DNA of 51,446 bases from an uncultured Planctomycetia bacterium (lineage in GTDB: Bacteria > Omnitrophota > Gorgyraeia > JABMRJ01). The position numbers and the translations under genes are program-made. The notes beneath the pieces were generated by a model, which made no database searches, had not been told where the DNA came from, and saw nothing but the letters and a program-made list of their open reading frames with translations. The DNA lies in contig CAZKWI010000002.1 of assembly GCA_964556455.1 (NCBI GenBank), positions 1 through 51,446 of the forward strand. The letters are read 5' to 3'. Shown here one piece after another: positions 1 to 51,446 of the stretch (within the stretch, counting starts at the first letter, position 1; every line of letters starts with the position of its first letter).

Positions 1-392
1 TCGGCCAACGTCTTGTCGCCTTCTAAGACGACTCCGATGTGTTTCGCCGGGCAATCTTTCAGGACGTCCGCCCTCAAGGTTGATTCATGCGGCCCGCCGG
101 CCACTATAGAAGGGCCTCCGGGATAGGCCTTTTTAACCGCCTCGATCAAGCGATAGGTGTTCTTATACATATAGGTCCATGTGGTCACCCCGACCAGGTC
201 AGGCCTGAAATCACTTATCCTCTTCAGCAGGTCCTTCAGTCTGTACCCCAGTGTCATATCCAGAATATCATATTCGACCCCGCAAAGACTTAAATACTGG
301 GCGAGATACCCGAGTCCTACGGGAGGGCGTATAGGCCCCATATAGGCTTTTGGAATATGCGGATTAACAAGCAATACTCTTTTGTATCTCAT
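1..392 (-). CDS. B12-binding-domain radical SAM protein, N-terminal fragment (gene continues past the left edge)
   Basis: Absent from the ORF track because it has no stop in the window. Reverse-complement translation from ATG (392..390) is open to position 3: MRYKRVLLVNPHIPKAYMGPIRPPVGLGYLAQYLSLCGVEYDILDM...RPDLVGVTTWTYMY...SIVAGGPHESTL. This is the same Rossmann-like N-terminal module (GGPH.T string) as the two complete B12-type radical SAM genes at 24024..25382 and 49313..50815. ATGA overlap with the stop of 389..1522. Confidence 0.6.
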   Translation of the reverse strand, partial: MRYKRVLLVNPHIPKAYMGPIRPPVGLGYLAQYLSLCGVEYDILDMTLGYRLKDLLKRISDFRPDLVGVTTWTYMYKNTYRLIEAVKKAYPGGPSIVAGGPHESTLRADVLKDCPAKHIGVVLEGDKTLA

Positions 393-1522
393 ATCAGCCG
401 GTTATATAACTCAACATGTTTTTGCGCGATATCGCCCCATGAGAACCGTTTTGAAAATATCCTGGCGTTCCCGCCTATCTTCTCCTTCAGTTCTTTAGAG
501 ACGATCAGCTCCTTTACGGCATCCGCGAGCCCTTTAACATCCCCTACGGAGACCGCTATTATATTATAGCGGTCTTTAAGCCCTTCGGGTAAATTTCCGG
601 ATCTTGTCGTAACTATCGGCAGTCCATGGACCAGAGGCGCCATGAAACTTCCGCGCTTGAAAGAGACGCCGTCTTGATATATCTGAACGGCTATTTCGGA
701 AGAAGAGAGGCATCCGGATACTGCCTTTTGATCGCGATACCCCGCCCAGATAACGTCTCTTTCCAGATCAAGATCAGTGACTATTTTCTTCAGGCGCGCA
801 TGGTAGCTGTTTCTCTCGGGATCAAATTCGCTTATCATGGCCAGCTTGACCCTATGCCCTTCATCCAGTAAAAGCCTAAGGGCGTGAAATAGAGCCTCCA
901 GGCGCTTTTTTTTAAGGATATAGCCAAAATGGGCGATCAGGACCTCTCCGTCTTTCACGCCAAGGCCGGAACGGATCCGGCCTTTTTCGGCCTCGCTGAA
1001 TAAAAAAGTCTTTATATTCGCCCCTATGCGAACCACCTCGAGCTTAGAGGATAATTTCGGGAATATCTTAAGCAGCCATCTTCTCTCTTCTTCGTCAGTT
1101 AGAATGATCTTCCCGGCAAAGAATAAGAACGTGAGCAGCCGCAGTTTATTTAACGGGTTTGCTGTCTTTACATCATGTATGGTGACAACGAGCGGGATAC
1201 GCGGGTTAGCCATGCCGAAGATGAGGGGAAAGATATTTATCGCCGCCCTGTTCTTATAGGCCTGGGTCGGGTACTGCAGATGGACCAGATCCGGCCTCTT
1301 GGCCTTTATCGACCTTAACAATAGCGGGAGATTTAAAAGGCTCCACTTCTTTATTACAGGATCGACCCTGAAATTTTCATCTCTTATCACCTGAGAGTTC
1401 ATGGAGGTTATAATATCCAATTCCACGCCGAGCCTTTTCAGTTCAACGGATAAACGGTATGTATAATCCCCGACCCCGCATCTCATACCCGGGAATGTGC
1501 CGCTGACCATGCAGACCCTCAT
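389..1522 (-). CDS. GT4-family glycosyltransferase
   Basis: 377 aa. N-terminus MRVCMVSGTFPG..GVGDYTYRL; C-terminal Glycos_transf_1-like part (..RGSFMAPLVHGLPIVTT..). By eye a paralogue of the C-terminal module of the 1077-aa fusion at 4104..7337 (shared GDYT, I.KW, P.NKLR, K.FSW...ELYN strings). Confidence 0.85.
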   Translation of the reverse strand: MRVCMVSGTFPGMRCGVGDYTYRLSVELKRLGVELDIITSMNSQVIRDENFRVDPVIKKWSLLNLPLLLRSIKAKRPDLVHLQYPTQAYKNRAAINIFPLIFGMANPRIPLVVTIHDVKTANPLNKLRLLTFLFFAGKIILTDEEERRWLLKIFPKLSSKLEVVRIGANIKTFLFSEAEKGRIRSGLGVKDGEVLIAHFGYILKKKRLEALFHALRLLLDEGHRVKLAMISEFDPERNSYHARLKKIVTDLDLERDVIWAGYRDQKAVSGCLSSSEIAVQIYQDGVSFKRGSFMAPLVHGLPIVTTRSGNLPEGLKDRYNIIAVSVGDVKGLADAVKELIVSKELKEKIGGNARIFSKRFSWGDIAQKHVELYNRLI

Positions 1523-2658
1523 GATCCTCCCTGCCTGTTTAAGTGCTCTGAAACCCCGCTCAGGACATCTTCAACGCCTATATCTTCTAACGGTTTGTCT
1601 ATTATGATGGCTTCTTCCGACAGCGGCCTCCAAAGGCTCGGCCTGCTCCGGCCGCTCCATATCGCTATTATAGGCGCGCCTGCCGCAGATGCAAAGTGCA
1701 TCAAACCCGAATTTGCGCCTATAAACAAGCGGCATCTTTTCAATAGGGCCATTAACTGTTTAATGCTGGTACGGCCTATCGCGTTTACCAGGTCAGCGTG
1801 TCCCGAGGCGGCGATCTTATCGCCCAAATGGGTCTCCTGCGGGCCACCGACCAATATTATTTTTACCTTATGCGTCTTTAATATCTTACCCACCAGCAGA
1901 TCGAACTTCTCCACGGGCCAGGATTTACTGGGCAGACCGGTTCCCGGCTGAATGGCGATCAAAAAATCCTCTTTGGTTATGGAATTGGCCCTGAGATATC
2001 CATCTATGTATCTCTGGTCGGCGTCAGAGAAATAGACCGCCATTCTTCTGTCTATGCCGTCGATCTTTTTTCCGGGGCCTGCCGCCTTTACCAGATCTAT
2101 ATTGTGGTCTATCTGATGCCGGTCCTGCCTTTTTTCAACATCAAAGGGGACTACTTTGCTTAACAGGAACCCCCCGCCGGTAAAACCATAGCCGACCCTG
2201 TATTTTATCCTGCCCAGCCACATAAGAAGGATCACCCTTACATCACACCTCATATCTATGCCCAGATCGAAACTGCCCCGGCGTAAAGTCCGGATAAAAC
2301 CAAGTGTCTCTTTTAGAGAAAAGTGCTTCTTTTCTATACGGTCGAACCAGGAGGCCCGGTAGCGGACCACCTCGTCTATGTCCGGGTTTCCGGTAATTAT
2401 ATCCTCGCTCCACGGGCTGACCACAACGGCTATGTGGGCACCCGGGAATTTCTTTCTGAGCAGCCGGATCGCAGGCGTGGCCACCAGGACATCGCCGAGG
2501 TGGGCCAGTTCTATAACGGCTATCCTTTTAACTTCACCTCCGGGCTCAACTCCGCGCGGCAGGATAGCCTTGAATATATTAAAGATAAAATAACCTGCTG
2601 CGTCTATCAGGCCGAATAAGAACGCGTATCTTTTCTTAACATAGGCATATCTTCGCAT
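1519..2658 (-). CDS. GT9-family glycosyltransferase (heptosyltransferase-like)
   Basis: 379 aa. IAVIELAHLGDVLVATPAIRLLRKKFPGAHIAVVV plus the C-terminal IGANSGLMHFASAAGAPIIAIW are the typical GT9 (RfaF/WaaC-type) strings. 4-nt overlaps on both sides. Confidence 0.8.
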   Translation of the reverse strand: MRRYAYVKKRYAFLFGLIDAAGYFIFNIFKAILPRGVEPGGEVKRIAVIELAHLGDVLVATPAIRLLRKKFPGAHIAVVVSPWSEDIITGNPDIDEVVRYRASWFDRIEKKHFSLKETLGFIRTLRRGSFDLGIDMRCDVRVILLMWLGRIKYRVGYGFTGGGFLLSKVVPFDVEKRQDRHQIDHNIDLVKAAGPGKKIDGIDRRMAVYFSDADQRYIDGYLRANSITKEDFLIAIQPGTGLPSKSWPVEKFDLLVGKILKTHKVKIILVGGPQETHLGDKIAASGHADLVNAIGRTSIKQLMALLKRCRLFIGANSGLMHFASAAGAPIIAIWSGRSRPSLWRPLSEEAIIIDKPLEDIGVEDVLSGVSEHLNRQGGS

Positions 2659-4107
2659 CTATCTCTTCTCCTCATCTCCCATATACGCCAGCCTGATCGC
2701 AGCCATGGCCATACCTAAAGGGGCCCAAATATAGATTCTGTAAAAATTGAAAGAGGCCATGTACTCTACCAAAAGCACTATAAAACCGACTATGAATGCC
2801 CCCAGGACAGCCTGTAAAAAACTATCCCTGGTCTTCTTAATAGCCGTGCAAAGTTTTCTGAAGAGAGTGATAAATATAAACGCGAAGGGGATAAATCCAA
2901 CTATACCCGTATCCAATAAGATCTCAAGATAGAGGTTATTGAAAGACGGTTTTTTTCCTGTTAAAACCTCTATTTCAGTTATAAATTGTCTGCCGAACCA
3001 ATCCCAGTTGCCCGGACCAACTCCAATGATGAAGTTCTTGCGTAATAACTCGAGGCCGAGCAGCATCCCGGAGCGTCTTGCCCCGGGAGTAAAAACCTTA
3101 GCCATGGTACCGGTCGTTACCGCCAAGAAATCCGGACTAAAGATCGTCCAGAATAAAAATATGATAACGCCGGTTATCGCGAAGATAAGCGCGTATCTCA
3201 TAGTCTCTCTAAAATTCAATAAGCCGTAGTGACGGATAAGAAGCGGGATCAGAATCACCATCATTATCAGGCCCACCATACCAGATGTCGAAAATATAAA
3301 GATATTGGTGATAAAAAGGACAAAAACGGTAAGGGGAGGGGAGAAAAACCCGAAGCGGCGTATCTTGAACATAAAAGTCGTAACGGCGATCGGCAATACC
3401 AAGCTCATATAATGGGCGAAATAATTCGGCTCGTCGAAAGTGCCCCTCATCCTCACAAAACCGCCCGGAGTCCCTACCAGTCTCCAGGTCAGGGCCTTTA
3501 TACCCAATAAAAACCCGACCAGGCCGATCAATGAATAAATGCAGGCTATGACGGTAGAGAATAAGAGGACCTTCACGCAGTTTCTAAGCATCTGTCTTGT
3601 CTTTATTGCGGAAGCGACCGTGACCGCTATAAGAGCTGAATAGACCATCCACAGTGTTACTTTTATACTCCTTAATCCCGGAGAATTAAACCCGCCTTCC
3701 TTACCGAGGTCCGCGACTGCGGGATAGTGAACAAGGAAAATAATAACGCTGATAACAACAAAAATACCGATAGGCAACATTACGGGAGACGGTGAAAATG
3801 TCTCCCTGGGCCGTATGGCAAATTTGACCAGGAAGCCTAAAATGCATATCAGGGCCATGAAGTCGCTTATCTTCAAGGTGACGCCAAGCCATTCATACGT
3901 AAAAACACCGAAATATGGGAGAGTGAATATCAAAATATATACACCGTAGATGAGTCTATAAGCCGCAAGAATTACGATGGCGGGAATCAGTACAAGAAGG
4001 GCGGATTTTAACCCCATCCCTGTGTATGCAAGACCTAATATCAGCCCGATCGTACAGATAGAAATGAGCAAAAGAAGCGATTTCAGATTGCCTTCTCCTG
4101 AGATCAT
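2659..4107 (-). CDS. O-antigen ligase/polymerase-family polytopic membrane protein (Wzy_C-like)
   Basis: 482 aa with about 10-12 hydrophobic segments. RMRGTFDEPNYFAHYMSLVLPIA and NNLYLEILLDTGIVGF resemble the Wzy_C loop and HN.yL motifs. Ligase versus polymerase cannot be told from sequence alone. Confidence 0.75.
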   Translation of the reverse strand: MISGEGNLKSLLLLISICTIGLILGLAYTGMGLKSALLVLIPAIVILAAYRLIYGVYILIFTLPYFGVFTYEWLGVTLKISDFMALICILGFLVKFAIRPRETFSPSPVMLPIGIFVVISVIIFLVHYPAVADLGKEGGFNSPGLRSIKVTLWMVYSALIAVTVASAIKTRQMLRNCVKVLLFSTVIACIYSLIGLVGFLLGIKALTWRLVGTPGGFVRMRGTFDEPNYFAHYMSLVLPIAVTTFMFKIRRFGFFSPPLTVFVLFITNIFIFSTSGMVGLIMMVILIPLLIRHYGLLNFRETMRYALIFAITGVIIFLFWTIFSPDFLAVTTGTMAKVFTPGARRSGMLLGLELLRKNFIIGVGPGNWDWFGRQFITEIEVLTGKKPSFNNLYLEILLDTGIVGFIPFAFIFITLFRKLCTAIKKTRDSFLQAVLGAFIVGFIVLLVEYMASFNFYRIYIWAPLGMAMAAIRLAYMGDEEKR

Positions 4108-7100
4108 CTGGCCTTTACCTCCAGCAAAAGGTTATTATACAACTCAATGTGTCCCGCTGTTATTTTTTCCCATGAGAACTTTTTTGAAAGCTGCCTGGCG
4201 GCCGATCCTATTCTTCTCCGCAGCCCGCTGTCTTCTGCCAGGAGGTTTATCGCTTCTCTTAAGGCCTTGCTGTCTTTTGCCGGAACTAAAAATATATTGG
4301 AGCGGTCGATAAATTCTTCCGGTACATGCCTTTCCGGCCTGGTGGTAATTACGGGGAGGCCATGGACAAAAGCGGCCATCAATGTCCCCCGTCGCAGAGT
4401 TGCGCCGTCGAGAAACGGCAAGACGCAGACATCCGATATAGATAAAAATCCGGAAACCTCCCTGCCGCTGCGATAACCGGTCAAATACACAGAATCTTTG
4501 ATATCCAGAGAATCGATCATATCCTGAATCCGCTTGTGGTATGGATCCGCGCCGGCGTTCAGCTCGGCGATAAGGACCAGGAAGACGGGAGGCTTTATAT
4601 TTTTTAATTCAGCCATCGCTCTAAGCAATGTCTCCAATCCTTTATTCCTGTGAATGACCCCGAAGAAAGATATGACGCGCGTTTTCGGATCTAATTTGAA
4701 TCTTTTTAAAAAGGCTTCTTTTCCGGCCGCATTTTGGGGGCAGGGATCGATATTCGACCCTATGGGTATAGTCGCCAGCTTTTTCTTTAACAAAAATCTT
4801 CCCGGTCCCTTTGAGAGCTGATCGAATCCTCCAGCATCTGTAACTACGACCCTGTCGCTAAACAACCCTATGAGCAGCTGCCTCAACTTATTTACCGGAT
4901 AGGAGATGGAAAACTCGTGAAGAGTGACAACGACCTTTGTGGAGGGTGAAAGAATTTTCACAAAAAGCGGGAGCAGGCTTAGAGATACAGTGCGGCGATA
5001 TCTGCTTGAGGGGAATTGCATATGAAAAAGATCGAATCTCTTCTTTTTTATCAGCCTTAAAATATTCACGGCCCCGATCAGATCCCATTTCCGGATCACA
5101 GGAAATATATTAAGGCCGCCTTGACGCCCGGCTTCATCAATAACCCCTTTCTCCCGGCTGGTGATCAAATCGATCTGAAGCCCTTCCCCCTTTAAATATG
5201 ACAAGAGTTTAGCGGTATAATCGCCGATCCCATCATTAATGGGCGGGTAAGCCCCGCTCACGAAACATATCTTCCTGGCCCCTTTTTCATAACATACAAA
5301 GATACCGCTGGCATCGTCAAATGAAGAAAATATCTCAAGGACCTTATCAACCATAACCACGGCCAGCTCTACACAGCGATCGATATATTTCATTCTTCTG
5401 ATGATCCTGCACGCCAGAACCAAAATAGACACAACCGTGGATCTCTCTTTATATTCATTGTCAAAACGCTTTAGATATTCTTTAGGGTATCTTAAAAACG
5501 TTGACGCGCTCTTCTTCTCTGCAATAGGCAAAAGACCCCTGCTCCTAAATCTCTTAATGGTCCTCCCCGGAGATTCCAATCCGCAATGACCGTCGAGGGT
5601 TATAAAATACCTTTGGTATAAGTCAGGGTGTTTCCTGGCAAAGGTCTCCAGCATATTATTGCCGGCCGTCTCAACATAATGAAGCATCCTGCCGCCCTTC
5701 TTAAGTACCCTGCACATCTCCGATATCGCCCTGTTTTTCTCCTCCGGCAGTATATGCCCCAAAAAATCCCAGCTTACCACAAAGTCAAAAGTTTCGTCTT
5801 TAAAAGGGAGCTGCGTAACATCACCCTGGGCCACGACATCATAGACCTCTTTAGCTTCTAGAAGCGAGCCCAGGTTTAAATCTATCCCGGCGGTTTCGCA
5901 CAAGCGGGCATAAAAGGTATTCCCCCCTCCGCAGCCCACATCCAAAAGTTTCTTGCCCGGAGTCAGGTGCCTCCTAAAAAACCTGATCATGGGACTCGCA
6001 ATAAAAATCGCCCTTGAGGCCGGCGTATCTTCGTACCGGTGGGTATGAAAAGGCCGGGTCTCATAAAAAGGGCTCCTGCTGGCAAAGACGGGAACGCCGT
6101 TAATAATTGAAAACACTTGCTGGCACTCTTCGCAGCGCAGTTTCGTCTCTCTTTTTACCAACGGCGATTTGCAGCCTGGGCAGCGGAGCTCCGTTCTCCT
6201 GCCGGCTAAACTTCTGTAAACCTCGTATGTCTCTTTCACTACCGAGCCGGTGGTGTAGCGGCTTAATACCCTCTCCCTGCCTTTTAGGGCCAGGCTCGTC
6301 CTCAGCTCTCTATCCAATATCAATCTCTGCAGCTCCTTCCTCAGTTCGCCTTCGTCGGCTTCTTTAAAGACCGATCCTCCGTCCCCGATAACATTTGGTA
6401 TTTCGCCGCAGGTTGAGCCGACCACCGGCACTTCACAAGCCATAGCCTCCACCAGCACCCTTCCGAACTGCTCTTTCCAGTTGGGGGTTTGCTCGGACGG
6501 AAGAACCAGAATATCCATGCAGTTTATATACAGGGGGGCTTCACTATGACCTATGCTGCCGGTGAAAAGAGTTCTATCCTTGATTCCCAACTCAGCCGCA
6601 ATGTTCATTAGGGCTCTTTTTTGAGGCCCGTCACCGATGATCAGGAGCTGGCAATCACCCTTTAACCCGGCCGCCGCTCTTAATAAAGTCCGGACCCCTT
6701 TTGCCTCCACCAGCCTGCCGAGATAGCCTATGACAGGCGAGCTTAGCCCCAGTTTTTTCTTCAGGTCTTTTACGTCCATCTTTTTAAATTCTTCCGGGTC
6801 AACGCCGAATTGAGGTAAGACCTTTATCTTTCGTCGAAAGCCCCGTTCCATAAGGATCTTTTCGCCTTCTTTATTACCGGCGATTATATAATCCGCGTTC
6901 TTCAGGGTATATCTTTCAAAAAACGGGTAAAATAAAAATCTGGGGTCAGGGAACCTCCAGGCCTGGCGCATATTCTGCCATGTAAAAAGGATGACCTTGC
7001 CGCGCAATTTCATCCTGTTCTTTAACCAGACAGCCTGAAAGGCCGACGCGCTGTTCGGCTCTTCTTCAACATGGATGATATCCGGATCTATCCTCTTCAG

Positions 7101-7337
7101 GTGCCCGGCTAAATTCAGATAAAAATGGATGAACTGCTTTCCCGTAAACAGGGTCGGCAGAGCCAGGACCGTGAATTTTAAATCCTTTTTCGTTTTTAAT
7201 TCTACTCTCCCGGCTTCCTCTCTCCACCATCGCGGGACGATGAGAAACAGTTCTATATCGCCTTTATCGGCGAGTGCCCTCAGCTTCTTTTGATGGGCGA
7301 GACTGACACAGGCATGGGAAATAAAGGCCGCCTTCAT
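4104..7337 (-). CDS. Three-module fusion: GT4 glycosyltransferase, Zn-ribbon/class-I SAM methyltransferase, GT4 glycosyltransferase
   Basis: 1077 aa. aa 1-377 is GT4 (..EQFGRVLVEAMACEVPVVGSTCGEIPNVI..). aa 386-405 is a CPGC...CEEC Trm112-like Zn ribbon. aa ~455-560 is the SAM motif LLDVGCGGGN ... RVLKKGGRML. aa ~688-1077 is a second GT4 (..DGIGDYTAKL.., ..MAAFVHGLPVITT..). Confidence 0.85.
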   Translation of the reverse strand: MKAAFISHACVSLAHQKKLRALADKGDIELFLIVPRWWREEAGRVELKTKKDLKFTVLALPTLFTGKQFIHFYLNLAGHLKRIDPDIIHVEEEPNSASAFQAVWLKNRMKLRGKVILFTWQNMRQAWRFPDPRFLFYPFFERYTLKNADYIIAGNKEGEKILMERGFRRKIKVLPQFGVDPEEFKKMDVKDLKKKLGLSSPVIGYLGRLVEAKGVRTLLRAAAGLKGDCQLLIIGDGPQKRALMNIAAELGIKDRTLFTGSIGHSEAPLYINCMDILVLPSEQTPNWKEQFGRVLVEAMACEVPVVGSTCGEIPNVIGDGGSVFKEADEGELRKELQRLILDRELRTSLALKGRERVLSRYTTGSVVKETYEVYRSLAGRRTELRCPGCKSPLVKRETKLRCEECQQVFSIINGVPVFASRSPFYETRPFHTHRYEDTPASRAIFIASPMIRFFRRHLTPGKKLLDVGCGGGNTFYARLCETAGIDLNLGSLLEAKEVYDVVAQGDVTQLPFKDETFDFVVSWDFLGHILPEEKNRAISEMCRVLKKGGRMLHYVETAGNNMLETFARKHPDLYQRYFITLDGHCGLESPGRTIKRFRSRGLLPIAEKKSASTFLRYPKEYLKRFDNEYKERSTVVSILVLACRIIRRMKYIDRCVELAVVMVDKVLEIFSSFDDASGIFVCYEKGARKICFVSGAYPPINDGIGDYTAKLLSYLKGEGLQIDLITSREKGVIDEAGRQGGLNIFPVIRKWDLIGAVNILRLIKKKRFDLFHMQFPSSRYRRTVSLSLLPLFVKILSPSTKVVVTLHEFSISYPVNKLRQLLIGLFSDRVVVTDAGGFDQLSKGPGRFLLKKKLATIPIGSNIDPCPQNAAGKEAFLKRFKLDPKTRVISFFGVIHRNKGLETLLRAMAELKNIKPPVFLVLIAELNAGADPYHKRIQDMIDSLDIKDSVYLTGYRSGREVSGFLSISDVCVLPFLDGATLRRGTLMAAFVHGLPVITTRPERHVPEEFIDRSNIFLVPAKDSKALREAINLLAEDSGLRRRIGSAARQLSKKFSWEKITAGHIELYNNLLLEVKAR

Positions 7338-7383
7338 ATCAAAAGGCCCTCCCGGGCGTGACTTTCATATGCTGATGCCATTT

Positions 7384-8334
7384 TCACTCTTTATCTCCCG
7401 GCTCCCCATTCCCGGCGCAAACCGATATCTCGGGAGCCATATATATACCCATGGACCTGAAGGCTATCCTGGCCATAAGCCCGTATGCCTTCCGCAGACG
7501 ATCGCGTATGAACCTTCCCTGATACTTTTTAAAACTGCAGAAGTCGAATTCCACATTATCCCGGAACCCGGCTTCCAGCAGCATCTTTCTGAGGGTGCGG
7601 GGCGTAAAATGATTTATGTGGTATGGCAGCGCTAACTCGTTGGCCTCGAAAGGGGTCCCCGGGTAGTTATTTTTATAATATTTCAGGAAAGGCAGTATGG
7701 CTACAATTTTGGCTTTTATAAGATAAACGGCGGTGTTGGGGGTTGTCATAAAGAAGAGGCCGTCTTTTTTTAACACCCTGCGGACCTCTATCAGGTCTTC
7801 GAGCGGGTCCGTAAGATGCTCCAGGACATCGAACATGGTAATAATATCAAAGGACCCGGCCGGAAAGCGCGCCTCTTTGACGGTCGTGTTTAAAACCTCG
7901 AGTCCCGATCTCTCTTTCGCGTATGTTGCCGCCGGCTTTGATATATCGACCCCGCGAACATCATAACCGGCTTTTCTCGCCAGGGTCAGGAAAATGCCGT
8001 AATTACAGCCTATGTCCAGCAGCTTCCCGGACGCTTTATGCCTCTTTATCGAACGCAGCCTGTCATCAAGAAAGGGCCTGGTGCCTTCCTCAAATCCCCT
8101 GACTGTCTTTTCCATGTCCTCCGCGGGGTATTTATATTTATCGTCGTAAATTTTTGAAAGCGCTGAAGCGCCGGGGACCAGGTCCATATACATGCATTCG
8201 CAGCTGCTGCATTTTAATATAGTTAAACCGCCTGTCCGATAGGCGATCCGCCCCGCCCTGCCATTGCACAACGGGCAGTTTCTTTTCTCCATGTCCATTA
8301 TAACGCTCCGGTTATTTATGCATAACTGCGTCAA
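7384..8334 (-). CDS. Class-I SAM methyltransferase with N-terminal Zn ribbon
   Basis: CPLCNG...CSSCE ribbon, then LLDIGCNYGIFL (motif I) and DVLEHLTDPLEDLIEVRRVLKKDGLFF. The likely true start is M13 (8298), which removes the overlap with 8312..9568. Paralogue of the C-terminal half of 11530..13635. Confidence 0.8.
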   Translation of the reverse strand: MTQLCINNRSVIMDMEKRNCPLCNGRAGRIAYRTGGLTILKCSSCECMYMDLVPGASALSKIYDDKYKYPAEDMEKTVRGFEEGTRPFLDDRLRSIKRHKASGKLLDIGCNYGIFLTLARKAGYDVRGVDISKPAATYAKERSGLEVLNTTVKEARFPAGSFDIITMFDVLEHLTDPLEDLIEVRRVLKKDGLFFMTTPNTAVYLIKAKIVAILPFLKYYKNNYPGTPFEANELALPYHINHFTPRTLRKMLLEAGFRDNVEFDFCSFKKYQGRFIRDRLRKAYGLMARIAFRSMGIYMAPEISVCAGNGEPGDKE

Positions 8335-9568
8335 AGAATATTTTCTCTGTTCCCGCCACGCTTCTATCCCAGGTGTAATTGTCCAGGATAAACTGACGGC
8401 ATCTCCCCCGGATAGCCTTTAGCATTCGGGAATCCCCTAAAACAGACGATATCAGCCGGGCTATGGATCCGGGGTCTGTTCCTTTAAACAGTAAATTCCC
8501 ATCGAGCCTGCCCAAGATATCTACGGTGCCTCCGATAGGGGTCCCCAAAACCGGGGTGCCGCAGGAGAGGGCCTCTAATGTCACCATGCCGAATCCCTCA
8601 AGGGCCATGCTGGGAAGAATGAACAGGTCGGCCGCCTGATAATATAAAGGTGCTTTATCTTCGTCGATATAGCCAAGAAGCTTAACGGAACCCTCTAAAT
8701 TTAAATCCTTTATTAACCGTCTCAACCCTGACTTCATGGGGCCCTCTCCGCCTATCAGCAGGAAAAGGCCGGGGCGTTCCGCCAGGACCGCGGGCATGGC
8801 CTTTATTAAGTTGTCCAGGCCCATACGCGGAACCAGTCTCCGCAGGGTAAAGAGTACCCGCCCGGTTTTTGAAATATTCAATATCTCTCTGACCTTATTC
8901 TTATCCGGCGCAGGCCTGAACGAATCTATATCAACACCGCCCGGTATTTGCGCTATCTTTTCAGATGAGATCCCATGAATATCAATAACGGACTTTGCCG
9001 TGAAGTCCGATAAAGTTATTACCTTACCGCAATTTGTCAAAGCCTTTCTCTCGAGCCGCCTCATCAGCCAAAGATAGACGGGAAGCCACAGAGGTCTTAG
9101 GTATTTTCTCCAATCGTACCAGGTATAATTTTTGCCGCGGGACGCCAATAGGCCCTCCGCATACTGGAGCGCGTGAAAGGTGTAAACCTTAGGCATGGCT
9201 CTGCTCTTCACCGATAGATTTACGCCGAATGCGGCCTGCGGCGAATGGAGGTTTATAAGGTCAAAAGAATGATCTTTCATCAGATCATTGAATTCCTTAT
9301 ATATGTTGATGACGCAGGAAAGCTGCGTAGGCAGGGTAAATCCGTAATTCTTAAATCCATAGCGGTAAACCATTATGCCGTTCAGATCTTCCCGGCGAGG
9401 CAGACTATTATCTGCCCGTCGGGTCAAGATACAGACCTTGTGCCCTTTAACAGATAATCCCTTTGCTACCTGATAAACATAGGTATGCACTCCGCCCGTT
9501 CTATCCGGGAATATCTCCTCAACTACGAACAATATTTTAAGCCTTCTGGCTGTAATCCCTGAAACCAT
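8312..9568 (-). CDS. GT4-family glycosyltransferase
   Basis: 418 aa. KILFVVEEIFPDRTGGVHTYVYQVAKGL and LPSMALEGFGMVTLEALSCGTPVLGTPIGG (E-x7-E region). Confidence 0.85.
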   Translation of the reverse strand: MVSGITARRLKILFVVEEIFPDRTGGVHTYVYQVAKGLSVKGHKVCILTRRADNSLPRREDLNGIMVYRYGFKNYGFTLPTQLSCVINIYKEFNDLMKDHSFDLINLHSPQAAFGVNLSVKSRAMPKVYTFHALQYAEGLLASRGKNYTWYDWRKYLRPLWLPVYLWLMRRLERKALTNCGKVITLSDFTAKSVIDIHGISSEKIAQIPGGVDIDSFRPAPDKNKVREILNISKTGRVLFTLRRLVPRMGLDNLIKAMPAVLAERPGLFLLIGGEGPMKSGLRRLIKDLNLEGSVKLLGYIDEDKAPLYYQAADLFILPSMALEGFGMVTLEALSCGTPVLGTPIGGTVDILGRLDGNLLFKGTDPGSIARLISSVLGDSRMLKAIRGRCRQFILDNYTWDRSVAGTEKIFFDAVMHK

Positions 9569-10403
9569 ATATCAAACCTTTCATACCTGAAATGAGGACC
9601 CCGGCGTCTCTCCCGACAATACACCGCCGAAAGATACCGAGTATCTGCCTGGCCAGAAATACCGGCAAAAATATCCTTCTCATATGCTTCAGATAAAAGA
9701 CCGCAAAGTTATGATAATACCAGAATATCTTTTTCCGAAACTCAGGACAGCGGTATCCCCCGCTTGCCTGAATGTGCCTGACTTCGGCGCGCGGGTCAAA
9801 AATTACCTTGTAGCCCAGTTTTCTTATCTTTAACGAGACGTCCGCGTCATCGAAAGAGCCTGTCCCGGTCAATCTCCCGTCATACCCGCCCGTCTTTACC
9901 AGGAGCTCTCTTTTGTAAGAAACGTTGCATCCGTAGGCGTGGTCCACTTCTGTCCTGAAATTCGCGTTAAAGTTTGAAGTGATCCTGCCGTCCCATTCCC
10001 TCAGCTTCCCGACATGCCTGATCTTCTCAGCCGGCAGATCATTAGCGCAAAGCACTCTGCCCGCAACCGATCCTATATTGCCGTCTTTATAATTCACCGC
10101 ATGGTTTTTTATAAAACCCGGCGCCGCTATAATATCGTCGTCGCAGCAGATAATGATCCCGCCGGCGGCCTCTTCGAGGCCTTTGTTCCTGGCAAGGGAC
10201 GCGTTGCTTAAACCGCTGGTGATATATTTGACCCTCTTTTTATTCTCATTTATGATACCGTCCAGGGCCTGGTCATGTGAAGGGCTCTGGTCGATAATTA
10301 TTATTTCAAAATCCTCATATTGCTGATTTAAAAGTGATCTCAACGCGCCCATTAAGCTCTCTGTCCTCTTATAAGTCGGGATGACAATCGATACTTTTAC
10401 CAT
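9537..10403 (-). CDS. GT2-family glycosyltransferase
   Basis: 288 aa. VSIVIPTYKRTESL...FEIIIIDQS...CCDDDII (the DxD-type motif). Confidence 0.85.
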   Translation of the reverse strand: MVKVSIVIPTYKRTESLMGALRSLLNQQYEDFEIIIIDQSPSHDQALDGIINENKKRVKYITSGLSNASLARNKGLEEAAGGIIICCDDDIIAAPGFIKNHAVNYKDGNIGSVAGRVLCANDLPAEKIRHVGKLREWDGRITSNFNANFRTEVDHAYGCNVSYKRELLVKTGGYDGRLTGTGSFDDADVSLKIRKLGYKVIFDPRAEVRHIQASGGYRCPEFRKKIFWYYHNFAVFYLKHMRRIFLPVFLARQILGIFRRCIVGRDAGVLISGMKGLIYGFRDYSQKA

Positions 10404-10415
10404 ATTAGGATACTT

Positions 10416-11543
10416 CTATTGTTTAAGTATCTGCCTGTATAAATTTTCCACCTCGAAGACGTGCTTCTCTATACTAAAATAGTCTACCGCTCTCTTCCTG
10501 GCCGCTATTTTTATCTGCTGAAATCTATTCCCGCCCTTCAGAAGGCATATTATCTTCTCTTTTAATCCTCCCGGATCTTCAGGTTCGACCAGAAAACCGC
10601 ACTCCTCGGAAACGATCTCGGGCGCGCCCCCTGAATTAGTCGCTATTACCGGCCTTCCGCAGGCCATGGCCTCGACGATCACCCTGCCGAACGGCTCTGC
10701 GGCCGACGGCACAACAATTATATCCATGGCGGCCATCACCTGGGGCAGGTCTTCCCTGAAGCCTGTAAATATCACCTTCTCCTTTATGCCTAACCGCCCG
10801 GCCAGCTTATCCAGCTTCTCCCTGTAATCTTTGGGGCCCAGGTCAGAATTGCCCACCACTATCAGCCGGACATCCTCTCTGTCTCTGACTATTTCAGACC
10901 CTGCTCTCAAAAAGATCCCGTGCCCCTTCTCCGGAGAAAGCCTGCCTATCATGCCGACCAGTTTGTTTGAACCCAGTTTGAGCTCACGCCTGAAGCCCTC
11001 GCCGCTGATGCCGGGATTAAATTTCCGGGTATCAACACCATTATAAATCCGGACGACTTTCTCCATGGGGACACCCAGTTTTTTGGTAAGGTCTTTTTTT
11101 ACAGCGTCGGAAATCGCTATTATCTTATTCATCCTTCTAAAGGCCGCCATCTTCACCTTTCCCGCGCCTAACACCGGGACCAGATCCCGCGCATGGCAGA
11201 TACACGGCACCCCTGCCAGCTTAGCGGCAAAAAGGCTCTGCTCGGAAATATAAATAGAGTTGGCGTGAACTAAATCCGCTCTTTCTTCTCTGATCAATGA
11301 TGCTAATTCAAAAGTAGCTGTAAAAAAAGAAGGTACTCTGCGCCTTGAGAATTCCATGAGCCTGGTTATCTTTGTTTCCAGGTCAGCCCCCCTTAGTCTC
11401 TCGGTCAACGGCCCTTGGGAGGGAACCGCAGCTACCGGCCTGAACGCCTCTCTGTCCATCCTCCTTACCAGGTTAAGCAGACTGACCTCAGCCCCTCCGA
11501 TATGAGCGGTGCCGTTAACGTATAAAATCTTAAACTTTGCCAT
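10416..11543 (-). CDS. GT4-family glycosyltransferase
   Basis: 375 aa. KILYVNGTAHIGGAEVSLLNL and VVPSAAEPFGRVIVEAMACGRPVIATNSGG. Confidence 0.85.
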   Translation of the reverse strand: MAKFKILYVNGTAHIGGAEVSLLNLVRRMDREAFRPVAAVPSQGPLTERLRGADLETKITRLMEFSRRRVPSFFTATFELASLIREERADLVHANSIYISEQSLFAAKLAGVPCICHARDLVPVLGAGKVKMAAFRRMNKIIAISDAVKKDLTKKLGVPMEKVVRIYNGVDTRKFNPGISGEGFRRELKLGSNKLVGMIGRLSPEKGHGIFLRAGSEIVRDREDVRLIVVGNSDLGPKDYREKLDKLAGRLGIKEKVIFTGFREDLPQVMAAMDIIVVPSAAEPFGRVIVEAMACGRPVIATNSGGAPEIVSEECGFLVEPEDPGGLKEKIICLLKGGNRFQQIKIAARKRAVDYFSIEKHVFEVENLYRQILKQ

Positions 11544-13635
11544 ATTTGTCCTTTACGGCATAGGCATTAAGCAATGTCCCTTTTCGCAGGGGTATTGCCA
11601 CAAAAGAGACGCTTTTATTTATCGCTTTTTTAAAAGAGATCTTTGAAAAATCAGGAAAATACTCCTTGTTTCCTTCTCCGGCTGTAAAGAGTTTTAAAAC
11701 CCTGAACCCGCATTTCTCCAGCAGCATCTTTAAAGTCCGCGGGGAATAGGCGTATAAATGCATGGGTGGGTCCAGGTACCCTTTCCATATTCCCTTTAGG
11801 CCAAGATAGCTTGCCGTTCGCCTTAAGCCGTCGAGCAGATCTTTTGTATCGGGAACGCTGGTAAATATGATCCCTTCATCTTTTAAAACCCTGTATACCT
11901 CTTTGAGGGAACCCGCGGGGTCAGGAACGTGCTCTAAAATATTATTTAAATAAACGGCGTCGAAATAGCTATCTTCAAAGCCGGCTCCTTCAAGAGTACC
12001 GTAATGTATATCTAATTTAAGATATTCTTTTACATAGCGGCAAAGGTCTCTGCAGACATCGACTCCCCGCACTTCCCAGCCCCTTTCTCTGGCGGCCGCC
12101 AAAAAATAGGCATTGCCGCAGCCAACTTCCAGCAGACGCCCGGGTTTTATGTATTTTTCCAGGGCCTCCACCCTTAACCGGTTGTGTTCCTGGTATCTTT
12201 TAAAATGTTGATCATAGAACTGGCGGGATTGAAATAAGAATTGGCTGTACCACAGGTCTAAGGCCATCTGATCCAGGGCCCCATTATCCAGTCTGGGCAT
12301 AGGAGAAGAATATATTAAACCGCATTTTTTGCATCTTACATGGCTATACTTAACCTGATCGAACGAGACGTGCGAGGATATCACGGTGGCGTTATCTGCT
12401 CCGCATAAATTGCACCCCCGGCTTTCCGATCCATAATTTTCAAATAAATTACTTAAAGCTGAAGCGGTCTTACGCAGGTTAAAATCCCTGGCTACTTTTT
12501 CTCTGGCCTTCAAGCCGAGGCGTTTTCTTAGATCGGCTTTTCTCAATAGATCCTCTATGGCCCGGGCTAAAGCCTGTTCATCTTTCTCGGGAACCAGGAC
12601 ACCGCTCTCTGTTGAGTCAACCAATTCTGCTATTCCCGAGATATTAGTTGAAACTACGGCCTTCTGGCAGGACATCGCCTCCATCAAAGTTAGCGGGATC
12701 CCCTCTCTGTCTCCATCCTCAGCAATAATAGAAGGCGAGACAAATATATCGCCTTTGGCTAAAAATTCCGGCAATTCGTCTCTGGTGACCGCTCCGATAA
12801 AGTGTATTACGTCCCGCAACCCGGATATTTTTACCTCATTAGACAGGCTTTCCATCAAGGGGCCATCGCCAAATATATAACACCTCAGCTTAATCCCTCT
12901 ATCGGTTAACAGCCGGCAGGCTTTTATAAGATAAATAAACCCTTTTTTCTCCACCAACCTGCCGCCGCTTAAGATGTTGATCGTATTATAACTGGTCGCG
13001 GTTTCAGGCTTAAAGGTCTCTGTATCTACGCCGCAGTGAATTACTTTGATCTTCTCGGGCGGGATATCAGAGAACTTTTTAAGCAAATATTCCTTATTAT
13101 ACTCCGAAATCGCTATAACATGCTCGGCCCGCTTCAGCTTCTCCTTTAAAAAATCATCCTCGACAAAGATATCGTGGGCATGGACCGTAAAACTGAAAGG
13201 GATTTTTAAAAAATGAGACATGATCATAGCCGCCGTCGCCCCCAAACACGCAAAGTGGGCATGGAGATGCTCCGGTTTCCATCTTTTCGCCATACTGCAT
13301 AAATAAAACACCTGCAGGAACTTATTCTTTCCCATCTTGAAAGCATATTTAAAAAAGGAGTTTATATACTTTAAAGGGGACCTGAACAAAAAGTCCGTAT
13401 TGGCCCTTAACACCAGGTTAATGGATTTCAAATCACTCTTCGGGTCCAATGAATAAAGAACACCTTCCGCCAGTTCTTTTGCCTCTTTGTGCATTATCCC
13501 GCGAGTGGGCCTTTCGAAAGAAAAGACAGTTACGTCCATGCCCTCCCTCTCTAACTGCATGAGCTCATCCACAATAAAGGTTTCGGAAATTACTGGAAAC
13601 CGGTGTAAGAGATAGGCTATTCTTCTCTTCTGCAT
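11530..13635 (-). CDS. Fusion: GT4 glycosyltransferase plus Zn-ribbon class-I SAM methyltransferase
   Basis: 701 aa. The N-terminal ~400 aa are GT4 (..SIIAEDGDREGIPLTLMEAMSCQKAVVSTNISG..). Then CNLCG...CKKCG ribbon, LLEVGCGNAYFL motif I and NNILEHVPDPAGSLKEVYRVLKDEGIIF. Confidence 0.85.
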   Translation of the reverse strand: MQKRRIAYLLHRFPVISETFIVDELMQLEREGMDVTVFSFERPTRGIMHKEAKELAEGVLYSLDPKSDLKSINLVLRANTDFLFRSPLKYINSFFKYAFKMGKNKFLQVFYLCSMAKRWKPEHLHAHFACLGATAAMIMSHFLKIPFSFTVHAHDIFVEDDFLKEKLKRAEHVIAISEYNKEYLLKKFSDIPPEKIKVIHCGVDTETFKPETATSYNTINILSGGRLVEKKGFIYLIKACRLLTDRGIKLRCYIFGDGPLMESLSNEVKISGLRDVIHFIGAVTRDELPEFLAKGDIFVSPSIIAEDGDREGIPLTLMEAMSCQKAVVSTNISGIAELVDSTESGVLVPEKDEQALARAIEDLLRKADLRKRLGLKAREKVARDFNLRKTASALSNLFENYGSESRGCNLCGADNATVISSHVSFDQVKYSHVRCKKCGLIYSSPMPRLDNGALDQMALDLWYSQFLFQSRQFYDQHFKRYQEHNRLRVEALEKYIKPGRLLEVGCGNAYFLAAARERGWEVRGVDVCRDLCRYVKEYLKLDIHYGTLEGAGFEDSYFDAVYLNNILEHVPDPAGSLKEVYRVLKDEGIIFTSVPDTKDLLDGLRRTASYLGLKGIWKGYLDPPMHLYAYSPRTLKMLLEKCGFRVLKLFTAGEGNKEYFPDFSKISFKKAINKSVSFVAIPLRKGTLLNAYAVKDKYGKV

Positions 13636-13636
13636 A

Positions 13637-14422
13637 TCAGGTATCTCTCTTTTCTTGGTCCGGTTTTTGATAACGGCACCGCAGAATCATAAATCCAGGC
13701 CTATATCCTTCCGGCGGATCATCCCTAAACAAGCGGTAAAGATCTCCGAGTTGTTCGCCTTCGGGTCTTATCAAATAATACTCCCTTATCCAACCCTTGA
13801 ACAGATACTCCCTTAGCCCGCTCTCTGTCAGTCTGTGCGGCTCATTAATCGTTGTTATCTTTCTTAGATTGATGCTCCCTATAAAATGCCCCCCCGGTTT
13901 CAGAATCCGCCTGATCTCCGCCATAGCCTTTACCGGGTTATCGACATGGTCCAGGGAGTTTACGCAGAAGATCACATCGGCATAGCGGGAAGGAAGCGGT
14001 ATTTTCTCGGCACAGGCCTGCAGATAGACCATATCGTGCTTTTCAATTCCGAAGGCTGTGTAGCGCTCCGTAAGCGGGTCGACACCGATCCTGGCCTTAG
14101 CTTTTTCGATCCAGCAAAGAGAGCCGCCGGGGCCGCACCCGATGTCTACAACTATCCTATTATCAAAGAAACTTTCATCGGTGATATCACCGGCCTCCGT
14201 CATCATCTTTTTATATTCATATTTAAACTCGCCGCCGTGTTCTTTGTACATTTTTTTCCAGAAGCCCAGCTCTGTCTCGCGCTTTGAGGGCAAATGAAAG
14301 ACGGCTGTCCTCATCTTCTGCGTAAACCAACTTGAGTATATCCGCAGGCAGAGGGGTTCCGGCAAGATCCTATTCATTGCATTCCGGATATTGCTCAGTA
14401 TATTTAAGACGATCCTTGCCAT
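13637..14422 (-). CDS. Class-I SAM methyltransferase (Methyltransf_11-like)
   Basis: 261 aa. VVDIGCGPGGSL motif I and NSLDHVDNPVKAMAEIRRILKPGGHF. Confidence 0.8.
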   Translation of the reverse strand: MARIVLNILSNIRNAMNRILPEPLCLRIYSSWFTQKMRTAVFHLPSKRETELGFWKKMYKEHGGEFKYEYKKMMTEAGDITDESFFDNRIVVDIGCGPGGSLCWIEKAKARIGVDPLTERYTAFGIEKHDMVYLQACAEKIPLPSRYADVIFCVNSLDHVDNPVKAMAEIRRILKPGGHFIGSINLRKITTINEPHRLTESGLREYLFKGWIREYYLIRPEGEQLGDLYRLFRDDPPEGYRPGFMILRCRYQKPDQEKRDT

Positions 14423-14426
14423 GTCC

Positions 14427-15050
14427 CTAGTCTTTTCTCCTGAAGCACATTAGCCTGTCAAGCCCGTAATCGTAAAACCAGTTATCCTGGTCGAGCAGGG
14501 GCCTTGCCGGTCTCGGCTCAAACTCTTTATAGCGCGGGGCAAATCTCTCAGCCCACCACACTCGTGGCCTTGTAGGGTTATCATAGGCGTTATCGTAATA
14601 TTCCCTGGTTTCAGTCAATAGTATGATATATTCCGCGTTGAGCCCTATGATCTTCCTGATCGCCTCTTCTGCCCCGTCTTTTCCTAAGGCCTCAAGGACA
14701 TTCCACAGCACAACCGTATCGTAATTATCTTTCGGGAAAACCCCTGCTCTCAACCCCGCTGTATCGGTTTTTTCGCTCTCTATTTTTTTCTGCCTGAATC
14801 CCGCGGCCAGGCTGCTGGAGCTGTTCTCGGCAATGAGGACCTTTTTAGGAGAGGTCTGCCTGGTTATAAAATCACACTGGTTTAGCGCCTGCTTCATCCT
14901 TGCCTGCCGTAATTTCCTCGTAGAGCCTTTAAGCGATGTAAAACAAAATGCCTCTTTTACCGCATTTATCAATTTTCTTTTCTTCATTCTAAAGAGGGCG
15001 TAGTTTGTCCATTTTTTATACGTCCCTTCCCTCAACACCGCCGCGGTCAT
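14427..15050 (-). CDS. Hypothetical protein, methyltransferase-like fold with degenerate SAM motif I
   Basis: 207 aa. VLIAENSSSSL sits where V-L-D-x-G-x-G is expected, followed by YDTVVLWNVLEAL..AEEAIRKI, as in the post-motif region of class-I MTases. The coding call is supported by tight packing; the function is uncertain. Confidence 0.5.
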   Translation of the reverse strand: MTAAVLREGTYKKWTNYALFRMKKRKLINAVKEAFCFTSLKGSTRKLRQARMKQALNQCDFITRQTSPKKVLIAENSSSSLAAGFRQKKIESEKTDTAGLRAGVFPKDNYDTVVLWNVLEALGKDGAEEAIRKIIGLNAEYIILLTETREYYDNAYDNPTRPRVWWAERFAPRYKEFEPRPARPLLDQDNWFYDYGLDRLMCFRRKD

Positions 15051-15059
15051 ACTCTTATC

Positions 15060-15671
15060 TTACAATGTCCTTTTCTCGGCCATCTTAGGCACATGCAGGG
15101 CGCAAGATCTTTCGGTCATCCTTAGCCATAGATCCCAATCTACTGAATAATATCCCTTTTCATCATAACCGCCAACCGCCTCCACGCACTCTTTTCTGAA
15201 CATCTGGCTCGAACAATAGATGATGTTTCTCATCTCTAAGAGCTTCCTGTCAAAATCGGGTGATCTATGGCTGTTCTCGGTACCCTTTATCTCGTTTACC
15301 CTGATAATATCGCCGTAGACAAGGCCGATAAAGGGGAAATTATCCAGTGCTCTTGCATACCATTTAATAGCGCCCGGCAGGAGGGCATCATCGGCATCCA
15401 GGCTGCATATATAATCTCCCTTTGCGGCAGCGATACCCTTATTTAGCGCTGCTGACATACCGAGGTTCTGTTCGTTTCTTAAATAGACTATTCTTTCACC
15501 ATACCTTTCGCAAATTTCATCGGTATCATCCGTTGATGCGTCATTTACCACGATCACCTCAAATCCTTCTGTGTAATCCTGATTCAGCGCCGAATCGACG
15601 CTAAGATTCAGATATCTGCCGTAATTGTAAGCAGAGATCACTATCGATACCTTTACCTTATTGCCGTTCAT
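15060..15671 (-). CDS. GT2-family glycosyltransferase
   Basis: VSIVISAYNYGRYL...FEVIVVNDASTDDT...SLDADD. Start moved to M11 (MNGNKVKV, 15671), directly after the stop of 15673..16449; the ORF track gives 15060..15701. Confidence 0.8.
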   Translation of the reverse strand: MNGNKVKVSIVISAYNYGRYLNLSVDSALNQDYTEGFEVIVVNDASTDDTDEICERYGERIVYLRNEQNLGMSAALNKGIAAAKGDYICSLDADDALLPGAIKWYARALDNFPFIGLVYGDIIRVNEIKGTENSHRSPDFDRKLLEMRNIIYCSSQMFRKECVEAVGGYDEKGYYSVDWDLWLRMTERSCALHVPKMAEKRTL

Positions 15672-15672
15672 C

Positions 15673-16449
15673 TTATCCGCCTTTTTTGTACAACGCCACA
15701 AGGTAGCCCTTGCCGCCCAGGATGCTTCGCGGCGAGTGGAACATATCGTCTAAAACTAAAAAACGATCAAAGAAAGGCATTATCAAATGCCTGTGGAACC
15801 CTGATTCATAATAGCTCTTGTTGGTATTTGAAACCTTCTTCCATATTCCCCAAATCCTGAATAAGGCCTTTTTAAACCTCACCCAACTTATCTCATGGAA
15901 TCTGCCGAATATCTTCTTCTTCTGTAAGCTGAACTCGAAGGGTTTGAACAATCTTTGCAGTCCCTCCAGATCGTAATGCCTCAAATGCCCCCATTCGGCC
16001 ACCGGTTTCCCGAGATACGGGACGGTTATCAATACATCCCCTCCCTTCTTTAAGACCCGGTTTATCTCCCGCATGGCCGCTGCATCGTCGAGGTGCTCCA
16101 AGACCTCGGCGCATATCACGATATCAACAGATTCGGCACCAAACGGTAATTTAAGGATATCTCCCTGGATTAAGACGGTCTTGTCGTCATGGAGCTTTAA
16201 ATCATCGGCCAGTTGCCTTGCCTTTTCCAAATTGGGTTTGGACATATCCAGTCCTGTATATTTTCTGTATGTCGCCTTTTTTCTCCTTTTTAACTCTACC
16301 CAGAAATCTCCTATGCCGAATCCTAACTCTGCGACAGTCTTACCATAAAGGTCCGGAAGCAGGGCTATCATGTTCCGCCTGCGCAATCTGTTGCCGCAGT
16401 CATAAAGGGACGCCTTTGATTCAACCTCAAACTTCTTATAATCAATCAT
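15673..16449 (-). CDS. Class-I SAM methyltransferase (Methyltransf_11-like)
   Basis: 258 aa. VAELGFGIGDFW motif I, QGDILKLPF and AEVLEHLDDAAAMREINRVLKKGGDVL. Confidence 0.8.
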   Translation of the reverse strand: MIDYKKFEVESKASLYDCGNRLRRRNMIALLPDLYGKTVAELGFGIGDFWVELKRRKKATYRKYTGLDMSKPNLEKARQLADDLKLHDDKTVLIQGDILKLPFGAESVDIVICAEVLEHLDDAAAMREINRVLKKGGDVLITVPYLGKPVAEWGHLRHYDLEGLQRLFKPFEFSLQKKKIFGRFHEISWVRFKKALFRIWGIWKKVSNTNKSYYESGFHRHLIMPFFDRFLVLDDMFHSPRSILGGKGYLVALYKKGG

Positions 16450-17570
16450 TTCATAGCTTCCCGGTAAACTTCCGTAATTCGCTGCGCTACGTTTTCTACA
16501 GTATAATTCCCCAGAGCTCGCTTTCTGCCGGCCCGGGCATATTCGTCCGACAGGCTTTTATTGTCTTTTAAAGAGCGTAATTTCGATGCCAGGTCCTTCT
16601 CATCTCCCGGCTCAAATAAAAGTCCGGCATCTCCTATAACCCCCGATATCCCGCCATGCTTCGAACCAACTACAGGCACCCCGCAGCACATCGCCTGAGG
16701 CAAGACATAGCCGAACTTCTCCCGCCATCTCTTGGTTCCCTCGCTGGGAAGGACAAGCGCGTCCATGCAGTTCATATACTTAGGGACCTCGCGGTGAGGT
16801 ACGCTGGAGATATGGAGCACCTTGTCAGCCACGCCCAATTCCTTAGCCAATCTCAATAAACCGGATAGAGAATCGCCGCTTCCCACCAAAAGGAGCCTCA
16901 CCTCTTTTAAAGAGGCAAAGGCCCGCACTAAGGTAAATAGCCCTTTACCATTGGCCATTCGTCCGACATAGCCCACGATAAACTCCCCGCTTAATCCCAA
17001 TCTTCTCTTGATGGCAGAAACATCAAAGCGCCTGAAGAGGTTTGGGTTTGTGCCCAATATCTGAAAGACCGAGATCTTGTCTTTGTAGCCCTTTATGCGA
17101 AGAAGGTTCTCTACATCAGTGTTGCAGGCGATGATATGATCTATCTTTGAAAGAGTATATCTTTCAAAATATGATATTGGAAATTTCCACTTCTTTATGG
17201 TGTCTTCGGAAGTCCAAACGACTATTTTAGACGAAGGGATCGCGCGCCTGGCCTTCCTTATTATTTGATAGCAAGCCAGTGATGCCGGCTCCTGGTCAAT
17301 CTCAACAATGTCGGGTTTATATTTTTCGAGAAGCCCTGAGGCGCCATGGTAAAAGAATCTGAAATATTTCCCTGAAAAGGTAATTCTGCACGGAATAATC
17401 CTGAATCTCTCATCTTTGGTTGCTGGCTTAAATTCATAATCACCTAACACATGCCTCCACAGAGTAGGGGCGACTACTGTGATGTCGAATTCGCCTGAAC
17501 GGCTCATATACTGAAACTTTTCCCGATGGATCGGTTCAGTATACATATGGCCAAAAATTAAAACCTTCAT
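16446..17570 (-). CDS. GT4-family glycosyltransferase
   Basis: 374 aa. LPSEGTKRWREKFGYVLPQAMCCGVPVVGSKHGG. The N-terminal half is alignable by eye with the first module of 4104..7337 (PDI..IDQEP.S, FERYTL..D.IIA.N). Confidence 0.85.
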   Translation of the reverse strand: MKVLIFGHMYTEPIHREKFQYMSRSGEFDITVVAPTLWRHVLGDYEFKPATKDERFRIIPCRITFSGKYFRFFYHGASGLLEKYKPDIVEIDQEPASLACYQIIRKARRAIPSSKIVVWTSEDTIKKWKFPISYFERYTLSKIDHIIACNTDVENLLRIKGYKDKISVFQILGTNPNLFRRFDVSAIKRRLGLSGEFIVGYVGRMANGKGLFTLVRAFASLKEVRLLLVGSGDSLSGLLRLAKELGVADKVLHISSVPHREVPKYMNCMDALVLPSEGTKRWREKFGYVLPQAMCCGVPVVGSKHGGISGVIGDAGLLFEPGDEKDLASKLRSLKDNKSLSDEYARAGRKRALGNYTVENVAQRITEVYREAMK

Positions 17571-18388
17571 GATTGATAGCCTTTTTTAAGAAGAAGGAAT
17601 ATGTGTCTACCCGCATCTCTTTTTTCTTTCAATCTTTCCTCTAATTGAACGAGTAAATTCAATATTGGGAATAAAGTCCGATTGAAGAGATTGCAGACTG
17701 ATATTGTTAGAGAATGCTCATATTCATCGAATTTCATAAATCTGTGAATAATACTACAACATGCCTGCATTAAAGAATGCTTGTAAAAAAAGAGCTTCTC
17801 CACCGATATCCCCTCAATATTAAAAACGGTCTTTAAGCTAACTGCATCAAATGCATTTACGTGCCCATGTAAGTTCTCACCATAAACCTTCTCTCCTCTC
17901 TCTACAGACAAAACATTCTTATTGGGTGTAGTAATTAAAATCTGTCCGCCGGGCTTAAGAATTCTCACCATTTCACGAACGAAAACCTCAATATTGTCTA
18001 AATGCTCTATCACCTCATAACAAAGAATAAAATCTGCGAAATCTGATGTTAAAAAGGGGATCCCTTCTCTTAAATCATGTTTATAAAAAGAGAGTTTCAA
18101 TTTACCATGTAAATTTTCAATCTGGGCTAAATTTTTCTTAAGCTCATCCAATCGCTGATAACTGTTATCAACCGCTATAACATTGGCTCCGGCTAAAGAC
18201 AATGTTAAACCCTTTAATCCCGGGCCGCAGCCCATATCAACTATAATCTTATCTTTAACATCAGAGAATAGGTCTTCGACGTGTCTCCAGAATTCATAAT
18301 GGCAAGGACATTTTATCTTGCCGGTATATTCTCCAACGCGAGAATAAGGGATCTGAGAAAAATATTTTTCACCTAAATTCTGACTCAC
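17567..18388 (-). CDS. Class-I SAM methyltransferase
   Basis: 273 aa. IVDMGCGPGLKG motif I and CYEVIEHLDNIEVFVREMVRILKPGGQIL. Confidence 0.8.
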   Translation of the reverse strand: MSQNLGEKYFSQIPYSRVGEYTGKIKCPCHYEFWRHVEDLFSDVKDKIIVDMGCGPGLKGLTLSLAGANVIAVDNSYQRLDELKKNLAQIENLHGKLKLSFYKHDLREGIPFLTSDFADFILCYEVIEHLDNIEVFVREMVRILKPGGQILITTPNKNVLSVERGEKVYGENLHGHVNAFDAVSLKTVFNIEGISVEKLFFYKHSLMQACCSIIHRFMKFDEYEHSLTISVCNLFNRTLFPILNLLVQLEERLKEKRDAGRHIFLLLKKGYQS

Positions 18389-19584
18389 ACTTGCTCTCCC
18401 GATAGTTCCTTGTAAGCGTCTATCAATTTATCCTGATAGCCCTTCCACGTCTGATTCTCTATACTGATTCTTGCCTTTCGGCCCATCTGGCTTCTTTTAT
18501 TTCTATCTTCATAAAGGTGTAATATGGCGTCGGTTATAGCTTGGGCGTTACGAATGGGGACGATGAACCCTTCTTCTCCGTTATTAATTAGGTCTTTAGC
18601 CCCTACATTTTGGGATACGACAACCGGCAATCCCGACGCCATGGCCTCGGTTACCACCATGCCAAATCCCTCTTCTATACTGGGAAATACCGCAATCGAA
18701 GCCTGGTTATAAAACTCCGCTATCTCGCTCATCCTGCTCAGGGGTTCCTTTATCCTGAAATCTATCTTCCCTTCATATTTTCGCAGGGCATACAGGGCAT
18801 CCGGCTTGCAGCTGCCCGCCAACACCAGTTCGGCTTCTTTCAATCCCAATAATCTCCATGCCTCCAGGAGATACTGGAACCCCTTTCTGAGGCAGATCTG
18901 CCCTATAAAAAGGACGCGAAATTTATCGTCTCTCTTCGGCCTCGGCCTGAAAAGTTCCCCGTCCACTCCATAGGGGACTATCCTCAGCGATTCGGCTGGA
19001 TAGCCGTTATCGATAAAACTTCTGTAAGAATCCGTGGATAAAAGCAATACGCGGTCGGCGATCTCAAGAGCGCGTAACCTTCTATTCATGGCAATCTTGT
19101 TATAAGCGGGGTACGGGACTCTCCATATCTTATACTCTTCTGTTAAAATTTTTCTTATATTCGACGGATGAGTATTTGGATTATCGGCGACGATTTTCGC
19201 GCCCATTTTTTTTGCCTTAATCATAGTTTTCAGGCTTTGCGAGGCAAACCCGTGAAAAATGTCGCATGGCTCGATCATTCCAGCGACCTTGTTATCATAA
19301 AAAGAATTAGAAACATAATAAGTGAGCCCCGATCTATTAAGCAACCTCGCCAGAAGCCCATGTGCTATCTCAAATTCGTTCAGCGCTCCTACCTTTACCG
19401 CCTTCTCCGCGGTCTCCCCGAGGCCTTCATCAAAATCGCAGCTAAAGAGCTGGTTGAGAGACCCCATTCGTACGGAGGCCATGACCGTATTGCTGGTTAT
19501 ATACTCCTGCCCCAATCCGCCGATCTTACCGGCGCAAGAGAAGGTTATCTTCACCCCGTCCTTCCTTTCATCCCGCCCTTCCAT
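18385..19584 (-). CDS. GT4-family glycosyltransferase
   Basis: VFPSIEEGFGMVVTEAMASGLPVVVSQNVG. The ORF track extends to 19662, but that overlaps the 3' end of 19598..20563. M27 (MEGRDERKDGVKITF, 19584) is the more plausible start. Confidence 0.8.
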   Translation of the reverse strand: MEGRDERKDGVKITFSCAGKIGGLGQEYITSNTVMASVRMGSLNQLFSCDFDEGLGETAEKAVKVGALNEFEIAHGLLARLLNRSGLTYYVSNSFYDNKVAGMIEPCDIFHGFASQSLKTMIKAKKMGAKIVADNPNTHPSNIRKILTEEYKIWRVPYPAYNKIAMNRRLRALEIADRVLLLSTDSYRSFIDNGYPAESLRIVPYGVDGELFRPRPKRDDKFRVLFIGQICLRKGFQYLLEAWRLLGLKEAELVLAGSCKPDALYALRKYEGKIDFRIKEPLSRMSEIAEFYNQASIAVFPSIEEGFGMVVTEAMASGLPVVVSQNVGAKDLINNGEEGFIVPIRNAQAITDAILHLYEDRNKRSQMGRKARISIENQTWKGYQDKLIDAYKELSGEQV

Positions 19585-19597
19585 GGAAGGGCGGGGT

Positions 19598-20563
19598 TCA
19601 TGATCTAAATATCTTCTTTGTCGGAAATACCCCGAAACGAAAACAACTATATAAAAACGCAAAGAGATTGATCGTCGCGCCGAGAGAGTAGATTACAATC
19701 GCCTTAATCTTTAGACCCAGCCCCGCTTTATTGATATTATGAATAAGCCTTATGGTTGAAAGGCCCGTCCCGATCAAACAGGCCAGCATCCCCGCATAAT
19801 TTAAAAAGAAGACAGAGATCAAAAATCCGATTACAAATAGCGCACTAAATGCCCTCTCATAGCTCATCTTCAGATGATAAGGCAATTTATCTCTATGTTT
19901 TTTGTAAAGATACGGGATAGCCCCTGACTTTAAGGAATTCCTAAGCATGCTCTTCGCTTTTATTTTATAAACAGGGTGATATATAGCCGCGCTTCTGGCA
20001 AAGACTATTTTCCCGCCGGCGGTTATTATCCTCAGCGCCAGATCATAGTCGCTCCCGAAATTCCACCATCTATTTAATCTTTCATCCAGATAACCGGCCC
20101 TCTCTAAGATATCTTTTCGGTAAAACATATTTGCCGTTTGATAGGTGCCGCCTTCTTCGTTGCTGAGGCCGTGGATGAACGGGGCAACCTCGCCCCGCAT
20201 AACCACCCTTCCCTCAACAGCATATATACCGCTGTCTTCAAAAGGCCTTAGTCCATTCTTAAGCCAATCATAAGATGCCTCTATGTCGCTGTCGGTGGAA
20301 ATAACGATCTCTCCTTTCGCCATCTTGAAGCCTTTGTTGCGGGCCATCGTCTGGCCTTTTTTATCACCCTTAAGGCACTCGATGCGGAAATCGGCCTGTT
20401 TAGAAAACTCCTTGACCATACCTTCGGTTCCGTCTGTGGAGAAATCATCTATAATGATCAGCTCAAATTCTGAGTGCCCGCATGTCTGTTCGGCTATGGA
20501 CTCCAATGTTTTTTTCAGGCACTCTTTACGGTTATATGTAGGTATTACTATGGTTGCTTTCAT
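19598..20563 (-). CDS. GT2-family glycosyltransferase with C-terminal membrane segments
   Basis: 321 aa. ATIVIPTYNRKECL...FELIIIDDFSTDGT...STDSDIE. The C-terminal ~90 aa are hydrophobic (FVIGFLISVFFLNYAGMLACLIG...). Confidence 0.85.
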   Translation of the reverse strand: MKATIVIPTYNRKECLKKTLESIAEQTCGHSEFELIIIDDFSTDGTEGMVKEFSKQADFRIECLKGDKKGQTMARNKGFKMAKGEIVISTDSDIEASYDWLKNGLRPFEDSGIYAVEGRVVMRGEVAPFIHGLSNEEGGTYQTANMFYRKDILERAGYLDERLNRWWNFGSDYDLALRIITAGGKIVFARSAAIYHPVYKIKAKSMLRNSLKSGAIPYLYKKHRDKLPYHLKMSYERAFSALFVIGFLISVFFLNYAGMLACLIGTGLSTIRLIHNINKAGLGLKIKAIVIYSLGATINLFAFLYSCFRFGVFPTKKIFRS

Positions 20564-21762
20564 CTTTTATCACATGCAGCCTTTTTATAATATTCCAACA
20601 GCGCGCCGATGGTCTTTTCGGGCGCAAGCTCTTCTGTCCTTCTCCGGGCCGCCCTTCCTATTTCGTCAAGGTCATCTCTTGACCATGCCTCGACCATTTT
20701 TTTAGCCAGCGCCTGGCTGTCGCCAGGAGGGACCAAAAATCCGCTTACCGCGTCTTCGATCATTTCGTCAAAACTTGTGTTGTAAGTCCCTATAACTGCT
20801 CTTCCCAACCCCATGGCTTCAAGAAGTGCGTTTGGCAGATTGTCCACTAAAGACGGAAGCACGACAAGCCGTGCATTAGCAATAATGGGATAGAGTTTAT
20901 CGTGTGAGGCCTGCTCCAGAAATATCAGCCTGTTCTTAAACGGGCGGTTGGTATTGAGTATATATTCCCGCAGCGAGGGGCCAAATCTCGTAGCGGAATC
21001 TGGGCCCGCGAATACGGCGCATGCGTCAGGATAGGCCGAAAAGAGGTCCGGTAAGGCCCGGGCCAGGATATGAGGGCCTTTATGAAGCTGCAACCGCCCA
21101 AAAAATAAAAGATAGGACTTGTTTTTGAGGTGTTCATCATATAAGGCATGGTCTAGATCCGAGGTCTCGATATAAAAAGGGATCCTTAAGACCTCGATCT
21201 TTTTCAATTTCAATTCTTTCTTCAGCATATCCTTAAGGGCTACACTCGGTGAATATATATTTTTACTCAAGCGATAATACACCGCCTCTATCCATTCTAA
21301 TATCTTTATATCAAGATTACGCGATACGCCGATCTTCTCATTCCAGGCGGGCCTGTAAGAAGCGGAGAAGAGGATGTGGGCGGGGCCCTTTAAAAAGAGC
21401 ATCGCGAACAGGCCGCAAAACCTGTAATTCGGGCTTTCCACCACGTCAAAATTGTCATTTTTATTTAACCCCCTGATAGTCAGCCAGCTTTTTATACTGA
21501 AGAAAAGCCAATATAGCGCTCCGTTCAATACATGAAACGTCAATAACTGAAATATCTTCAGGCATAGAGAGCCTTTAACATCTACGGGATGAACCCGGAT
21601 ACCTTCTTTCCGCAGCTTCCCCGCGCGTCCGGATTTAACTATTACATGGATATCGTGGCCCTGCCCGGCCATCCATCTGGCCTTGCGGTAGGTAGCCTGC
21701 GAAATGCCGCCGCTCTTATACTCCTCTGTCGGAAATTCCGGGGTTATAAGGCATACGCGCAT
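20560..21762 (-). CDS. GT4-family glycosyltransferase
   Basis: 400 aa. MRVCLITPEFPTEEYKSGGI and LPSLVDNLPNALLEAMGLGRAVIGT. Confidence 0.8.
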   Translation of the reverse strand: MRVCLITPEFPTEEYKSGGISQATYRKARWMAGQGHDIHVIVKSGRAGKLRKEGIRVHPVDVKGSLCLKIFQLLTFHVLNGALYWLFFSIKSWLTIRGLNKNDNFDVVESPNYRFCGLFAMLFLKGPAHILFSASYRPAWNEKIGVSRNLDIKILEWIEAVYYRLSKNIYSPSVALKDMLKKELKLKKIEVLRIPFYIETSDLDHALYDEHLKNKSYLLFFGRLQLHKGPHILARALPDLFSAYPDACAVFAGPDSATRFGPSLREYILNTNRPFKNRLIFLEQASHDKLYPIIANARLVVLPSLVDNLPNALLEAMGLGRAVIGTYNTSFDEMIEDAVSGFLVPPGDSQALAKKMVEAWSRDDLDEIGRAARRRTEELAPEKTIGALLEYYKKAACDKR

Positions 21763-21829
21763 AATCTAATTCCTTAATACCGCTAAGGCCCGGTCTATTA
21801 AAAGGCCCTTTTGCGATCTTTTTCCATGC

Positions 21830-22858
21830 TCAAATTCCATCATAAGACTTCTTCAGCCTCGCGGCTGTGTTAGGCCAGCTGAATTCCAGGGCCTTCTGCC
21901 TGACATTGATAGACAGCTGTTTTAACCGCGTCTGTGAATTCAGCAGTTCCAGCAGCTTGTCCGCCATTAGAGGGTCTTTTCGCGGAGGAATGAGCACAGA
22001 ACAGTTATCATCCAGATAATCCCTGGCCCCGCCGACGTCAGTGGTTATAATAGGGAGGCCGCAGGCCATAGCCTCTAATATGCTGTTGTTCGCTGTGCAA
22101 TGTTTCAGCGGCAGAATAAGAACCTGGGCTTCCTGATAGCATTTCAGGAGTTCTTCATCGCTTAAACCGGTCTTTAATATTACATTCTCCATACCTTTAA
22201 AATGGCCGAAATGCGCCTTCCTGGTAAGGACCATGAATTTCACGGACTTATCCTTAGAATTTACAATGCGCGCCGTTTCCGCCAGGGCTTCAAAATCCCT
22301 TAACATATGACCGACGAACAGGCACAACTTCCCTGTCTTTATCTGCGGATCCGAAGGCTTAAAAAAATCTGTATCAACTCCGTGGGGTATAAAAAAGACC
22401 CTGTTCGAGGGCAGGAATCTAGTAAAAAATTCAACCTGATAGGTTGCCACGCAGATAATGGCGTCTAACCGGCGAAGATGCTCTGTATAATGGACATATT
22501 CGCCGAATATCTCCGGCGGCAGATGGTACGTGGCTATGAGCTTGTGCCCCCTGAATCCGCCGAACCTGCCGCAATAACGGAAGGAGTTCTCCCCGTAGAT
22601 AAAGTGAAATATCCTGTCTCTGGTTTTAAGCATTCTCGATATAATATTGCACTCCATCGTAAATTGAGGGGCCCCGTACCAGGTCAGGCCCGAACGGGAA
22701 ACGAATCTCTTTTTTAAGAATGAGGGGATCATCCTTGAAAGACGGAGGGGCTGTCCTGTGTCGAATTTCTGCCCGTCGATGTATCCGGTAAGCCGGGCGT
22801 ACCCGGAGTGCCCGGCATGCTGGGGCATCTGAAAGGTGATAAAATTAATCTGTCTCAT
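21830..22858 (-). CDS. GT4/GT1-type glycosyltransferase
   Basis: 342 aa. FIPHGVDTDFF and ILPLKHCTANNSILEAMACGLPIITTDVGG. Confidence 0.75.
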   Translation of the reverse strand: MRQINFITFQMPQHAGHSGYARLTGYIDGQKFDTGQPLRLSRMIPSFLKKRFVSRSGLTWYGAPQFTMECNIISRMLKTRDRIFHFIYGENSFRYCGRFGGFRGHKLIATYHLPPEIFGEYVHYTEHLRRLDAIICVATYQVEFFTRFLPSNRVFFIPHGVDTDFFKPSDPQIKTGKLCLFVGHMLRDFEALAETARIVNSKDKSVKFMVLTRKAHFGHFKGMENVILKTGLSDEELLKCYQEAQVLILPLKHCTANNSILEAMACGLPIITTDVGGARDYLDDNCSVLIPPRKDPLMADKLLELLNSQTRLKQLSINVRQKALEFSWPNTAARLKKSYDGI

Positions 22859-24024
22859 ATGCCTTTATGGTCTTTCCGCGGGGAAAATTCAAATTTTTTC
22901 TCCCTTTTAAGGGCCGCTTGATACAATCGCTCTATCTTATCTACCATTGTCTCAAGAGAAAACTGACTTCTGACCAGAGCGATGGCATTTTTTTGGATCT
23001 CGCGGTACAGGCCGTCATCCTCTGATAATCGCTCGATTCCCGAGGCTAAAGATACCGGGTCGCTAACCTTACAGATAATGGCATTCTTCTCATTTACAAA
23101 AAATTCTTTACTGGCTCCTGTTACTGTTCCCACTACGGGCACTCCGCAGGCAAAGGCCTCGAGCCAGCAGAGTCCGAAGGGTTCCTTATACACAGACGTA
23201 AAGAGAAACAGGTCATTCCTCAGGTATCTCTGCAGCATATCTTCATGCCGGACCTGCCCTTCGAAAGAAACATGATCAGATATGCCTTCCTTCCTGGTAT
23301 ACGCCTTTAATCCTTCGAGATAGCCTCTGCAATCCTCGTCTGCCTCGCCGGCCAGCTCCAGCTTGATATTCGTAATGCCCCTCTCCCGCACCAGTATCCT
23401 GACCGCCTCCAGCGCGATATGGGTCCCCTTATAATCCGCTATCCTGCCGGCCCAGAGCAGGCGCAGGCTTTTTTTGTCTCTATTTTTCGCTTTAAGGGGA
23501 TACTTATTCAGGGCAAGGCCGTTATAGATCACAGGGCACTCAGACACCGGGAAACCCGCCTCCCGGTGCATGCCCTTCAGACAACTGCTCACAAACCACA
23601 TCCCTGAGATCTTAAGCGGCTTCGTTCTTCTTTTGTAATACCACCAAAGAAGCCAATGGTCCTCGAGGTTCAAGACTACGGGAACCGGCAGAGAGTTTAC
23701 GGCTGCTAATAGGTTCCTGGATAAGTAAGTAGGGTGCCAAATAGATATAAGGTCCGGGCGAAAACTTTTTATTTGGTTAAAAAAGAGGCTCTTATTTTCT
23801 ATCTCTCTCTTCGCATGTCTTAAGAAATTCCTATCTTCGTGCCTGTAATCAAACATCCGATAGACCTCGCCCTCTGTTTTTCTCTTATCAAGGCCGAAAG
23901 TCGTGGTCAATACCCTGATCTCATGGCCTTTTCTCTCCAAAACCTGATTGGCCTCCCTGCATATTATTTCGTATCCTCCCTCAAAAAAAGGGGGATACCT
24001 GTCGGAAATCGCCAGTATTCGCAT
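22855..24024 (-). CDS. GT4-family glycosyltransferase
   Basis: 389 aa. MRILAISDRYPPFFEGGYE and FTSVYKEPFGLCWLEAFACGVPVVGT. Confidence 0.8.
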   Translation of the reverse strand: MRILAISDRYPPFFEGGYEIICREANQVLERKGHEIRVLTTTFGLDKRKTEGEVYRMFDYRHEDRNFLRHAKREIENKSLFFNQIKSFRPDLISIWHPTYLSRNLLAAVNSLPVPVVLNLEDHWLLWWYYKRRTKPLKISGMWFVSSCLKGMHREAGFPVSECPVIYNGLALNKYPLKAKNRDKKSLRLLWAGRIADYKGTHIALEAVRILVRERGITNIKLELAGEADEDCRGYLEGLKAYTRKEGISDHVSFEGQVRHEDMLQRYLRNDLFLFTSVYKEPFGLCWLEAFACGVPVVGTVTGASKEFFVNEKNAIICKVSDPVSLASGIERLSEDDGLYREIQKNAIALVRSQFSLETMVDKIERLYQAALKREKKFEFSPRKDHKGI

Positions 24025-25382
24025 CAGGCCCCTAATCTCAGTAAATAGCCCGGTAATTTACCGCGGTTGTACTTCCATAAAAGATATAATATTCTCTTCT
24101 TCCTCTCGAACCGCGAAAGGCCACGCGGCATGACCCTGCTGCCAAAATCCTCCACGGTGGCGCACGCCTTTTCAAGCGCCTGGACTCTCTGGCTTTCACT
24201 GAACTCCTCGGTCTCAAAGACAGGCCTTATGCTGTCGGCTCCGAAATGCACGCCTTCTTTATAGTCTCTTAAGGCCCTGCCGTTCTTTCGCGCCCATTCG
24301 CTGGCCTCTGTCCCGGGATACGGCACAAAGAGGCCGAACTCCGCGCCGTCAAGCCTTGTCCTTTTTATAAATTCCAGGGATTTCCCTAATTTCCGTAAAT
24401 TGTCGCCGGGAAGCCCTATGATAAAGAAACCTTTAACTTTCATGCCCGTCTTTTTCAGTATGCCGATGCTTCTTTCGATGTCATCCAGAGTAACTCCCTT
24501 TTTCAGCGCCCTGAAGACCTCTTCATCCGCGCTTTCTACCCCTATCGAAACCTCTTCGCAGCCGGCCTCCTTCATCAATCCCGCCAGCTCCTCGTCCAGG
24601 GGGGCAGCCCTTATGCCGTTCGGGCAACTCCACCTTAGATCGATCCTTTCCTTGATGAGCAGTGAAGATATGGCCTTGGCGCGTTTAATATTAAAGGCAA
24701 AATTATCATCGATTATCTCAAATTTCCTTATGCCGTATTTGTCTTTGGCGTATATTAATTCTCCGATCACGTTTTCCGGCGACCTTCCGCGCCATCCCGC
24801 GCCGCTTAAGGGCGGTACGGTGCAGAATGTGCATTTAAAAGGGCACCCCCTGGAGGTTACAAGGGGGTATTTCTCTTTAAGCAGCGCGTCTGTGGGTTCG
24901 GGGCAAAAAAAATCATACGAAGGAAATTTCAGGCCATCCAGGCCGTCCAATGATTCCTGCCTCTGTAATTTAGGGCCGTCTTTCTTTCCGCTCTTTAATT
25001 CTTTTAAGGAGCGGGGCAGTGATATTTCCGCGTCCCCTGAGAATAAAAGATCAAAATGGCCATTTTCGCTCAAGAATTCCCGGTGATACAGGGTAATGTG
25101 AGGCCCGCCCGCCATAAGCAGGGCGTCGCCGCATTCGCCCTTTAAGCGCCTGGAGATGCGGGCGGAGGACAGGGCGGTTGCCGATTTAACCGAAAAACCT
25201 ATCGCTTCCGGGCCATAATCCCGGGCCAATTTCACCAATTTATCATCGGAAATCTGGAAATTATTGGCATCTATGACCTTTGTTTCAAAGGCCTCATCAA
25301 GCAGAGCCGAAGAGAGATAGGCCAGCCCGTTGTTTAAAACCCCCTTCTGCCATCCGGGGGGATCGATCAATAAAACTCTCAT
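24024..25382 (-). CDS. B12-binding-domain radical SAM enzyme
   Basis: MRVLLIDPPGW...MAGGPHITL is the B12-binding-like module. VTSRGCPFKCTFCTV carries the CX3CX2C cluster. Start taken at M17 (25382), which removes the overlap with 25397..26236; the ORF track gives 25430. Confidence 0.8.
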   Translation of the reverse strand: MRVLLIDPPGWQKGVLNNGLAYLSSALLDEAFETKVIDANNFQISDDKLVKLARDYGPEAIGFSVKSATALSSARISRRLKGECGDALLMAGGPHITLYHREFLSENGHFDLLFSGDAEISLPRSLKELKSGKKDGPKLQRQESLDGLDGLKFPSYDFFCPEPTDALLKEKYPLVTSRGCPFKCTFCTVPPLSGAGWRGRSPENVIGELIYAKDKYGIRKFEIIDDNFAFNIKRAKAISSLLIKERIDLRWSCPNGIRAAPLDEELAGLMKEAGCEEVSIGVESADEEVFRALKKGVTLDDIERSIGILKKTGMKVKGFFIIGLPGDNLRKLGKSLEFIKRTRLDGAEFGLFVPYPGTEASEWARKNGRALRDYKEGVHFGADSIRPVFETEEFSESQRVQALEKACATVEDFGSRVMPRGLSRFERKKRILYLLWKYNRGKLPGYLLRLGA

Positions 25383-25396
25383 AAATATGCCGTTCC

Positions 25397-26236
25397 TTAT
25401 TTTCTGATTACGCCTATACCACCGCCCCATGATGCCGGAAAAAGTATATGATATTTTCTATCTACCGATTTAGCAAACTCAAAAAAAGCGCTGTTCCATC
25501 TTATATCATGGGCAACAAGCAGGCCCCCTTCCTTAAGGAACGGCCAGGCTATCTTAAACTCATTAAGCATATTCTCGTAACTATGCTCGCTGTCATGTAA
25601 AAATATATCGATAGAGCCAAGGCGTTTTAGCAAAGGCCTTAGAACCTCCCTGGTCAGGCCTATTTTCAACGCCCATCTCTTCCTGAGGCCCTCGGGCACT
25701 GCCCAGCCGCAACTCTTCCCATCGGGCAAATGGGCCGGAGGGACGGAAAGATTCTGTTTTTTATAATCCTGGCATTTAGTTATCAGCTCATCCTCATAAT
25801 TAGGCTTATCTACTGAATGCAAAGTTCCCATGGCATTATTATTTAAGGCGCATAAGATATAGGCTGATGAGATGCCGCTGGCCACCCCGGTCTCGACAAT
25901 TACCTCCGGCTTTATAAGCCGGCATAGTACATATATATACTCCGGCTTCTCGATAGCGCTAACCGCGGATTTTCCTAAATACTCAAGGCAGCTCTTTATG
26001 TGTTCATTGAAGGCATTGTTCGATCTGATCTCGGAGATATATCCTTTGACATTTTTTAAGCCTGCGCCGGATATGCCTTTCAAACAAAACTCATCTCTTT
26101 TTTCTTCCCTGTAAGCCTTGAAAGCTAATTTTTTTGATTTCAGGTACGCTCCCGGCCGGTTTTTCATTGCCATGGCCTTCCTGGCAACATTAAGCAGGCC
26201 GATCCGCTTTAAGATGCTCCTCAACAAATCTCTCAT
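25397..26236 (-). CDS. Class-I methyltransferase-fold protein (Methyltransf_24/CmcI-like)
   Basis: 279 aa. VIVETGVASGISSAYIL (motif I variant) ... IDIFLHDSEHSYENMLNEF ... GGLLVAHDI. Confidence 0.65.
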   Translation of the reverse strand: MRDLLRSILKRIGLLNVARKAMAMKNRPGAYLKSKKLAFKAYREEKRDEFCLKGISGAGLKNVKGYISEIRSNNAFNEHIKSCLEYLGKSAVSAIEKPEYIYVLCRLIKPEVIVETGVASGISSAYILCALNNNAMGTLHSVDKPNYEDELITKCQDYKKQNLSVPPAHLPDGKSCGWAVPEGLRKRWALKIGLTREVLRPLLKRLGSIDIFLHDSEHSYENMLNEFKIAWPFLKEGGLLVAHDIRWNSAFFEFAKSVDRKYHILFPASWGGGIGVIRK

Positions 26237-26278
26237 TTATACCGCCTATGAAAGTTAACTTAAGGGCGCAGATACAAG

Positions 26279-28108
26279 TTAGGTGCTTGATTTTTTTATA
26301 ATTTTTTTAACCCGCCTTAATAACCTGTCGAGAAACCGGCGCGGCGCCGATAGAAAAGCCTTTGGGCGCTTCGGCGGCAAGAGAGGCTTCATATCCTTAA
26401 GAGGCGTGATCTGGTGAAGTATCAGGGGATCGGTCTTTGCAAGCCACGGATATAAGTCTGTGAAATGCTCTGTCAGGTGATCGACATATGCCTTGGCCTT
26501 ACCGAAAGGCGGCCTTGCCTCAACCTTCTCTGTGCAAAAATATATCGGGTCCCGGACTATCATCCCCTCGCGGGTCTTTAGCTCATCATAACCAACTTCT
26601 TCCGCGTACTGCCTGGACAATCCGATGCATATGAGCCTTAAGGAGCATTTTTTACAGGGCGGGCCCTGTAAATTTCTCTTTCGGCTTTCTATTAAGCTAT
26701 AATAAAGATGATCGAACTCCCCTCTCAATTTATGGCCGGGCTTGTTATCCCACCCGCCCTGATAACATGACTGGTGAAAATTCAACATATATTCTTCGAA
26801 GCCTTCGTAAGGGCAAATCGGTGAGAAAGAGATATGCGGAGCCAAACCCGCTGAAATAAGAATTGAAGCCGCTTTTTTTATGTACGGCGCGGCGTCTATG
26901 TGGCGAACGTAGAAATTCGGCAACTTATGCGATTTCCATGAATCCTCGGGAATATATAACAGGAGATAAACACCCCCTGCCGGTTTTATGTCTAATAATT
27001 CCCGCGCGAAATCCGGCAAATGAGTGTGGTTAACACTTGTAACCACGGTGTTAATTTTTAAAGGTATGCCGGCGCCTATGGCGTTATCTATGCTTTTTCT
27101 TATCGCCTTATACGCTCCGGGCTTATTAGTTACATAATCGTGATCTTTCTGGTTACCGTGAAAAGCGAATGTAAGGTATTCTATCCCTGCGGCTTTCAGG
27201 TCCTTTGCGAATGCTTTGGAAAGATTTTGGCCGTTTGTGTCGATCGTGGTTGCAAGACCGATCCGTGTGCAATATTCTACCAATTGAACGATTCGGGGAT
27301 GGCACGTAGGCTCTCCGCCTAGGATGTCCAAATGAGTATTGCCGTAAAACCTTCTGTTCGAGCTGCATTCCTTCTTGAGATCCCGCAAGGATCGAAAAAC
27401 TTTTTTCGGCGAATACCGGTAAAAACAGAAGAGGCAGCTTAAATTACATGCCTTACCTACATATAAGCGGCCTCGATGCGTCAGCTCTCTTACGCCGAAC
27501 CATTTATCCCTGAAATAAAGTGAATTTTTCTCAACAGCGCCTCTATGTAAATGCTCGTGACGGACGGTTGATTTTCCGCAATAAAGAAGGGTGAACCCGT
27601 TTTTTCTTATCTGCATGGAGAAATCACAATCTTCCCACTGGCTTCCTCCGTATTTGATATCGAAAACGCACTTATTCAGTATGTTTTTGTTATACAGGCT
27701 GCAGGTTCCGGAGAGCAGCTCAGCCGCCCTTATATAATCATACTGCCCCTTGTCCTCTTCGCCTCCGCCCACAACTGTGTTTTTGCCTGAAAGAGTTGTG
27801 AAAACCTTCTCTGCGGCGAAGATCCTGCCGTCGGGATACAGGACCTTCGGCTGGATCTGTCCTATACCGTCATCCCTGCATTCTAATAAGCGATCGAGCC
27901 AGCCGGGGTCTACCGCAACATCGTCATCCATCATCACAAACCAGTCAGACTTAAGTTTAGATAAAGCGATATTCCTGTTCTCGGCCGCGCTTCTTTTTCC
28001 CTCGACCACTATAATGTTATAATCCCGGGTATGGTCTTTGATGCTCTTTATACAGCCGTCAAGAGCGGAAGTCCTTTCATAACATATTATCGCGATATCT
28101 ACCGTCAT
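26279..28108 (-). CDS. Fusion: GT2 glycosyltransferase plus radical SAM enzyme with Cys-rich (SPASM/twitch-like) C-terminal region
   Basis: 609 aa. aa 1-~205 is GT2 (DIAIICYERTSAL...FVMMDDDVAV). C221-x3-C225-x2-C228 lies in GKACNLSCLFCFY, with DILGGEPT and a TIM-barrel-like core to aa ~395. Further Cys include C485-x2-C488-x5-C494 (PPCKKCSLRLIC). Confidence 0.8.
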   Translation of the reverse strand: MTVDIAIICYERTSALDGCIKSIKDHTRDYNIIVVEGKRSAAENRNIALSKLKSDWFVMMDDDVAVDPGWLDRLLECRDDGIGQIQPKVLYPDGRIFAAEKVFTTLSGKNTVVGGGEEDKGQYDYIRAAELLSGTCSLYNKNILNKCVFDIKYGGSQWEDCDFSMQIRKNGFTLLYCGKSTVRHEHLHRGAVEKNSLYFRDKWFGVRELTHRGRLYVGKACNLSCLFCFYRYSPKKVFRSLRDLKKECSSNRRFYGNTHLDILGGEPTCHPRIVQLVEYCTRIGLATTIDTNGQNLSKAFAKDLKAAGIEYLTFAFHGNQKDHDYVTNKPGAYKAIRKSIDNAIGAGIPLKINTVVTSVNHTHLPDFARELLDIKPAGGVYLLLYIPEDSWKSHKLPNFYVRHIDAAPYIKKAASILISAGLAPHISFSPICPYEGFEEYMLNFHQSCYQGGWDNKPGHKLRGEFDHLYYSLIESRKRNLQGPPCKKCSLRLICIGLSRQYAEEVGYDELKTREGMIVRDPIYFCTEKVEARPPFGKAKAYVDHLTEHFTDLYPWLAKTDPLILHQITPLKDMKPLLPPKRPKAFLSAPRRFLDRLLRRVKKIIKKSST

Positions 28109-28168
28109 AGTTTTGGCATCAAAACCCGTTTTAGTGCTATTATTATTGCCGTGTTTACCGGCTGTTCG

Positions 28169-29413
28169 TCAATCCGTCTTCCATGAAATATCGGGCGGCT
28201 GATACACGCCGCAAAATTCCGGTCTGAGATATTTATCTTTGGGTATTTTTATATAAATTTTACTTTCTCTGTGTACAGCCAAAGAGATACTGCCCTTTAT
28301 GCTCCTGATCTCTATATCAAAAACAAGATCTCCGGGAGTTAAATTATGGTTTTTTACGGTTATCTCGACATGGCCCTTTTTGGTTTTAGGAAAAAAACCG
28401 CCCATATGGGAAAAGACCCCGAAACATTTGCATCCAACATCCTTTCTATAGACGACCAAAGAGAATGTTATATCATCGAGTGGATAATCAAGGCAATCGT
28501 AATCGAAGCCGGCGGTTATGGGCTCCTGATATTTCAGTTGCAGCTCATCGTCCGCCTCCCTGGCCCGCGCGATCTTTACGTTAGTAAGCAAGGCGCCGTC
28601 CGTTGGCTTGGGCTGCGGTACGCCTAACCCGCCGTACCAGCCTGTCTTCTTGGTCGCCTCGCGCTCGAGGATCTCCACCGCATCGATCGGCTCACCGTCC
28701 GCGATAAGCCTGCCTTCTTTGAGCAAAATCGCCCTGTCGCAGTAATTTTTAATGTGGTGCAGATTATGCGATACCATTATTACGGTGGCATTGCTTTTTT
28801 TCAGACCGTTCATATACTCAAGGCATTTTTGCTGGAATACGATATCCCCTACCGCTAATATTTCGTCTACCAATAAAATATCAGGGTCCAGATGCGCGGC
28901 TATGGCAAATCCCAGACGTATAAGCATTCCGGAAGAATACCTCTTTACCGGCGTATCGGCGAACTTTTTATAATCGCTGAACCCGTATCCCGCGAATTCT
29001 ATGATAGAATCGAATTTTTTATCGATCTCTTTTTTGGCCATCCCCATGATAGCGCCGTTCAGATAAATATTCTCCCTGCCCGTAAACTGCGGATTAAAAC
29101 CCGCCCCGGCGGCGATAAGACAGGAGACCCGCCCTTTTTTGATTATACTCCCTTTGTTAGGCCGCATTATGCCCGCAATAAGTTTCAGCGTGGTCGTCTT
29201 TCCCGCGCCGTTGGGGCCTATAATACCCAGGATCGCGCCTTTTTCAACTTTGAAAGACACTTCCTTGAGCGCCTGGAAGGTCATATCTGCCGCATGCGGG
29301 GTTCTTCCGACCAACCGGCCTAAGACGTTGGGGATGGCGTCGCGCAAGGCCGCAGCCCTTTCGCCGCGGTTGAAACTCTTCCATATATCGTTAAACTCGA
29401 TAGCGTATTCCAT
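28169..29413 (-). CDS. wzt: Polysaccharide ABC exporter ATP-binding protein with C-terminal Wzt_C-like carbohydrate-binding domain
   Basis: 414 aa. Walker A GPNGAGKTT, signature YSSGMLIRLGFA and Walker B ILLVDEILAVGD. There is a ~150-aa beta-rich extension after the NBD (..ITFSLVVYRKDVGCKCFGVFS..VEITVKNHNLTPGDLVFDIEI..). 1-nt overlap with the permease gene. Confidence 0.85.
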   Translation of the reverse strand: MEYAIEFNDIWKSFNRGERAAALRDAIPNVLGRLVGRTPHAADMTFQALKEVSFKVEKGAILGIIGPNGAGKTTTLKLIAGIMRPNKGSIIKKGRVSCLIAAGAGFNPQFTGRENIYLNGAIMGMAKKEIDKKFDSIIEFAGYGFSDYKKFADTPVKRYSSGMLIRLGFAIAAHLDPDILLVDEILAVGDIVFQQKCLEYMNGLKKSNATVIMVSHNLHHIKNYCDRAILLKEGRLIADGEPIDAVEILEREATKKTGWYGGLGVPQPKPTDGALLTNVKIARAREADDELQLKYQEPITAGFDYDCLDYPLDDITFSLVVYRKDVGCKCFGVFSHMGGFFPKTKKGHVEITVKNHNLTPGDLVFDIEIRSIKGSISLAVHRESKIYIKIPKDKYLRPEFCGVYQPPDISWKTD

Positions 29414-30195
29414 TAAATATTCTCGGCAAAGAGATGTTCCGTTCTATGAAATAAGAATGCTCCTATAAAAAATATAACTGCAGATATAACTATCGCGGGT
29501 AAGAGCTGGCCTATCTGCGGAAATTCGCCTTTCAGTATAAGCGTCCGGTACGCGTTCAATATAGGTGTCATGGGGTTAAGCATCAGTACCTTCTGCAGCG
29601 CGGGCGAATCCACGCTGATAGGATAGATGACAGAGGTTACAAACATCCACAGGATTATAACCACATCGAATATATACTTAACGTCGCGAAAAAATAAGTT
29701 TCCCATGGACAAAAGCAGGGAGAGGCCCATCATTAAAACAACCTGAATTAGAAGGATAAACGGGAATAGGAGCGCGGTGGCATGGAAGGGTATATGATAA
29801 AAAAACATCAATCCTACCAAAACAAGAGAGGCCACGCAAAGATCTATGAATCTTGCCAGTATTATCGCCAAAGGAAAGACCTCGCGGGGAAAATATATCT
29901 TGGTTATCAGGTCGGCGTTTCCCACCAGGCTGTTCGTGGCTGATGTCAATGAACCGGCAAAAAAAGTCCATGGCAGGATGCCGCAATAGGCGAATATAGG
30001 ATAAGGGATCTCGCCCGTGGATATTTTTGTAATCTTGGAAAAGACAAATGTAAAGATAAGCATCATGGCCAGCGGCGTAAAAACAGCCCAGGCCATCCCC
30101 AGCAGGGCCTGCTTATAGCGCACCTTTACTTCCTTGATGACCAGCCTCGAAAGCAATTCCCTGTATTGAAAAATCTCCTTTAGGGCAGTGGACAT
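29413..30195 (-). CDS. wzm: ABC-2 type polysaccharide exporter permease
   Basis: 260 aa with 6 hydrophobic segments. The N-terminus YRELLSRLVIKEVKVRYKQALLGMAWAVFTPL is typical of Wzm/KpsM/TagG. Confidence 0.8.
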   Translation of the reverse strand: MSTALKEIFQYRELLSRLVIKEVKVRYKQALLGMAWAVFTPLAMMLIFTFVFSKITKISTGEIPYPIFAYCGILPWTFFAGSLTSATNSLVGNADLITKIYFPREVFPLAIILARFIDLCVASLVLVGLMFFYHIPFHATALLFPFILLIQVVLMMGLSLLLSMGNLFFRDVKYIFDVVIILWMFVTSVIYPISVDSPALQKVLMLNPMTPILNAYRTLILKGEFPQIGQLLPAIVISAVIFFIGAFLFHRTEHLFAENI

Positions 30196-30235
30196 GTGCC
30201 ATCCTTTCTTCCGTTCAAAAAATTAGCCCCGGCTC

Positions 30236-30958
30236 TCAGTCCTTTTCAGTATAGTCATAATAGTAATAATACGGATGCAGGCTTCTCATTTCCACCCTGT
30301 TAAATATCACCCCCAGGATGTGGGCTTTGGCGTTATTGAGCAGAGTCATGGCTCTCTGCACCGCGTCCCGGGGTGTCCGTTCCGCCATAATTACCAGGAG
30401 GACGCCGTCAACCAATGATCCTATAATAGTGGCGTCGGTCACAGCCAGTATGGACGCGCAATCGAATATGAACGTATCAAAATACCCCTTAATGTCTTCC
30501 AGCAGTTTCTCCATTTTATTTGAACCGATTAATTCTGACGGGTTCGGCGGTATTGAACCGCTGGTAATAATGCTTAAGTTCTCTATGCCTGACGGCTTTA
30601 GCGCCTTCTCCCAGCTTATTTTTCCGGTCAAGATTTCGGTCAGGCCCGGCGCTTTATCCAAACCGAAGATATTATGAAGCGTCGGTCTTCTCATATCGGT
30701 ATCGACCAGAAGTACGTTCCTGCCTATCTCGGCTATGGTTATCGCTAAATTCGCCGTAGTGATCGTCTTTCCTTCGCTCGGCCGGGAACTGGTGATAAGT
30801 ATCTTTCTTCCTTTCTGGGGCAGATTGGCATATTCTATATTCGTACGCAGGATGCGGTATGCTTCTGCCTCGGGTGATTTCGGGTCATAGTGAACGATCA
30901 ACCTGCTTTTAAGATCAGAGAGGGCCTCTTTAGGTCCCCTTTTTTTCCTTTCCGCCAT
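30236..30958 (-). CDS. BY-kinase (CpsD/CapB-type cytoplasmic tyrosine autokinase)
   Basis: 240 aa. Walker A SSRPSEGKT, Walker A' LLVDTDMRRP and Walker B-like FIFDCASIL. C-terminal tyrosine cluster HPYYYYYDYTEKD (30251..30271). Confidence 0.85.
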   Translation of the reverse strand: MAERKKRGPKEALSDLKSRLIVHYDPKSPEAEAYRILRTNIEYANLPQKGRKILITSSRPSEGKTITTANLAITIAEIGRNVLLVDTDMRRPTLHNIFGLDKAPGLTEILTGKISWEKALKPSGIENLSIITSGSIPPNPSELIGSNKMEKLLEDIKGYFDTFIFDCASILAVTDATIIGSLVDGVLLVIMAERTPRDAVQRAMTLLNNAKAHILGVIFNRVEMRSLHPYYYYYDYTEKD

Positions 30959-32496
30959 TATCCCCTCTTTTTTTTCTTTCTTTCGATAAATTCGTTTAAT
31001 GTCTTTGTTATTTGTTTGCGTTTCAAATTAATTATCTCCAGGAACTGTTTGCGCCTTTCTTTCTCCTCCCTGGTCATTATCCTGGGAATAACGCCGATTA
31101 CCGGCAGAGCCGTGTACAGCGTTACGTCCTGGATCGTCTTCAAAGACATGTCCATATGCTCTTCTATAAAGGCCGCCGCTATTCCCAGAACGATCCCTAA
31201 CAGACATCCTATCAGGATTTCGGATCTTTTCTTCTGGCTGACCGGAGCGGTCGGTTCAGTGGCGCGTCGAACCAGCTTCACCTTTCCTGTTACCATAGCT
31301 ATAGAAATACGGATCCTCTCTATTTTACCCGCCAATGCGTTATAAGTAGCCCTGATAGTGTTAGCCTCCCGCTTCAGGCGTACCAGCTTGGTGTCTTTAT
31401 TTATCACATCCCTGACATTTGAGTAATACTCCTCGATCAGATCCATCAGGGAAGCTTCCCTGACATTCGCGCTGCTTATCTCTATCTCCAATTGCAAGAT
31501 ATTTTTGATCCGGTCTTGATATACGGTCCAGGGATCCAGAACCGCTTTCTCAACAAGTACAACCTTGCCTGTTTCCTCGCTCAGTACCTCTTTGGTCTCA
31601 TCTATCCTTTCCTGTAATTCAATGACACTGGGGTGCTTCTCGGTATATTCTCTGAGCAAAAGAGAGCGCTCTACCTCGAGATCTATCAATTTCTCCCTGA
31701 GCTTTTCTATCACAGGACTTTTGGTCTTTGTTATTGAGGGCACAATGCCCAGCTCAAGCTTAGCCAGCTCTCCCCTCAATACGTTTAACTGCGCTTCGGC
31801 AATTTGCCGTTTCAGTTTGGTATCAATATATTGTTTTTCTAATCCGCCTACCCTGCCTATAGCCGGGTCCGCGACCTGGCCCACATCCGTTTTGTACCCA
31901 GACAGGGCTTCCTCTGTTTTTATTAACTTTTCCTTAAAAACCTCCAATTGTTCTTCTATATATTTAGCGGCAGAACGGGTTTCTTTCGTTAATTCTTTAA
32001 CGCTTTGAACTACAAAGACCTCGGCTGCGGCATTTGCTATATACATCGCCTTTTTAGGGTTATCGGCTATGGCCTTTACCTGCAATAAATTTGTATTTTC
32101 TATCTTAGCGGCCGAGACACTATTTTGGATACTGGCTATTGTCGATGGCAGTTCTGACCGCGCGGCATACTCTCCTATCCTCTTTGAGGCTCGGGCAGCC
32201 TTTATGCTTAAAGTCTTGGCAACCTTTTCCGCAAACTGAGGGCTTTCAAATATTCTAAGTTGAGTATCCATTACATCCGCGGGCACGTGCATAATAATGC
32301 CTTTTAAGAATTGGGAGGCGGCCGCAGGTTTTTCCAGCATTACTGTCGCGGTAGCGCTATAAAGAGTGGGGCTTTTTGGAGCGAAGATAGCGCTGGAGAG
32401 TGTTACCGATACTATAGCCAGGATCACGATCCATTTTCGCCTCTGAATGACCGATAAATAATCGCGTAAGCCTACGTCTCTCTCTTCCTGCCTCAT
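30958..32496 (-). CDS. Polysaccharide co-polymerase (Wzz/GumC-type, PCP-2b-like membrane adaptor of the BY-kinase)
   Basis: 512 aa. N-terminus LRDYLSVIQRRKWIVILAIVSVTLSSAIF (Wzz motif plus TM1). Long coiled-coil periplasmic region. TM2 ILIGCLLGIVLGIAAAFI, then LPVIGVIPRI and a basic tail ..ERKKKKRG. Confidence 0.8.
   Translation of the reverse strand: MRQEERDVGLRDYLSVIQRRKWIVILAIVSVTLSSAIFAPKSPTLYSATATVMLEKPAAASQFLKGIIMHVPADVMDTQLRIFESPQFAEKVAKTLSIKAARASKRIGEYAARSELPSTIASIQNSVSAAKIENTNLLQVKAIADNPKKAMYIANAAAEVFVVQSVKELTKETRSAAKYIEEQLEVFKEKLIKTEEALSGYKTDVGQVADPAIGRVGGLEKQYIDTKLKRQIAEAQLNVLRGELAKLELGIVPSITKTKSPVIEKLREKLIDLEVERSLLLREYTEKHPSVIELQERIDETKEVLSEETGKVVLVEKAVLDPWTVYQDRIKNILQLEIEISSANVREASLMDLIEEYYSNVRDVINKDTKLVRLKREANTIRATYNALAGKIERIRISIAMVTGKVKLVRRATEPTAPVSQKKRSEILIGCLLGIVLGIAAAFIEEHMDMSLKTIQDVTLYTALPVIGVIPRIMTREEKERRKQFLEIINLKRKQITKTLNEFIERKKKKRG
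30967..30973 (-). other. In-frame A_AAA_AAG heptamer (dnaX-type -1 slippery sequence) within an A8 run, 6 nt upstream of the PCP stop codon
   Basis: Minus strand reads ..GAA AGA AAG AAA AAA AAG AGG GGA TAA TGG.. in the PCP frame. The -1 frame after the heptamer reads GAG GGG ATA ATG GCG.., which is open and in phase with the BY-kinase ATG (30958..30956). Function is untested and the match could be coincidental lysine-codon usage. Confidence 0.25.
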
Positions 32497-34002
32497 CTAT
32501 TCCTCTCGCTCATCTTCCGATTGGCCTGCTTTTTTTCTCTTCCTGTATAATCTCGTCGGCATCCTCTTCTTTTTTTCTCTTTTAAGATACTTGTCTACCT
32601 CCCGGCTGATCTTTTCTCCTTTGCCTATTTCTTTTTGGACAGCCTCTTCGGCTTTTTCTTCCGTTAAGATGCGGGGGGTTATGAATATCATTAATTCTGT
32701 CTTTTCCACGACATCATTTGTAGTCCTGAATAAAAGGCCCAAGAGCGGTATATCACCGAGAAAGGGGACCTTTTGCACGGTTTTAAGCTTCCTGTCCTGC
32801 AATAATCCCCCTATGATCAGCGTCTTTCCGTCCTTAACGTTCACATGGGTATTTGTTTTGCGTGAGGCCTTTATGGGAATATTTTCTCTTTCTCCCTGCA
32901 CAAACGAGACCTCCGGCTCCAATTCCATATTCACAACATCTCCTTTTCTTATGCGGGGAGTGACCTTGAGAATTACGCCGACATCCACAAAGCTGGTTGT
33001 ATAAACAGCCGTGCCCGCAGAGGTGTTCCCGGTCAGTGTGTTAAACGGGAGCTTGGTCACTATCTCTATCTTTGCTTCTTCTCCATTTTCTACTAAGATC
33101 TTAGGCTGGGCTAAAAGATCTGCTTTGTTCTCTGTAAGCAAAGCGTCGATCACTGAGCTGAAGTCATATTGGTCGATCATTTGACTGATAAAAAGGCTCC
33201 CTCCCGAGGTCAAGGTAGCGAGTCCGATATTAGGTATGAGTGTCCTTAATTCCTCCGCAATTACCGCCCCCTGTGAAACTTTCTCCTGAGTGGTCAATTC
33301 CGTTGATAACGGCGGAATGGTGTTACTTTTATTATAGGTCGCCCCGACAAAATTCGTCCCGCCGATCTTATCTATAAACCACCTTATCCCCAATTCCTTA
33401 TCAATGTCGGCCTTGACCTCTATGATCTGGGCTTCGATCAGGATCTGGCGTTTATCCGGGCCATAGATATCCAATTCCCTGATCACCCTTTCTATCCCCG
33501 CCAAATTGGCCGGGATGTCAGTGGCTATCAATGAATTTGTCACTTCATCAGCATAGATACTGCCTGTTTCCGAAACTACGCCCATAACAGCTTCCCTCAC
33601 GATGGCGGCCTTGGCATAGTTTAAGCTGATCACCCTGGTCGCCTGCGATCCAGACTCTCCTGCCACCCTTACTGTGGTGATCAGGCCTCCTGTCCCTACC
33701 CCTGTCTTTTGAACAGTCACTACCGGTTTTTTAATATACACGGCCAGCCTATCCCGCAGTTCTTTCTCGAGTTTTGGGATCGTATTGCCGGCTGCCTTCA
33801 CTTCTCCGATCAGGGGGAATACGATATAGCCCGCCTGGTCCAGATTAAGCACCCGGTCCAGGTCTGCCTGTCGTTTCAGGCGTATCTCAACAGTGTCTCC
33901 CGGTTTTAAAATTTCCTCTTCCGCCATAACCCCCAAAGTGAATATGCTCAGGGTCAATGCTGAAAGGATTAAAACAAATACCCTTGTCTTTTGCGCTATC
34001 AT
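32497..34002 (-). CDS. Outer-membrane chimera: signal peptide, Wza-type Poly_export (PES) domain, Secretin_N-like domain, secretin domain, basic tail
   Basis: 501 aa. Signal peptide ..LSIFTLGVMA. aa 31-97 LKPGDTVEIRL...LDQAGYIVFPLIGEVKAAGNTIPKLEKELRDRL..YIKKPVVTVQ matches the Poly_export pattern. aa 121-177 VISLNYAKAAIVREAV...ADEVTNSLIATDIPANLAGIERVIRELD is an N1-type secretin domain. aa ~186-446 ILIEAQIIEV...VPFLGDIPLLGLLFR...ELMIFITPRIL is the secretin C-domain signature. The last ~55 aa are Lys/Arg/Glu-rich. Confidence 0.75.
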   Translation of the reverse strand: MIAQKTRVFVLILSALTLSIFTLGVMAEEEILKPGDTVEIRLKRQADLDRVLNLDQAGYIVFPLIGEVKAAGNTIPKLEKELRDRLAVYIKKPVVTVQKTGVGTGGLITTVRVAGESGSQATRVISLNYAKAAIVREAVMGVVSETGSIYADEVTNSLIATDIPANLAGIERVIRELDIYGPDKRQILIEAQIIEVKADIDKELGIRWFIDKIGGTNFVGATYNKSNTIPPLSTELTTQEKVSQGAVIAEELRTLIPNIGLATLTSGGSLFISQMIDQYDFSSVIDALLTENKADLLAQPKILVENGEEAKIEIVTKLPFNTLTGNTSAGTAVYTTSFVDVGVILKVTPRIRKGDVVNMELEPEVSFVQGERENIPIKASRKTNTHVNVKDGKTLIIGGLLQDRKLKTVQKVPFLGDIPLLGLLFRTTNDVVEKTELMIFITPRILTEEKAEEAVQKEIGKGEKISREVDKYLKREKKKRMPTRLYRKRKKAGQSEDEREE

Positions 34003-34025
34003 CTTTTACTCCTTTATACTAAGCC

Positions 34026-34571
34026 TTAATCGCGGGGCTCGTATTCTTTATAATCTATTTCTAGGTCTTCTTCCATTTTCTGCCTGTATGTTTCGCCGTG
34101 GTCTTCCTGATATTGAGTAACAACATCTTCTTTCAGGTGCTCTTCCCATTTGTTCCCGTATTCTTCTTTATAAAGTTCTATCCCCTCGTCTTCATAGTCC
34201 TCTTTGAGTTTTTTCTTATATCTGGAACCATATTTTTTTTTATACTCTGCAATGACTTCCTCTTTCATTTTTTCCTTGTAGCCTTCTCCGTGCTCTGCCT
34301 TGTAATAAGCTTCGGTCTCTTCTCCAAAGTCTTCTTTGAGTTTCTTGCCCCATTTATCTCCATATCTTTCTTTGTATATAGATATAAGATTTTCTTTGGC
34401 GTCATTTACGATCTTCTTTTTGTAGGTGCCGAAAAAATTGATGACGCCCGGTTTGGTTACATCAGACCCAACGGCGCCGGTGTCCGCCATTTCTTTTTGA
34501 ATGCTCAACCTGTTTATCTGCCTAAAGCCGCCTTTTTTCTTGCCTGTATCAAGATTGATCAATTTCCCCAT
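34026..34571 (-). CDS. Tyr/Lys/Glu-rich repeat protein of unknown function (possibly secreted; CDS may extend to 34631 with an ATC start)
   Basis: 181 aa from the first ATG. Five or six degenerate ~20-24-aa repeats with core Y-K-x-x-[YH]-G-x-x-[WY]-x-x-[KH]-[LM]-K-E-[DE] (YKERYGDKWGKKLKED / YKAEHGEGYKEKMKEE / YKKKYGSRYKKKLKED / YKEEYGNKWEEHLKED / YQEDHGETYRQKMEED). I recognise no family. See the finding on the upstream in-frame signal-peptide-like extension. Confidence 0.6.
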   Translation of the reverse strand: MGKLINLDTGKKKGGFRQINRLSIQKEMADTGAVGSDVTKPGVINFFGTYKKKIVNDAKENLISIYKERYGDKWGKKLKEDFGEETEAYYKAEHGEGYKEKMKEEVIAEYKKKYGSRYKKKLKEDYEDEGIELYKEEYGNKWEEHLKEDVVTQYQEDHGETYRQKMEEDLEIDYKEYEPRD

Positions 34572-34702
34572 GGCTATGGCTGCGGCGATTATAATTATTA
34601 TAATTTTAAACTCTCTTTTTTCTTTTTTGATATCGCTTTACTCCTGTTTAACCTAAGGCCCTGTAATAAGCGCAGAATACGGCGCTGCCTTTATCTCTAT
34701 AT

Positions 34703-37384
34703 TTATTCCTGCTTTTTTAAATTGATCTCTTCTTTTTCGCCGTCTCCGTCTTTTAATGTGATACCCTTTGAAGATATATCCACAACCTCTTTGCCGTCAA
34801 TGAGATCCCCTACTTCTAAAATCTTGCTGTTTACAACAGCCGCCGCTTTATCGTCTTTTCCGATAATTCCATATATCAGCATAAGGTCTTGCTCATCCTC
34901 TCCCATCTGCTCTTTTTGCGCTTTCTCAAGCTCTGCCCTGGCCTTATCAATTCCTTCTTTTGCCTCCGTATTGTAAACATCCAGCGCTAAGACATCTCTC
35001 CATGCGTCTATAGCCTGTTGGTATTGACCGTTATCAAAATAGTCTTTAGCGGTTTTTAAAGGCGCTTCGATCTTTTGTTCTCTGGTAATCTCTCTTCCGG
35101 CCTGTTGAATTGCCAGGGTCTCTCCTGCAGGTCCTTGAATGTTCTCTTTTTCCGAACCAGCTTCTATTTTGGCGGCTTGCGCGACTTCTTTTATCTCACC
35201 AGGCCGCACAACTTCTTCTGTCTCGACAGCCCGCACAATCTCTTTTTTCTTTTTCGCTTCAACTTGCGCGGCTTCCATCTTCTTCTTCAGCAGCTCCTTC
35301 ATTGCAGCCGCGCGCTCTTCTTCTGCCAATATTGCGTCTACCTCCTCCAGCTGCTTCCTTGCTCCTCTGGCCCATTCCATGTCAGCAGAACGATTTAATG
35401 CCACTGCCCGAAACATCTTTCCCGCCTCTTCGTATTGTCCTAGCCTTTTAAAACAAATACCCATTTGATAATGTTCGAACCCCAGAGAAATGCCCTCCTG
35501 GAGATCTAACGCAGTTCTATATATTTGAATAGCTGCGTGAGGGCTATTCTGCCGCTGATAGCAATCGGCTAATGCGTAAAATGCCTCCATTAAAAACGGG
35601 CTATCCGGATATTTGCGGACTAACTTCTGGAATTCCTCAATTGCCCTGTCTAATAAACCCTGTTTTAAATAAATTGTGGCTATCCAATACTGGGCATAAC
35701 CGGCTTTGTCGCTAAGAGGATGGCTTAAAATCACCCTTTTGTATTCTTTGATCGCCTCTCCTTCCATGCCCAGCATTTCAAAACAACTGCCTATATAATA
35801 TTGCGCGTTTGCGCTCTGCTTTTTATCGGGGAACCTTTTAATAAATTCTCTATATCTGTTGATGGCCTTCTCATACTTCTTCGCTGCGTGCAGCTCCGAT
35901 GCTGCCTGGTACTGCACCACCGGGTCCCCTTTTCTGTGCAAAAAGCGCACCGCTGATCTTGATGCGATAATTACCATTATCCCAAGAACGATCATTTTAA
36001 ATATAGCCCATCTCTTTTCCTGCGTAATTGGCTCTTTTTTGCGCGGGCTTAATTTTTCCTTCTCCCGGGCTTCGGTTTTTTCTTTTTCAGGATCATCTCT
36101 TGTTTCTGCCAGCGCTGCTTCGTGAGGTTTTATTATCTTTTGGACCTTATTTACCCTGTCCCGCTTCTCAACCTGCGAGATCTTATCGCCCGGAGCGAAG
36201 AGGGTTAATATAAAGTCCACACCGGTCTCTACAAATTTAGGTTCTTTTAAACCATTCTCCTGAGCTGCCTTTTTTATGCGCCTGACACCCGTACCCAGCT
36301 TCTCGATATACCCCTCCATAAGCAGGAGGGCCTCAACGATTATCTTATTTCTTGAGTATTGCGTATATTCCATATTTTCCACTGTTACAGGGCCGGGCAA
36401 TCCTCCGGGTGTATATATCTCTATACGATCATCGAACATAAAGATCCTGATACACGCCTCCTTAAAATTATAATCGCGGTGCACTATGGCGTTAGCGACC
36501 GCCTCGCGGACAGCGACCAGAGGATACTCAGGAAGGTCCAGCCTCTTCAAGCCTTCAAACATCCCGCTTAACTTCATATGCCTGACCACAAACTGCTGCG
36601 CTTCGTCGATCATCTCAGGTATGGTCGCCCTCAGCTCTTTTCTATCTATTATCGAACCAGCTTTATCCGTACCCTTAAATTTTGCCATGTTTACGCTCGA
36701 GGACCACAGAAATCGCTGCGGATCCTTACCAAAGAGCAATAACCCCGCGGTAGAAGGCAGGAGGCTTCCATTGCGCCTGACCAGAATCCCTATATTCTCC
36801 AATAAGATCTTTGTGGAGATATCTTTTTCTGATTTAAATCTTTTCTTTCTCTTTTCGATATAATCCTCTATCTTAGCGGAGTCTAGATCGTTATATGTGG
36901 CCTTCTCCACTGGCAGGCTATCGCCCCCTACCCCTTTCTTAAAAAGCTTCCGGCCTGGCGACATAGATTGTATCTCGCCAGAGGCAGCCACGCGGACATG
37001 CTGGCCATCCCTGATATAACAGTGGCCCTCTGCATAATAAGGTTTATTTTTCCCCGCTTTAACAGAAACAGCCACTATATTTTTCCTGCCGACCTTCCTT
37101 ATGGCAACTTCGGGAATAACAGGCGGACTGCAACGGTCCTGCCCGATTTTAACCATGTCCTTCTCTATAGACTTTGAGCCGTATATATTGACGCCGACGA
37201 TTGTTTTTTCTTTAGGGTCGGCCCCGATAATTATCAACCCGCCGCTGGTGTTGGCAAAGCTGACCATTGTCCTTGCCAGGCTTAAAATATCGTTTTCTTT
37301 GACCGGTAGATCCGGCCTGAGCTCAACGTCCCGCCTGGGCCCCTGCTTCACCATCTCCTCTATCTGATAGCCTGTCAGATTCAC
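34703..37384 (-). CDS. Bitopic membrane protein: cytoplasmic AlbA_2 (Schlafen-type) and HATPase_c_4-like domains, one TM, periplasmic TPR repeats, coiled coil, GspB/PilP-like C-terminal domain
   Basis: 893 aa, GTG start with AGGAG 6 nt upstream. aa 1-~125 ..LSLARTMVSFANTSGGLIIIGAD.. is AlbA_2. aa ~285-395 ..YPLVAVREAVANAIVHRDY...IEIYTPGGLPG...GTGVRRI.. is HATPase_c_4-like. TM at aa 459-479, WAIFKMIVLGIMVIIASRSAV (35948..36010), preceded by basic residues. TPR-like repeats at aa ~493-670. Lys/Glu coiled coil. aa ~833-888 LMLIYGIIGKDDKAAAVVNSKILEVGDLIDGKEVVDISSKGITLKDGDGEKEEINL (34721..34888). Confidence 0.7.
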   Translation of the reverse strand: MNLTGYQIEEMVKQGPRRDVELRPDLPVKENDILSLARTMVSFANTSGGLIIIGADPKEKTIVGVNIYGSKSIEKDMVKIGQDRCSPPVIPEVAIRKVGRKNIVAVSVKAGKNKPYYAEGHCYIRDGQHVRVAASGEIQSMSPGRKLFKKGVGGDSLPVEKATYNDLDSAKIEDYIEKRKKRFKSEKDISTKILLENIGILVRRNGSLLPSTAGLLLFGKDPQRFLWSSSVNMAKFKGTDKAGSIIDRKELRATIPEMIDEAQQFVVRHMKLSGMFEGLKRLDLPEYPLVAVREAVANAIVHRDYNFKEACIRIFMFDDRIEIYTPGGLPGPVTVENMEYTQYSRNKIIVEALLLMEGYIEKLGTGVRRIKKAAQENGLKEPKFVETGVDFILTLFAPGDKISQVEKRDRVNKVQKIIKPHEAALAETRDDPEKEKTEAREKEKLSPRKKEPITQEKRWAIFKMIVLGIMVIIASRSAVRFLHRKGDPVVQYQAASELHAAKKYEKAINRYREFIKRFPDKKQSANAQYYIGSCFEMLGMEGEAIKEYKRVILSHPLSDKAGYAQYWIATIYLKQGLLDRAIEEFQKLVRKYPDSPFLMEAFYALADCYQRQNSPHAAIQIYRTALDLQEGISLGFEHYQMGICFKRLGQYEEAGKMFRAVALNRSADMEWARGARKQLEEVDAILAEEERAAAMKELLKKKMEAAQVEAKKKKEIVRAVETEEVVRPGEIKEVAQAAKIEAGSEKENIQGPAGETLAIQQAGREITREQKIEAPLKTAKDYFDNGQYQQAIDAWRDVLALDVYNTEAKEGIDKARAELEKAQKEQMGEDEQDLMLIYGIIGKDDKAAAVVNSKILEVGDLIDGKEVVDISSKGITLKDGDGEKEEINLKKQE

Positions 37385-37398
37385 AAAAACTCCTTTGC

Positions 37399-38208
37399 CT
37401 ATTGTTCGCTTTCCGCGTTCTTCTCCGCGTCTACCTTAAGCCAATATTCTATTTTATCCAGCTTTTCATAAAAATCATCCAGCGTGGCTTTGCGCTTTAG
37501 AACAACATCCCGTTCAGATGGTGCGTCCGGCTGCGATCTCTCTTTACTCACGGTGGTGCTTATATATCCAAAAGTTATCCCTGCCAATACCGATAAGGCT
37601 ATGACTATGAAATAAGTACTTGTACACACATCCTTAGCTCTGTGCAGGATAAACTCATAGAAAGAGGAATATAAAGACGCCATCTGCCTATCCAGGCTCT
37701 TTCCTGTTTTCCCGAGATTTTCGGTCCTGGTTATTACATCTTTTTTGAGAGAATTTAATTTCTGTATTATCGCTTCGCTCTGTGTAAGCTCTCCGCTAAA
37801 GACCTTCTCTAAACCCTCGCTGAACAGGACAGGCCTGGCCCTGGTATCTATAAGGAGGTGCTTGATCAATGCTTTAATATATTTTAAATCGAATGGTTTG
37901 GTAATATAGTCGAAGACGCCCAGATCGGTCGCCTCCTTTACGGACTTCATTTCTCCGTAACCGGTTATTATTACATTTATTACTGAACTATCGCTCTTTC
38001 TAATTCTGCGTATCGTCTCAACGCCGTCTATCCCGGGCATCTTCAGGTCAACCAGGGTCAGATCGACCTTCTTGTTCTTGACTATTTTTATTGCTTTTTC
38101 TCCGCTTGCCGCGGTTAAAACCTTATAGCCTTCTTTTTTTAAAACCTTGGATAAGATTTTTCTAACCCCGGCTTCATCATCTATTATTAAAATACGCGGT
38201 GCGGTCAT
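37399..38208 (-). CDS. Response regulator (REC domain) with C-terminal coiled segment and single TM anchor; no DNA-binding output domain
   Basis: 269 aa. ILIIDDEAGVRKIL...DLTLVDLKMPGIDG (acceptor Asp54)...ITKPFD. TM at aa ~197-219, STYFIVIALSVLAGITFGYISTT (37552..37620), followed by a ~50-aa charged tail. Confidence 0.85.
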   Translation of the reverse strand: MTAPRILIIDDEAGVRKILSKVLKKEGYKVLTAASGEKAIKIVKNKKVDLTLVDLKMPGIDGVETIRRIRKSDSSVINVIITGYGEMKSVKEATDLGVFDYITKPFDLKYIKALIKHLLIDTRARPVLFSEGLEKVFSGELTQSEAIIQKLNSLKKDVITRTENLGKTGKSLDRQMASLYSSFYEFILHRAKDVCTSTYFIVIALSVLAGITFGYISTTVSKERSQPDAPSERDVVLKRKATLDDFYEKLDKIEYWLKVDAEKNAESEQ

Positions 38209-38235
38209 AAGAAGGCTTCTTCCTCTTCAGTACCG

Positions 38236-38511
38236 TTATTGTTCAACTGCGGGTTTCCCTCTATTGGTCTTCTCCGCCATCAAGCTCATCCAGTCATCCA
38301 AAATTTTCTTTTTAAACCGCCAGCGCCCGCCAATTTTAAAAGCCGGGATCTTTCCCTGTTTGACCAATTTATACACGGTTATCTTGTGAATAGCCAAATA
38401 TGCAGCGACCTGAGCGGTATCCAGCAATTCCGGCGTTTCAGGATTCTCTTTCATTTTTCTGCTCTCTTTCTGCCTTATTTTTATCCATCCCCTTTGCGAT
38501 CCAACTGTCAA
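38236..38511 (-). CDS. HTH_17 (excisionase/MerR-like) small DNA-binding protein, copy 2
   Basis: LLDTAQVAAYLAIHKITVYKLVKQGKIPAFKIGGRWRFKKKILDDWM. The likely real start is the internal MKENPETPE (38454), which shortens the overlap with copy 1. Confidence 0.75.
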   Translation of the reverse strand: MTVGSQRGWIKIRQKESRKMKENPETPELLDTAQVAAYLAIHKITVYKLVKQGKIPAFKIGGRWRFKKKILDDWMSLMAEKTNRGKPAVEQ

Positions 38512-38665
38512 TGGTGCTCTTCTTAAAGCGCCACTGGCCGCCTATTTTAAAAGCGGGGATGATCCCCGCTTTGATCAGTTTATAGATCGTTATTTTGTGC
38601 ATAGTCAGGTATTCAGCCACTTCAGGGACGGTCATAATATTATCAGATCTTTTTTTCATATTCAT
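38438..38665 (-). CDS. HTH_17 (excisionase/MerR-like) small DNA-binding protein, copy 1
   Basis: IMTVPEVAEYLTMHKITIYKLIKAGIIPAFKIGGQWRFKKSTIDSWI. Tandem paralogue of 38236..38511. Confidence 0.75.
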   Translation of the reverse strand: MNMKKRSDNIMTVPEVAEYLTMHKITIYKLIKAGIIPAFKIGGQWRFKKSTIDSWIAKGMDKNKAEREQKNERES

Positions 38666-38670
38666 TTTGC

Positions 38671-38706
38671 GGCGGTATTAAAAACCGGTTTTTTTACTAG
38701 TCCGCC
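38671..38706 (-). promoter_or_regulatory. Palindromic element in the 5' leader of the first HTH_17 gene (candidate operator or leader hairpin)
   Basis: Perfect 14-bp palindrome AAAAACCGGTTTTT (38680..38693), bracketed by GGCGG (38671..38675) and CCGCC (38702..38706). It ends 6 nt upstream of the ATG at 38665. Confidence 0.3.
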
Positions 38707-38760
38707 TTATCTGTTATATGCTTTCGCTAACTTTTATTAGCTAATGTTATTTATTTATAA

Positions 38761-38789
38761 AGTTTACACGATATTTATTCATATGTCAA
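38761..38789 (-). promoter_or_regulatory. Sigma70-type promoter candidate for the HTH_17, response regulator and export-module genes
   Basis: Minus strand reads TTGACA (38789..38784), a 17-nt spacer (tatgaataaatatcgtg), then TAAACT (38766..38761). An A/T-rich UP-like tract lies immediately upstream. It sits in the only large intergenic gap of the window (38666..38919). Confidence 0.45.
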
Positions 38790-38919
38790 GTTACTGCTAT
38801 ATAAAGCTATTGTTTTTTATAAAGTGGGGTCCAGCGTTAAAATTGCGGGTTTCAGCGGTATGACTATACTACATAACTAAAGAAGCCATAACGGATTAAA
38901 GTAATATCTTCAGGCCGAG

Positions 38920-40197
38920 TCAGCCGGCAAGCTGTTCCGCCGGCAGCTCTATCCTGAATTCAGCTCCTTTGCCCGGCTTGCTATCCACCGTTATGTTACC
39001 CTTATGTTCGGTAATTATCCTCTGGCAGATAGAGAGTCCTAAACCAAGGTTTCCCGGGCGCCTGGTAGTAAAAAACGGATCGAATATCTTGTCTATTTGT
39101 TCGGGGGCGATACCAGGGCCTGAGTCTTTGAATTCGATCAATATAGACTTACTGTTTTTTATGTTTACTGTTGTTATGGTCAATCTTCCACCGCGAGGCA
39201 TCGCATATTTGGCATTTATTATTATATTCAAAAAGACCTCTTTAAGCTCATCAGGGTCAATAATCGTCCCGGGTAAAGAAGGGCTTAGGTTCTTAACGAT
39301 CTTTATCCCCTTCAGTGATATCTGGTATTTTACAAGGTTCAAGACCTCCATTATAATACTATTTACATCAATGGAAGTTCCTTCGTATTTAGACGGGCGG
39401 CTGTAGCGCAGGAGCCTCTGAATGATCTTTAAGCAGCGTTTACTTGCCTTGTCTATCTCTATCAGCTCATCCATCATGGGATCGTTCTTTGAGGTGTTGG
39501 AGATTAAATATTGAACATTGGCTGAAATCACGGCTAAGGGATTATCCAGCTCGTGCGCAATGCCCGCGGAGAGCTCTCCCAGGGTAGTCATTTTTTCATA
39601 TATTATCAGCTGTTTTCGCGTCTCCACGCATTTACGGCGAGCGCGTTCTGCCTCTTCATACAACCTCACGTGCCAGATAGCTATAGCCGCCTGGCTGGCG
39701 AGAAAGGAAATAAATTTCAGGTCGCCCTTGTCAAATTGAGATTCAGAGCGCAGGCTGTTTATATTAAGCACCCCGATGACCTTATGTTCTATCTTTAAAG
39801 GCACCGATATGGCCGATTTAATCTCGTTTTTTTTGGCGAATTTATAAAATCTCTTGTCTTTTCTCAAATTTCCTATAAGAAGAGTGCTCTCTCCTCTTTT
39901 GGCTACCCAGCCGGCTATTTCATCGCCGATTTTTATCCTTTTTGTTCTCATGATCTCCTTATCCAGGCCGACAGCCGCTTCTATGCCCAAGGTATGGGTC
40001 TTCTCATCCAATAACATCAAAGAACCTGTATTGCCGCCGGAGGCCTCGAGTGAAGTCTCCAGTATTTGCTGCAGTATTTTTTTAAGCTCATACGCGGTCA
40101 ACATCCTGGCGGCGATATCCAGCAGATCGTCCAGCCCTTCCAGGAAGGTCTTATCAGCGATCTTTCTTCTTTTGTTCTCTTTTGCCCGTTTATTCAT
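38920..40197 (-). CDS. Cytoplasmic sensor histidine kinase (GAF, HisKA, HATPase_c); no TM segment
   Basis: 425 aa. GAF-like region ILETSLEASGGNTGSLMLLDEKTHTL...IGVLNINS. H-box LGELSAGIAHELDNPL. N-box LNIIINAKYAM. G-boxes FKDSGPGI and GLGLGLSI. GAGGAG lies 6 nt upstream of the ATG. Confidence 0.85.
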   Translation of the reverse strand: MNKRAKENKRRKIADKTFLEGLDDLLDIAARMLTAYELKKILQQILETSLEASGGNTGSLMLLDEKTHTLGIEAAVGLDKEIMRTKRIKIGDEIAGWVAKRGESTLLIGNLRKDKRFYKFAKKNEIKSAISVPLKIEHKVIGVLNINSLRSESQFDKGDLKFISFLASQAAIAIWHVRLYEEAERARRKCVETRKQLIIYEKMTTLGELSAGIAHELDNPLAVISANVQYLISNTSKNDPMMDELIEIDKASKRCLKIIQRLLRYSRPSKYEGTSIDVNSIIMEVLNLVKYQISLKGIKIVKNLSPSLPGTIIDPDELKEVFLNIIINAKYAMPRGGRLTITTVNIKNSKSILIEFKDSGPGIAPEQIDKIFDPFFTTRRPGNLGLGLSICQRIITEHKGNITVDSKPGKGAEFRIELPAEQLAG

Positions 40198-40262
40198 CTT
40201 TATCTCCTCTTTCTCTTTATAAATATACCGCCTGCTGAGGCATTTTCAGGAAAAAGCCGGCC

Positions 40263-41357
40263 TTAACCTATAATGTTTAAATAGAGCTTCTCCATTTCAT
40301 CGGTTATCTTCTTCCAATTATAATGCTCCCGGATGCGGGTCCGGGCCCGCCCTCCGGCATCTTCCACCAGATCGGGGTTGGACAGCAGATATTCCAGTCT
40401 TTCTTTAAGGTCCTTTGTGTCCTTTGTCCTGAATGAGAATCCCGAGCTGCCTATAGCCTCCATATTTTCCGCTATATCACTCACAAGGCAGCACCTCTTA
40501 TGGCCCATCGACTCCAGAAGAGAGATCGATAAACCTTCTATCTCGGAAGGGAGAACGAATAAATAGGCGTTGGACAGGATCTCTTCTTTTTGAAGGCCGT
40601 ATAGAGGCCCGGTAAATATTATTCTCTTATCTTCCCCGGCCATATTTTTTAAACGCCGGATATATTTATCTGTATAACTCGTTCTCCCTGTGATAATCAG
40701 CCTTCTGTCAGTATCGATATTCCTGAAGGCCTCTATAAGATAATGAACGCCTTTCTGAGGCGCAAGCCTGCCCAAGTAGAGGATATGTCTTCTATCCTCC
40801 GATTCGCGCGCGCCCGCTGACTGCAGGTTGTCGGCGGTATTTGCTCCGTTCGCGATGTAACGGACTTTCACTTTGTGTTTTTTACTGTAGTACTCAAGCA
40901 AAGTCCTCGATACTACGACCGTCCTGTCAGGAAATCTGGCCGAAGTCCATTCGCAGAGCTTTAAGAACAGCCTGGCGGGGATACCCCACTTCCGGGCCTT
41001 CCAATCCAGGCCCTGAACGGTAACAACGGATTTTTTCGAGAATATCCTGGGCAGGACAGAGAATATCGAAGAACCCAGGCCATGGTAGTGGATTATCTGG
41101 TAATCCTTAAAGACGGCGTACAGGCTGGACAGCAGGCTATGGCTTAATGTCTCCAGATGCTTTGTCGGAATATACGGCAGATACTCAAGCCTTACGCCCT
41201 TGAAAACTTCGTCTTTGCGCTCAGAGTATCCCGAACGGCAAAATACCGTCACCTCGTGCCCTTTATCAGCCAAACGGCGACTCAGCTCTTCCACATAAGT
41301 ATCTATGCCGCCATAGCTGGCGGGGATACCTCTCTGTCCGATCATCGCTATCTTCAT
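40263..41357 (-). CDS. GT4-family glycosyltransferase
   Basis: 364 aa. MKIAMIGQRGIPASYGGIDTYVEELSRRL and LPSEIEGLSISLLESMGHKRCCLVSD. Confidence 0.85.
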   Translation of the reverse strand: MKIAMIGQRGIPASYGGIDTYVEELSRRLADKGHEVTVFCRSGYSERKDEVFKGVRLEYLPYIPTKHLETLSHSLLSSLYAVFKDYQIIHYHGLGSSIFSVLPRIFSKKSVVTVQGLDWKARKWGIPARLFLKLCEWTSARFPDRTVVVSRTLLEYYSKKHKVKVRYIANGANTADNLQSAGARESEDRRHILYLGRLAPQKGVHYLIEAFRNIDTDRRLIITGRTSYTDKYIRRLKNMAGEDKRIIFTGPLYGLQKEEILSNAYLFVLPSEIEGLSISLLESMGHKRCCLVSDIAENMEAIGSSGFSFRTKDTKDLKERLEYLLSNPDLVEDAGGRARTRIREHYNWKKITDEMEKLYLNIIG

Positions 41358-41378
41358 TTACTTTCCTTTATCATCGCC

Positions 41379-42641
41379 CTATCTGCCCGAATTCAGCGGC
41401 ACCGGAACACGGCCGCCATAAGCGAATAGAACCGAAGAATATAAATCCTTTAACTTCTTGTAGTGATCACTGGGGCTGTATTCCGCTTCGGCTTTCCTCC
41501 GGGCGTTATGCCCCATATCCAGGCATAATTCAGGACGGTCGATGAGATACTGCATCTTTTCGGCCAGGGCCTCAACATTACCCGGTTCGAATAATAAACC
41601 GTCGACTCCGTCGTTTATTATCTCCGGGACCGGACCCAGCCCTGAACCGATCACCGGCTTGCCCATGGCAAAAGATTCTACAATAGTAAGGCCGAATGAC
41701 TCGTATGCTTCAGAGGGAAAAACGGTGAAGGCGGCGCCGGCCAGGATGGTCTTTAGTGCCCGGTCGTTTTGAAAACCGAGGAATTTCACATTGCTTAAAT
41801 TATGGTCTTCCGCAAATCTTTGCAATTCCGTTTTTAAGGGGCCGTGGCCGGCTATACAGAGCGTGGCCCCTCTTGTCTTCCTCATTGCCTGTAGCAAAGT
41901 CATCAGCCCTTTGCCTTCGGCCAGCCTCCCAAAATAGACAATGTAGCCGGAATCGTTATAAGGCGGTAAATATTTACCGGTATCGACGAAAACAGGCATG
42001 TACACAAGCTTCTTCCCGTCAAATCCGTAATCGATCAGGATATCTCTCATAAATCTGCTTGGCGCTATAAATACATCTATGTTATTCTCGTAGATCCTGG
42101 TCAGCTTATGAATGGAGGTTTTCAGGGCCGAAAGAAGGCTCGCCTGAAAGGAACCCTTATGGCACCTCTTTAACGCGGCGCGCAGATATATCCCGTCCTT
42201 GCAGGCCTTGCAGGTCCGGCCGTTGAAAAACAGGGTATAATTGGGGCAGACAAGGTCAAAATTATGAATGGTATGCACTGCCGGAATTCCGCATTCCTTA
42301 ATAACGGGCAGGACTGAAGATGAAATCCCATGATGGATCACATGAATGTGCGCAAGCTGAGGCCTTGTCTTTTCTATCAAGGTTTTTATTCTTTTCTTCG
42401 CTTCAAAAGAATATAAAACCCGTGTCAGGATCCTGGGGTAATCGGCCAGGCTTTTGCGGCCGAAGAAATCGACATAATTTAAAAAGAACGGCTCAAAAGG
42501 CGTATAGGAATTCAGCCTGTTTTTTACGGAAAACGGTATGACTTCCCCGCCTTGAGACTCTATCAGCCTGTTCAGCTCAAAAAAATGCCTGTCCGCGCCG
42601 CCTGCTATATGATATCGGTTGTGTATCTGTAATATTTTCAT
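41379..42641 (-). CDS. GT4-family glycosyltransferase
   Basis: 420 aa. MKILQIHNRYHIAGGADRHF and FPSEAYESFGLTIVESFAMGKPVIGSGLG. Confidence 0.85.
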   Translation of the reverse strand: MKILQIHNRYHIAGGADRHFFELNRLIESQGGEVIPFSVKNRLNSYTPFEPFFLNYVDFFGRKSLADYPRILTRVLYSFEAKKRIKTLIEKTRPQLAHIHVIHHGISSSVLPVIKECGIPAVHTIHNFDLVCPNYTLFFNGRTCKACKDGIYLRAALKRCHKGSFQASLLSALKTSIHKLTRIYENNIDVFIAPSRFMRDILIDYGFDGKKLVYMPVFVDTGKYLPPYNDSGYIVYFGRLAEGKGLMTLLQAMRKTRGATLCIAGHGPLKTELQRFAEDHNLSNVKFLGFQNDRALKTILAGAAFTVFPSEAYESFGLTIVESFAMGKPVIGSGLGPVPEIINDGVDGLLFEPGNVEALAEKMQYLIDRPELCLDMGHNARRKAEAEYSPSDHYKKLKDLYSSVLFAYGGRVPVPLNSGR

Positions 42642-42647
42642 TTAGCT

Positions 42648-44318
42648 TTACATGTATCCCAATGTCTCCAGCCTCTGTTTTATCCTTGACGATTCTTCCG
42701 GCGAATAGGGCACTCGTTCTCTCTCAGGCAATATCCCTTTATCATCGATATATTTTATTGGGTTTTTGTCCCTAAAGTTTTCTGTAAATATCCCCTCCAT
42801 CACCCTGCCGTCCATGCTTAAAGGGATTTTTTCGCCCATAGAATAAAGGACCGTGGGGGCCAGGTCGGCTATGCCGGCTTCGCTGAGTTTCCCTCCCTTC
42901 CGGATATTGGGCCCCTTGGCGGCAAATATCCCCTCTATTCTATGCGTTCCTGACCATGGCATTATATCAGAAGAGGCGGCGTTCCTTTTGGTATTTCCCG
43001 GAATTTCAGGAAAGACCGCTTCTTCGGCAAAATCGATGATTACATCAGCCAATCTATCAACATATTTACCGCTATAGGCCTCTTCTCTCTTATATGCGGC
43101 CTTAACGAGCTTTTCACCTGTTGGTGACCTCAAACTGCTGAGTTTATTCTTCAATAGATCCCGTAAGTTTTCATACTCTTCTCCGGGCCTGACTATTCCC
43201 CGGGGCTCTCTCTTTTCCAGATTGATCCATATGTTCTTGCTTAAGCAGACAGACGGCAGGACATAGGCCCTGGTCCGGGGCCAGTCTACCCCGCTCAGGA
43301 ACGATCTGGAAATAAAATTTTTTGCCTGCGCAAAAAACATGGATTTCAAATACCGCTTTATTTCCGGGCTTATATGTCTTTTTATACCGGTCATTATGCG
43401 CTCAATATGCGGATCAAAGATCGTCGATCTTCCGCTTTTTAACTTCATAAAACCATTCTCGCACAGCCATCTATTTAATGACAGGGCGTTATTGAGATCG
43501 AGCGGGCCCATGCCATGATCAGAGATCAACATTACAGTTACATCCTTTTCAGTTTTACTGAGGATATCGCCGGTAAGGCGGTCCATGTCTTCGTAAGTCT
43601 TAAAAATAGCATCCCTGTAAGCTTCCGCCCCTTTCTCATCATACTGGGGATGGCGCCCATCCATACAATGCCAAAAAAAATGCCCCACCCTGTCCGGGGC
43701 CGTAAAGACCATCATAAAAAAGTCCCATGGATATTTCTCCATAAGATATAAAGCGACGTCTTTTCGTTTTTCTTCCACCGACCGGATATTCTGCAGGATC
43801 CTGCCCGCCGTGCTGTATTTCAGGCTCCCCTGAAGAGGATATTCAACAACATAGTCGCCGAACCGTTTCTCTATTTCGGCGAGGACCCCCCGGGGATAGG
43901 CAAAATCAGACCTTACGTCCGGGGCATTTACGCCGGGGAGCAGTATGCCGTTAAACTCGTCGGGAGGATACGTAAACGGGATATTTATAAGAATGGATCT
44001 TTTATCTCCGCCCAGGAGTGACCATAGGGGTTCGGCCTTTCTAAACGAAGCGTTTATAAATCGCTGGGAATAGTCCCTCGGCTGGAATTCGAAAAAATTA
44101 GGGATCCCGTGCTTGCCTGGGTTTTTGCCTGTGGTTATTGTTGTCCAGGCTGCGGCAGAATTATAATTATGCACCGAATTGCATACAGAAGAAACCCCTT
44201 CATTTATAAGGCGCGAGATGTTCGGCAGCCTTCCCTTCCAGGCCATAGGCAAGATTATATCAAAGGTGGCGCTATCCAGCCCTATAACTAAAACCTTTTG
44301 CCTTATATTTCTTTTCAT
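42648..44318 (-). CDS. Alkaline-phosphatase-superfamily protein (type I phosphodiesterase/nucleotide pyrophosphatase-like), copy 2
   Basis: 556 aa. KVLVIGLDSATFDII..., ..AAAWTTITTGKNPGKHGI.., ..FFWHCMD.., ..MLISDHGMGP... No TM or signal peptide is evident. Confidence 0.75.
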   Translation of the reverse strand: MKRNIRQKVLVIGLDSATFDIILPMAWKGRLPNISRLINEGVSSVCNSVHNYNSAAAWTTITTGKNPGKHGIPNFFEFQPRDYSQRFINASFRKAEPLWSLLGGDKRSILINIPFTYPPDEFNGILLPGVNAPDVRSDFAYPRGVLAEIEKRFGDYVVEYPLQGSLKYSTAGRILQNIRSVEEKRKDVALYLMEKYPWDFFMMVFTAPDRVGHFFWHCMDGRHPQYDEKGAEAYRDAIFKTYEDMDRLTGDILSKTEKDVTVMLISDHGMGPLDLNNALSLNRWLCENGFMKLKSGRSTIFDPHIERIMTGIKRHISPEIKRYLKSMFFAQAKNFISRSFLSGVDWPRTRAYVLPSVCLSKNIWINLEKREPRGIVRPGEEYENLRDLLKNKLSSLRSPTGEKLVKAAYKREEAYSGKYVDRLADVIIDFAEEAVFPEIPGNTKRNAASSDIMPWSGTHRIEGIFAAKGPNIRKGGKLSEAGIADLAPTVLYSMGEKIPLSMDGRVMEGIFTENFRDKNPIKYIDDKGILPERERVPYSPEESSRIKQRLETLGYM

Positions 44319-44405
44319 CCCGCTTCTCCGTTGTCTTATCCTTTTTCAAGAGGGGGATCCGGGACGCGCCCCCCTTCCTGCGCGTTACCGCGCCATGATC
44401 CCGGT

Positions 44406-46157
44406 CTAGATATAACCGATGGACTTTAACTTATTTTCAATCGCGTCTTTTTCTTCCTGGGAATAGATTTCGGGCCCGGTCTTAATGAAAGGCTCTTCGG
44501 CCCGAGAATGCCGGACGGGATTTGCCTTCATAAAAGACCCGTTGAATATGTGATCCAGAACTCTGCCATCCATGTTTTTGGATACAGGCAAACCCAGACA
44601 ATGGAGTACGGTTGGCGCAACATCGGTTATCTGGGCCTTGTCAAAATTCCCGGTATTTTTTATATGAGGGCCTCTGGCTAAGAAAATGCCGGCCCTTCTG
44701 TGTTGGCCGGAAAGCCGCATATACCTGTGTCTATCCGAGAATGGGTAGGCGGCATCTGCCCTGTCAGGCCACACCGCTGTCATGTCACCTAAAAATCTCT
44801 CCCGCCATTCGATTATTATATCCGGCGCGGATCCCAGATATTTGCCCCGGTAAAGTTCCTCTCTTTTATAAGCCTTCTTGATCAGTCCTTCGCCGGTCTC
44901 GGGGAGTTTTATCTCTTCGAGCCGCTTGATGATCTCTTCTCTCAGGGCTTCATATTCAGCGCCGGGCTCTACAGTGCCCCTCGGCTGGCGGCCTTTCCGG
45001 TTTATTACTATAGACGTGGATATCTTCTCCCCAAAAGGACTATAGGCCTTTGTATTGCGCCAGTCGACACATGAAAGAAGATACCGGCTCTTCGCGTCTT
45101 TCTTCGCCTTATTGATCAATTTGTAAAGCTTGAGCCTCTTCGCCTTATCTATAACAGGCTTGAGGCTAAGGTAGCTGTTAAGAAGCAGCCTCCACGCCTT
45201 ATCCTTTAAGGCCTCTTTAGGTAGCTTTAGATATCCTTCCTGATTTAACCATAGATTCAGATCAAGGTATGGGCAGGTTCCATGGAACGGCCCCATACCA
45301 TGGTCGGAGACGATGATTATTGTTACTTCCCGGCCCAGGCCCGAAATGATAGTCTCGATGGCTTTATCCAGCTTCTCATAAGTCCTCCTTATCGCGTCCC
45401 TATACCCCCGGCTCCTTTTTTCGCTGAAGCGGGCGTGATCGCTGTCCATACAATGCCAGAATATATGCGGCATCCTGTCGGAAGCGACGAAGACCACACT
45501 GAGAAAATCCCAGGGGTATCTATCCATTAGATACCTTGTAACCTCGGCCCTTTTTTCAACAGTACGTTCCATAGCCTTCAGGATCTTATCGGCTTCTCTG
45601 TAGCTCGTCTTTCCCCAAAATGAAGGCTCTATCTCGTAACCGCCGACATATCTTTGTATCTCGTCATAAAGCTGGGCGGGATAGGTAATATCGGCCGGCC
45701 CTCCCGGCGAGCCTGCCCCGGCTATGAAGAAACCGTTAACATTTTCAGGAGGGAATGTAAACGGGACATTTATAACGCCCACCTTAAAGCCGCGCTCGCT
45801 CAATGTGGTCCATAACGGCTTTGCTTTACAGGACCTTAGGCTTACAACCCCTGTGTCATAATCTCCCCTCTTCAATGCCCTCAAGCCAAATATACCGTGT
45901 TTACCGGGGTTTGTGCCGGTAACTAAACTCGCCCAGGCTACAGTCGATACGTATGGAACTGTCGAAATCAACTCTCCATGCACTCCCTCATCTAAAAACC
46001 TGGCTATGGTAGGGAGCCTCCCCTCTCGGACCAGGGGCCTTATCAGATCCAAGGTCGCCCCGTCCAATCCTATCAGCAGCACCTTCTTGCGTTTATTCAC
46101 CCCTGGAATCCCTCCATATGCGGCGATAAGCCTTGAATGCGCCTTGTAGCGGTTCAA
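44406..46157 (-). CDS. Alkaline-phosphatase-superfamily protein (type I phosphodiesterase/nucleotide pyrophosphatase-like), copy 1
   Basis: 583 aa. KVLLIGLDGATLDLI..., ..TVAWASLVTGTNPGKHGI.., ..IFWHCMD.., ..IIVSDHGMGP... Colinear paralogue of 42648..44318. A GTG at 46100 (VNKRKKVLLIG) is a plausible alternative start that reduces the overlap with 46093..47001. Confidence 0.75.
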   Translation of the reverse strand: MNRYKAHSRLIAAYGGIPGVNKRKKVLLIGLDGATLDLIRPLVREGRLPTIARFLDEGVHGELISTVPYVSTVAWASLVTGTNPGKHGIFGLRALKRGDYDTGVVSLRSCKAKPLWTTLSERGFKVGVINVPFTFPPENVNGFFIAGAGSPGGPADITYPAQLYDEIQRYVGGYEIEPSFWGKTSYREADKILKAMERTVEKRAEVTRYLMDRYPWDFLSVVFVASDRMPHIFWHCMDSDHARFSEKRSRGYRDAIRRTYEKLDKAIETIISGLGREVTIIIVSDHGMGPFHGTCPYLDLNLWLNQEGYLKLPKEALKDKAWRLLLNSYLSLKPVIDKAKRLKLYKLINKAKKDAKSRYLLSCVDWRNTKAYSPFGEKISTSIVINRKGRQPRGTVEPGAEYEALREEIIKRLEEIKLPETGEGLIKKAYKREELYRGKYLGSAPDIIIEWRERFLGDMTAVWPDRADAAYPFSDRHRYMRLSGQHRRAGIFLARGPHIKNTGNFDKAQITDVAPTVLHCLGLPVSKNMDGRVLDHIFNGSFMKANPVRHSRAEEPFIKTGPEIYSQEEKDAIENKLKSIGYI

Positions 46158-47001
46158 GCCTTAGCTCTTTGGCCGCCCAATAGCCCGCCCTCAGGATTTC
46201 CCCGATCCTTGACCATAATAGCGCGGTTTTGTTGAGAAATGACTTACGCATATTTTTTTTGAAAAAGTAATCGTGATAATAGATTATCATATATGTACGG
46301 ACGCTTATCGGCAACCTGGCTTCTCTCGCATTCTTATGATATATCCTCGCCTGCGGGCTTTGTATAAGTTTATATCTTTTGCTTACCCTGAATGAAAGAT
46401 CCACATCCTCCATGCATTCAGCAGCAGGCAGGTGTTCATCAAAATGAAATTGGCCGAACACATCTTTTTTGAAAAAAGCGGCTACCGTGGAAATACACTC
46501 CACTTCTCTTGCGCCAGCTCCTGGGTTGTTGCAAAAAGCCGGATAGCCTGAGCGCTGTATTCTCCCTTTACCGTCAAAACGCGACAGCATAAAGGTTCTC
46601 CAGAATAATCTCTTCAGCCGGGGTATCTCAATATTTCCCTCGTTTATTGCCCCCACTCCGCCAAGATCGTTGTCTTCCAAAAAGTGGGCCTTTATATTCT
46701 CCAGGCACCGTTTATCCATGACAGCATCGTCGTCTATAAAACCGGCTATCCGGCCTGTCGAGTTCTCGATGCCGGCATTCCTCTGCCTTGCTATTCCTGA
46801 ATCAGGCGCCAGGCGGATATACTTCAGCCTTATCGGCCCCTTAGACTGCCAAGACCCGCAGATATCCTCTGTATGGCTCCCCCGGCTTACATCTACAATA
46901 ACTACCTCCTTAGGAAGCAGGGATTGCCTCCGGATCGATCCGAGGCACTCTTCCAGATCCCGGGGCCTGTCCTTTGTAACTATGATTATAGATATATCCA
47001 T
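46093..47001 (-). CDS. GT2-family glycosyltransferase
   Basis: 302 aa. MDISIIIVTKDRPRDLEECL...VVIVDVS...FIDDDAV. Confidence 0.8.
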   Translation of the reverse strand: MDISIIIVTKDRPRDLEECLGSIRRQSLLPKEVVIVDVSRGSHTEDICGSWQSKGPIRLKYIRLAPDSGIARQRNAGIENSTGRIAGFIDDDAVMDKRCLENIKAHFLEDNDLGGVGAINEGNIEIPRLKRLFWRTFMLSRFDGKGRIQRSGYPAFCNNPGAGAREVECISTVAAFFKKDVFGQFHFDEHLPAAECMEDVDLSFRVSKRYKLIQSPQARIYHKNAREARLPISVRTYMIIYYHDYFFKKNMRKSFLNKTALLWSRIGEILRAGYWAAKELRLEPLQGAFKAYRRIWRDSRGE

Positions 47002-47013
47002 AATATGACGGCT

Positions 47014-48372
47014 TCAATCCCTGGAGCGGCGACAGGCCTGCCTTCGTTGCGCAATCGCTTCGGCAGAACCTGTCAGCGCGCCCAAGATCAGAATAAACGT
47101 AAATCCTCCATACGCAGTAACTGAGTCATGAAACATAGTTGCCAGCATCCAACTTGCCAAAAGCGCGAGATATGAACTGGCCAGGATCTTAAAATACCTG
47201 TCGCGGCTGTTTCGATACACCCGGAGGGCCTGCTTTGCCAGGATAAACAAAACGGCAAGACATGAGATCAAGCCTAACAGGCCAAACTCTATGGCCAATG
47301 TGAGATATCCGTTGTGAGCCCCTTTATCTAAACCGGATGCGGCGAATATCAGGTCCCGCGAAACCCCTCCTCCCTGCCCGAACAGGATCTTTGGGAAAAC
47401 AAGGGGAAAGGCGTGCTTAAAATGGTGTATGCGCCAGGCCAGGGCGGGTTCTAACGGCCCTGAGATCGACTTCAGGGTGGGCTCCAGTCTCTGCCAGACC
47501 CCCGGGGTCAATGCCGCCGCAGCCAGAATAAATACAAGCAGCCACAATACGCCCCTTCTGCGGATCAAAAGACCGAAAAGAACAATCATCAACAACGCCC
47601 CAAACCAGGCCACCCTGGTGAATGTCATATATAACGCGCCCAGAGCCGCTAAGCCGGCAATCCCGGCCGAAATATTTGCCGTCCTGGAAGTGCCGCCGAA
47701 CAAAAGGACGAGCGCGGCGGATAAACAGACCATCATATAATTGCCGACATTGGCGGGGGACTTGAATGTTGAATAAATTCTGGTAAAATCTATCGGGAAA
47801 TTCATACCGGTTTTGTTAATATACTGCCAGACGCCTATTGCGATGGGTACGGTTGAAGAAAAGACTATGGTCAGGAGCAATCTGTTGATCTTGGGCTTAT
47901 CACAGAAAATATCCAGGACTATTACATAAAGCACCAGCATGCTGAAAAGCCTGTGGGCCCAACGCGCGCTCTGCAGTTTATCAGGCGAGTGGAATGCGGA
48001 GATAACGGAAGCCAAGATCAATAAGGAAAAAGGGCCTATTATGGGAACCGACCTTAAATTAACTCTCCTTTGCAGAATGTAAAGGCTTCCTGCAAAGGTC
48101 AACGATAGATTTAAAGCTCCCCCGATGCCGATCGAGACAGCGCCTATCTCCAGCTGGCTCAACCATAACAGATTTATGACCGCCACAAATGACAGGACGG
48201 CATATTCCGGGCGCTCAAGGAAAAAAAGAGAAAATAGAAGGCACGCGAGCAGGCCGAAGAACCAGATATAACCGCCTGTATAGATCAAGAATGCCGAAGC
48301 CGCGCCTAAGGCCAGGGCTATAAACGGGATAAGCCGATACCGCTTTTCTATGATAAGGGTTGAATGGGACAT
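47014..48372 (-). CDS. O-antigen ligase/polymerase-family polytopic membrane protein (Wzy_C-like), second copy
   Basis: 452 aa with about 11 hydrophobic segments. TRIYSTFKSPANVGNYMMVCL and GAHNGYLTLAIEFGLLGL. Confidence 0.75.
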   Translation of the reverse strand: MSHSTLIIEKRYRLIPFIALALGAASAFLIYTGGYIWFFGLLACLLFSLFFLERPEYAVLSFVAVINLLWLSQLEIGAVSIGIGGALNLSLTFAGSLYILQRRVNLRSVPIIGPFSLLILASVISAFHSPDKLQSARWAHRLFSMLVLYVIVLDIFCDKPKINRLLLTIVFSSTVPIAIGVWQYINKTGMNFPIDFTRIYSTFKSPANVGNYMMVCLSAALVLLFGGTSRTANISAGIAGLAALGALYMTFTRVAWFGALLMIVLFGLLIRRRGVLWLLVFILAAAALTPGVWQRLEPTLKSISGPLEPALAWRIHHFKHAFPLVFPKILFGQGGGVSRDLIFAASGLDKGAHNGYLTLAIEFGLLGLISCLAVLFILAKQALRVYRNSRDRYFKILASSYLALLASWMLATMFHDSVTAYGGFTFILILGALTGSAEAIAQRRQACRRSRD

Positions 48373-48391
48373 CTTTTAATTAAAGGCCCTC

Positions 48392-49309
48392 TTATTTCTT
48401 TTGACAAGCCGCCAGGCCAATTACCAAAAAGATAGAGACAAGAAAGCCCGCCAGCCCCGCCAGTCCCAGGGATAAGACTATGTTTGGCGTTATGCGCGCG
48501 CTGGGCTCAACCGCTTTAGAGGCAAAGGCCGCTTGAGGGGCTCTCTCTTTGAGCATTAACCTGACCTGGCCCGCTTTTTGGCGAAAAAGTTCGTATGAGA
48601 ACCTGGCGTCTTCAAGGTCTCTGTTTAAAGATATCTCTTTTAGCTGTATCTTGAGCGGCCTGGTTCCCTCTTTAAGAGAGCCTTTAAACTGAAGAAGGTC
48701 CCGTTCTGCCTTTTCTAAATCCGCTTTCGAGGTTTCGAATTCCCCGATCATAACCGCGTGCATCTCCTTCAGCTGCAAAAGATAAAATTCGTTGAACTTC
48801 CGCACAAAAAGCTCTCCCCAGGTATTCACAATATCTGACGCAAGGCCGGGGTCCCCCTTAACCCGGGCCAGGAGCGTTAGTGCGGGTGCGTAATGGACGG
48901 CATTGTAAGACCTTTTCTCCTCTAACCGCTCGACTTCCAGCAGCTCGTCGAGTCTTTTAACCGTCATCTCATCCAGCCTCAGCTTATCTATTATCCCTTT
49001 CAAGATCTCCTGCCCCTTCAGTATCTCCTGCCATACCCTGAGAGAAACATCCATATCGTTTTGCTTCGTGACAAATCCCGATAGAGAAGGCTGGCCGGAC
49101 TCGATTATTGTGACGGATTCCGGCAGAAGCTCTGTCATTATGACAGGGTTGCGGATACACAGTATCGCCTCGGCTTCATAGACATCCGGCAAAAAAAGGC
49201 TCAAGCCGCCGGCCGCCAGAGTTGAAATAAGTACGGCTGAGATAATCCATTTCTTTTGTTTTATTATCACATCCAGATAATCTTTAAGACAAGGCGCCAT
49301 CTCCCGCAT
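48392..49309 (-). CDS. Short Wzz-like chain-length-determinant / PCP protein (no kinase partner adjacent)
   Basis: 305 aa. LKDYLDVIIKQKKWIISAVLISTLAAGGLSLFLPDVYEAEA (Wzz N-motif plus TM1), a coiled-coil middle, and C-terminal TM LSLGLAGLAGFLVSIFLVIGLAA. Confidence 0.65.
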   Translation of the reverse strand: MREMAPCLKDYLDVIIKQKKWIISAVLISTLAAGGLSLFLPDVYEAEAILCIRNPVIMTELLPESVTIIESGQPSLSGFVTKQNDMDVSLRVWQEILKGQEILKGIIDKLRLDEMTVKRLDELLEVERLEEKRSYNAVHYAPALTLLARVKGDPGLASDIVNTWGELFVRKFNEFYLLQLKEMHAVMIGEFETSKADLEKAERDLLQFKGSLKEGTRPLKIQLKEISLNRDLEDARFSYELFRQKAGQVRLMLKERAPQAAFASKAVEPSARITPNIVLSLGLAGLAGFLVSIFLVIGLAACQKK

Positions 49310-49312
49310 CTT

Positions 49313-50815
49313 TTATCCCTCCTGGTAAACTTTTTGGCGATACTGCCTCCGCCGATTAAACCCGTTCTTTATTTTCACAACAAACAACGGCTTGGTAACA
49401 GTGAGTTTATAGATAAATCTGTTCAAGGTTCTTATAAAAAACATGTCGTAAATAATAAACAGCGCCCTGGTCCACACCTTGTCCCTATGGGCCGCGAAAA
49501 GCCTGACAAGCCATCCGGGTGTGCGCGGCGCGGCCGCGATCAGCCTGTTTAAATATGTCCGGCCGGGCTTGCCGTATTCGAAGGTATATCCGTTTCTGTC
49601 CTCTGTAAAAAGTCCGTCATTTTTTGCCGTCCCGGTCAATTCTGTCGAGGGAAAGAACGCCATGGAAAAGGTCTGAAGCCAGTACGGTTTGGGTAACGCA
49701 GCCAATGTGTTTATTATCTGGATCAGCCCCTCTTTTTTTTCATAGGGATTGTCAATGATGACATCATACCGCCCAGTCACATCATATTCACGCAAGGCCT
49801 TTGCCGCTCTTAGGACATCCTTATGAGCGCACGGCCTCTTAAATATATCTTTATTAACCCTGTCGCTGCCCTGTATTCCCAATTGCAGGAATTCCAGTCC
49901 GGCGTCTTTTAACCTGGAAGTCCTCTCCGGAGTTACGGCTTCAGGGAAAGATTTACAGGTAAAGGGCAGATTAACATGTTTTTTATACATTGCGGCGAAC
50001 TTATCCAGAAACTCATCTCCTGATAAGAGAAAATTGTCGTCCTGAATACTTATGAATTCCACAAAGCCGAGTTTGTCCTTTACATATACAAGTTCGTCCA
50101 TGAGGTGTTCCGCGCTTCTCTTTCTTATATGTCCGCCTTTGCCGCTATAGAGCCTCTTGAAATACGGATTACAGCAGTACGCGCAATCAAACGGACAGCC
50201 TCTCGTCATCAATACATTGTATTTAGCGCCGTTGCCGAAAGAATGTTTGCGATACAGCGGGAAAGTCAATCTCGTTATTACGCTGTTATCGAGGCAATAG
50301 CAACTTTGCCAATCCCATCGGGGAAACGGGAGTTTATCCATATCTGAGGTATACGGCCTTACCCCGTTTCTGATAATGGCGCCGTTATTTTTAAACCAGA
50401 AATTCCTGGTATCGTAGTAGAATTGGCCCCTTTCGATCTTATCTGTCAGTTCAAGCATCGCCTCTTCCCCTTCACCAAGACAGACCATATCCGCGTAATG
50501 CAATGACTCCTCGGGCATGAGTGTCGGGTGTATCCCGCCCCAAACAATTGAAATATCCGGAAAACGCGATTTTATCCACCCGCTCAATCTAGCGCATCTG
50601 CTAAAATTAAAGGTCATAAGGCTCAGGCCGATAATATCGGGGCTTACCGATTTGACCAAATTGAGAACCTGGTCGATCTCTTTTCTGGTTTCAGGGCGGC
50701 TCAAAGGTAAAAAGAGCACGTTTACATCATGGCCGTTTTCACTTAAATATGTGGATACATTCAGAAGGCCCAGAGGTTGGATCTGATTTAAGGCCGAAAT
50801 TAAAAGCAATTTCAA
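49313..50815 (-). CDS. B12-binding-domain radical SAM enzyme
   Basis: 500 aa. MKLLLISALNQIQPLGLL...VWGGIHPTL is the B12-binding-like module. LMTRGCPFDCAYCCNP carries the CX3CX2C cluster. Confidence 0.8.
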   Translation of the reverse strand: MKLLLISALNQIQPLGLLNVSTYLSENGHDVNVLFLPLSRPETRKEIDQVLNLVKSVSPDIIGLSLMTFNFSRCARLSGWIKSRFPDISIVWGGIHPTLMPEESLHYADMVCLGEGEEAMLELTDKIERGQFYYDTRNFWFKNNGAIIRNGVRPYTSDMDKLPFPRWDWQSCYCLDNSVITRLTFPLYRKHSFGNGAKYNVLMTRGCPFDCAYCCNPYFKRLYSGKGGHIRKRSAEHLMDELVYVKDKLGFVEFISIQDDNFLLSGDEFLDKFAAMYKKHVNLPFTCKSFPEAVTPERTSRLKDAGLEFLQLGIQGSDRVNKDIFKRPCAHKDVLRAAKALREYDVTGRYDVIIDNPYEKKEGLIQIINTLAALPKPYWLQTFSMAFFPSTELTGTAKNDGLFTEDRNGYTFEYGKPGRTYLNRLIAAAPRTPGWLVRLFAAHRDKVWTRALFIIYDMFFIRTLNRFIYKLTVTKPLFVVKIKNGFNRRRQYRQKVYQEG

Positions 50816-50821
50816 TAGATA

Positions 50822-51433
50822 CTACCCCCATCGTAAAAGCTTCAACATCAAAATAACGAGCGTCTTTGCTATGATCTTAAGATCAAGCCGGAGTGACCAA
50901 TTATCTATGTACTCCAGGTCCAGTTCTATCAGTTTATTGAAGTCGAGATCATCTTTTACGCACCTTAACTGCCTCAAGCCGGTTATGCCGGGCTTTACAG
51001 CGAGCCGTCTGCGCTGCCAATGTTGATACATCCGCGCCTGTTCCAGCATATGGGGCCTTGGCCCAACCAGGCTCATCTGGCCGCGGATCACATTCCACAA
51101 CTGCGGTAATTCATCGATATAGGTCCTCCGGAGGAATTCCCCGAATTTCGTGGCATATAAACCATGATCTATAGATCTGAACTTGTACATAGTAAAGCTC
51201 TCGCCAAAAAACCCCGCCCTCTTCTGCCTAAAGATTATAGGCCCTTTTAATGTAACCTTAACAGCGACCGCCACTAATAAGAAAACCGGGGAGAAAAAAA
51301 GTAAGAAAAATGAGGCAAAAAAAAGGTCAAACGCTCTCTTTGAATAAAATTCAGGGCTAATGGTGTAAGGGGCGCGTTTCCTTCGCGCGTAAGCTTTCTT
51401 CTTAGGAGTTATAGCCTCTAAGACCCGTATCAT
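50822..51433 (-). CDS. Small monotopic phosphoglycosyl transferase (bacterial sugar transferase family; initiating undecaprenyl-phosphate sugar-phosphate transferase)
   Basis: 203 aa. Re-entrant hydrophobic helix FDLFFASFFLLFFSPVFLLVAVAV, then GPIIFRQKRAG..FTMYKFRS...DELPQLWNVIRGQMSLVGPRP. Confidence 0.85.
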   Translation of the reverse strand: MIRVLEAITPKKKAYARRKRAPYTISPEFYSKRAFDLFFASFFLLFFSPVFLLVAVAVKVTLKGPIIFRQKRAGFFGESFTMYKFRSIDHGLYATKFGEFLRRTYIDELPQLWNVIRGQMSLVGPRPHMLEQARMYQHWQRRRLAVKPGITGLRQLRCVKDDLDFNKLIELDLEYIDNWSLRLDLKIIAKTLVILMLKLLRWG

Positions 51434-51446
51434 ATAAGGGTATTCT

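Follow-up and report, generated by a model that had tools for sequence, protein, structure and literature searches.

A PES-secretin chimera encoded beside a PCP and a BY-kinase is a candidate outer-membrane translocon for polysaccharide export

We find that the 51-kb window (i.e., the whole stretch of 51,446 nucleotides analysed) encodes a Sec-exported chimeric protein of 501 aa, in which a PES (Wza-D1) domain, one N3-type ring domain, and a secretin pore follow each other in that order. Our favored interpretation, which we consider the likelier account but far from settled, is that this protein serves as the outer-membrane translocon in polysaccharide export that depends on a PCP and a BY-kinase, with a secretin replacing the usual OPX. 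This function is inferred only from architecture and synteny. The preliminary description of this DNA had proposed the same, namely a trans-envelope glycan export machine that uses a secretin channel and is neither a T2SS nor a T4P; both lines of inference support that proposal, for which there is no experimental evidence.

Results

All genes of the module lie on the minus strand (Table 1), and the coordinates and domain calls of the preliminary description were reproduced. The chimera starts with a Sec signal peptide (cleavage at ~VMA/EEE) that lacks a lipobox Cys. In Pfam searches, Poly_export (PES/Wza D1) covers residues 30-98 (65.0 bits; cut-off, 28), a single N3-like Secretin_N copy covers residues 122-179 (45.4 bits; cut-off, 28.2), and the Secretin domain covers residues 287-446 (163.1 bits; cut-off, 27.5). 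A disordered linker occupies residues 101-118, and the secretin core, which runs to residue ~446, is followed by a Lys/Glu-rich C-terminal helix. Judged by Pfam and the family alignment, this core is complete and keeps its conserved motifs, and no N0 domain was found with Pfam.

The AF2 model of the chimera has a pLDDT of ~90 in the N domain and 70-90 in the secretin core. With this model, Foldseek matched GspD, PilQ, and InvG at E values of 1e-17 to 1e-11, WzaB (9n9a) at 1.3e-5, and Wza at ~1e-4, and the PES domain superposes on Wza (7xfd_A) over 82 columns with an rmsd of 1.0 Å. A different identity of the N-terminal domain could have refuted the preliminary description; instead, its Pfam score and fold agree on Poly_export, and the claim that a PES domain is grafted onto a secretin holds, as all three scores exceed the curated cut-offs and the predicted fold matches both parents. 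Unlike Wza-type OPX proteins, the chimera has no lipobox, no SLBB D2/D3 domains, and no Wza_C helix. Unlike typical secretins, it carries PES where N0 normally sits, at the inner-membrane-proximal end.

Table 1. Features of the PES-secretin module in window coordinates
Feature	Position	Strand	Basis
ABC ATPase, Wzt/TagH-like, 414 aa, C-terminal extension	28169..29413	-	PF00005; Wzt/RfbE, TagH models
ABC-2 permease, Wzm/KpsM-like	29413..30195	-	PF01061; KpsM, Wzm models
BY-kinase, cytoplasmic, separate polypeptide (PCP-2b style)	30236..30958	-	TIGR01007, TIGR03018
Polysaccharide co-polymerase (PCP)	30958..32496	-	Wzz + GNVR (Pfam)
PES-secretin chimera, 501 aa	32497..34002	-	Pfam, NCBIfam, AF2 model, Foldseek, family alignment
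Glu/Lys/Tyr repeat protein, membrane-anchored	34026..34631 (ATG version 34026-34571)	-	Sequence, L002 comparison
Bitopic scaffold, 893 aa	34703..37384	-	Pfam, NCBIfam, TM prediction, hhalign
REC-TM protein	37399..38208	-	PF00072 at 6-115; TM 193-220
HTH_17 protein number 2 (excisionase/MerR-like)	38236..38454	-	PF12728, 61.8 bits; start codon read from sequence
HTH_17 protein number 1	38438..38665	-	PF12728, 63.9 bits
Intergenic region, AT-rich, 254 bp, largest non-coding gap of the window	38666..38919	-	Sequence
GAF-HisKA-HATPase_c histidine kinase, cytoplasmic	38920..40197	-	Pfam

Evidence for a role in polysaccharide export comes from the neighboring genes. In 17/17 loci with downstream sequence, the next gene after the PES-secretin gene encodes a PCP or a PCP-BY-kinase fusion, whereas a PCP-like gene flanks only 1/156 ordinary-secretin loci; the exception, two genes beyond a pilMNOPQ-type PilQ, looks coincidental. 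The co-occurrence with PCP/BY-kinase genes that the preliminary description had raised is thus borne out. In the window, the PCP start codon abuts the PES-secretin stop codon. The PCP has two TM helices (20-42 and 424-447) enclosing a periplasmic region of ~380 aa, and, among specific models, it scores best with TIGR03007, the XrtA-system chain-length determinant (169.9 bits, below the cut-off of 278.85). The BY-kinase scores 199.8 bits with TIGR01007 (cut-off, 108) and 156.2 bits with TIGR03018, the XrtA-associated tyrosine autokinase. The ABC-2 permease is conserved in relatives L001, L002, and L003, and the L001 orthologue of the ABC ATPase bears Wzt_C. PES-secretin genes are located within glycan-synthesis loci; in relative L089, the gene string continues co-directionally into glycosyltransferases, the exosortase EpsH (TIGR02602, 177.5 bits; cut-off, 105.55), and EpsI, i.e., an exosortase EPS operon.

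The 893-aa protein combines cytoplasmic AlbA_2 (32-131) and HATPase_c_4 (312-395) domains, one TM helix (~459-483), and a periplasmic YbgF/BamD-like TPR region (~485-690) that leads through a coiled linker to a GspB-like small beta domain (~830-885). This last domain has no direct Pfam T2SSB or PilP match, its sole Pfam match being CdsD_C at 26.1 bits, under the cut-off of 27. However, jackhmmer connects it to the C-termini of proteins that are encoded directly upstream of ordinary secretins and that do match T2SSB, and hhalign supports a GspB-like domain at 95.7% (E, 9.6e-9). From these profile comparisons, we infer that the domain is homologous to T2SSB-type domains. It is missing from the L001 and L089 orthologues, and in L085 the protein encoded at the equivalent place, before the repeat-protein gene, has an STN/N0-like domain at its end instead; therefore, we regard it as accessory. 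As such, of the GspB/PilP-like C-terminus described earlier, the GspB likeness stands, but a direct family match and a place in the core of the system do not. The protein as a whole may act like a fused GspA/GspB, whereas clade B encodes, in the same position, an ExeA-like, XrtA/PEP-CTERM-associated ATPase (TIGR03015, 159.5 bits) and a large TPR protein.

The repeat protein contains five copies of Y-[KQ]-x2-[YH]-G-x2-[WY]-x2-[KH]-[LM]-[KE]-E-[ED] and matches no Pfam family. It had been described as probably secreted, yet no signal peptide is present when translation starts from the ATG at 34571, and a hydrophobic N-terminus appears only with a start at the in-frame ATC at 34631. At that position, the L002 orthologue reads ATT, preceded at 7-9 nt by a Shine-Dalgarno-like motif, and the hydrophobic stretch is conserved in it. 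We propose, on this comparison, that the start be moved from the ATG to the ATC, which would make the product membrane-anchored. Orthologues (L001, L002/L003, L084, and L085) are restricted to the window's own sub-clade.

The regulatory genes are supported unevenly. The REC-TM protein lacks a DNA-binding output domain and ends in a periplasmic tail of ~50 aa, and no TM helix was found in the GAF kinase. L001 and L089 encode REC-TM orthologues with the same layout, each immediately preceded by a GAF kinase gene, and the kinase probably partners with the REC-TM protein. This pair is thus confirmed and conserved. The domains of the two HTH_17 proteins also assigned to the module are confirmed as well, but the HTH_17 pair is absent from both relatives, and its membership is not well supported. 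The 254-bp gap holds a ACTTTATAAA direct repeat with 62 bp spacing and a sigma-70-like site, TTGACA-17-TAAACT (38789..38761, minus strand; score, 10/12). Although the site exists, it is not demonstrably the only strong promoter-like element, as had been claimed for ~38.78 kb: 34 such sites were present in the 14 kb scanned, where chance alone would give 22.5, several others also scoring 10/12. A promoter here is plausible, on evidence that is suggestive only.

No other channel or secretion partner was found in the window. A tblastn search with short OPX proteins revealed a single PES domain in the window, and no second PES-domain protein occurs within 10 kb in any fetched PES-secretin locus. 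Consistent with the preliminary description, none of the 44 window ORFs of ≥150 aa encodes a T2SS/T4P ATPase, platform protein, or Wza, and neither a pilin gene nor a candidate beta-barrel partner, nor any beta-barrel, Wza_C, or SLBB match, was found in the window. The rest of the genome was not covered, and a conventional OPX or T2SS could lie elsewhere. Across loci, a T2SS/T4P ATPase is not a conserved neighbor, so orthologous loci do not always sit inside T4P or T2SS operons, an outcome that would have refuted the proposal.

Searched exhaustively, 1.84 billion representatives yielded the PES-secretin architecture in at least 10 clusters of metagenomic proteins at 50% identity, and four further loci came from JGI metagenomes. 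The family consists of two deep clades, which are not joined in a quick NJ tree, so that it is uncertain how far findings in one clade extend to the other.

Discussion

Several other explanations need to be weighed. We find it unlikely, without dismissing it, that proteins or protein-glycan conjugates are the exported cargo, with the channel providing the outer-membrane exit that is missing for exosortase/PEP-CTERM-type systems, in which case the wide pore would pass processed surface proteins, possibly EPS-attached, and PES would merely link it to the EPS machinery. Folded proteins are the classical cargo of secretins, EpsH and EpsI belong to the L089 gene string, and clade B carries the TIGR03015 ATPase. 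Among specific models, the PES, PCP, and kinase parts match the XrtA/PEP-CTERM export trio best, an affinity to exosortase-type EPS systems that, like the L089 gene string, we also count in favor of polysaccharide export. How PEP-CTERM proteins cross the outer membrane is unresolved (PMC1569441), which fits protein export. However, every XrtA-model score is below its trusted cut-off, no exosortase or PEP-CTERM protein was found in the 51-kb window or the clade-B flanks, and the invariant neighbor is the PCP/BY-kinase rather than an exosortase.

It is also improbable, in our assessment, that the chimera is a working T2SS/T4P-type secretin served by an ATPase, platform, and (pseudo)pilins from other parts of the genome, with PES co-localizing secretion with the EPS factory. 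T4P-linked polysaccharide secretion occurs in cyanobacteria and myxobacteria and offers a model for such an arrangement, and the full secretin core and the GspB-like partner domain would fit it. The N0 domain, which engages GspC or PilP platforms, is nevertheless the very part that the chimera lacks, and the reading frame of the chimera ends right where that of the PCP begins. T2SSE-family ATPases do lie within 5 kb in two clade-B loci, L086 and L087, the latter also with a pilin-like N_methyl gene, but these ATPases are of different types and orientations and have no conserved counterpart in L095 or L098, and the 51-kb window, L001, and L089 contain no genes of this kind. PilQ and GspD have been tied to slime secretion (PMC12475490), which favors this explanation. 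Finally, an artefact, i.e., a mis-assembly or frameshift joining OPX and secretin genes or a chance N-terminal match, is effectively refuted: although the source is metagenomic and close relatives are rare (five clusters in 5.8 billion), the uninterrupted architecture recurs in JGI, ENA, Logan, and NCBI assemblies at 28-88% identity, PES scores 56-67 bits against the cut-off of 28 in every family member tested, and this domain is modeled with a pLDDT >90 and superposes on Wza.

Under the polysaccharide export model that we favor, the polymer would reach the periplasmic face via Wzm/Wzt in the window's sub-clade, or via a Wzy_C-type protein in relatives, and would then pass through the PCP cage and the secretin vestibule to the outside. 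The secretin multimer would form the outer-membrane channel and supply oligomerization and membrane anchoring, which would explain the loss of the lipobox, SLBB D2/D3, and the Wza_C helix. The N-terminal PES ring, proximal to the inner membrane, would dock onto the PCP at the tips of its helical arms, in the way that Wza D1 docks onto Wzc. Opposite termini of the class-3 OPX WzaB contact PCP and porin, with lipidation needed to oligomerize (PMC12819527), and Wza sits on the Wzc helical arms, four of which are enough for recruitment (PMC12881504); the domain polarity of the chimera fits both arrangements. The 893-aa protein may act as an inner-membrane-anchored periplasmic scaffold that positions the secretin or helps to assemble it, with a contribution from its GspB-like end domain in this genome. 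As to generality, neither this domain nor the repeat protein is conserved across the family. The GAF kinase may phosphorylate the membrane-anchored REC protein, so that the machine would be tuned directly and not via transcription.

Certain features do not sit easily with this model. Secretins assemble as 12-15-mers but PCPs as octamers, and the two would not match in symmetry on docking. It normally takes a pilus, pseudopilus, or needle to open a secretin gate; the locus encodes no piston of this kind, which counts against the model and leaves gate opening by a glycan unexplained. In addition, we know of no demonstration that a PES domain alone, without D2/D3, binds a PCP.

All PES-secretin members known here come from uncultured organisms, and the system is not described in the literature that we searched. 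Altogether, these results point to a hitherto undescribed route of polysaccharide export, via a PES-secretin.

Fusion of a Poly_export domain to a secretin core

The gene directly before that of the PCP encodes a 501-aa protein that begins with a Sec signal peptide, MIAQKTRVFVLILSALTLSIFTLGVMA/EEE, which contains no Cys and hence no lipobox. Residues 30-98 match Poly_export (PES, the D1 domain of Wza; PF02563) at 65.0 bits against a cut-off of 28, residues 122-179 form a single N-type ring domain (Secretin_N, PF03958; 45.4 bits against 28.2), and the secretin domain that follows covers profile positions 1-168 of 169 (PF00263; 163.1 bits against 27.5). An AlphaFold2 model, built on 50 sequences and for the monomer only, has pLDDT above 90 across residues 30-100 (the PES), about 90 in the N domain and 70-90 in the secretin core, with a disordered linker at residues 101-118. 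When we compared this model with the PDB using Foldseek, it matched T2SS, T4P, T3SS and phage secretins (GspD, PilQ, InvG and pIV; E 1e-17 to 1e-11) as well as OPX proteins, the best of which was the Class-3 OPX WzaB (9n9a, 1.3e-5), with Wza at ~1e-4; the Wza match 7xfd_A superposed with an rmsd of 1.0 A over 82 columns. The preliminary description had identified the N-terminal domain as Poly_export, and the profile score, the model confidence and the fold match to Wza and WzaB all bear this out; its other domain calls for the module were reproduced almost exactly by domain profiles and TM prediction. As far as profiles and a predicted fold can establish it, the chimera of PES and secretin is real.

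The N0/STN domain of secretins engages the inner-membrane platform. Pfam found neither STN nor GspD_N0 at the N-terminus of the chimera, where Poly_export stands instead; the ordinary neighboring secretins P0229 and P0246 do carry STN/N0. On the OPX side, no Pfam SLBB match (the beta-grasp domains D2 and D3) follows D1 in the chimera, the nearest short OPX proteins (P0121 and P0123) carrying PF10531 and PF22461, and the C-terminal amphipathic Wza_C helix of OPX Classes 1 and 2 has no match either, the C-terminal part being secretin. The GspD and PilQ equivalogs are not reached (TIGR02517, 226 against 351.35; TIGR02515, 214.5 against 284.35), nor is any other NCBIfam equivalog. Since the chimera fails defining features of each of its closest families, it is a new variant made from known modules and a member of no single family.

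Features of the window discussed in the text; module genes are marked with their strand
Feature	Position	Strand	Remark
Second Wzy_C/WaaL-like gene and adjoining GT9 heptosyltransferase-like gene	1519-4107
GT4-methyltransferase-GT4 protein	4104-7337		1077 aa
GT4-methyltransferase protein	11530-13635		701 aa
Sole unassigned ORF	14427-15050		207 aa
GT2-radical-SAM fusion	26279-28108		609 aa
ABC ATPase (Wzt)	28169-29413	-	ABC set with Wzm, 28169-30195
ABC-2 permease (Wzm)	29413-30195	-
BY-kinase	30236-30958	-
PCP	30958-32496	-
PES-secretin	32497-34002	-	501 aa
Repeat protein	34026-34571	-	181 aa as called; revised start 34631
AlbA_2/HATPase_c_4-TM-TPR protein	34703-37384	-	893 aa
REC-TM	37399-38208	-
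HTH_17 pair	38236-38454 and 38438-38665	-
Largest intergenic gap	38666-38919		254 bp
Direct repeat ACTTTATAAA	38751-38825	-	copies 62 bp apart
GAF kinase	38920-40197	-
Two adjacent type-I phosphodiesterase-family proteins	42648-46157
Wzy-type set (Bac_transf, Wzz-only PCP, Wzy_C)	47014-51433

PES-secretins are encoded next to PCP and BY-kinase genes

In the window, the PCP gene begins at the base directly after the PES-secretin stop codon. We found that all 17 PES-secretin loci with downstream sequence have a PCP or PCP-kinase gene directly after the PES-secretin, compared with a PCP-like gene in 1 of 156 ordinary-secretin loci taken as a control; the sole exception, in L105, concerns a pilMNOPQ PilQ lying two genes from the PCP of an unrelated glycan cluster. 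Chance adjacency to a glycan locus is ruled out by these counts and by the nature of the exception. T2SSE-type ATPases occur near two loci of the second clade (clade B, below), differing in kind and orientation, and no comparable full-length one lies in the flanks of L095 or L098. The expected co-occurrence with PCP and BY-kinase, without a conserved T2SSE ATPase nearby, is thus what the relatives display. No second PES protein was found within 10 kb in any fetched locus.

The loci of clade A, the group of the window (L001, L002/L003, L084, L085 and L089/L090), repeat its gene order, namely GAF kinase, REC-TM, HATPase_c_4-TM-TPR, PES-secretin, PCP and BY-kinase. What lies downstream of the BY-kinase varies: Wzm in L001, L002 and L003 (with Wzt too in L001), and a Wzy_C-type protein in L089, which runs on through glycosyltransferases into the exosortase EpsH (TIGR02602, 177.5 against a cut-off of 105.55) and EpsI. 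Clade B loci (L086-L088, L091-L095, L097 and L098) have a different order, with an ExeA-like AAA_22 ATPase, a large TPR protein, the PES-secretin, a 750-aa PCP-BY-kinase fusion and a Wzy_C-like protein; the best model for the ATPase is TIGR03015, the XrtA/PEP-CTERM-associated ATPase.

Upstream of the clade B modules of L086, L087, L093, L095 and L098, and transcribed divergently from them, lies an FHA-GAF-HD (HD_5) gene; in L087 a PilZ gene and a sigma-54 response regulator are also nearby. These genes suggest that clade B is under nucleotide second-messenger control, in parallel to the GAF kinase of clade A.

Distribution of the architecture and its two clades

Within a collection of 5.8 billion clusters, the architecture is closely shared by only five clusters (88, 65, 49, 49 and 47% identity); the next matches are ordinary secretins, and at this boundary the score drops from 417 bits to 183 bits. 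We also searched 1.84 billion representatives exhaustively with HMMER and applied Pfam and a local PES profile to the result; the top 150 matches include at least 10 clusters (50% identity) with the architecture, and a metagenome scan added four further loci. Word-index searches returned less: the PES fragment by itself gave three short OPX proteins (180-199 aa) and nothing else, missing even the close family, and a 13-sequence alignment missed the distant members recovered by the exhaustive search. The best 80 matches to secretin-core patterns in species-representative genomes were all ordinary secretins without PES, which is weak negative evidence. Sources that name PES-secretins at all call them "GspD/PulD (secretin)". 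The nearest ordinary secretins come from Poribacteria, Omnitrophota, Eisenbacteria, Elusimicrobia and Planctomycetia MAGs, and for clade B a host in Planctomycetota is hinted at by a DUF1559-type N_methyl/SBP_bac_10 gene present in both L087 and L095.

The division into clades rests on the N3 and secretin core alone, in a quick neighbor-joining tree without support values. In this tree, clade A (the group of the window together with P0124/P0290) stands next to the ordinary secretins P0127 and P0141, clade B comprises 15 sequences, and the two are not joined. The two deep clades may have arisen by separate fusions.

Ordinary secretins closest to that of the window (P0006, P0010, P0016, P0017, P0107 and others, from Omnitrophota, Poribacteria and related MAGs) often carry N-terminal TonB_C, TonB_2, STN, TPR or YfiO fusions, so exchange of N-terminal domains seems to be frequent in this region of the secretin tree. 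The representative library also holds giant secretins, in which N0/STN is followed by 12-20 tandem Secretin_N domains and then one secretin domain. They include P0126, P0128, P0140 and many others of 3000-5500 aa (those tested, 1417-3491 aa; others, up to 5532 aa), and their rings, if stacked, would form an extraordinarily long periplasmic or extracellular conduit.

Scaffold, repeat protein and regulatory genes

A GspB/PilP-like C-terminus had been proposed for the 893-aa protein. Its last ~60 residues have no Pfam match to T2SSB (E up to 10) or PilP, the only Pfam match being CdsD_C just below threshold (26.1 against a cut-off of 27), and no meaningful sequence match in the PDB. Over the fetched loci, jackhmmer gathered with them the C-termini of small proteins whose genes immediately precede those of ordinary secretins. 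These proteins do match Pfam T2SSB (L028 above the cut-off, 31.7 bits against 28.4), and hhalign aligned the two sets with 95.7% probability (E 9.6e-9). The GspB-like assignment is supported because of these two results; the PilP part of the proposal gained no direct match, and the domain is not conserved throughout, being kept in the L002 orthologue and missing from those of L001 and L089. In L085, a 65%-identical relative, the coiled-coil protein upstream of the repeat-protein gene (3-884) ends in an STN/N0-like domain that is not GspB-like, and it looks as if the N0 missing from the PES-secretin is here supplied in trans.

The repeat protein, found only in the sub-clade of clade A to which the window belongs, has five copies of a 16-residue Tyr/Lys/Glu motif and belongs to no family; its single-sequence structure model was uninformative (mean pLDDT 47.8). 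Its N-terminal hydrophobic helix exists only with an in-frame ATC start (ATT in L002), and a Shine-Dalgarno-like motif lies 7-9 nt upstream of this codon. Between window 34572-34631 (minus strand) and L002 575-622, no ATG, GTG or TTG is held in common and the intervening codons specify the conserved hydrophobic helix; the same helix is present in the L001 and L085 orthologues, which start with an ordinary TTG. Judging from these sequences, the gene probably starts at the non-canonical ATC (ATT in L002). Gene callers place the start within or after the hydrophobic helix.

The GAF histidine kinase upstream of the module has no TM helix, and in REC-TM the REC domain is followed by one TM helix; both proteins are conserved in clade A and the HTH_17 pair is not. 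The promoter-like site before the HTH_17 genes sits in the largest intergenic gap of the window, and the description of it as the only strong element of its kind there is not well supported, as it is one of 34 matches in a 14-kb scan compared with 22.5 expected by chance. No sigma-54 promoter was seen on reading the 254-bp gap. A direct repeat flanks and overlaps the promoter-like site; it may serve as an operator for both HTH_17 proteins or be a chance occurrence in AT-rich DNA.

The surrounding glycan locus

Over its full 51 kb the window is a single glycan locus with all genes on the minus strand; it contains glycosyltransferases, methyltransferases, B12-radical-SAM enzymes, two Wzy_C-type proteins, a priming Bac_transf and a second, Wzz-only PCP. 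The enzyme fusions listed in the table, the phosphodiesterase pair and the several B12-radical-SAM enzymes imply a glycan that would be heavily modified. None of the 44 window ORFs of at least 150 aa encodes a T2SS/T4P ATPase, platform protein or pilin, as had been stated, or a T3SS or phage partner of a secretin, and such secretin partners are not conserved in the relatives. The statement that the window has no canonical Wza also stands, given a single PES domain and no SLBB, Wza_C or beta-barrel candidate among its ORFs. A separate integral beta-barrel porin of the Wzp/GfcD kind has no representative family in the window, where a sole ORF remains unassigned.

Both a Wzy-type set and an ABC set are present, and the second Wzy_C/WaaL-like gene adjoins a GT9 heptosyltransferase-like gene. 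The locus may be shared by two polymers, or may make one exported polymer and an LPS-linked form.

DISCUSSION

Wza and secretins alike have their N-terminal domain at the end closest to the inner membrane, and in the chimera the PES would take the place of N0. Wza rests on the helical arms of Wzc, four of which suffice for recruitment (PMC12881504), and a Class-3 OPX touches its PCP and its porin by opposite ends, with lipidation needed for oligomerization at the outer membrane (PMC12819527). We propose that the secretin part of the chimera supplies anchoring, oligomerization and the pore and that only the PCP-docking part of an OPX has been retained, which fits the loss of the lipobox, D2/D3 and Wza_C. 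By analogy with other secretins, the PES-secretin would form a gated 12-15-mer pore, and we infer that it is the outer-membrane translocon for the polysaccharide of the locus. In this proposal the translocon would dock on the PCP, receive polymer by the Wzm/Wzt or a Wzy-type route, be positioned by the GspA/B-like TPR scaffold and be tuned by the GAF kinase acting on REC-TM. Docking would have to bridge different symmetries, the PCP being an octamer and the secretin a 12-15-mer, and no piston would be available for opening the secretin gate.

The arrangement resembles the trans-envelope capsule exporter Wza-Wzc of E. coli, a Class-1 OPX system (PDB 2J58, 9R64; PMC12881504, PMC13469938), in its PES/D1 domain, its BY-kinase, the adjacency of OPX and PCP genes, a PCP with a long periplasmic region (~380 aa in the window) and, likely, a continuous channel from PCP cage to outer-membrane pore. 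It differs in that the chimera has no D2/D3, Wza_C alpha-helical barrel or lipidation, the window kinase is a separate polypeptide and the outer-membrane pore would be a gated beta-barrel secretin. It also resembles the composite translocons of Class-3 OPX and beta-barrel in Myxococcus xanthus (WzaB/WzaX/WzaS with WzpB/X/S, and WzcB; PMC9603273, PMC9601211, PMC12819527). As in these, the OPX part has no membrane-spanning helix of its own and relies on a pore of another kind in the outer membrane, its N-terminal PES/D1 is turned to the PCP and its C-terminal side to the pore, and the gene lies beside those of a PCP and BY-kinase. Among proteins with PES only, those most similar to the window protein are short OPX proteins, and its best OPX match in Foldseek is WzaB itself. 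Unlike in these, the pore is a covalently fused secretin rather than an 18-strand Wzp/GfcD-type barrel, SLBB D2 and the lipobox are absent, and a far larger multimer is expected.

It is not excluded that the PES-secretin serves as an exosortase-linked exit for proteins or glycoconjugates. XrtA/PEP-CTERM exosortase EPS loci encode an EpsE/F/G-type trio (TIGR03027, TIGR03007 and TIGR03018), the TIGR03015 ATPase and PrsK/R/T (PMC1569441), and the PES, PCP and kinase parts find their best specific NCBIfam models in this trio, although none reaches its trusted cut-off (51.5/180, 169.9/278.85 and 156.2/230.65, respectively). The EpsH and EpsI genes of L089 and the TIGR03015-like ATPase of clade B point the same way, and the GAF-containing kinase, response regulator and TPR protein echo PrsK, PrsR and PrsT. 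Against this reading, no exosortase is present in the 51-kb window or in the clade B flanks. The module also differs from XrtA loci in that the window regulator has no sigma-54 module and the canonical OPX of those loci is a short stand-alone protein rather than a secretin fusion.

The possibility that the PES-secretin serves a T2SS or T4P whose partners are encoded elsewhere is weakened. The chimera does share a secretin core and an N3-type domain with T2SS/T4P secretins (GspD/PilQ, whose assembly and docking partners are GspA-GspB/ExeAB, GspC-HR and PilP), and the module recalls GspA-GspB/ExeAB in that a bitopic protein encoded upstream ends in a GspB-like domain and an NTPase-like module in the cytoplasm goes together with a scaffold in the periplasm (HATPase_c_4-TM-TPR in the window; the ExeA-like AAA_22 and TPR proteins in clade B). 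However, N0, N1 and N2 are missing, with PES instead, and no GspE/F/G-K or PilB/C/M-O set accompanies it or is conserved, the partner being PCP/BY-kinase. An ordinary PilQ or GspD is ruled out by the lack of N0, the sub-cut-off equivalog scores and the absence of partners in the window, and an assembly or frameshift artefact by recurrence in many independent assemblies and by the fold.

Secretins have been proposed as the exit for exopolymers in the secretion of slime and hormogonium polysaccharide by cyanobacteria and myxobacteria (PMC12475490). Those secretins are ordinary PilQ/GspD of T4P/T2SS without PES and with no demonstrated link to a PCP, unlike the chimera, whose link to the PCP pathway lies in the polypeptide and the operon. 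Among the papers covered by our full-text search, none mentions both PF02563 and PF00263 and none describes an OPX-secretin fusion. In a TCDB-based superfamily tree, the OMA (OPX) and Secretin families are each other's nearest neighbors (PMC4827864). Chimeras of the PES-secretin kind could be part of the reason for this nearness.

It is not yet settled how polysaccharide gets across the outer membrane if the OPX lacks a membrane-spanning part, and the beta-barrel (Wzp) answer dates only from 2022-2026. We suggest, as a proposition with evenly balanced prospects, that PES-secretins are a fourth, undescribed class of outer-membrane polysaccharide translocon, a secretin minus N0-N2 plus a PCP-docking PES, which serves a Wzc-type machine without pilus or pseudopilus, whose two clades may be separate fusions and whose wide pore may pass unusually bulky, heavily modified or protein-linked (exosortase-type) glycans. 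The architecture is surprising and the comparative-genomic signal is clean; the function is wholly inferred, from architecture and synteny. Because pipelines label its members only "GspD/PulD (secretin)", the class is invisible in existing annotation. The model is testable, since it names PES as the docking module, the secretin as the pore and the PCP as the partner. For exosortase/PEP-CTERM loci, whose outer-membrane exit is unknown and whose ExeA-like ATPase is unexplained, it suggests a candidate for both. It would provide independent, sequence-encoded support for the debated proposal that secretins conduct exopolymers. Altogether, a PES covalently joined to a secretin and always paired with PCP/BY-kinase would be another solution to outer-membrane crossing, and would tie OPX/PCP glycan export to secretin-based protein and pilus export, which have so far been treated separately.

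Follow-up and report, generated by a model that had tools for sequence, protein, structure and literature searches.

A Poly_export domain fused to a secretin: a putative outer-membrane translocon for polysaccharide

An open reading frame in the window (the whole 51,446-nucleotide stretch of DNA that was analysed) encodes a single 501-aa protein in which a signal peptide is followed by the PES (Poly_export) domain of OPX proteins, one secretin N domain and a full secretin C-domain. This composition was proposed from the letters in a first-pass annotation, and Pfam matches together with an AF2 model bear it out; the coordinates given there hold and the strand is the minus strand (34002..32497). 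The architecture is real but very rare. We favour, at a probability of roughly 65%, the reading that the protein is an outer-membrane translocon for polysaccharide, in which a PES ring would dock the PCP and the secretin would replace the helix barrel of Wza or the Wzp porin.

Domains of the fusion protein

The features of the protein, from the N- to the C-terminus, are as follows.

33922..34002, minus strand: signal peptide, aa 1–27; one hydrophobic segment (aa 8–26), AF2 helix 3–23
33709..33915, minus strand: Poly_export/PES (OPX D1) domain, aa 30–98; Pfam PF02563
33640..33708, minus strand: Gly/Thr-rich linker, aa 99–121; partly disordered (pLDDT < 50 at aa 103–110, AF2)
33466..33639, minus strand: single secretin N domain (N3-equivalent, ring-building), aa 122–179; Pfam PF03958
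32662..33447, minus strand: secretin core (double-walled β-barrel and gate region), aa 186–447; PF00263 at aa 287–446
32497..32661, minus strand: C-terminal extension, aa 448–501 and stop; helix 448–480, then a K/R/E-rich disordered tail

The AF2 monomer model has a mean pLDDT of 80, with all three modules above 90; D1 is followed by the linker and the secretin N domain, and the C-terminal part consists of the secretin core and the charged helix and tail. The PES domain is matched by Pfam with 65 bits against a cut-off of 28 (E 7.1e-18). Its model (pLDDT 93–98) superimposes on D1 of WzaB (9n9a) with an rmsd of 0.7 Å over 70 columns at 36% identity, and on D1 of Wza (2j58) with 1.5 Å over 84 columns (Foldseek); 9n9a is also matched by phmmer against the PDB (E 2e-7). 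The first-pass annotation had made its case depend on a significant Poly_export match at aa 31–97; the match is significant at aa 30–98 and the structure agrees. The PES motif of Wza contacts Wzc in the cryo-EM complex (PMC13469938), and WzaB binds WzcB via its α1–β5 loop, residues R106–R107 (PMC12819527). This pair aligns with K91–K92 in the ‘YIKKP’ motif of the fusion protein. Conservation across the fusion family is at least 90% for K91 and complete for P93; the position that matches the second arginine of the WzaB motif varies (K/N/S/H), a point against our reading. A linker of 13–18 aa lies at the same place in all family members.

The protein contains no cysteine and its sole hydrophobic N-terminal segment is that of the signal peptide, which thus has no lipobox; it is not a lipoprotein. 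WzaB reaches the outer membrane only with N-terminal lipidation, and the lack of cysteine in the fusion fits a secretin that supplies the outer-membrane anchor instead of a lipid. No match to SLBB, SLBB_2, Wza_C or STN was found in the protein at E ≤ 0.01 (Pfam), which confirms the claim that an N0/STN-like domain, an SLBB repeat and the Wza C-terminal amphipathic helix are all absent. The place of N0/STN is held by the PES domain.

The secretin N domain scores 45.4 bits against a cut-off of 28.2 (E 9.8e-12; pLDDT ~93). That there is one such domain was correctly seen, whereas its assignment to the N1 type does not stand: the alignment puts it with N3 of XcpQ/GspD, the ring beside the core. 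The core itself is matched by PF00263 with 163 bits against 27.5 (E 5.7e-48, Pfam), by sequence comparison to GspD (5wln, E 1.6e-40) and PilQ (6w6m, E 1.3e-36) in the PDB, and as a model to GspD, PilQ and InvG (E 1e-16 to 1e-13, Foldseek). Its NCBIfam scores lie below the trusted cut-offs for both GspD (TIGR02517, 226 bits vs 351) and PilQ (TIGR02515, 214.5 bits vs 284). We note that aa 210–267 have low pLDDT in the monomer model; aa 205–268 are probably the lip/cap region, and the idea that they form an unusual insertion loses weight, as their length equals that of the corresponding region of ETEC GspD.

Conserved motifs of the core across the family are IGGL, E436–L437 and the secretin signature segment at about aa 413–425, which reads VPFLGDIPLLGLLF in the window, with P419, G422 and F425 invariant in the family. 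Such strong conservation of gate and barrel motifs bears on the suggestion that the ring conducts no cargo and only anchors the PCP complex to the outer membrane or peptidoglycan, the polymer leaving by a porin encoded elsewhere. Class-3 OPX systems do have a separate porin, and the visible genome is 51 kb only. In addition to the conserved motifs, however, a Wzp/GfcD-like barrel was found neither in the window nor in the related loci, and we regard a purely anchoring role as very unlikely.

The C-terminal extension (K12 R7 E12) was first described as an unusual tail of ~55 aa rich in Lys, Arg and Glu. Its charge-rich character is as described, but aa 448–480 are confidently predicted to be helical (pLDDT ~85) and lie at the position of the secretin S domain, and only the last ~20 aa are disordered (tail pLDDT < 55, AF2). 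The tail is not conserved, being absent in one relative (P0002) and replaced by another helical segment in three others (P0003-5); it is lineage-specific, and the point that it is unusual is weakened.

The polysaccharide locus around the fusion gene

The neighbouring genes, in the order in which they are read, are as follows.

34703..37384, minus strand: 893-aa inner-membrane protein; AlbA_2 and HATPase_c_4, TM, YbgF/CpoB-like TPR, small β domain
34026..34571, minus strand: 181-aa K/E/Y-rich repeat protein, directly upstream of the fusion; no Pfam/NCBIfam match
30958..32496, minus strand: PCP, 512 aa, two TM helices, ~385-aa periplasmic domain; Wzz and GNVR
30236..30958, minus strand: BY (bacterial tyrosine) autokinase, 240 aa; TIGR01007 199.8 bits vs cut-off 108
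29413..30195, minus strand: ABC-2 permease (Wzm/KpsM-like); PF01061
28169..29413, minus strand: ABC ATPase (Wzt/TagH-like), ~170-aa C-terminal extension; PF00005

An AAGGAG ribosome-binding site lies upstream of the start of the fusion gene. As had been noticed, its stop abuts the start of the PCP gene (TAG immediately followed by ATG, no gap); the BY-kinase gene in turn overlaps the PCP stop by 1 nt. Pfam and NCBIfam likewise agree with the proposed gene order of secretin, PCP, BY-kinase, Wzm and Wzt. The TM helices of the PCP are at 22–40 and 426–444, and its score against TIGR03007 (pepcterm_ChnLen) is below the cut-off (169.9 bits vs 279). For the permease the best NCBIfam matches are KpsM and galactan Wzm, both below cut-off, and for the ATPase TagH/Wzt; the ATPase ortholog in a related locus (L001) has Wzt_C. 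Contrary to the earlier description of the run, the transcription unit probably begins ahead of the fusion gene: two conserved genes on the same strand precede it, the first separated from it by 23 nt and the second from the first by 131 nt.

The nearer of these two encodes the 181-aa protein, which has homologs in both position and sequence (40–73% identity) in L001, L002, L004 and L005. The 893-aa protein has AlbA_2 and HATPase_c_4 domains in the cytoplasm, one TM helix, periplasmic TPR and a small C-terminal β domain; the HATPase_c_4–TM–TPR core is kept upstream of the subfamily-A fusions, with orthologs in L001, L025 and L029. We considered the C-terminal ~50 aa as a PilP/GspC-HR-like secretin-binding domain, which is unsupported: there was only a weak match to CdsD_C, the PDB sequence search gave TPR only, the single-sequence AF2 pLDDT is 60, the best Foldseek E is 0.36, and the domain is absent from the same three orthologs.

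When all ORFs of at least 150 aa were scanned, the window proved to be a single-strand polysaccharide locus. It contains a Bac_transf protein, about 20 glycosyltransferases, methyltransferases, B12/radical-SAM enzymes, two Wzy_C proteins and a second Wzz in addition to Wzm/Wzt. No other OPX, β-barrel porin, T2SS or T4P gene was present among these ORFs, and no Wzx was found in the window. The gene linkage supports the earlier suggestion of a polysaccharide rather than a protein or pilus substrate, and makes polysaccharide the best-supported candidate for the cargo as far as gene content and order can tell.

Relatives of the fusion and their loci

Fourteen distinct proteins of the same architecture were found, with 28–88% identity, in clusters of one to three members among ~15 billion sequences. 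No fusion was found when 185,579 species genomes were scanned for the pattern, and a scan of genome contigs gave ordinary secretins only, matching from aa 113 onward, and not the query itself. The N-terminal 96 aa used alone as a homology query matched nothing (no shared words), and a profile of 10 fusions returned five close relatives and otherwise ordinary secretins (the word prefilter was dominated by the core); the distant fusions were recovered only by an exhaustive phmmer search with aa 25–200. In a limited literature search we found no earlier description of the fusion: a search for PF02563 with PF00263 gave zero results, and the word ‘secretin’ is absent from two large OPX surveys.

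All sequences derive from metagenome assemblies, which raises the question of whether an OPX gene and a secretin gene were joined by an assembly or gene-calling artefact. The 14 sequences, all from uncultured organisms, nevertheless stem from samples and assemblers that are independent of one another (JGI, ENA, Logan, NCBI) and share the same uninterrupted ORF, domain order and linker, and the exact sequence of the window is present on 4 contigs. Long contigs are available in the JGI samples 3300009105, 3300025021 and 3300037657. The recurring intact ORF effectively refutes an artefact, the chance of which we consider negligible. In a neighbour-joining tree of N3 and core, subfamily A forms a clade in 84% and subfamily B in 100% of bootstraps; only 28% join A and B in a clade of their own, too few to tell one origin of the fusion from several.

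Linkage to the PCP was counted over those loci in which the sequence continues past the fusion gene. The next gene encodes a PCP in the window, L001-L004, L006, L023/24, L025, L026, L027, L029 and L032, with the BY-kinase as a protein of its own or joined to the PCP in a 750–790-aa Wzc-like fusion (TIGR01007 183–188 bits vs cut-off 108). Stop and start codons of the two genes abut or overlap, and the pairing persists across the whole range of protein identity and in both deeply diverged subfamilies. The first-pass annotation had named a common architecture, always linked to pilus or T2SS genes, as the finding that would count against it; what we see is a rare architecture linked in all loci examined to PCP and BY-kinase and not to operons for pili or T2SS.

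These observations weigh against the possibility that the protein is an ordinary T2SS/T4P secretin with a swapped N-terminus, serving a pilus or T2SS elsewhere, its adjacency to the PCP reflecting co-regulation (e.g. EPS–pilus coupling). The core is 35–37% identical to GspD/PilQ/MshL-like secretins, one member of the family is named GspD/PulD by JGI, and in one subfamily-B locus (L023), the only such case, a T2SSE ATPase and a prepilin-like (N_methyl) gene lie about 4 kb from the fusion on the opposite strand. Yet the fusion has no N0/STN, the domain that contacts GspC/PilP, and its locus has no GspC/PilP-type partner, no ATPase of T2SS/T4P type and no (pseudo)pilin gene. Nor was any T2SS, T4P, T3SS, Tad or phage machinery found in the 51-kb window or in L001, L025 and L029 (L001 and L029 being loci of 21 kb). 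With the close coupling to the PCP gene kept in two deeply diverged subfamilies, we judge service to a pilus or T2SS to be quite unlikely.

The channel might also export protein or protein–polysaccharide conjugates, such as exosortase-processed PEP-CTERM proteins, with the PES domain only tethering the secretin to the EPS machinery. Characterised secretins (the PDB matches) all carry folded proteins, pili or phage. One glycan chain would need far less width than the lumen of a secretin offers, which counts against a polysaccharide as cargo. PES domain, PCP and kinase find their best NCBIfam matches in families of XrtA/PEP-CTERM EPS systems, all below the trusted cut-offs (for PES 51.5 vs 180 with TIGR03027, for the kinase 156 vs 231 with TIGR03018). 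In L029 an exosortase EpsH (8TM_EpsH, 177 vs cut-off 105.6) and EpsI are encoded 9 kb downstream of the fusion, and in subfamily B an ExeA-like XrtA-associated ATPase lies upstream; ExeA-type proteins have a role in secretin assembly. The EPS-system matches and the exosortase genes of L029 also speak for the polysaccharide reading, as signs of the type of pathway. Against export of protein, neither an exosortase nor an obvious PEP-CTERM substrate gene occurs among the window ORFs of at least 150 aa, and the invariant partner of the fusion is the PCP, not an exosortase. The proposal is also speculative, no route of PEP-CTERM proteins across the outer membrane being known, and we consider it unlikely.

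A proposed secretin pore coupled to the PCP

The translocon that we favour would be assembled as follows. After cleavage of the signal peptide the secretin core would multimerise as a gated outer-membrane β-barrel, standing in for the α-helical barrel that Wza forms and for the stand-alone Wzp porin found in class-3 OPX systems. The single N3-like domain would form the periplasmic ring under the barrel and the N-terminal PES (D1) the membrane-distal ring, which would dock on the PCP, the product of the following gene, at its periplasmic tip; the oligomeric state of the PCP would be set by the adjacent tyrosine kinase. In this position the PES domain would substitute for N0, by which ordinary secretins contact their inner-membrane platform, and so redirect the secretin from a T2SS or pilus to the PCP machine. 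The polymer, made by the glycosyltransferases, methyltransferases and radical-SAM enzymes of the locus, would cross the inner membrane by the neighbouring Wzm/Wzt exporter, by a Wzy-type route or by both, and leave through a PCP–PES–N3–secretin conduit. We infer ring formation, PES–PCP docking and the polysaccharide cargo from the domain identities and folds and from the conserved gene linkage. Secretins are 12–15-mers, and the secretin PDB matches of the fusion core are 13–15-mers; Wza and Wzc are octamers. The PES ring would therefore differ in symmetry and width from known D1 rings, and docking on an octameric PCP is not guaranteed.

Among known systems, the class-3 OPX composite translocon of M. 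xanthus (WzaB, the WzpB porin and the PCP WzcB; PMC12819527, PMC9601211) has the closest D1. As in that system, no helix of the OPX part spans the outer membrane, a β-barrel would give the pore, the gene adjoins that of a PCP with BY-kinase, and a basic residue is found at the position of the PCP-binding loop of WzaB. In contrast, the pore is modelled as a secretin multimer fused to D1 rather than a separate 18-stranded monomeric porin, D2/SLBB and the lipid anchor are missing, and the expected stoichiometry is 12–15 instead of 8. With the class-1 OPX protein Wza of E. coli (PDB 2J58; Wza–Wzc complex PMC13469938) the fusion shares PES/D1, the paired PCP and tyrosine kinase and a presumed role in the terminal outer-membrane export step, but not D2 and D3 (SLBB), the Tyr-ring gate, the C-terminal helix barrel (Wza_C) or the lipobox. 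It resembles the T2SS/T4P secretins GspD, PilQ and MshL in its N3-type ring domain, complete core and helix where the S domain lies; unlike GspD and PilQ it has no N0/STN, N1, N2 or AMIN, and is 501 aa long compared with ~650 aa (GspD) and ~700 aa (PilQ).

Three devices are known for the export of polysaccharide across the outer membrane: the α-helical barrel of Wza/KpsD, a short OPX protein with a Wzp-type porin, and synthase-linked porins. A secretin wired to the PCP via D1 would, if our reading is correct, be a fourth solution. The odds are slightly better than even that translocons of this kind, with a secretin as the pore, make up a fourth structural class among outer-membrane translocons for polysaccharide, and that the proteins are a ‘Rosetta-stone’ fusion by which secretins would prove able to act as dedicated non-protein conduits. 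Envelope machines would then be modular, the swap of N0 for D1 re-targeting a pore to another inner-membrane partner. In the most radical version, the wide pore would suit cargo from an exosortase-type pathway, either a bulky EPS–protein conjugate or a bundle of glycans assembled beforehand, and the exit of PEP-CTERM systems through the outer membrane, for long not known, would come to light. The structural question raised is how a ring of 12–15-fold symmetry mates with a PCP, a protein that forms octamers in known systems.

Secretins have been reported to be necessary for the secretion of exopolymer slime (PMC12475490). The secretins proposed as slime ‘nozzles’ in cyanobacteria and myxobacteria are, like the fusion, tied to a non-protein exopolymer; they are PilQ/GspD proteins of the canonical kind, lack an OPX domain and are not genetically linked to PCP genes, whereas the link of the fusion to a polysaccharide pathway sits in the polypeptide and the operon. 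The fusion is independent genomic support for the recent, still debated claim that secretins export exopolymers. As a minimal secretin with one N domain, no N0 and no pilotin gene evident, the protein may also serve as a model for secretin assembly.

Domain composition and predicted structure of the fusion

The open reading frame that the first-pass annotation placed at 32497-34002 was borne out, its strand being corrected to minus. Pfam locates three domains in the encoded protein (the fusion).

34002..32497, minus strand: fusion ORF, ATG start, 501 aa
Fusion aa 30-98: Poly_export (PES) domain, Pfam 65 bits, E 7e-18
Fusion aa 122-179: Secretin_N domain, Pfam 45 bits, E 1e-11
Fusion aa 287-446: Secretin domain, Pfam 163 bits, E 6e-48

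The domains do not overlap and each scores far above its gathering score, confirming the proposed chimera of a PES domain and a secretin. No Pfam match to STN/N0, SLBB or Wza_C was found in the fusion at E ≤ 0.01, in agreement with the earlier statement that N0/STN, SLBB and the Wza C-terminal helix are missing. Residues 8-26 make up the single hydrophobic segment of the N-terminus, and the protein is without cysteine; it therefore carries a signal peptide and is not a lipoprotein. The closest NCBIfam models are GspD and PilQ for the C-terminal two thirds and the XrtA/PEP-CTERM exopolysaccharide export protein for the N-terminal domain, all scoring below cut-off.

An alignment of 72 sequences, comprising ordinary secretins and OPX proteins alongside family members, served as input for an AlphaFold2 model. 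The mean pLDDT is 80, with 93-98 in the PES domain, about 93 in the N domain and about 90 in the secretin core; it is low in the linker (aa 103-110), in aa 210-267 and in the last ~20 residues. Residues 210-267 are probably the lip/cap region, predicted to be ordered in the multimer only; in sequence alignment aa 205-268 have the same length as the ETEC GspD counterpart. Foldseek matched the model to the PDB secretins GspD, PilQ, InvG, pIV and RcpA (E 2e-16 to 3e-9), and the N-terminal domain to D1 of M. xanthus WzaB (9N9A; 0.7 Å over 70 columns, 36% identity) and of E. coli Wza (0.9-1.5 Å). The single N domain had been assigned to the N1 type; sequence alignment instead makes it the counterpart of GspD N3, the core-adjacent ring. 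The Lys/Arg/Glu-rich tail noted earlier is present, but its residues 448-480 form a confident predicted helix where secretins have the S domain, the rest being disordered in the model. Nor is the tail conserved: among related proteins, P0002 lacks it and P0003-5 have a different helical segment instead.

Rarity and classification of the architecture

Word-indexed searching of 5.8 billion clusters returned only five other three-domain proteins (47-88% identity); scores then drop from 417 bits to 183, the level at which ordinary secretins start. Fusion aa 25-200 were also used in an exhaustive phmmer search of 1.84 billion representatives, of whose 2,104 matches the best 150 were seen. Within these 150, more proteins matched across the PES and N domains in one stretch; P0133, P0182, P0190 and P0204, together with the partial sequences P0198 and P0206, have the same architecture, confirmed by Pfam, and are 470-502 aa long. 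Local HMMs found no fusions beyond those among the 284 proteins retrieved by then, and a metagenome scan located at least two further ones, in loci L032 and L033. The census, a lower bound, stands at 14 or more distinct proteins. Their 90% clusters hold one to three members each among about 15 billion sequences, and the sole source name recorded is 'GspD/PulD (secretin)'. A pattern scan of one genome from each of 185,579 species gave only ordinary secretins, matched from residue 113 on. Secretins are unmentioned both in a published OPX survey (4,257 proteins, 6,607 genomes) and in a published three-class OPX paper.

Other arrangements were also seen. The exhaustive phmmer search also gave OPX proteins in which three to five tandem Poly_export domains are accompanied by SLBB (P0121, P0134), and a Ser/Thr-kinase-Poly_export fusion (P0264). 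Two giant proteins from it, P0122 and P0135 (1,574 and 3,491 aa), have 10-15 matched stretches, the best of which falls within the query's Secretin_N region.

Compared with canonical OPX proteins, the fusion lacks SLBB, lipid anchor and helix barrel; compared with canonical T2SS/T4P secretins, it has neither N0 nor the cognate machinery, and its scores do not reach the equivalog cut-offs. It has the defining core domain of both families and is best described as a rare secretin-type OPX translocon, so far undescribed within the literature searchable here. The original observation and its interpretation are supported, with minor corrections to strand, N-domain type and tail.

Genomic context and proposed mechanism

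The TAG stop of the fusion abuts the ATG of the PCP gene, whose product combines Wzz and GNVR domains with two TM helices and has a periplasmic domain of ~385 aa. The PCP stop overlaps the start of the BY-kinase (TIGR01007, 200 bits; cut-off 108), after which come an ABC-2 permease and a Wzt/TagH-like ATPase, as first annotated. A PCP directly follows the fusion in every related locus with downstream sequence, and the window's ORFs of ≥150 aa, all of which were scanned, include no T2SS or T4P component; the suggested link to polysaccharide is supported. T2SS-like genes were seen near just one family member, a subfamily-B fusion, about 4 kb on its downstream side.

L023 15333-19045, opposite strand: T2SSE-family ATPase and N_methyl/SBP_bac_10 prepilin-like gene

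PCP and BY-kinase are separate genes in subfamily A (window, P0001-5, P0133/P0292) and one Wzc-like protein of 750-790 aa in subfamily B (P0182, P0190, P0204, L032). A neighbor-joining tree of the N3 and core region recovers the A and B clades at 84% and 100%, and their grouping (one fusion event) at only 28%. We favour a single origin, since domain order and linker length are identical across the family.

Gene content upstream of the fusion also tracks subfamily.

Window 34026-34571, minus strand: Lys/Glu/Tyr-rich repeat protein (~180-200 aa), directly upstream of the fusion
L001 9428-9976, L002 623-1201, L004 1-468, L005 910-1530: its homologs in related loci
Window 34703-37384, minus strand: 893-aa protein with AlbA_2 and HATPase_c_4, TM, TPR and C-terminal beta domain
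L005 3-884: upstream protein of the 65%-identical relative, a coiled coil then an STN match at the C-terminal end

The repeat protein, always directly upstream of subfamily-A fusions, has four to five copies of 'Y-x-E-x-YG-x-KW-x-x-KLKEDF', is 40-73% identical between loci and goes unmatched in Pfam and NCBIfam; an N-terminal hydrophobic segment is present in the versions from L001 and L005 but not in that of the window. In the 893-aa protein, cytoplasmic, regulator-like AlbA_2 and HATPase_c_4 are joined by one TM helix to periplasmic YbgF/CpoB-like TPRs. The HATPase_c_4-TM-TPR core is kept in L001, L025 and L029 (subfamily A); the small beta domain (weak CdsD_C match, AlphaFold2 pLDDT 60, no Foldseek match) occurs in the window and L002 only. 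Subfamily B has instead a large TPR protein and an ExeA-like AAA_22 ATPase, best matching the XrtA/PEP-CTERM-associated ATPase. The sub-threshold STN (secretin/TonB N0-type) match in L005 (22.5 bits, cut-off 28.4) suggests that an N0-like domain may there be supplied in trans beside the N0-less secretin.

D1 is the PCP-touching part in both experimentally studied OPX classes (PMC13469938, PMC12819527): the PES motif of Wza contacts the tip of Wzc in the cryo-EM complex (PMC13469938), and WzaB binds WzcB via R106-R107 in its alpha1-beta5 loop (PMC12819527). This loop aligns with Y89-I-K-K-P93 of the fusion, K91 being at least 90% conserved across the family and P93 invariant. WzaB reaches the outer membrane only when lipidated, and its passage across needs a separate porin; the fusion has neither feature. 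The secretin core of the fusion is complete, with barrel and gate motifs conserved. Most simply, the secretin would be membrane anchor and pore at once, the N3 ring would extend the conduit, and the PES ring, in place of N0, would be the adaptor to the PCP rather than to GspC/PilP. Secretin rings have 12-15 subunits, Wza and Wzc rings 8. The wide pore and an exosortase-type neighbourhood (EpsH and EpsI, 9 kb downstream in L029) raise the possibility of a cargo bulkier than a single glycan chain.

The surrounding polysaccharide locus

All window ORFs of ≥150 aa lie on the minus strand. They include about 20 glycosyltransferases of families GT2, GT4 and GT9, several of them joined to methyltransferases, besides an initiating Bac_transf, many methyltransferases (at least eight domains), two Wzy_C proteins and a second, short Wzz; no other OPX and no Wzp/GfcD-type barrel was found among them.

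2659-4107, minus: Wzy_C
4104-7337, minus: GT4-methyltransferase-GT4 protein, 1077 aa
11530-13635, minus: GT4-methyltransferase protein, 701 aa
24024-25430 and 49313-50815, minus: two B12-binding radical-SAM enzymes
26279-28108, minus: GT2-radical-SAM fusion, 609 aa (L001 ortholog at 18046-20121, with SPASM in addition)
37399-38208, minus: response regulator
38236-38511, minus: small HTH_17 (excisionase/MerR-like) DNA-binding protein
38920-40197, minus: GAF histidine kinase
42648-44318 and 44406-46157, minus: tandem type-I phosphodiesterase/nucleotide pyrophosphatase pair, 556 and 583 aa
47014-49309, minus: Wzz-only protein (305 aa, 2 TM helices) and adjoining Wzy_C, near the locus start

The inner-membrane route is ambiguous between Wzm/Wzt and Wzy-type export, because no Wzx occurs among these ORFs and a Wzm/Wzt ABC exporter is present. 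The GT2-radical-SAM and B12-radical-SAM enzymes and the methyltransferases suggest an unusually modified, possibly C-methylated, polysaccharide. The GAF histidine kinase and response regulator, with the HTH_17 protein between them, lie upstream of the export module. One type-I phosphodiesterase of the tandem pair also occurs in L001.

Follow-up and report, generated by a model that had tools for sequence, protein, structure and literature searches.

A bitopic protein with a GspB-like C-terminal tail, encoded near a Poly_export-secretin chimera, as a candidate scaffold subunit of a polysaccharide exporter

We analysed a gene within a 51,446-nucleotide stretch of DNA from an uncultured bacterium (hereafter the window), and we lean towards the view that its product belongs to a polysaccharide exporter, as an inner-membrane subunit with a scaffolding or regulatory role, and that it has acquired a GspB-like tail as a putative secretin tether. 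From the N- to the C-terminus, the protein comprises an AlbA_2 domain, HATPase_c_4, a basic linker, one transmembrane (TM) helix, YbgF/BamD-type TPRs and a long K/E/A helix, followed by a disordered stretch, one further TPR hairpin and a 55-residue six-stranded beta domain (Table 1). The open reading frame was confirmed as originally called; its GTG start is preceded by AAAGGAG 5 nt before and matches the start of the homologue P0002 (MNLTDYQIEEL...) in the family alignment A1, and the gene's own protein cluster is P0001 (100%). All parts listed in the first-pass annotation were located, although it had omitted the disorder at residues 723-767 and the hairpin plus helix at residues 768-830. 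Independent metagenomes yielded more than 15 protein clusters with the same architecture, which rules out chance as well as an artefact of assembly or fusion as its origin.

Table 1 Features of the focal gene and its neighbours, in window coordinates
Feature	Residues	Coordinates	Strand	Basis
Whole focal gene, bitopic inner-membrane protein	893 aa	34703..37384	minus	ORF including stop, GTG start
AlbA_2 (Schlafen-type) domain, cytoplasmic	32-131	36992..37291	minus	Pfam PF04326
Conserved cytoplasmic core, HATPase_c_4 at its end (312-395)	150-395	36200..36937	minus	PF13749
Basic low-complexity linker, cytoplasmic	396-458	36011..36199	minus	Composition; AF2 pLDDT <50
Single transmembrane helix	459-479	35948..36010	minus	Kyte-Doolittle 2.04; AF2 helix 455-485
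Periplasmic TPR domain, ~five YbgF/BamD-type repeats	485-668	35381..35932	minus	TPR_6, TIGR02795, AF2
Long K/E/A-rich helix, start of the extension	669-722	35219..35380	minus	Composition; AF2 helix
Disordered E/A/G-rich spacer (~45 residues)	723-767	35084..35218	minus	pLDDT ~30
Extra TPR-like hairpin and helix	768-830	34895..35083	minus	Weak TPR_2/TPR_16 matches; pLDDT ~90
C-terminal six-stranded beta domain, CdsD_C / GspB / GspC-HR type	835-888	34721..34882	minus	CdsD_C, AF2, Foldseek
REC-domain protein, one TM (aa 200-218), no output domain, upstream		37399..38208	minus	Response_reg E=3.2e-31
Cytoplasmic GAF histidine kinase, upstream		38920..40197	minus	GAF, HisKA, HATPase_c; syntenic in family loci
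Repeat protein (YKxxYGxxWxxKLKEDF repeats), downstream	181 aa	34026..34571	minus	No family match
Poly_export - Secretin_N - Secretin chimera, proposed outer-membrane partner		32497..34002	minus	Pfam
Wzz/GNVR co-polymerase		30958-32496	minus	In block 30236..32496
Tyrosine autokinase		30236-30958	minus	In block 30236..32496

The N-terminal 400 residues had been assigned to the AlbA_2 plus HATPase_c_4 module, and Pfam together with PDB entry 3lmm bore this out. SLFN_AlbA_2 matched with E=4.6e-16 (59.8 bits against a gathering threshold, GA, of 25.3) in a region modelled by AF2 with a pLDDT of ~85-90, and HATPase_c_4 matched with E=3.9e-21 (75.3 bits against GA 26) in a part where AF2 confidence is low. 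The core is homologous to 3lmm (E=1.9e-16) and contains most of the invariant columns of A1, for example E294, N298, HRDY 302-305, D318, PGGL 326-329, G364 and G366. The homologues P0003 and P0008 are missing AlbA_2 and, to judge from them, the domain is dispensable in two lineages. Ordinary members are soluble proteins of ~490 residues that, as had been pointed out earlier, end in a winged helix-turn-helix (wHTH) domain (HTH_24, MarR_2 and others). No HTH family was matched by Pfam in the focal protein, where the TM helix and the periplasmic region occupy that place.

The linker (~residues 396/400-458) is composed of 20% K, 17% E and 10% R and leads into the sole hydrophobic segment of the protein, which lies at the same place in 13 of 13 aligned family members and is flanked by more basic residues on its N-side than on its C-side in 12 of the 13. 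Because the 458-residue N-terminus carries no signal peptide, the flanks follow the positive-inside rule and the TPRs are of the YbgF/BamD, periplasmic type, we regard a single TM helix with a cytoplasmic N-terminus, as the first-pass annotation had it, as the only reasonable reading. The ~180 residues of TPR repeats expected from that annotation were found (~185 residues) and are placed in the periplasm, not in the cytoplasm. Several TPR families match there, such as TPR_6 in Pfam (E=6.6e-25). The NCBIfam model tol_pal_ybgF (TIGR02795) reaches 109.3 bits, summed over three stretches, against a cutoff of 90.1, and the NCBIfam models of BamD and CpoB also match. The domain is modelled with a pLDDT of ~90, and BamD is among its best natural Foldseek matches. 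As in YbgF and BamD, the TPRs likely serve as a scaffold for protein-protein contacts in the envelope.

Alignment A1 and synteny define a core family in which HATPase_c_4, usually preceded by AlbA_2, is followed by one TM helix and a YbgF/BamD-like TPR domain, with identities of 38-79% and invariant columns in both protein halves. In current annotations its members go by 'TPR protein', 'DUF3808' or 'RecG helicase'. As judged from the alignment and gene order, HATPase_c_4-TM-TPR is a conserved unnamed family of Omnitrophota-type polysaccharide loci: the order HK - REC(TM) - focal gene - Wzz - tyrosine kinase - ABC is kept at all loci where the contig extends to those genes, and the REC-TM gene is the direct upstream neighbour in all those lineages (10 of 12) for which the contig includes that flank. 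Most family members are ~680 residues long and have no tail. In these short-form loci the Wzz and tyrosine kinase genes directly follow the focal gene, and no secretin lies within 10 kb in seven short-form lineages (L001/L007/L092, L088, L089/L096, L090, L091/L094, L093 and L095). The earlier idea that the TM helix and TPRs had been rewired specifically onto a secretin thus fails; the TM-TPR architecture is evidently ancestral for the family and not an invention for the secretin.

The C-terminal extension is confined to a small clade. Its first helix (20% E, 20% A and 17% K) is missing from short-form homologues. The 'Lys/Glu/Ala coiled coil' described previously stands as a K/E/A-rich stretch; a coiled coil is not shown by AF2, which gives just one long helix. 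The disordered spacer varies in length, with a 45-residue repeat insertion in P0002; the hairpin is kept in P0002, P0003 and P0008; and the focal protein stops 5 residues past the beta domain. The long form indeed co-occurs with PES-secretins, as anticipated. A PES-secretin is visible in all three long-form lineages whose contigs extend far enough, namely the window, P0008 (L004, L005 and L087) and P0004 (L006), and for P0003 a secretin lies downstream via the overlapping contigs L003 and L099. The beta domain is found in one sub-lineage only (the window, P0002 and P0003), for which co-occurrence with a secretin is based on the window and the L003/L099 contig join. The beta domain is missing from P0008, where the secretin and the hairpin are both present, and P0004 carries a different C-terminal domain, unrelated to the beta domain and unclassifiable; therefore, the beta domain is not obligatory for the secretin-type system. 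It is the extension, not the TM-TPR core, that tracks the secretin.

The proposal that the C-terminal segment belongs to the GspB/GspC-HR-type group is upheld by weak but convergent evidence, with all family assignments at or under curated thresholds. The beta domain, modelled with six strands (pLDDT 80.7), matched CdsD_C (PF23862) with 26.3 bits (E=7.7e-6), just below the gathering threshold of 27. Among 20 retrieved homologues, all matched CdsD_C and 13 matched T2SSB (best E=4.9e-4); the P0003 domain matches T2SSB at E=0.017, and the focal sequence itself matches the sister family CdsD_C only. The best meaningful Foldseek match was Legionella LspC (GspC; 7oio), with probability 0.97 and a TM score of 0.61 but E=0.44, and hhalign aligned the domain with residues 81-145 of E. 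coli GspC, in the HR region (E=0.014). Relatives of the domain are small TM proteins that carry it at the C-terminus and weakly match GspC and the SctD C-terminus (the last 70 residues of YscD). One relative, P0129, is encoded directly after a GspA-like TIGR03015-type ATPase gene, and another, from Omnitrophota, is annotated GspB and carries PF16537 (T2SSB) and PF11356 (T2SSC). A PDB sequence profile search with the domain returned noise only (repeat proteins), and some phmmer matches were giant Ig-repeat proteins and clearly spurious. Conservation between the focal protein and P0002 is 76-77% in the beta domain and 75% over the whole protein, and identity among long forms is 48-77% in the domain. 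On near-threshold but convergent grounds, we place it in the CdsD_C / GspB / GspC-HR superfamily.

As already remarked in the first-pass annotation, only the 181-residue repeat protein lies between the focal gene and the secretin chimera. No family for it was found in Pfam or NCBIfam. In L004/5/87, L099 and L100 a homologue is encoded upstream of the PES-secretin, and on L002 one directly follows the focal gene, the contig ending within this homologue. Among 5.8 billion proteins, the architecture of the Poly_export-secretin chimera recurs in only 5 further clusters, about as many as there are long-form focal clusters, and in the clade of the window the chimera stands in for the ordinary Poly_export/SLBB exporter. 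Pfam found no N0 domain in the chimera, where Poly_export stands in its place. No N0-like domain was found anywhere in the 51-kb window either, an ad hoc N0+N1 HMM finding just the N1 of the chimera. N0 is the canonical receptor of HR-type domains (GspC-HR, PilP and GspB), and its absence from the chimera counts against a secretin tether.

We propose that the export apparatus consists of a Wzm/Wzt ABC transporter, a Wzz-type co-polymerase, a tyrosine kinase and an outer-membrane exporter, and that the focal protein would be a bitopic inner-membrane subunit of it. In the secretin-chimera clade, the protein has gained the tail (helix, flexible spacer, TPR hairpin and beta domain), which may form a stalk reaching the periplasmic N-domain ring of the secretin. 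Such a stalk could tether the outer-membrane channel or align it with the inner-membrane machinery, like GspB, GspC, PilP and SctD in the secretion of proteins. The cytoplasmic module is predicted to bind ATP and, more tentatively, might be the entry point of upstream two-component control over exporter assembly or activity; its coupling to the channel is something that we purely infer. A far-reaching version, which we consider improbable, would see here a trans-envelope polysaccharide exporter of a kind not recognised before. Its outer-membrane pore would be a secretin made substrate-specific through Poly_export in place of N0, and a dedicated GHKL-like ATP-binding Schlafen-type protein would link this pore physically to the inner membrane. 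The cytoplasmic module of that protein would be switched by the membrane-anchored REC protein, so that phosphorelay or nucleotide binding in the cytoplasm would act through the TPR stalk and its GspB-like tip to gate or assemble the channel.

The protein could instead be a secretin assembly or anchoring factor, a one-chain functional analogue of GspA/GspB (ExeA/ExeB) whose nucleotide-binding module, TM helix, CpoB-like TPR scaffold facing the cell wall and GspB-like end would serve only to insert or anchor the multimer through the peptidoglycan, with no coupling of the export machinery during transport. ExeAB combines a cytoplasmic ATPase, a TM helix and a periplasmic peptidoglycan-binding domain, and ExeB binds the secretin; in the focal protein the domains follow in an order like that of GspA and GspB combined. 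The beta domain has GspB-like relatives that are paired with GspA-like TIGR03015-type ATPases, tblastn finds no such ATPase in the 51-kb window while short-form loci do have one, and the closest relatives of the TPRs, YbgF/CpoB and BamD, are envelope-assembly proteins. However, loci without any secretin conserve the TM-TPR core equally well, and therefore the main job of the core is not secretin assembly. Moreover, HATPase_c_4 is unrelated to the AAA+ domain of GspA, and Pfam found no peptidoglycan-binding domain in the focal protein. We thus regard an assembly factor as unlikely.

Pure transmembrane signalling is similarly doubtful in our estimation. Here the periplasmic TPRs and tail would sense the status of the envelope or polymer and control AlbA_2/HATPase_c_4, acting with the histidine kinase and REC protein or on the tyrosine kinase, and the partner of the beta domain would be a ligand or some other periplasmic protein, not the secretin. 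The histidine kinase and REC-TM genes adjoin the focal gene in every locus with an available upstream flank, the REC protein itself lacks an output domain, soluble relatives with a wHTH are presumed regulators, the secretin is without its canonical N0 receptor, and the short forms function without any secretin. Against these points, the DNA-binding wHTH is gone and two lineages have lost AlbA_2, the tail is seen only alongside the secretin chimera and its repeat protein, and the beta-domain relatives are components of secretion systems. It is highly improbable that the beta domain is a generic small beta-barrel of chance resemblance in a neutral lineage-specific add-on, as the family matches at or below cutoffs, the Foldseek E-value, the noise in the PDB search and the Ig-repeat matches might suggest, given that five independent weak lines point to one functional class (CdsD_C, T2SSB, GspC/LspC, the SctD C-terminus and the GspA-adjacent GspB-like relative), that the domain is conserved among long forms and that its fold is modelled confidently.

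Whether polysaccharide export can run through secretins is a live question, and GspD/PilQ secretins were linked to slime secretion in a 2025 study (PMC12475490). The present locus is a compact natural case, in which a secretin with a polysaccharide-export docking domain occurs together with a Wzz/tyrosine-kinase/ABC inner-membrane machine, and in which one protein joins a putative GspB-type secretin-facing domain and a predicted cytoplasmic nucleotide-binding module. If the tether is true, secretin-holding modules have moved between protein-secretion and glycan-export systems. The locus would also offer the first functional context for the widespread AlbA_2/HATPase_c_4 module, whose only solved relative, 3lmm, is uncharacterised, namely envelope biogenesis, where it would be tied to the membrane and partner a two-component system. 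The ~680-residue core family is itself a conserved and so far unannotated part of polysaccharide loci in a candidate phylum.

Compared with known systems, the N-terminal 400 residues are homologous over their full length to the soluble AlbA_2 plus HATPase_c_4 plus wHTH proteins, often called RecG-like helicase, ATP-binding protein or transcriptional regulator and exemplified by 3lmm (DIP2311). Unlike these, the focal protein has a linker, a TM helix and a periplasmic region where the wHTH stands, and it is encoded in a polysaccharide export context rather than in scattered or defence-type contexts. Other TPR fusions of the module (P0021, P0023-27, P0032-33 and P0037) have no TM helix and are cytoplasmic. 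The focal TPRs resemble those of YbgF/CpoB and BamD, being TPR_6-type periplasmic repeats, above the TIGR02795 cutoff and similar to BamD in both sequence and fold. In contrast to YbgF/CpoB, the protein is anchored by a TM helix after a large cytoplasmic part instead of by a Sec or lipoprotein signal. The hallmarks of YbgF/CpoB (Sec signal, N-terminal trimerisation coiled coil and tol-pal operon) were not found; the gene lies outside a tol-pal or BAM context, next to polysaccharide export genes. AlgK, PelB, BcsC and PgaA provide periplasmic TPR scaffolds in polysaccharide secretion, and the likeness to them is looser: the focal protein is not fused to a beta-barrel porin, and its pathway is of the ABC-transporter/Wzz type, not synthase-dependent.

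Among secretion-system proteins, SctD/CdsD provides the best Pfam match of the C-terminal domain and is likewise bitopic, its cytoplasmic side bearing a regulatory domain and its periplasmic side facing the secretin; no FHA domain or ring-building motifs were detected in the focal protein, and no other T3SS genes were found in the window. With the GspC HR and PilP C-terminal domains, the focal beta domain seems to share a small beta-sandwich-like fold class, LspC being the best structural match, and it is held on an inner-membrane anchor. The focal protein differs from GspC in that the beta domain is C-terminal, not next after the TM helix, and is not followed by a PDZ match or coiled-coil end, and from PilP in having no lipoprotein signal and an HK-RR and Wzz context rather than a pilMNOPQ operon; for both, the domain matches are statistically weak and the N0 partner is absent. 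GspB/OutB/ExeB has a short GspA-binding cytoplasmic peptide, whereas the focal cytoplasmic part is a 458-residue AlbA_2/HATPase_c_4 region without the MSIINDALKK-type start of GspB-like relatives. A 185-residue TPR domain is added, no GspA-like ATPase was found in the window, unlike at P0129, and the sequence falls short of T2SSB, matching only CdsD_C. GspB systems handle folded proteins, whereas the focal system exports polysaccharide, and its secretin has no N0. The focal protein nevertheless resembles GspB in being bitopic in the inner membrane, with a long periplasmic spacer leading to a small beta domain at the C-terminus that probably falls in the GspB superfamily, in being encoded beside a secretin, and in that the Omnitrophota relatives of its beta domain are GspB-like.

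The ORF encoding the 893-aa protein is a real one. Its GTG start has AAAGGAG five bases ahead, and in the alignment the N-terminal residues match those of the closest homologue, which starts with ATG. An assembly chimera or gene-fusion artefact was ruled out by homologues from independent samples. All the parts listed in the first-pass annotation were indeed found by Pfam, NCBIfam, hydropathy and AlphaFold2, with a single long helix predicted in place of the coiled coil, the full protein being modelled on a 13-sequence alignment and the beta domain alone on 21 sequences; that list was incomplete, however, as it missed the hairpin and the disordered spacer of the tail. The TPR block scored 109 bits against the NCBIfam YbgF TPR model (cutoff 90), with the CpoB and BamD models next; its repeats are of the kind that the periplasmic proteins YbgF/CpoB and BamD carry.

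Exactly one strongly hydrophobic segment is present, at the identical alignment position, in each of the 13 family members, and in 12 of them the 15 residues N-terminal of it contain more Lys/Arg than the 15 residues C-terminal of it. A second TM or a re-entrant topology was rejected from the hydrophobicity of the 13 aligned members. Because the 458-aa N-terminus carries cytoplasmic-type domains and no signal peptide, and is not exportable, the protein is predicted to be N-in, C-out, with the TPRs and the tail in the periplasm. This agrees with the cytoplasmic N-terminus earlier proposed from the positive-inside rule.

Coordinates of the parts of the protein (aa) and of the genes considered in the window and on related contigs (nt)
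Feature	Position	Support or content
Complete ORF	34703..37384 (-)	893 aa
SLFN_AlbA_2	aa 32-131	Pfam 4.6e-16; AlphaFold2 domain confident
HATPase_c_4	aa 312-395	Pfam 3.9e-21
Lys/Arg/Glu-rich linker joining both halves	aa 396-458	
TM, sole hydrophobic segment	aa 459-479	Kyte-Doolittle 2.04; AlphaFold2 unbroken helix 455-485
Block of TPR families	aa 485-668	Pfam; AlphaFold2 ~5 TPR pairs over 488-662, pLDDT ~90
Single long helix	aa 669-722	E 20%, A 20%, K 17%; AlphaFold2
Disordered spacer, ~45 residues	aa 723-767	AlphaFold2
Additional TPR-like hairpin and helix	aa 768-830	AlphaFold2 pLDDT ~90
Six-stranded beta domain	aa 835-888	AlphaFold2, modelled separately, pLDDT 80.7
Glycosyltransferase/radical-SAM ORF	26279-28108 (-)	609 aa
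PES-secretin	32497-34002 (-)	Poly_export, Secretin_N, Secretin
Repeat protein	34026-34571 (-)	181 aa, ~5 YKxxYGxxWxxKLKEDF repeats
REC-TM protein	37399-38208 (-)	REC, linker, one TM (aa 200-218), ~50-aa tail
HTH_17 gene pair	38236-38665 (-)	excisionase/MerR-like
Block upstream of kinase and two glycosyltransferases	42648-51433 (-)	
Genes lacking AlbA_2, P0003 lineage	L003 1432-3669	
Genes lacking AlbA_2, P0008 lineage	L004 536-2428; L005 2288-4180	
STN/N0-like protein, P0003 lineage	L003 3683-4387 joined with L099 3-884	382 aa
GspA/GspB-type pair	L098 2529-4049	ATPase of 270 aa, then 221-aa GspB-like protein

A search of 5.8 billion proteins recovered three groups of homologues. The close relatives with a C-terminal extension (the long form), clusters P0002, P0003 and P0004, are 75%, 62% and 49% identical to the protein, and the C-terminal end of P0004 differs from that of the window protein. 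The short form (~15 clusters, ~680 aa, 39-44% identical across the N-terminal 76% of the protein) has the same AlbA_2, HATPase_c_4, TM and TPR plan and stops directly after the TPRs; its clusters with a named source come from Candidatus Omnitrophota, where the labels 'tetratricopeptide repeat protein', 'DUF3808' and 'RecG helicase' are in use. The third group is the soluble module of ~490 aa, often ending in wHTH families, just as the first-pass annotation had described AlbA_2 plus HATPase_c_4 proteins in general. Other TPR fusions of the module, from archaea and Nitrospirota, lack a TM, and an RRM closes some of them, so that they represent a separate, cytoplasmic architecture. A contig search with the full-length alignment was discarded, as its patterns fell on HATPase_c_4 and returned mostly generic soluble members, e.g. 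from Collinsella; only two truncated contigs, L007 and L008, were relevant.

The TM-bearing family is conserved and unnamed. Its invariant columns lie in aa 150-400 (E294, N298, HRDY 302-305, D318, PGGL 326-329, G364 and G366), with a further cluster in the TPRs. AlbA_2 has been wholly lost in the P0003 and P0008 lineages while aa 150-400 are kept, and this absence is genuine because only a few bases separate their starts from the end of the preceding gene. What is conserved on the cytoplasmic side is therefore the HATPase_c_4 core and not AlbA_2. The sole relative of the cytoplasmic part with a solved structure is DIP2311 (PDB 3lmm), which is uncharacterised. In PADLOC, the N-terminal module matched the Schlafen-type domains that occur fused to pAgo and SIR2 systems; the match stems from the module they have in common, and the locus context shows no sign of defence.

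To place the gene in its context, we compared the contigs of eleven family members with the window by tblastn. Flanking genes were on the contig upstream in 10 of 12 lineages and downstream in 10 of 12. Wherever sequence was available, a cytoplasmic GAF histidine kinase and a REC protein lay upstream, and a Wzz/GNVR co-polymerase, a tyrosine autokinase and Wzm/Wzt-type ABC transporter genes lay downstream. The REC protein has no output domain, and a REC-TM gene of equal length and plan adjoins the gene upstream in all 10 lineages with that flank. Between the kinase and REC genes, the window has two small HTH_17 genes, whose mechanical ORF calls overlap; the pair recurs in L002 and L003, a single copy is found in L006, and none stands at that position in short-form loci.

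Genomic context divides the family into short-form and long-form loci. In the short-form loci (seven lineages, nine contigs once duplicates were removed), Wzz is directly 3' of the gene and no secretin was found within 10 kb. Upstream, where sequence exists, these loci carry a Wzz-kinase fusion, an ordinary Poly_export plus SLBB exporter, an HD-domain protein, often a PilZ protein, and a TIGR03015-like, GspA/ExeA-type ATPase (224 bits). Four short-form contigs (L001, L094, L095 and L096) share, within the 10 kb upstream, a fixed block made up of PilZ, the Wzz-kinase fusion, Poly_export+SLBB, a 585-aa kinase-like protein, the ATPase (TIGR03015-like, XrtA/PEP-CTERM-associated and GspA-like), a protein with HD/HD_5 and a ~147-aa secreted protein; on the same contigs, a 112-129-aa TM protein is encoded between the REC gene and the family member. 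The window has none of the genes of this block and lacks the small TM protein; the ATPase, the HD protein and the classical exporter are all absent from it.

In long-form loci, two extra genes stand between the family member and Wzz, encoding a ~180-200-aa repeat protein and the PES-secretin. Both were seen in the window, where, as the first-pass annotation stated, only the small repeat protein separates the gene from the secretin, and in P0008 (three contigs); P0004 has the PES-secretin without the repeat protein. The P0002 contig stops within the repeat-protein gene. The P0003 contig L003 overlaps L099 with 99.6% identity over 146 aa, and L099 goes on to encode a repeat protein and, with it, P0145, a chimera of this kind. 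Co-occurrence of the long form with PES-secretins thus extends to other genomes, namely those of P0008, P0004 and, via L003 and L099, P0003. Since the long-form loci carry them and the chimera occurs in only five other clusters, one small clade combines the C-terminal extension with the repeat protein and the PES-secretin. Of the earlier idea, in which the regulator module is rewired onto a TM, TPRs and a stalk towards the secretin, the tail does track the secretin; the TM-TPR plan is also present in the short forms, which have no secretin within 10 kb.

Two further parts of the window were noted. The block upstream of the kinase and two glycosyltransferases encodes two proteins of the Phosphodiest family (PF01663), a GT2 and a Wzy_C protein; a second Wzz, short at 305 aa, a B12-binding radical SAM protein and a priming transferase (Bac_transf) are also found there, so that Wzy-type and ABC-type elements share one cluster. 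The 609-aa ORF is apparently a fusion in which the N-terminus is glycosyltransferase-2-like and the C-terminus radical-SAM/SPASM-like, as judged from its own sequence and an L004 homologue (Glycos_transf_2, Radical_SAM, SPASM).

Inner-membrane components such as GspB, GspC, PilP and SctD use small beta domains to face the secretin. Against Pfam, the isolated beta domain matched CdsD_C with 26.3 bits (E=7.7e-6; gathering score 27), and that of P0003 gave a weak T2SSB match in addition. An exhaustive phmmer search of 1.84 billion representatives returned 24 matches, mostly 120-245-aa proteins with a TM and the beta domain at the extreme C-terminus, seven of which start with MS(I/L)I..ALK; the giant matches P0124 and P0127 are Ig-repeat T9SS cargo with short partial, spurious matches. 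Of 20 such relatives compared with Pfam, all 20 matched CdsD_C, 13 matched T2SSB, and one each matched T2SSC and PilP. NCBIfam gave weak matches both to the final 70 positions of SctD/YscD and, in GspC models, to the HR region. One relative, P0129, is encoded directly 3' of a 270-aa TIGR03015-like ATPase (288 bits), and the two form a GspA/GspB-type pair. On L098, such a pair lies outside a classical T2SS operon with two PilZ genes alongside, its GspB-like protein having a MSIINDALKK start, a TM and the C-terminal beta domain. The profile search also recovered a protein from Omnitrophota that bears the name GspB and for which T2SSB and T2SSC domains are precomputed.

Foldseek of the beta-domain model against PDB gave nothing at E < 0.001, which is normal when a domain has just 55 residues; the only match high in both probability and TM-score was the NMR structure of Legionella LspC, a GspC (prob 0.97, TM 0.61, 26% identity). 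By hhalign, the profile fell on aa 81-145 of E. coli GspC, its HR region (E=0.014). The null result against E. coli K-12 GspB is uninformative because this cryptic GspB has no T2SSB beta domain. Against PDB sequences, the profile yielded only noise, namely designed Kelch repeats (one short motif six times), with OutC/GspC 2lnv at E=1.1 treated likewise; the 125-aa tail matched only designed TPRs, via the hairpin. Taken together, these lines, weak singly and convergent in combination, place the beta domain, as predicted from sequence and model, in the group of GspB, GspC, PilP and SctD; the GspB/PilP/GspC-type C-terminus suggested earlier gains some support from converging matches (CdsD_C, T2SSB, LspC), none of them decisive alone.

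The PES-secretin is itself unusual. Its five other clusters among the 5.8 billion proteins are 47-88% identical to the window's and always lie ahead of Wzz and tyrosine kinase; the remaining secretin matches are at most 38% identical, most with N0-type domains. In studied systems, N0 is the domain touched by GspC-HR, PilP and GspB. The window's chimera has Poly_export in place of N0, and an ad hoc HMM (N0+N1 of 70 GspD-like proteins) matched only the PES-secretin N1 in the whole window. Any contact would therefore have to be made through N1, through the Poly_export domain or through a third protein. The P0003 lineage encodes an additional protein between the family member and the repeat protein. 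It has a TM in its N-terminal part, a long coiled coil and, at the C-terminus, a domain resembling STN/N0 (an STN match of 9.7e-5, which is below threshold, and a match to the N0 part of the ad hoc HMM). This protein might be a free-standing N0 acting in trans; its gene is absent from the window. P0008 has the PES-secretin and the hairpin without the beta domain, and the C-terminal domain of P0004 has no Pfam match and no relation to the beta-domain profile, so the beta domain is one of several solutions and not required. The repeat protein has no family match. Its homologues lie upstream of PES-secretins in L004/L005/L087, L099 and L100, and 3' of the family member on L002, whose contig stops inside the gene; an N-terminal hydrophobic segment is present in the L004 and L099 copies and absent from those of the window and L002.

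The analysis showed the domain architecture, its conservation, the fixed place between two-component genes and co-polymerase, and the co-appearance of tail and secretin. On the evidence of sequence, we moderately favour the reading that the protein is a scaffold or regulatory subunit of a polysaccharide exporter with a GspB-like secretin tether. The core protein would sit in the inner membrane, its TPR domain arranging partners in the periplasm. A stalk built from long helix, flexible spacer and hairpin may, in the clade with the secretin, carry the GspB-like tip to the periplasmic ring of the secretin, where it would line up the outer-membrane pore with the inner-membrane machinery. HATPase_c_4 belongs to the GHKL clan of Pfam and its motifs are invariant across the TM family alignment; more speculatively, this core may bind ATP and be the target of the REC-TM protein, through which a kinase signal could reach assembly or gating. 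It is rather unlikely that the protein serves in assembly only, in a GspAB-like role. A purely signalling role, with the tail binding another ligand, we regard as equally unlikely. That the resemblance of the beta domain is due to chance is very improbable in view of the convergent matches.

The long form has a narrow distribution. For this architecture, we found no paper, a search on both domain names giving only unrelated work. Secretins do not figure in the main text of the paper on OPX classification, and the 2025 secretin-slime paper (PMC12475490) discusses neither such fusions nor GspB. The protein falls outside GspB, GspC, PilP, SctD, YbgF and the soluble AlbA_2/HATPase_c_4 regulators, because at least one defining feature of each is missing. 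The tether principle is already known, and what is new is the carrier protein, the cytoplasmic module and the polysaccharide-secretin setting. In its working it would be closest to GspB and GspC, since the protein is likewise bitopic, ends in a putative HR-type domain and is encoded beside a secretin. Its topology is like that of a single-chain fusion of GspA and GspB, although its cytoplasmic and periplasmic modules are not homologous to theirs.
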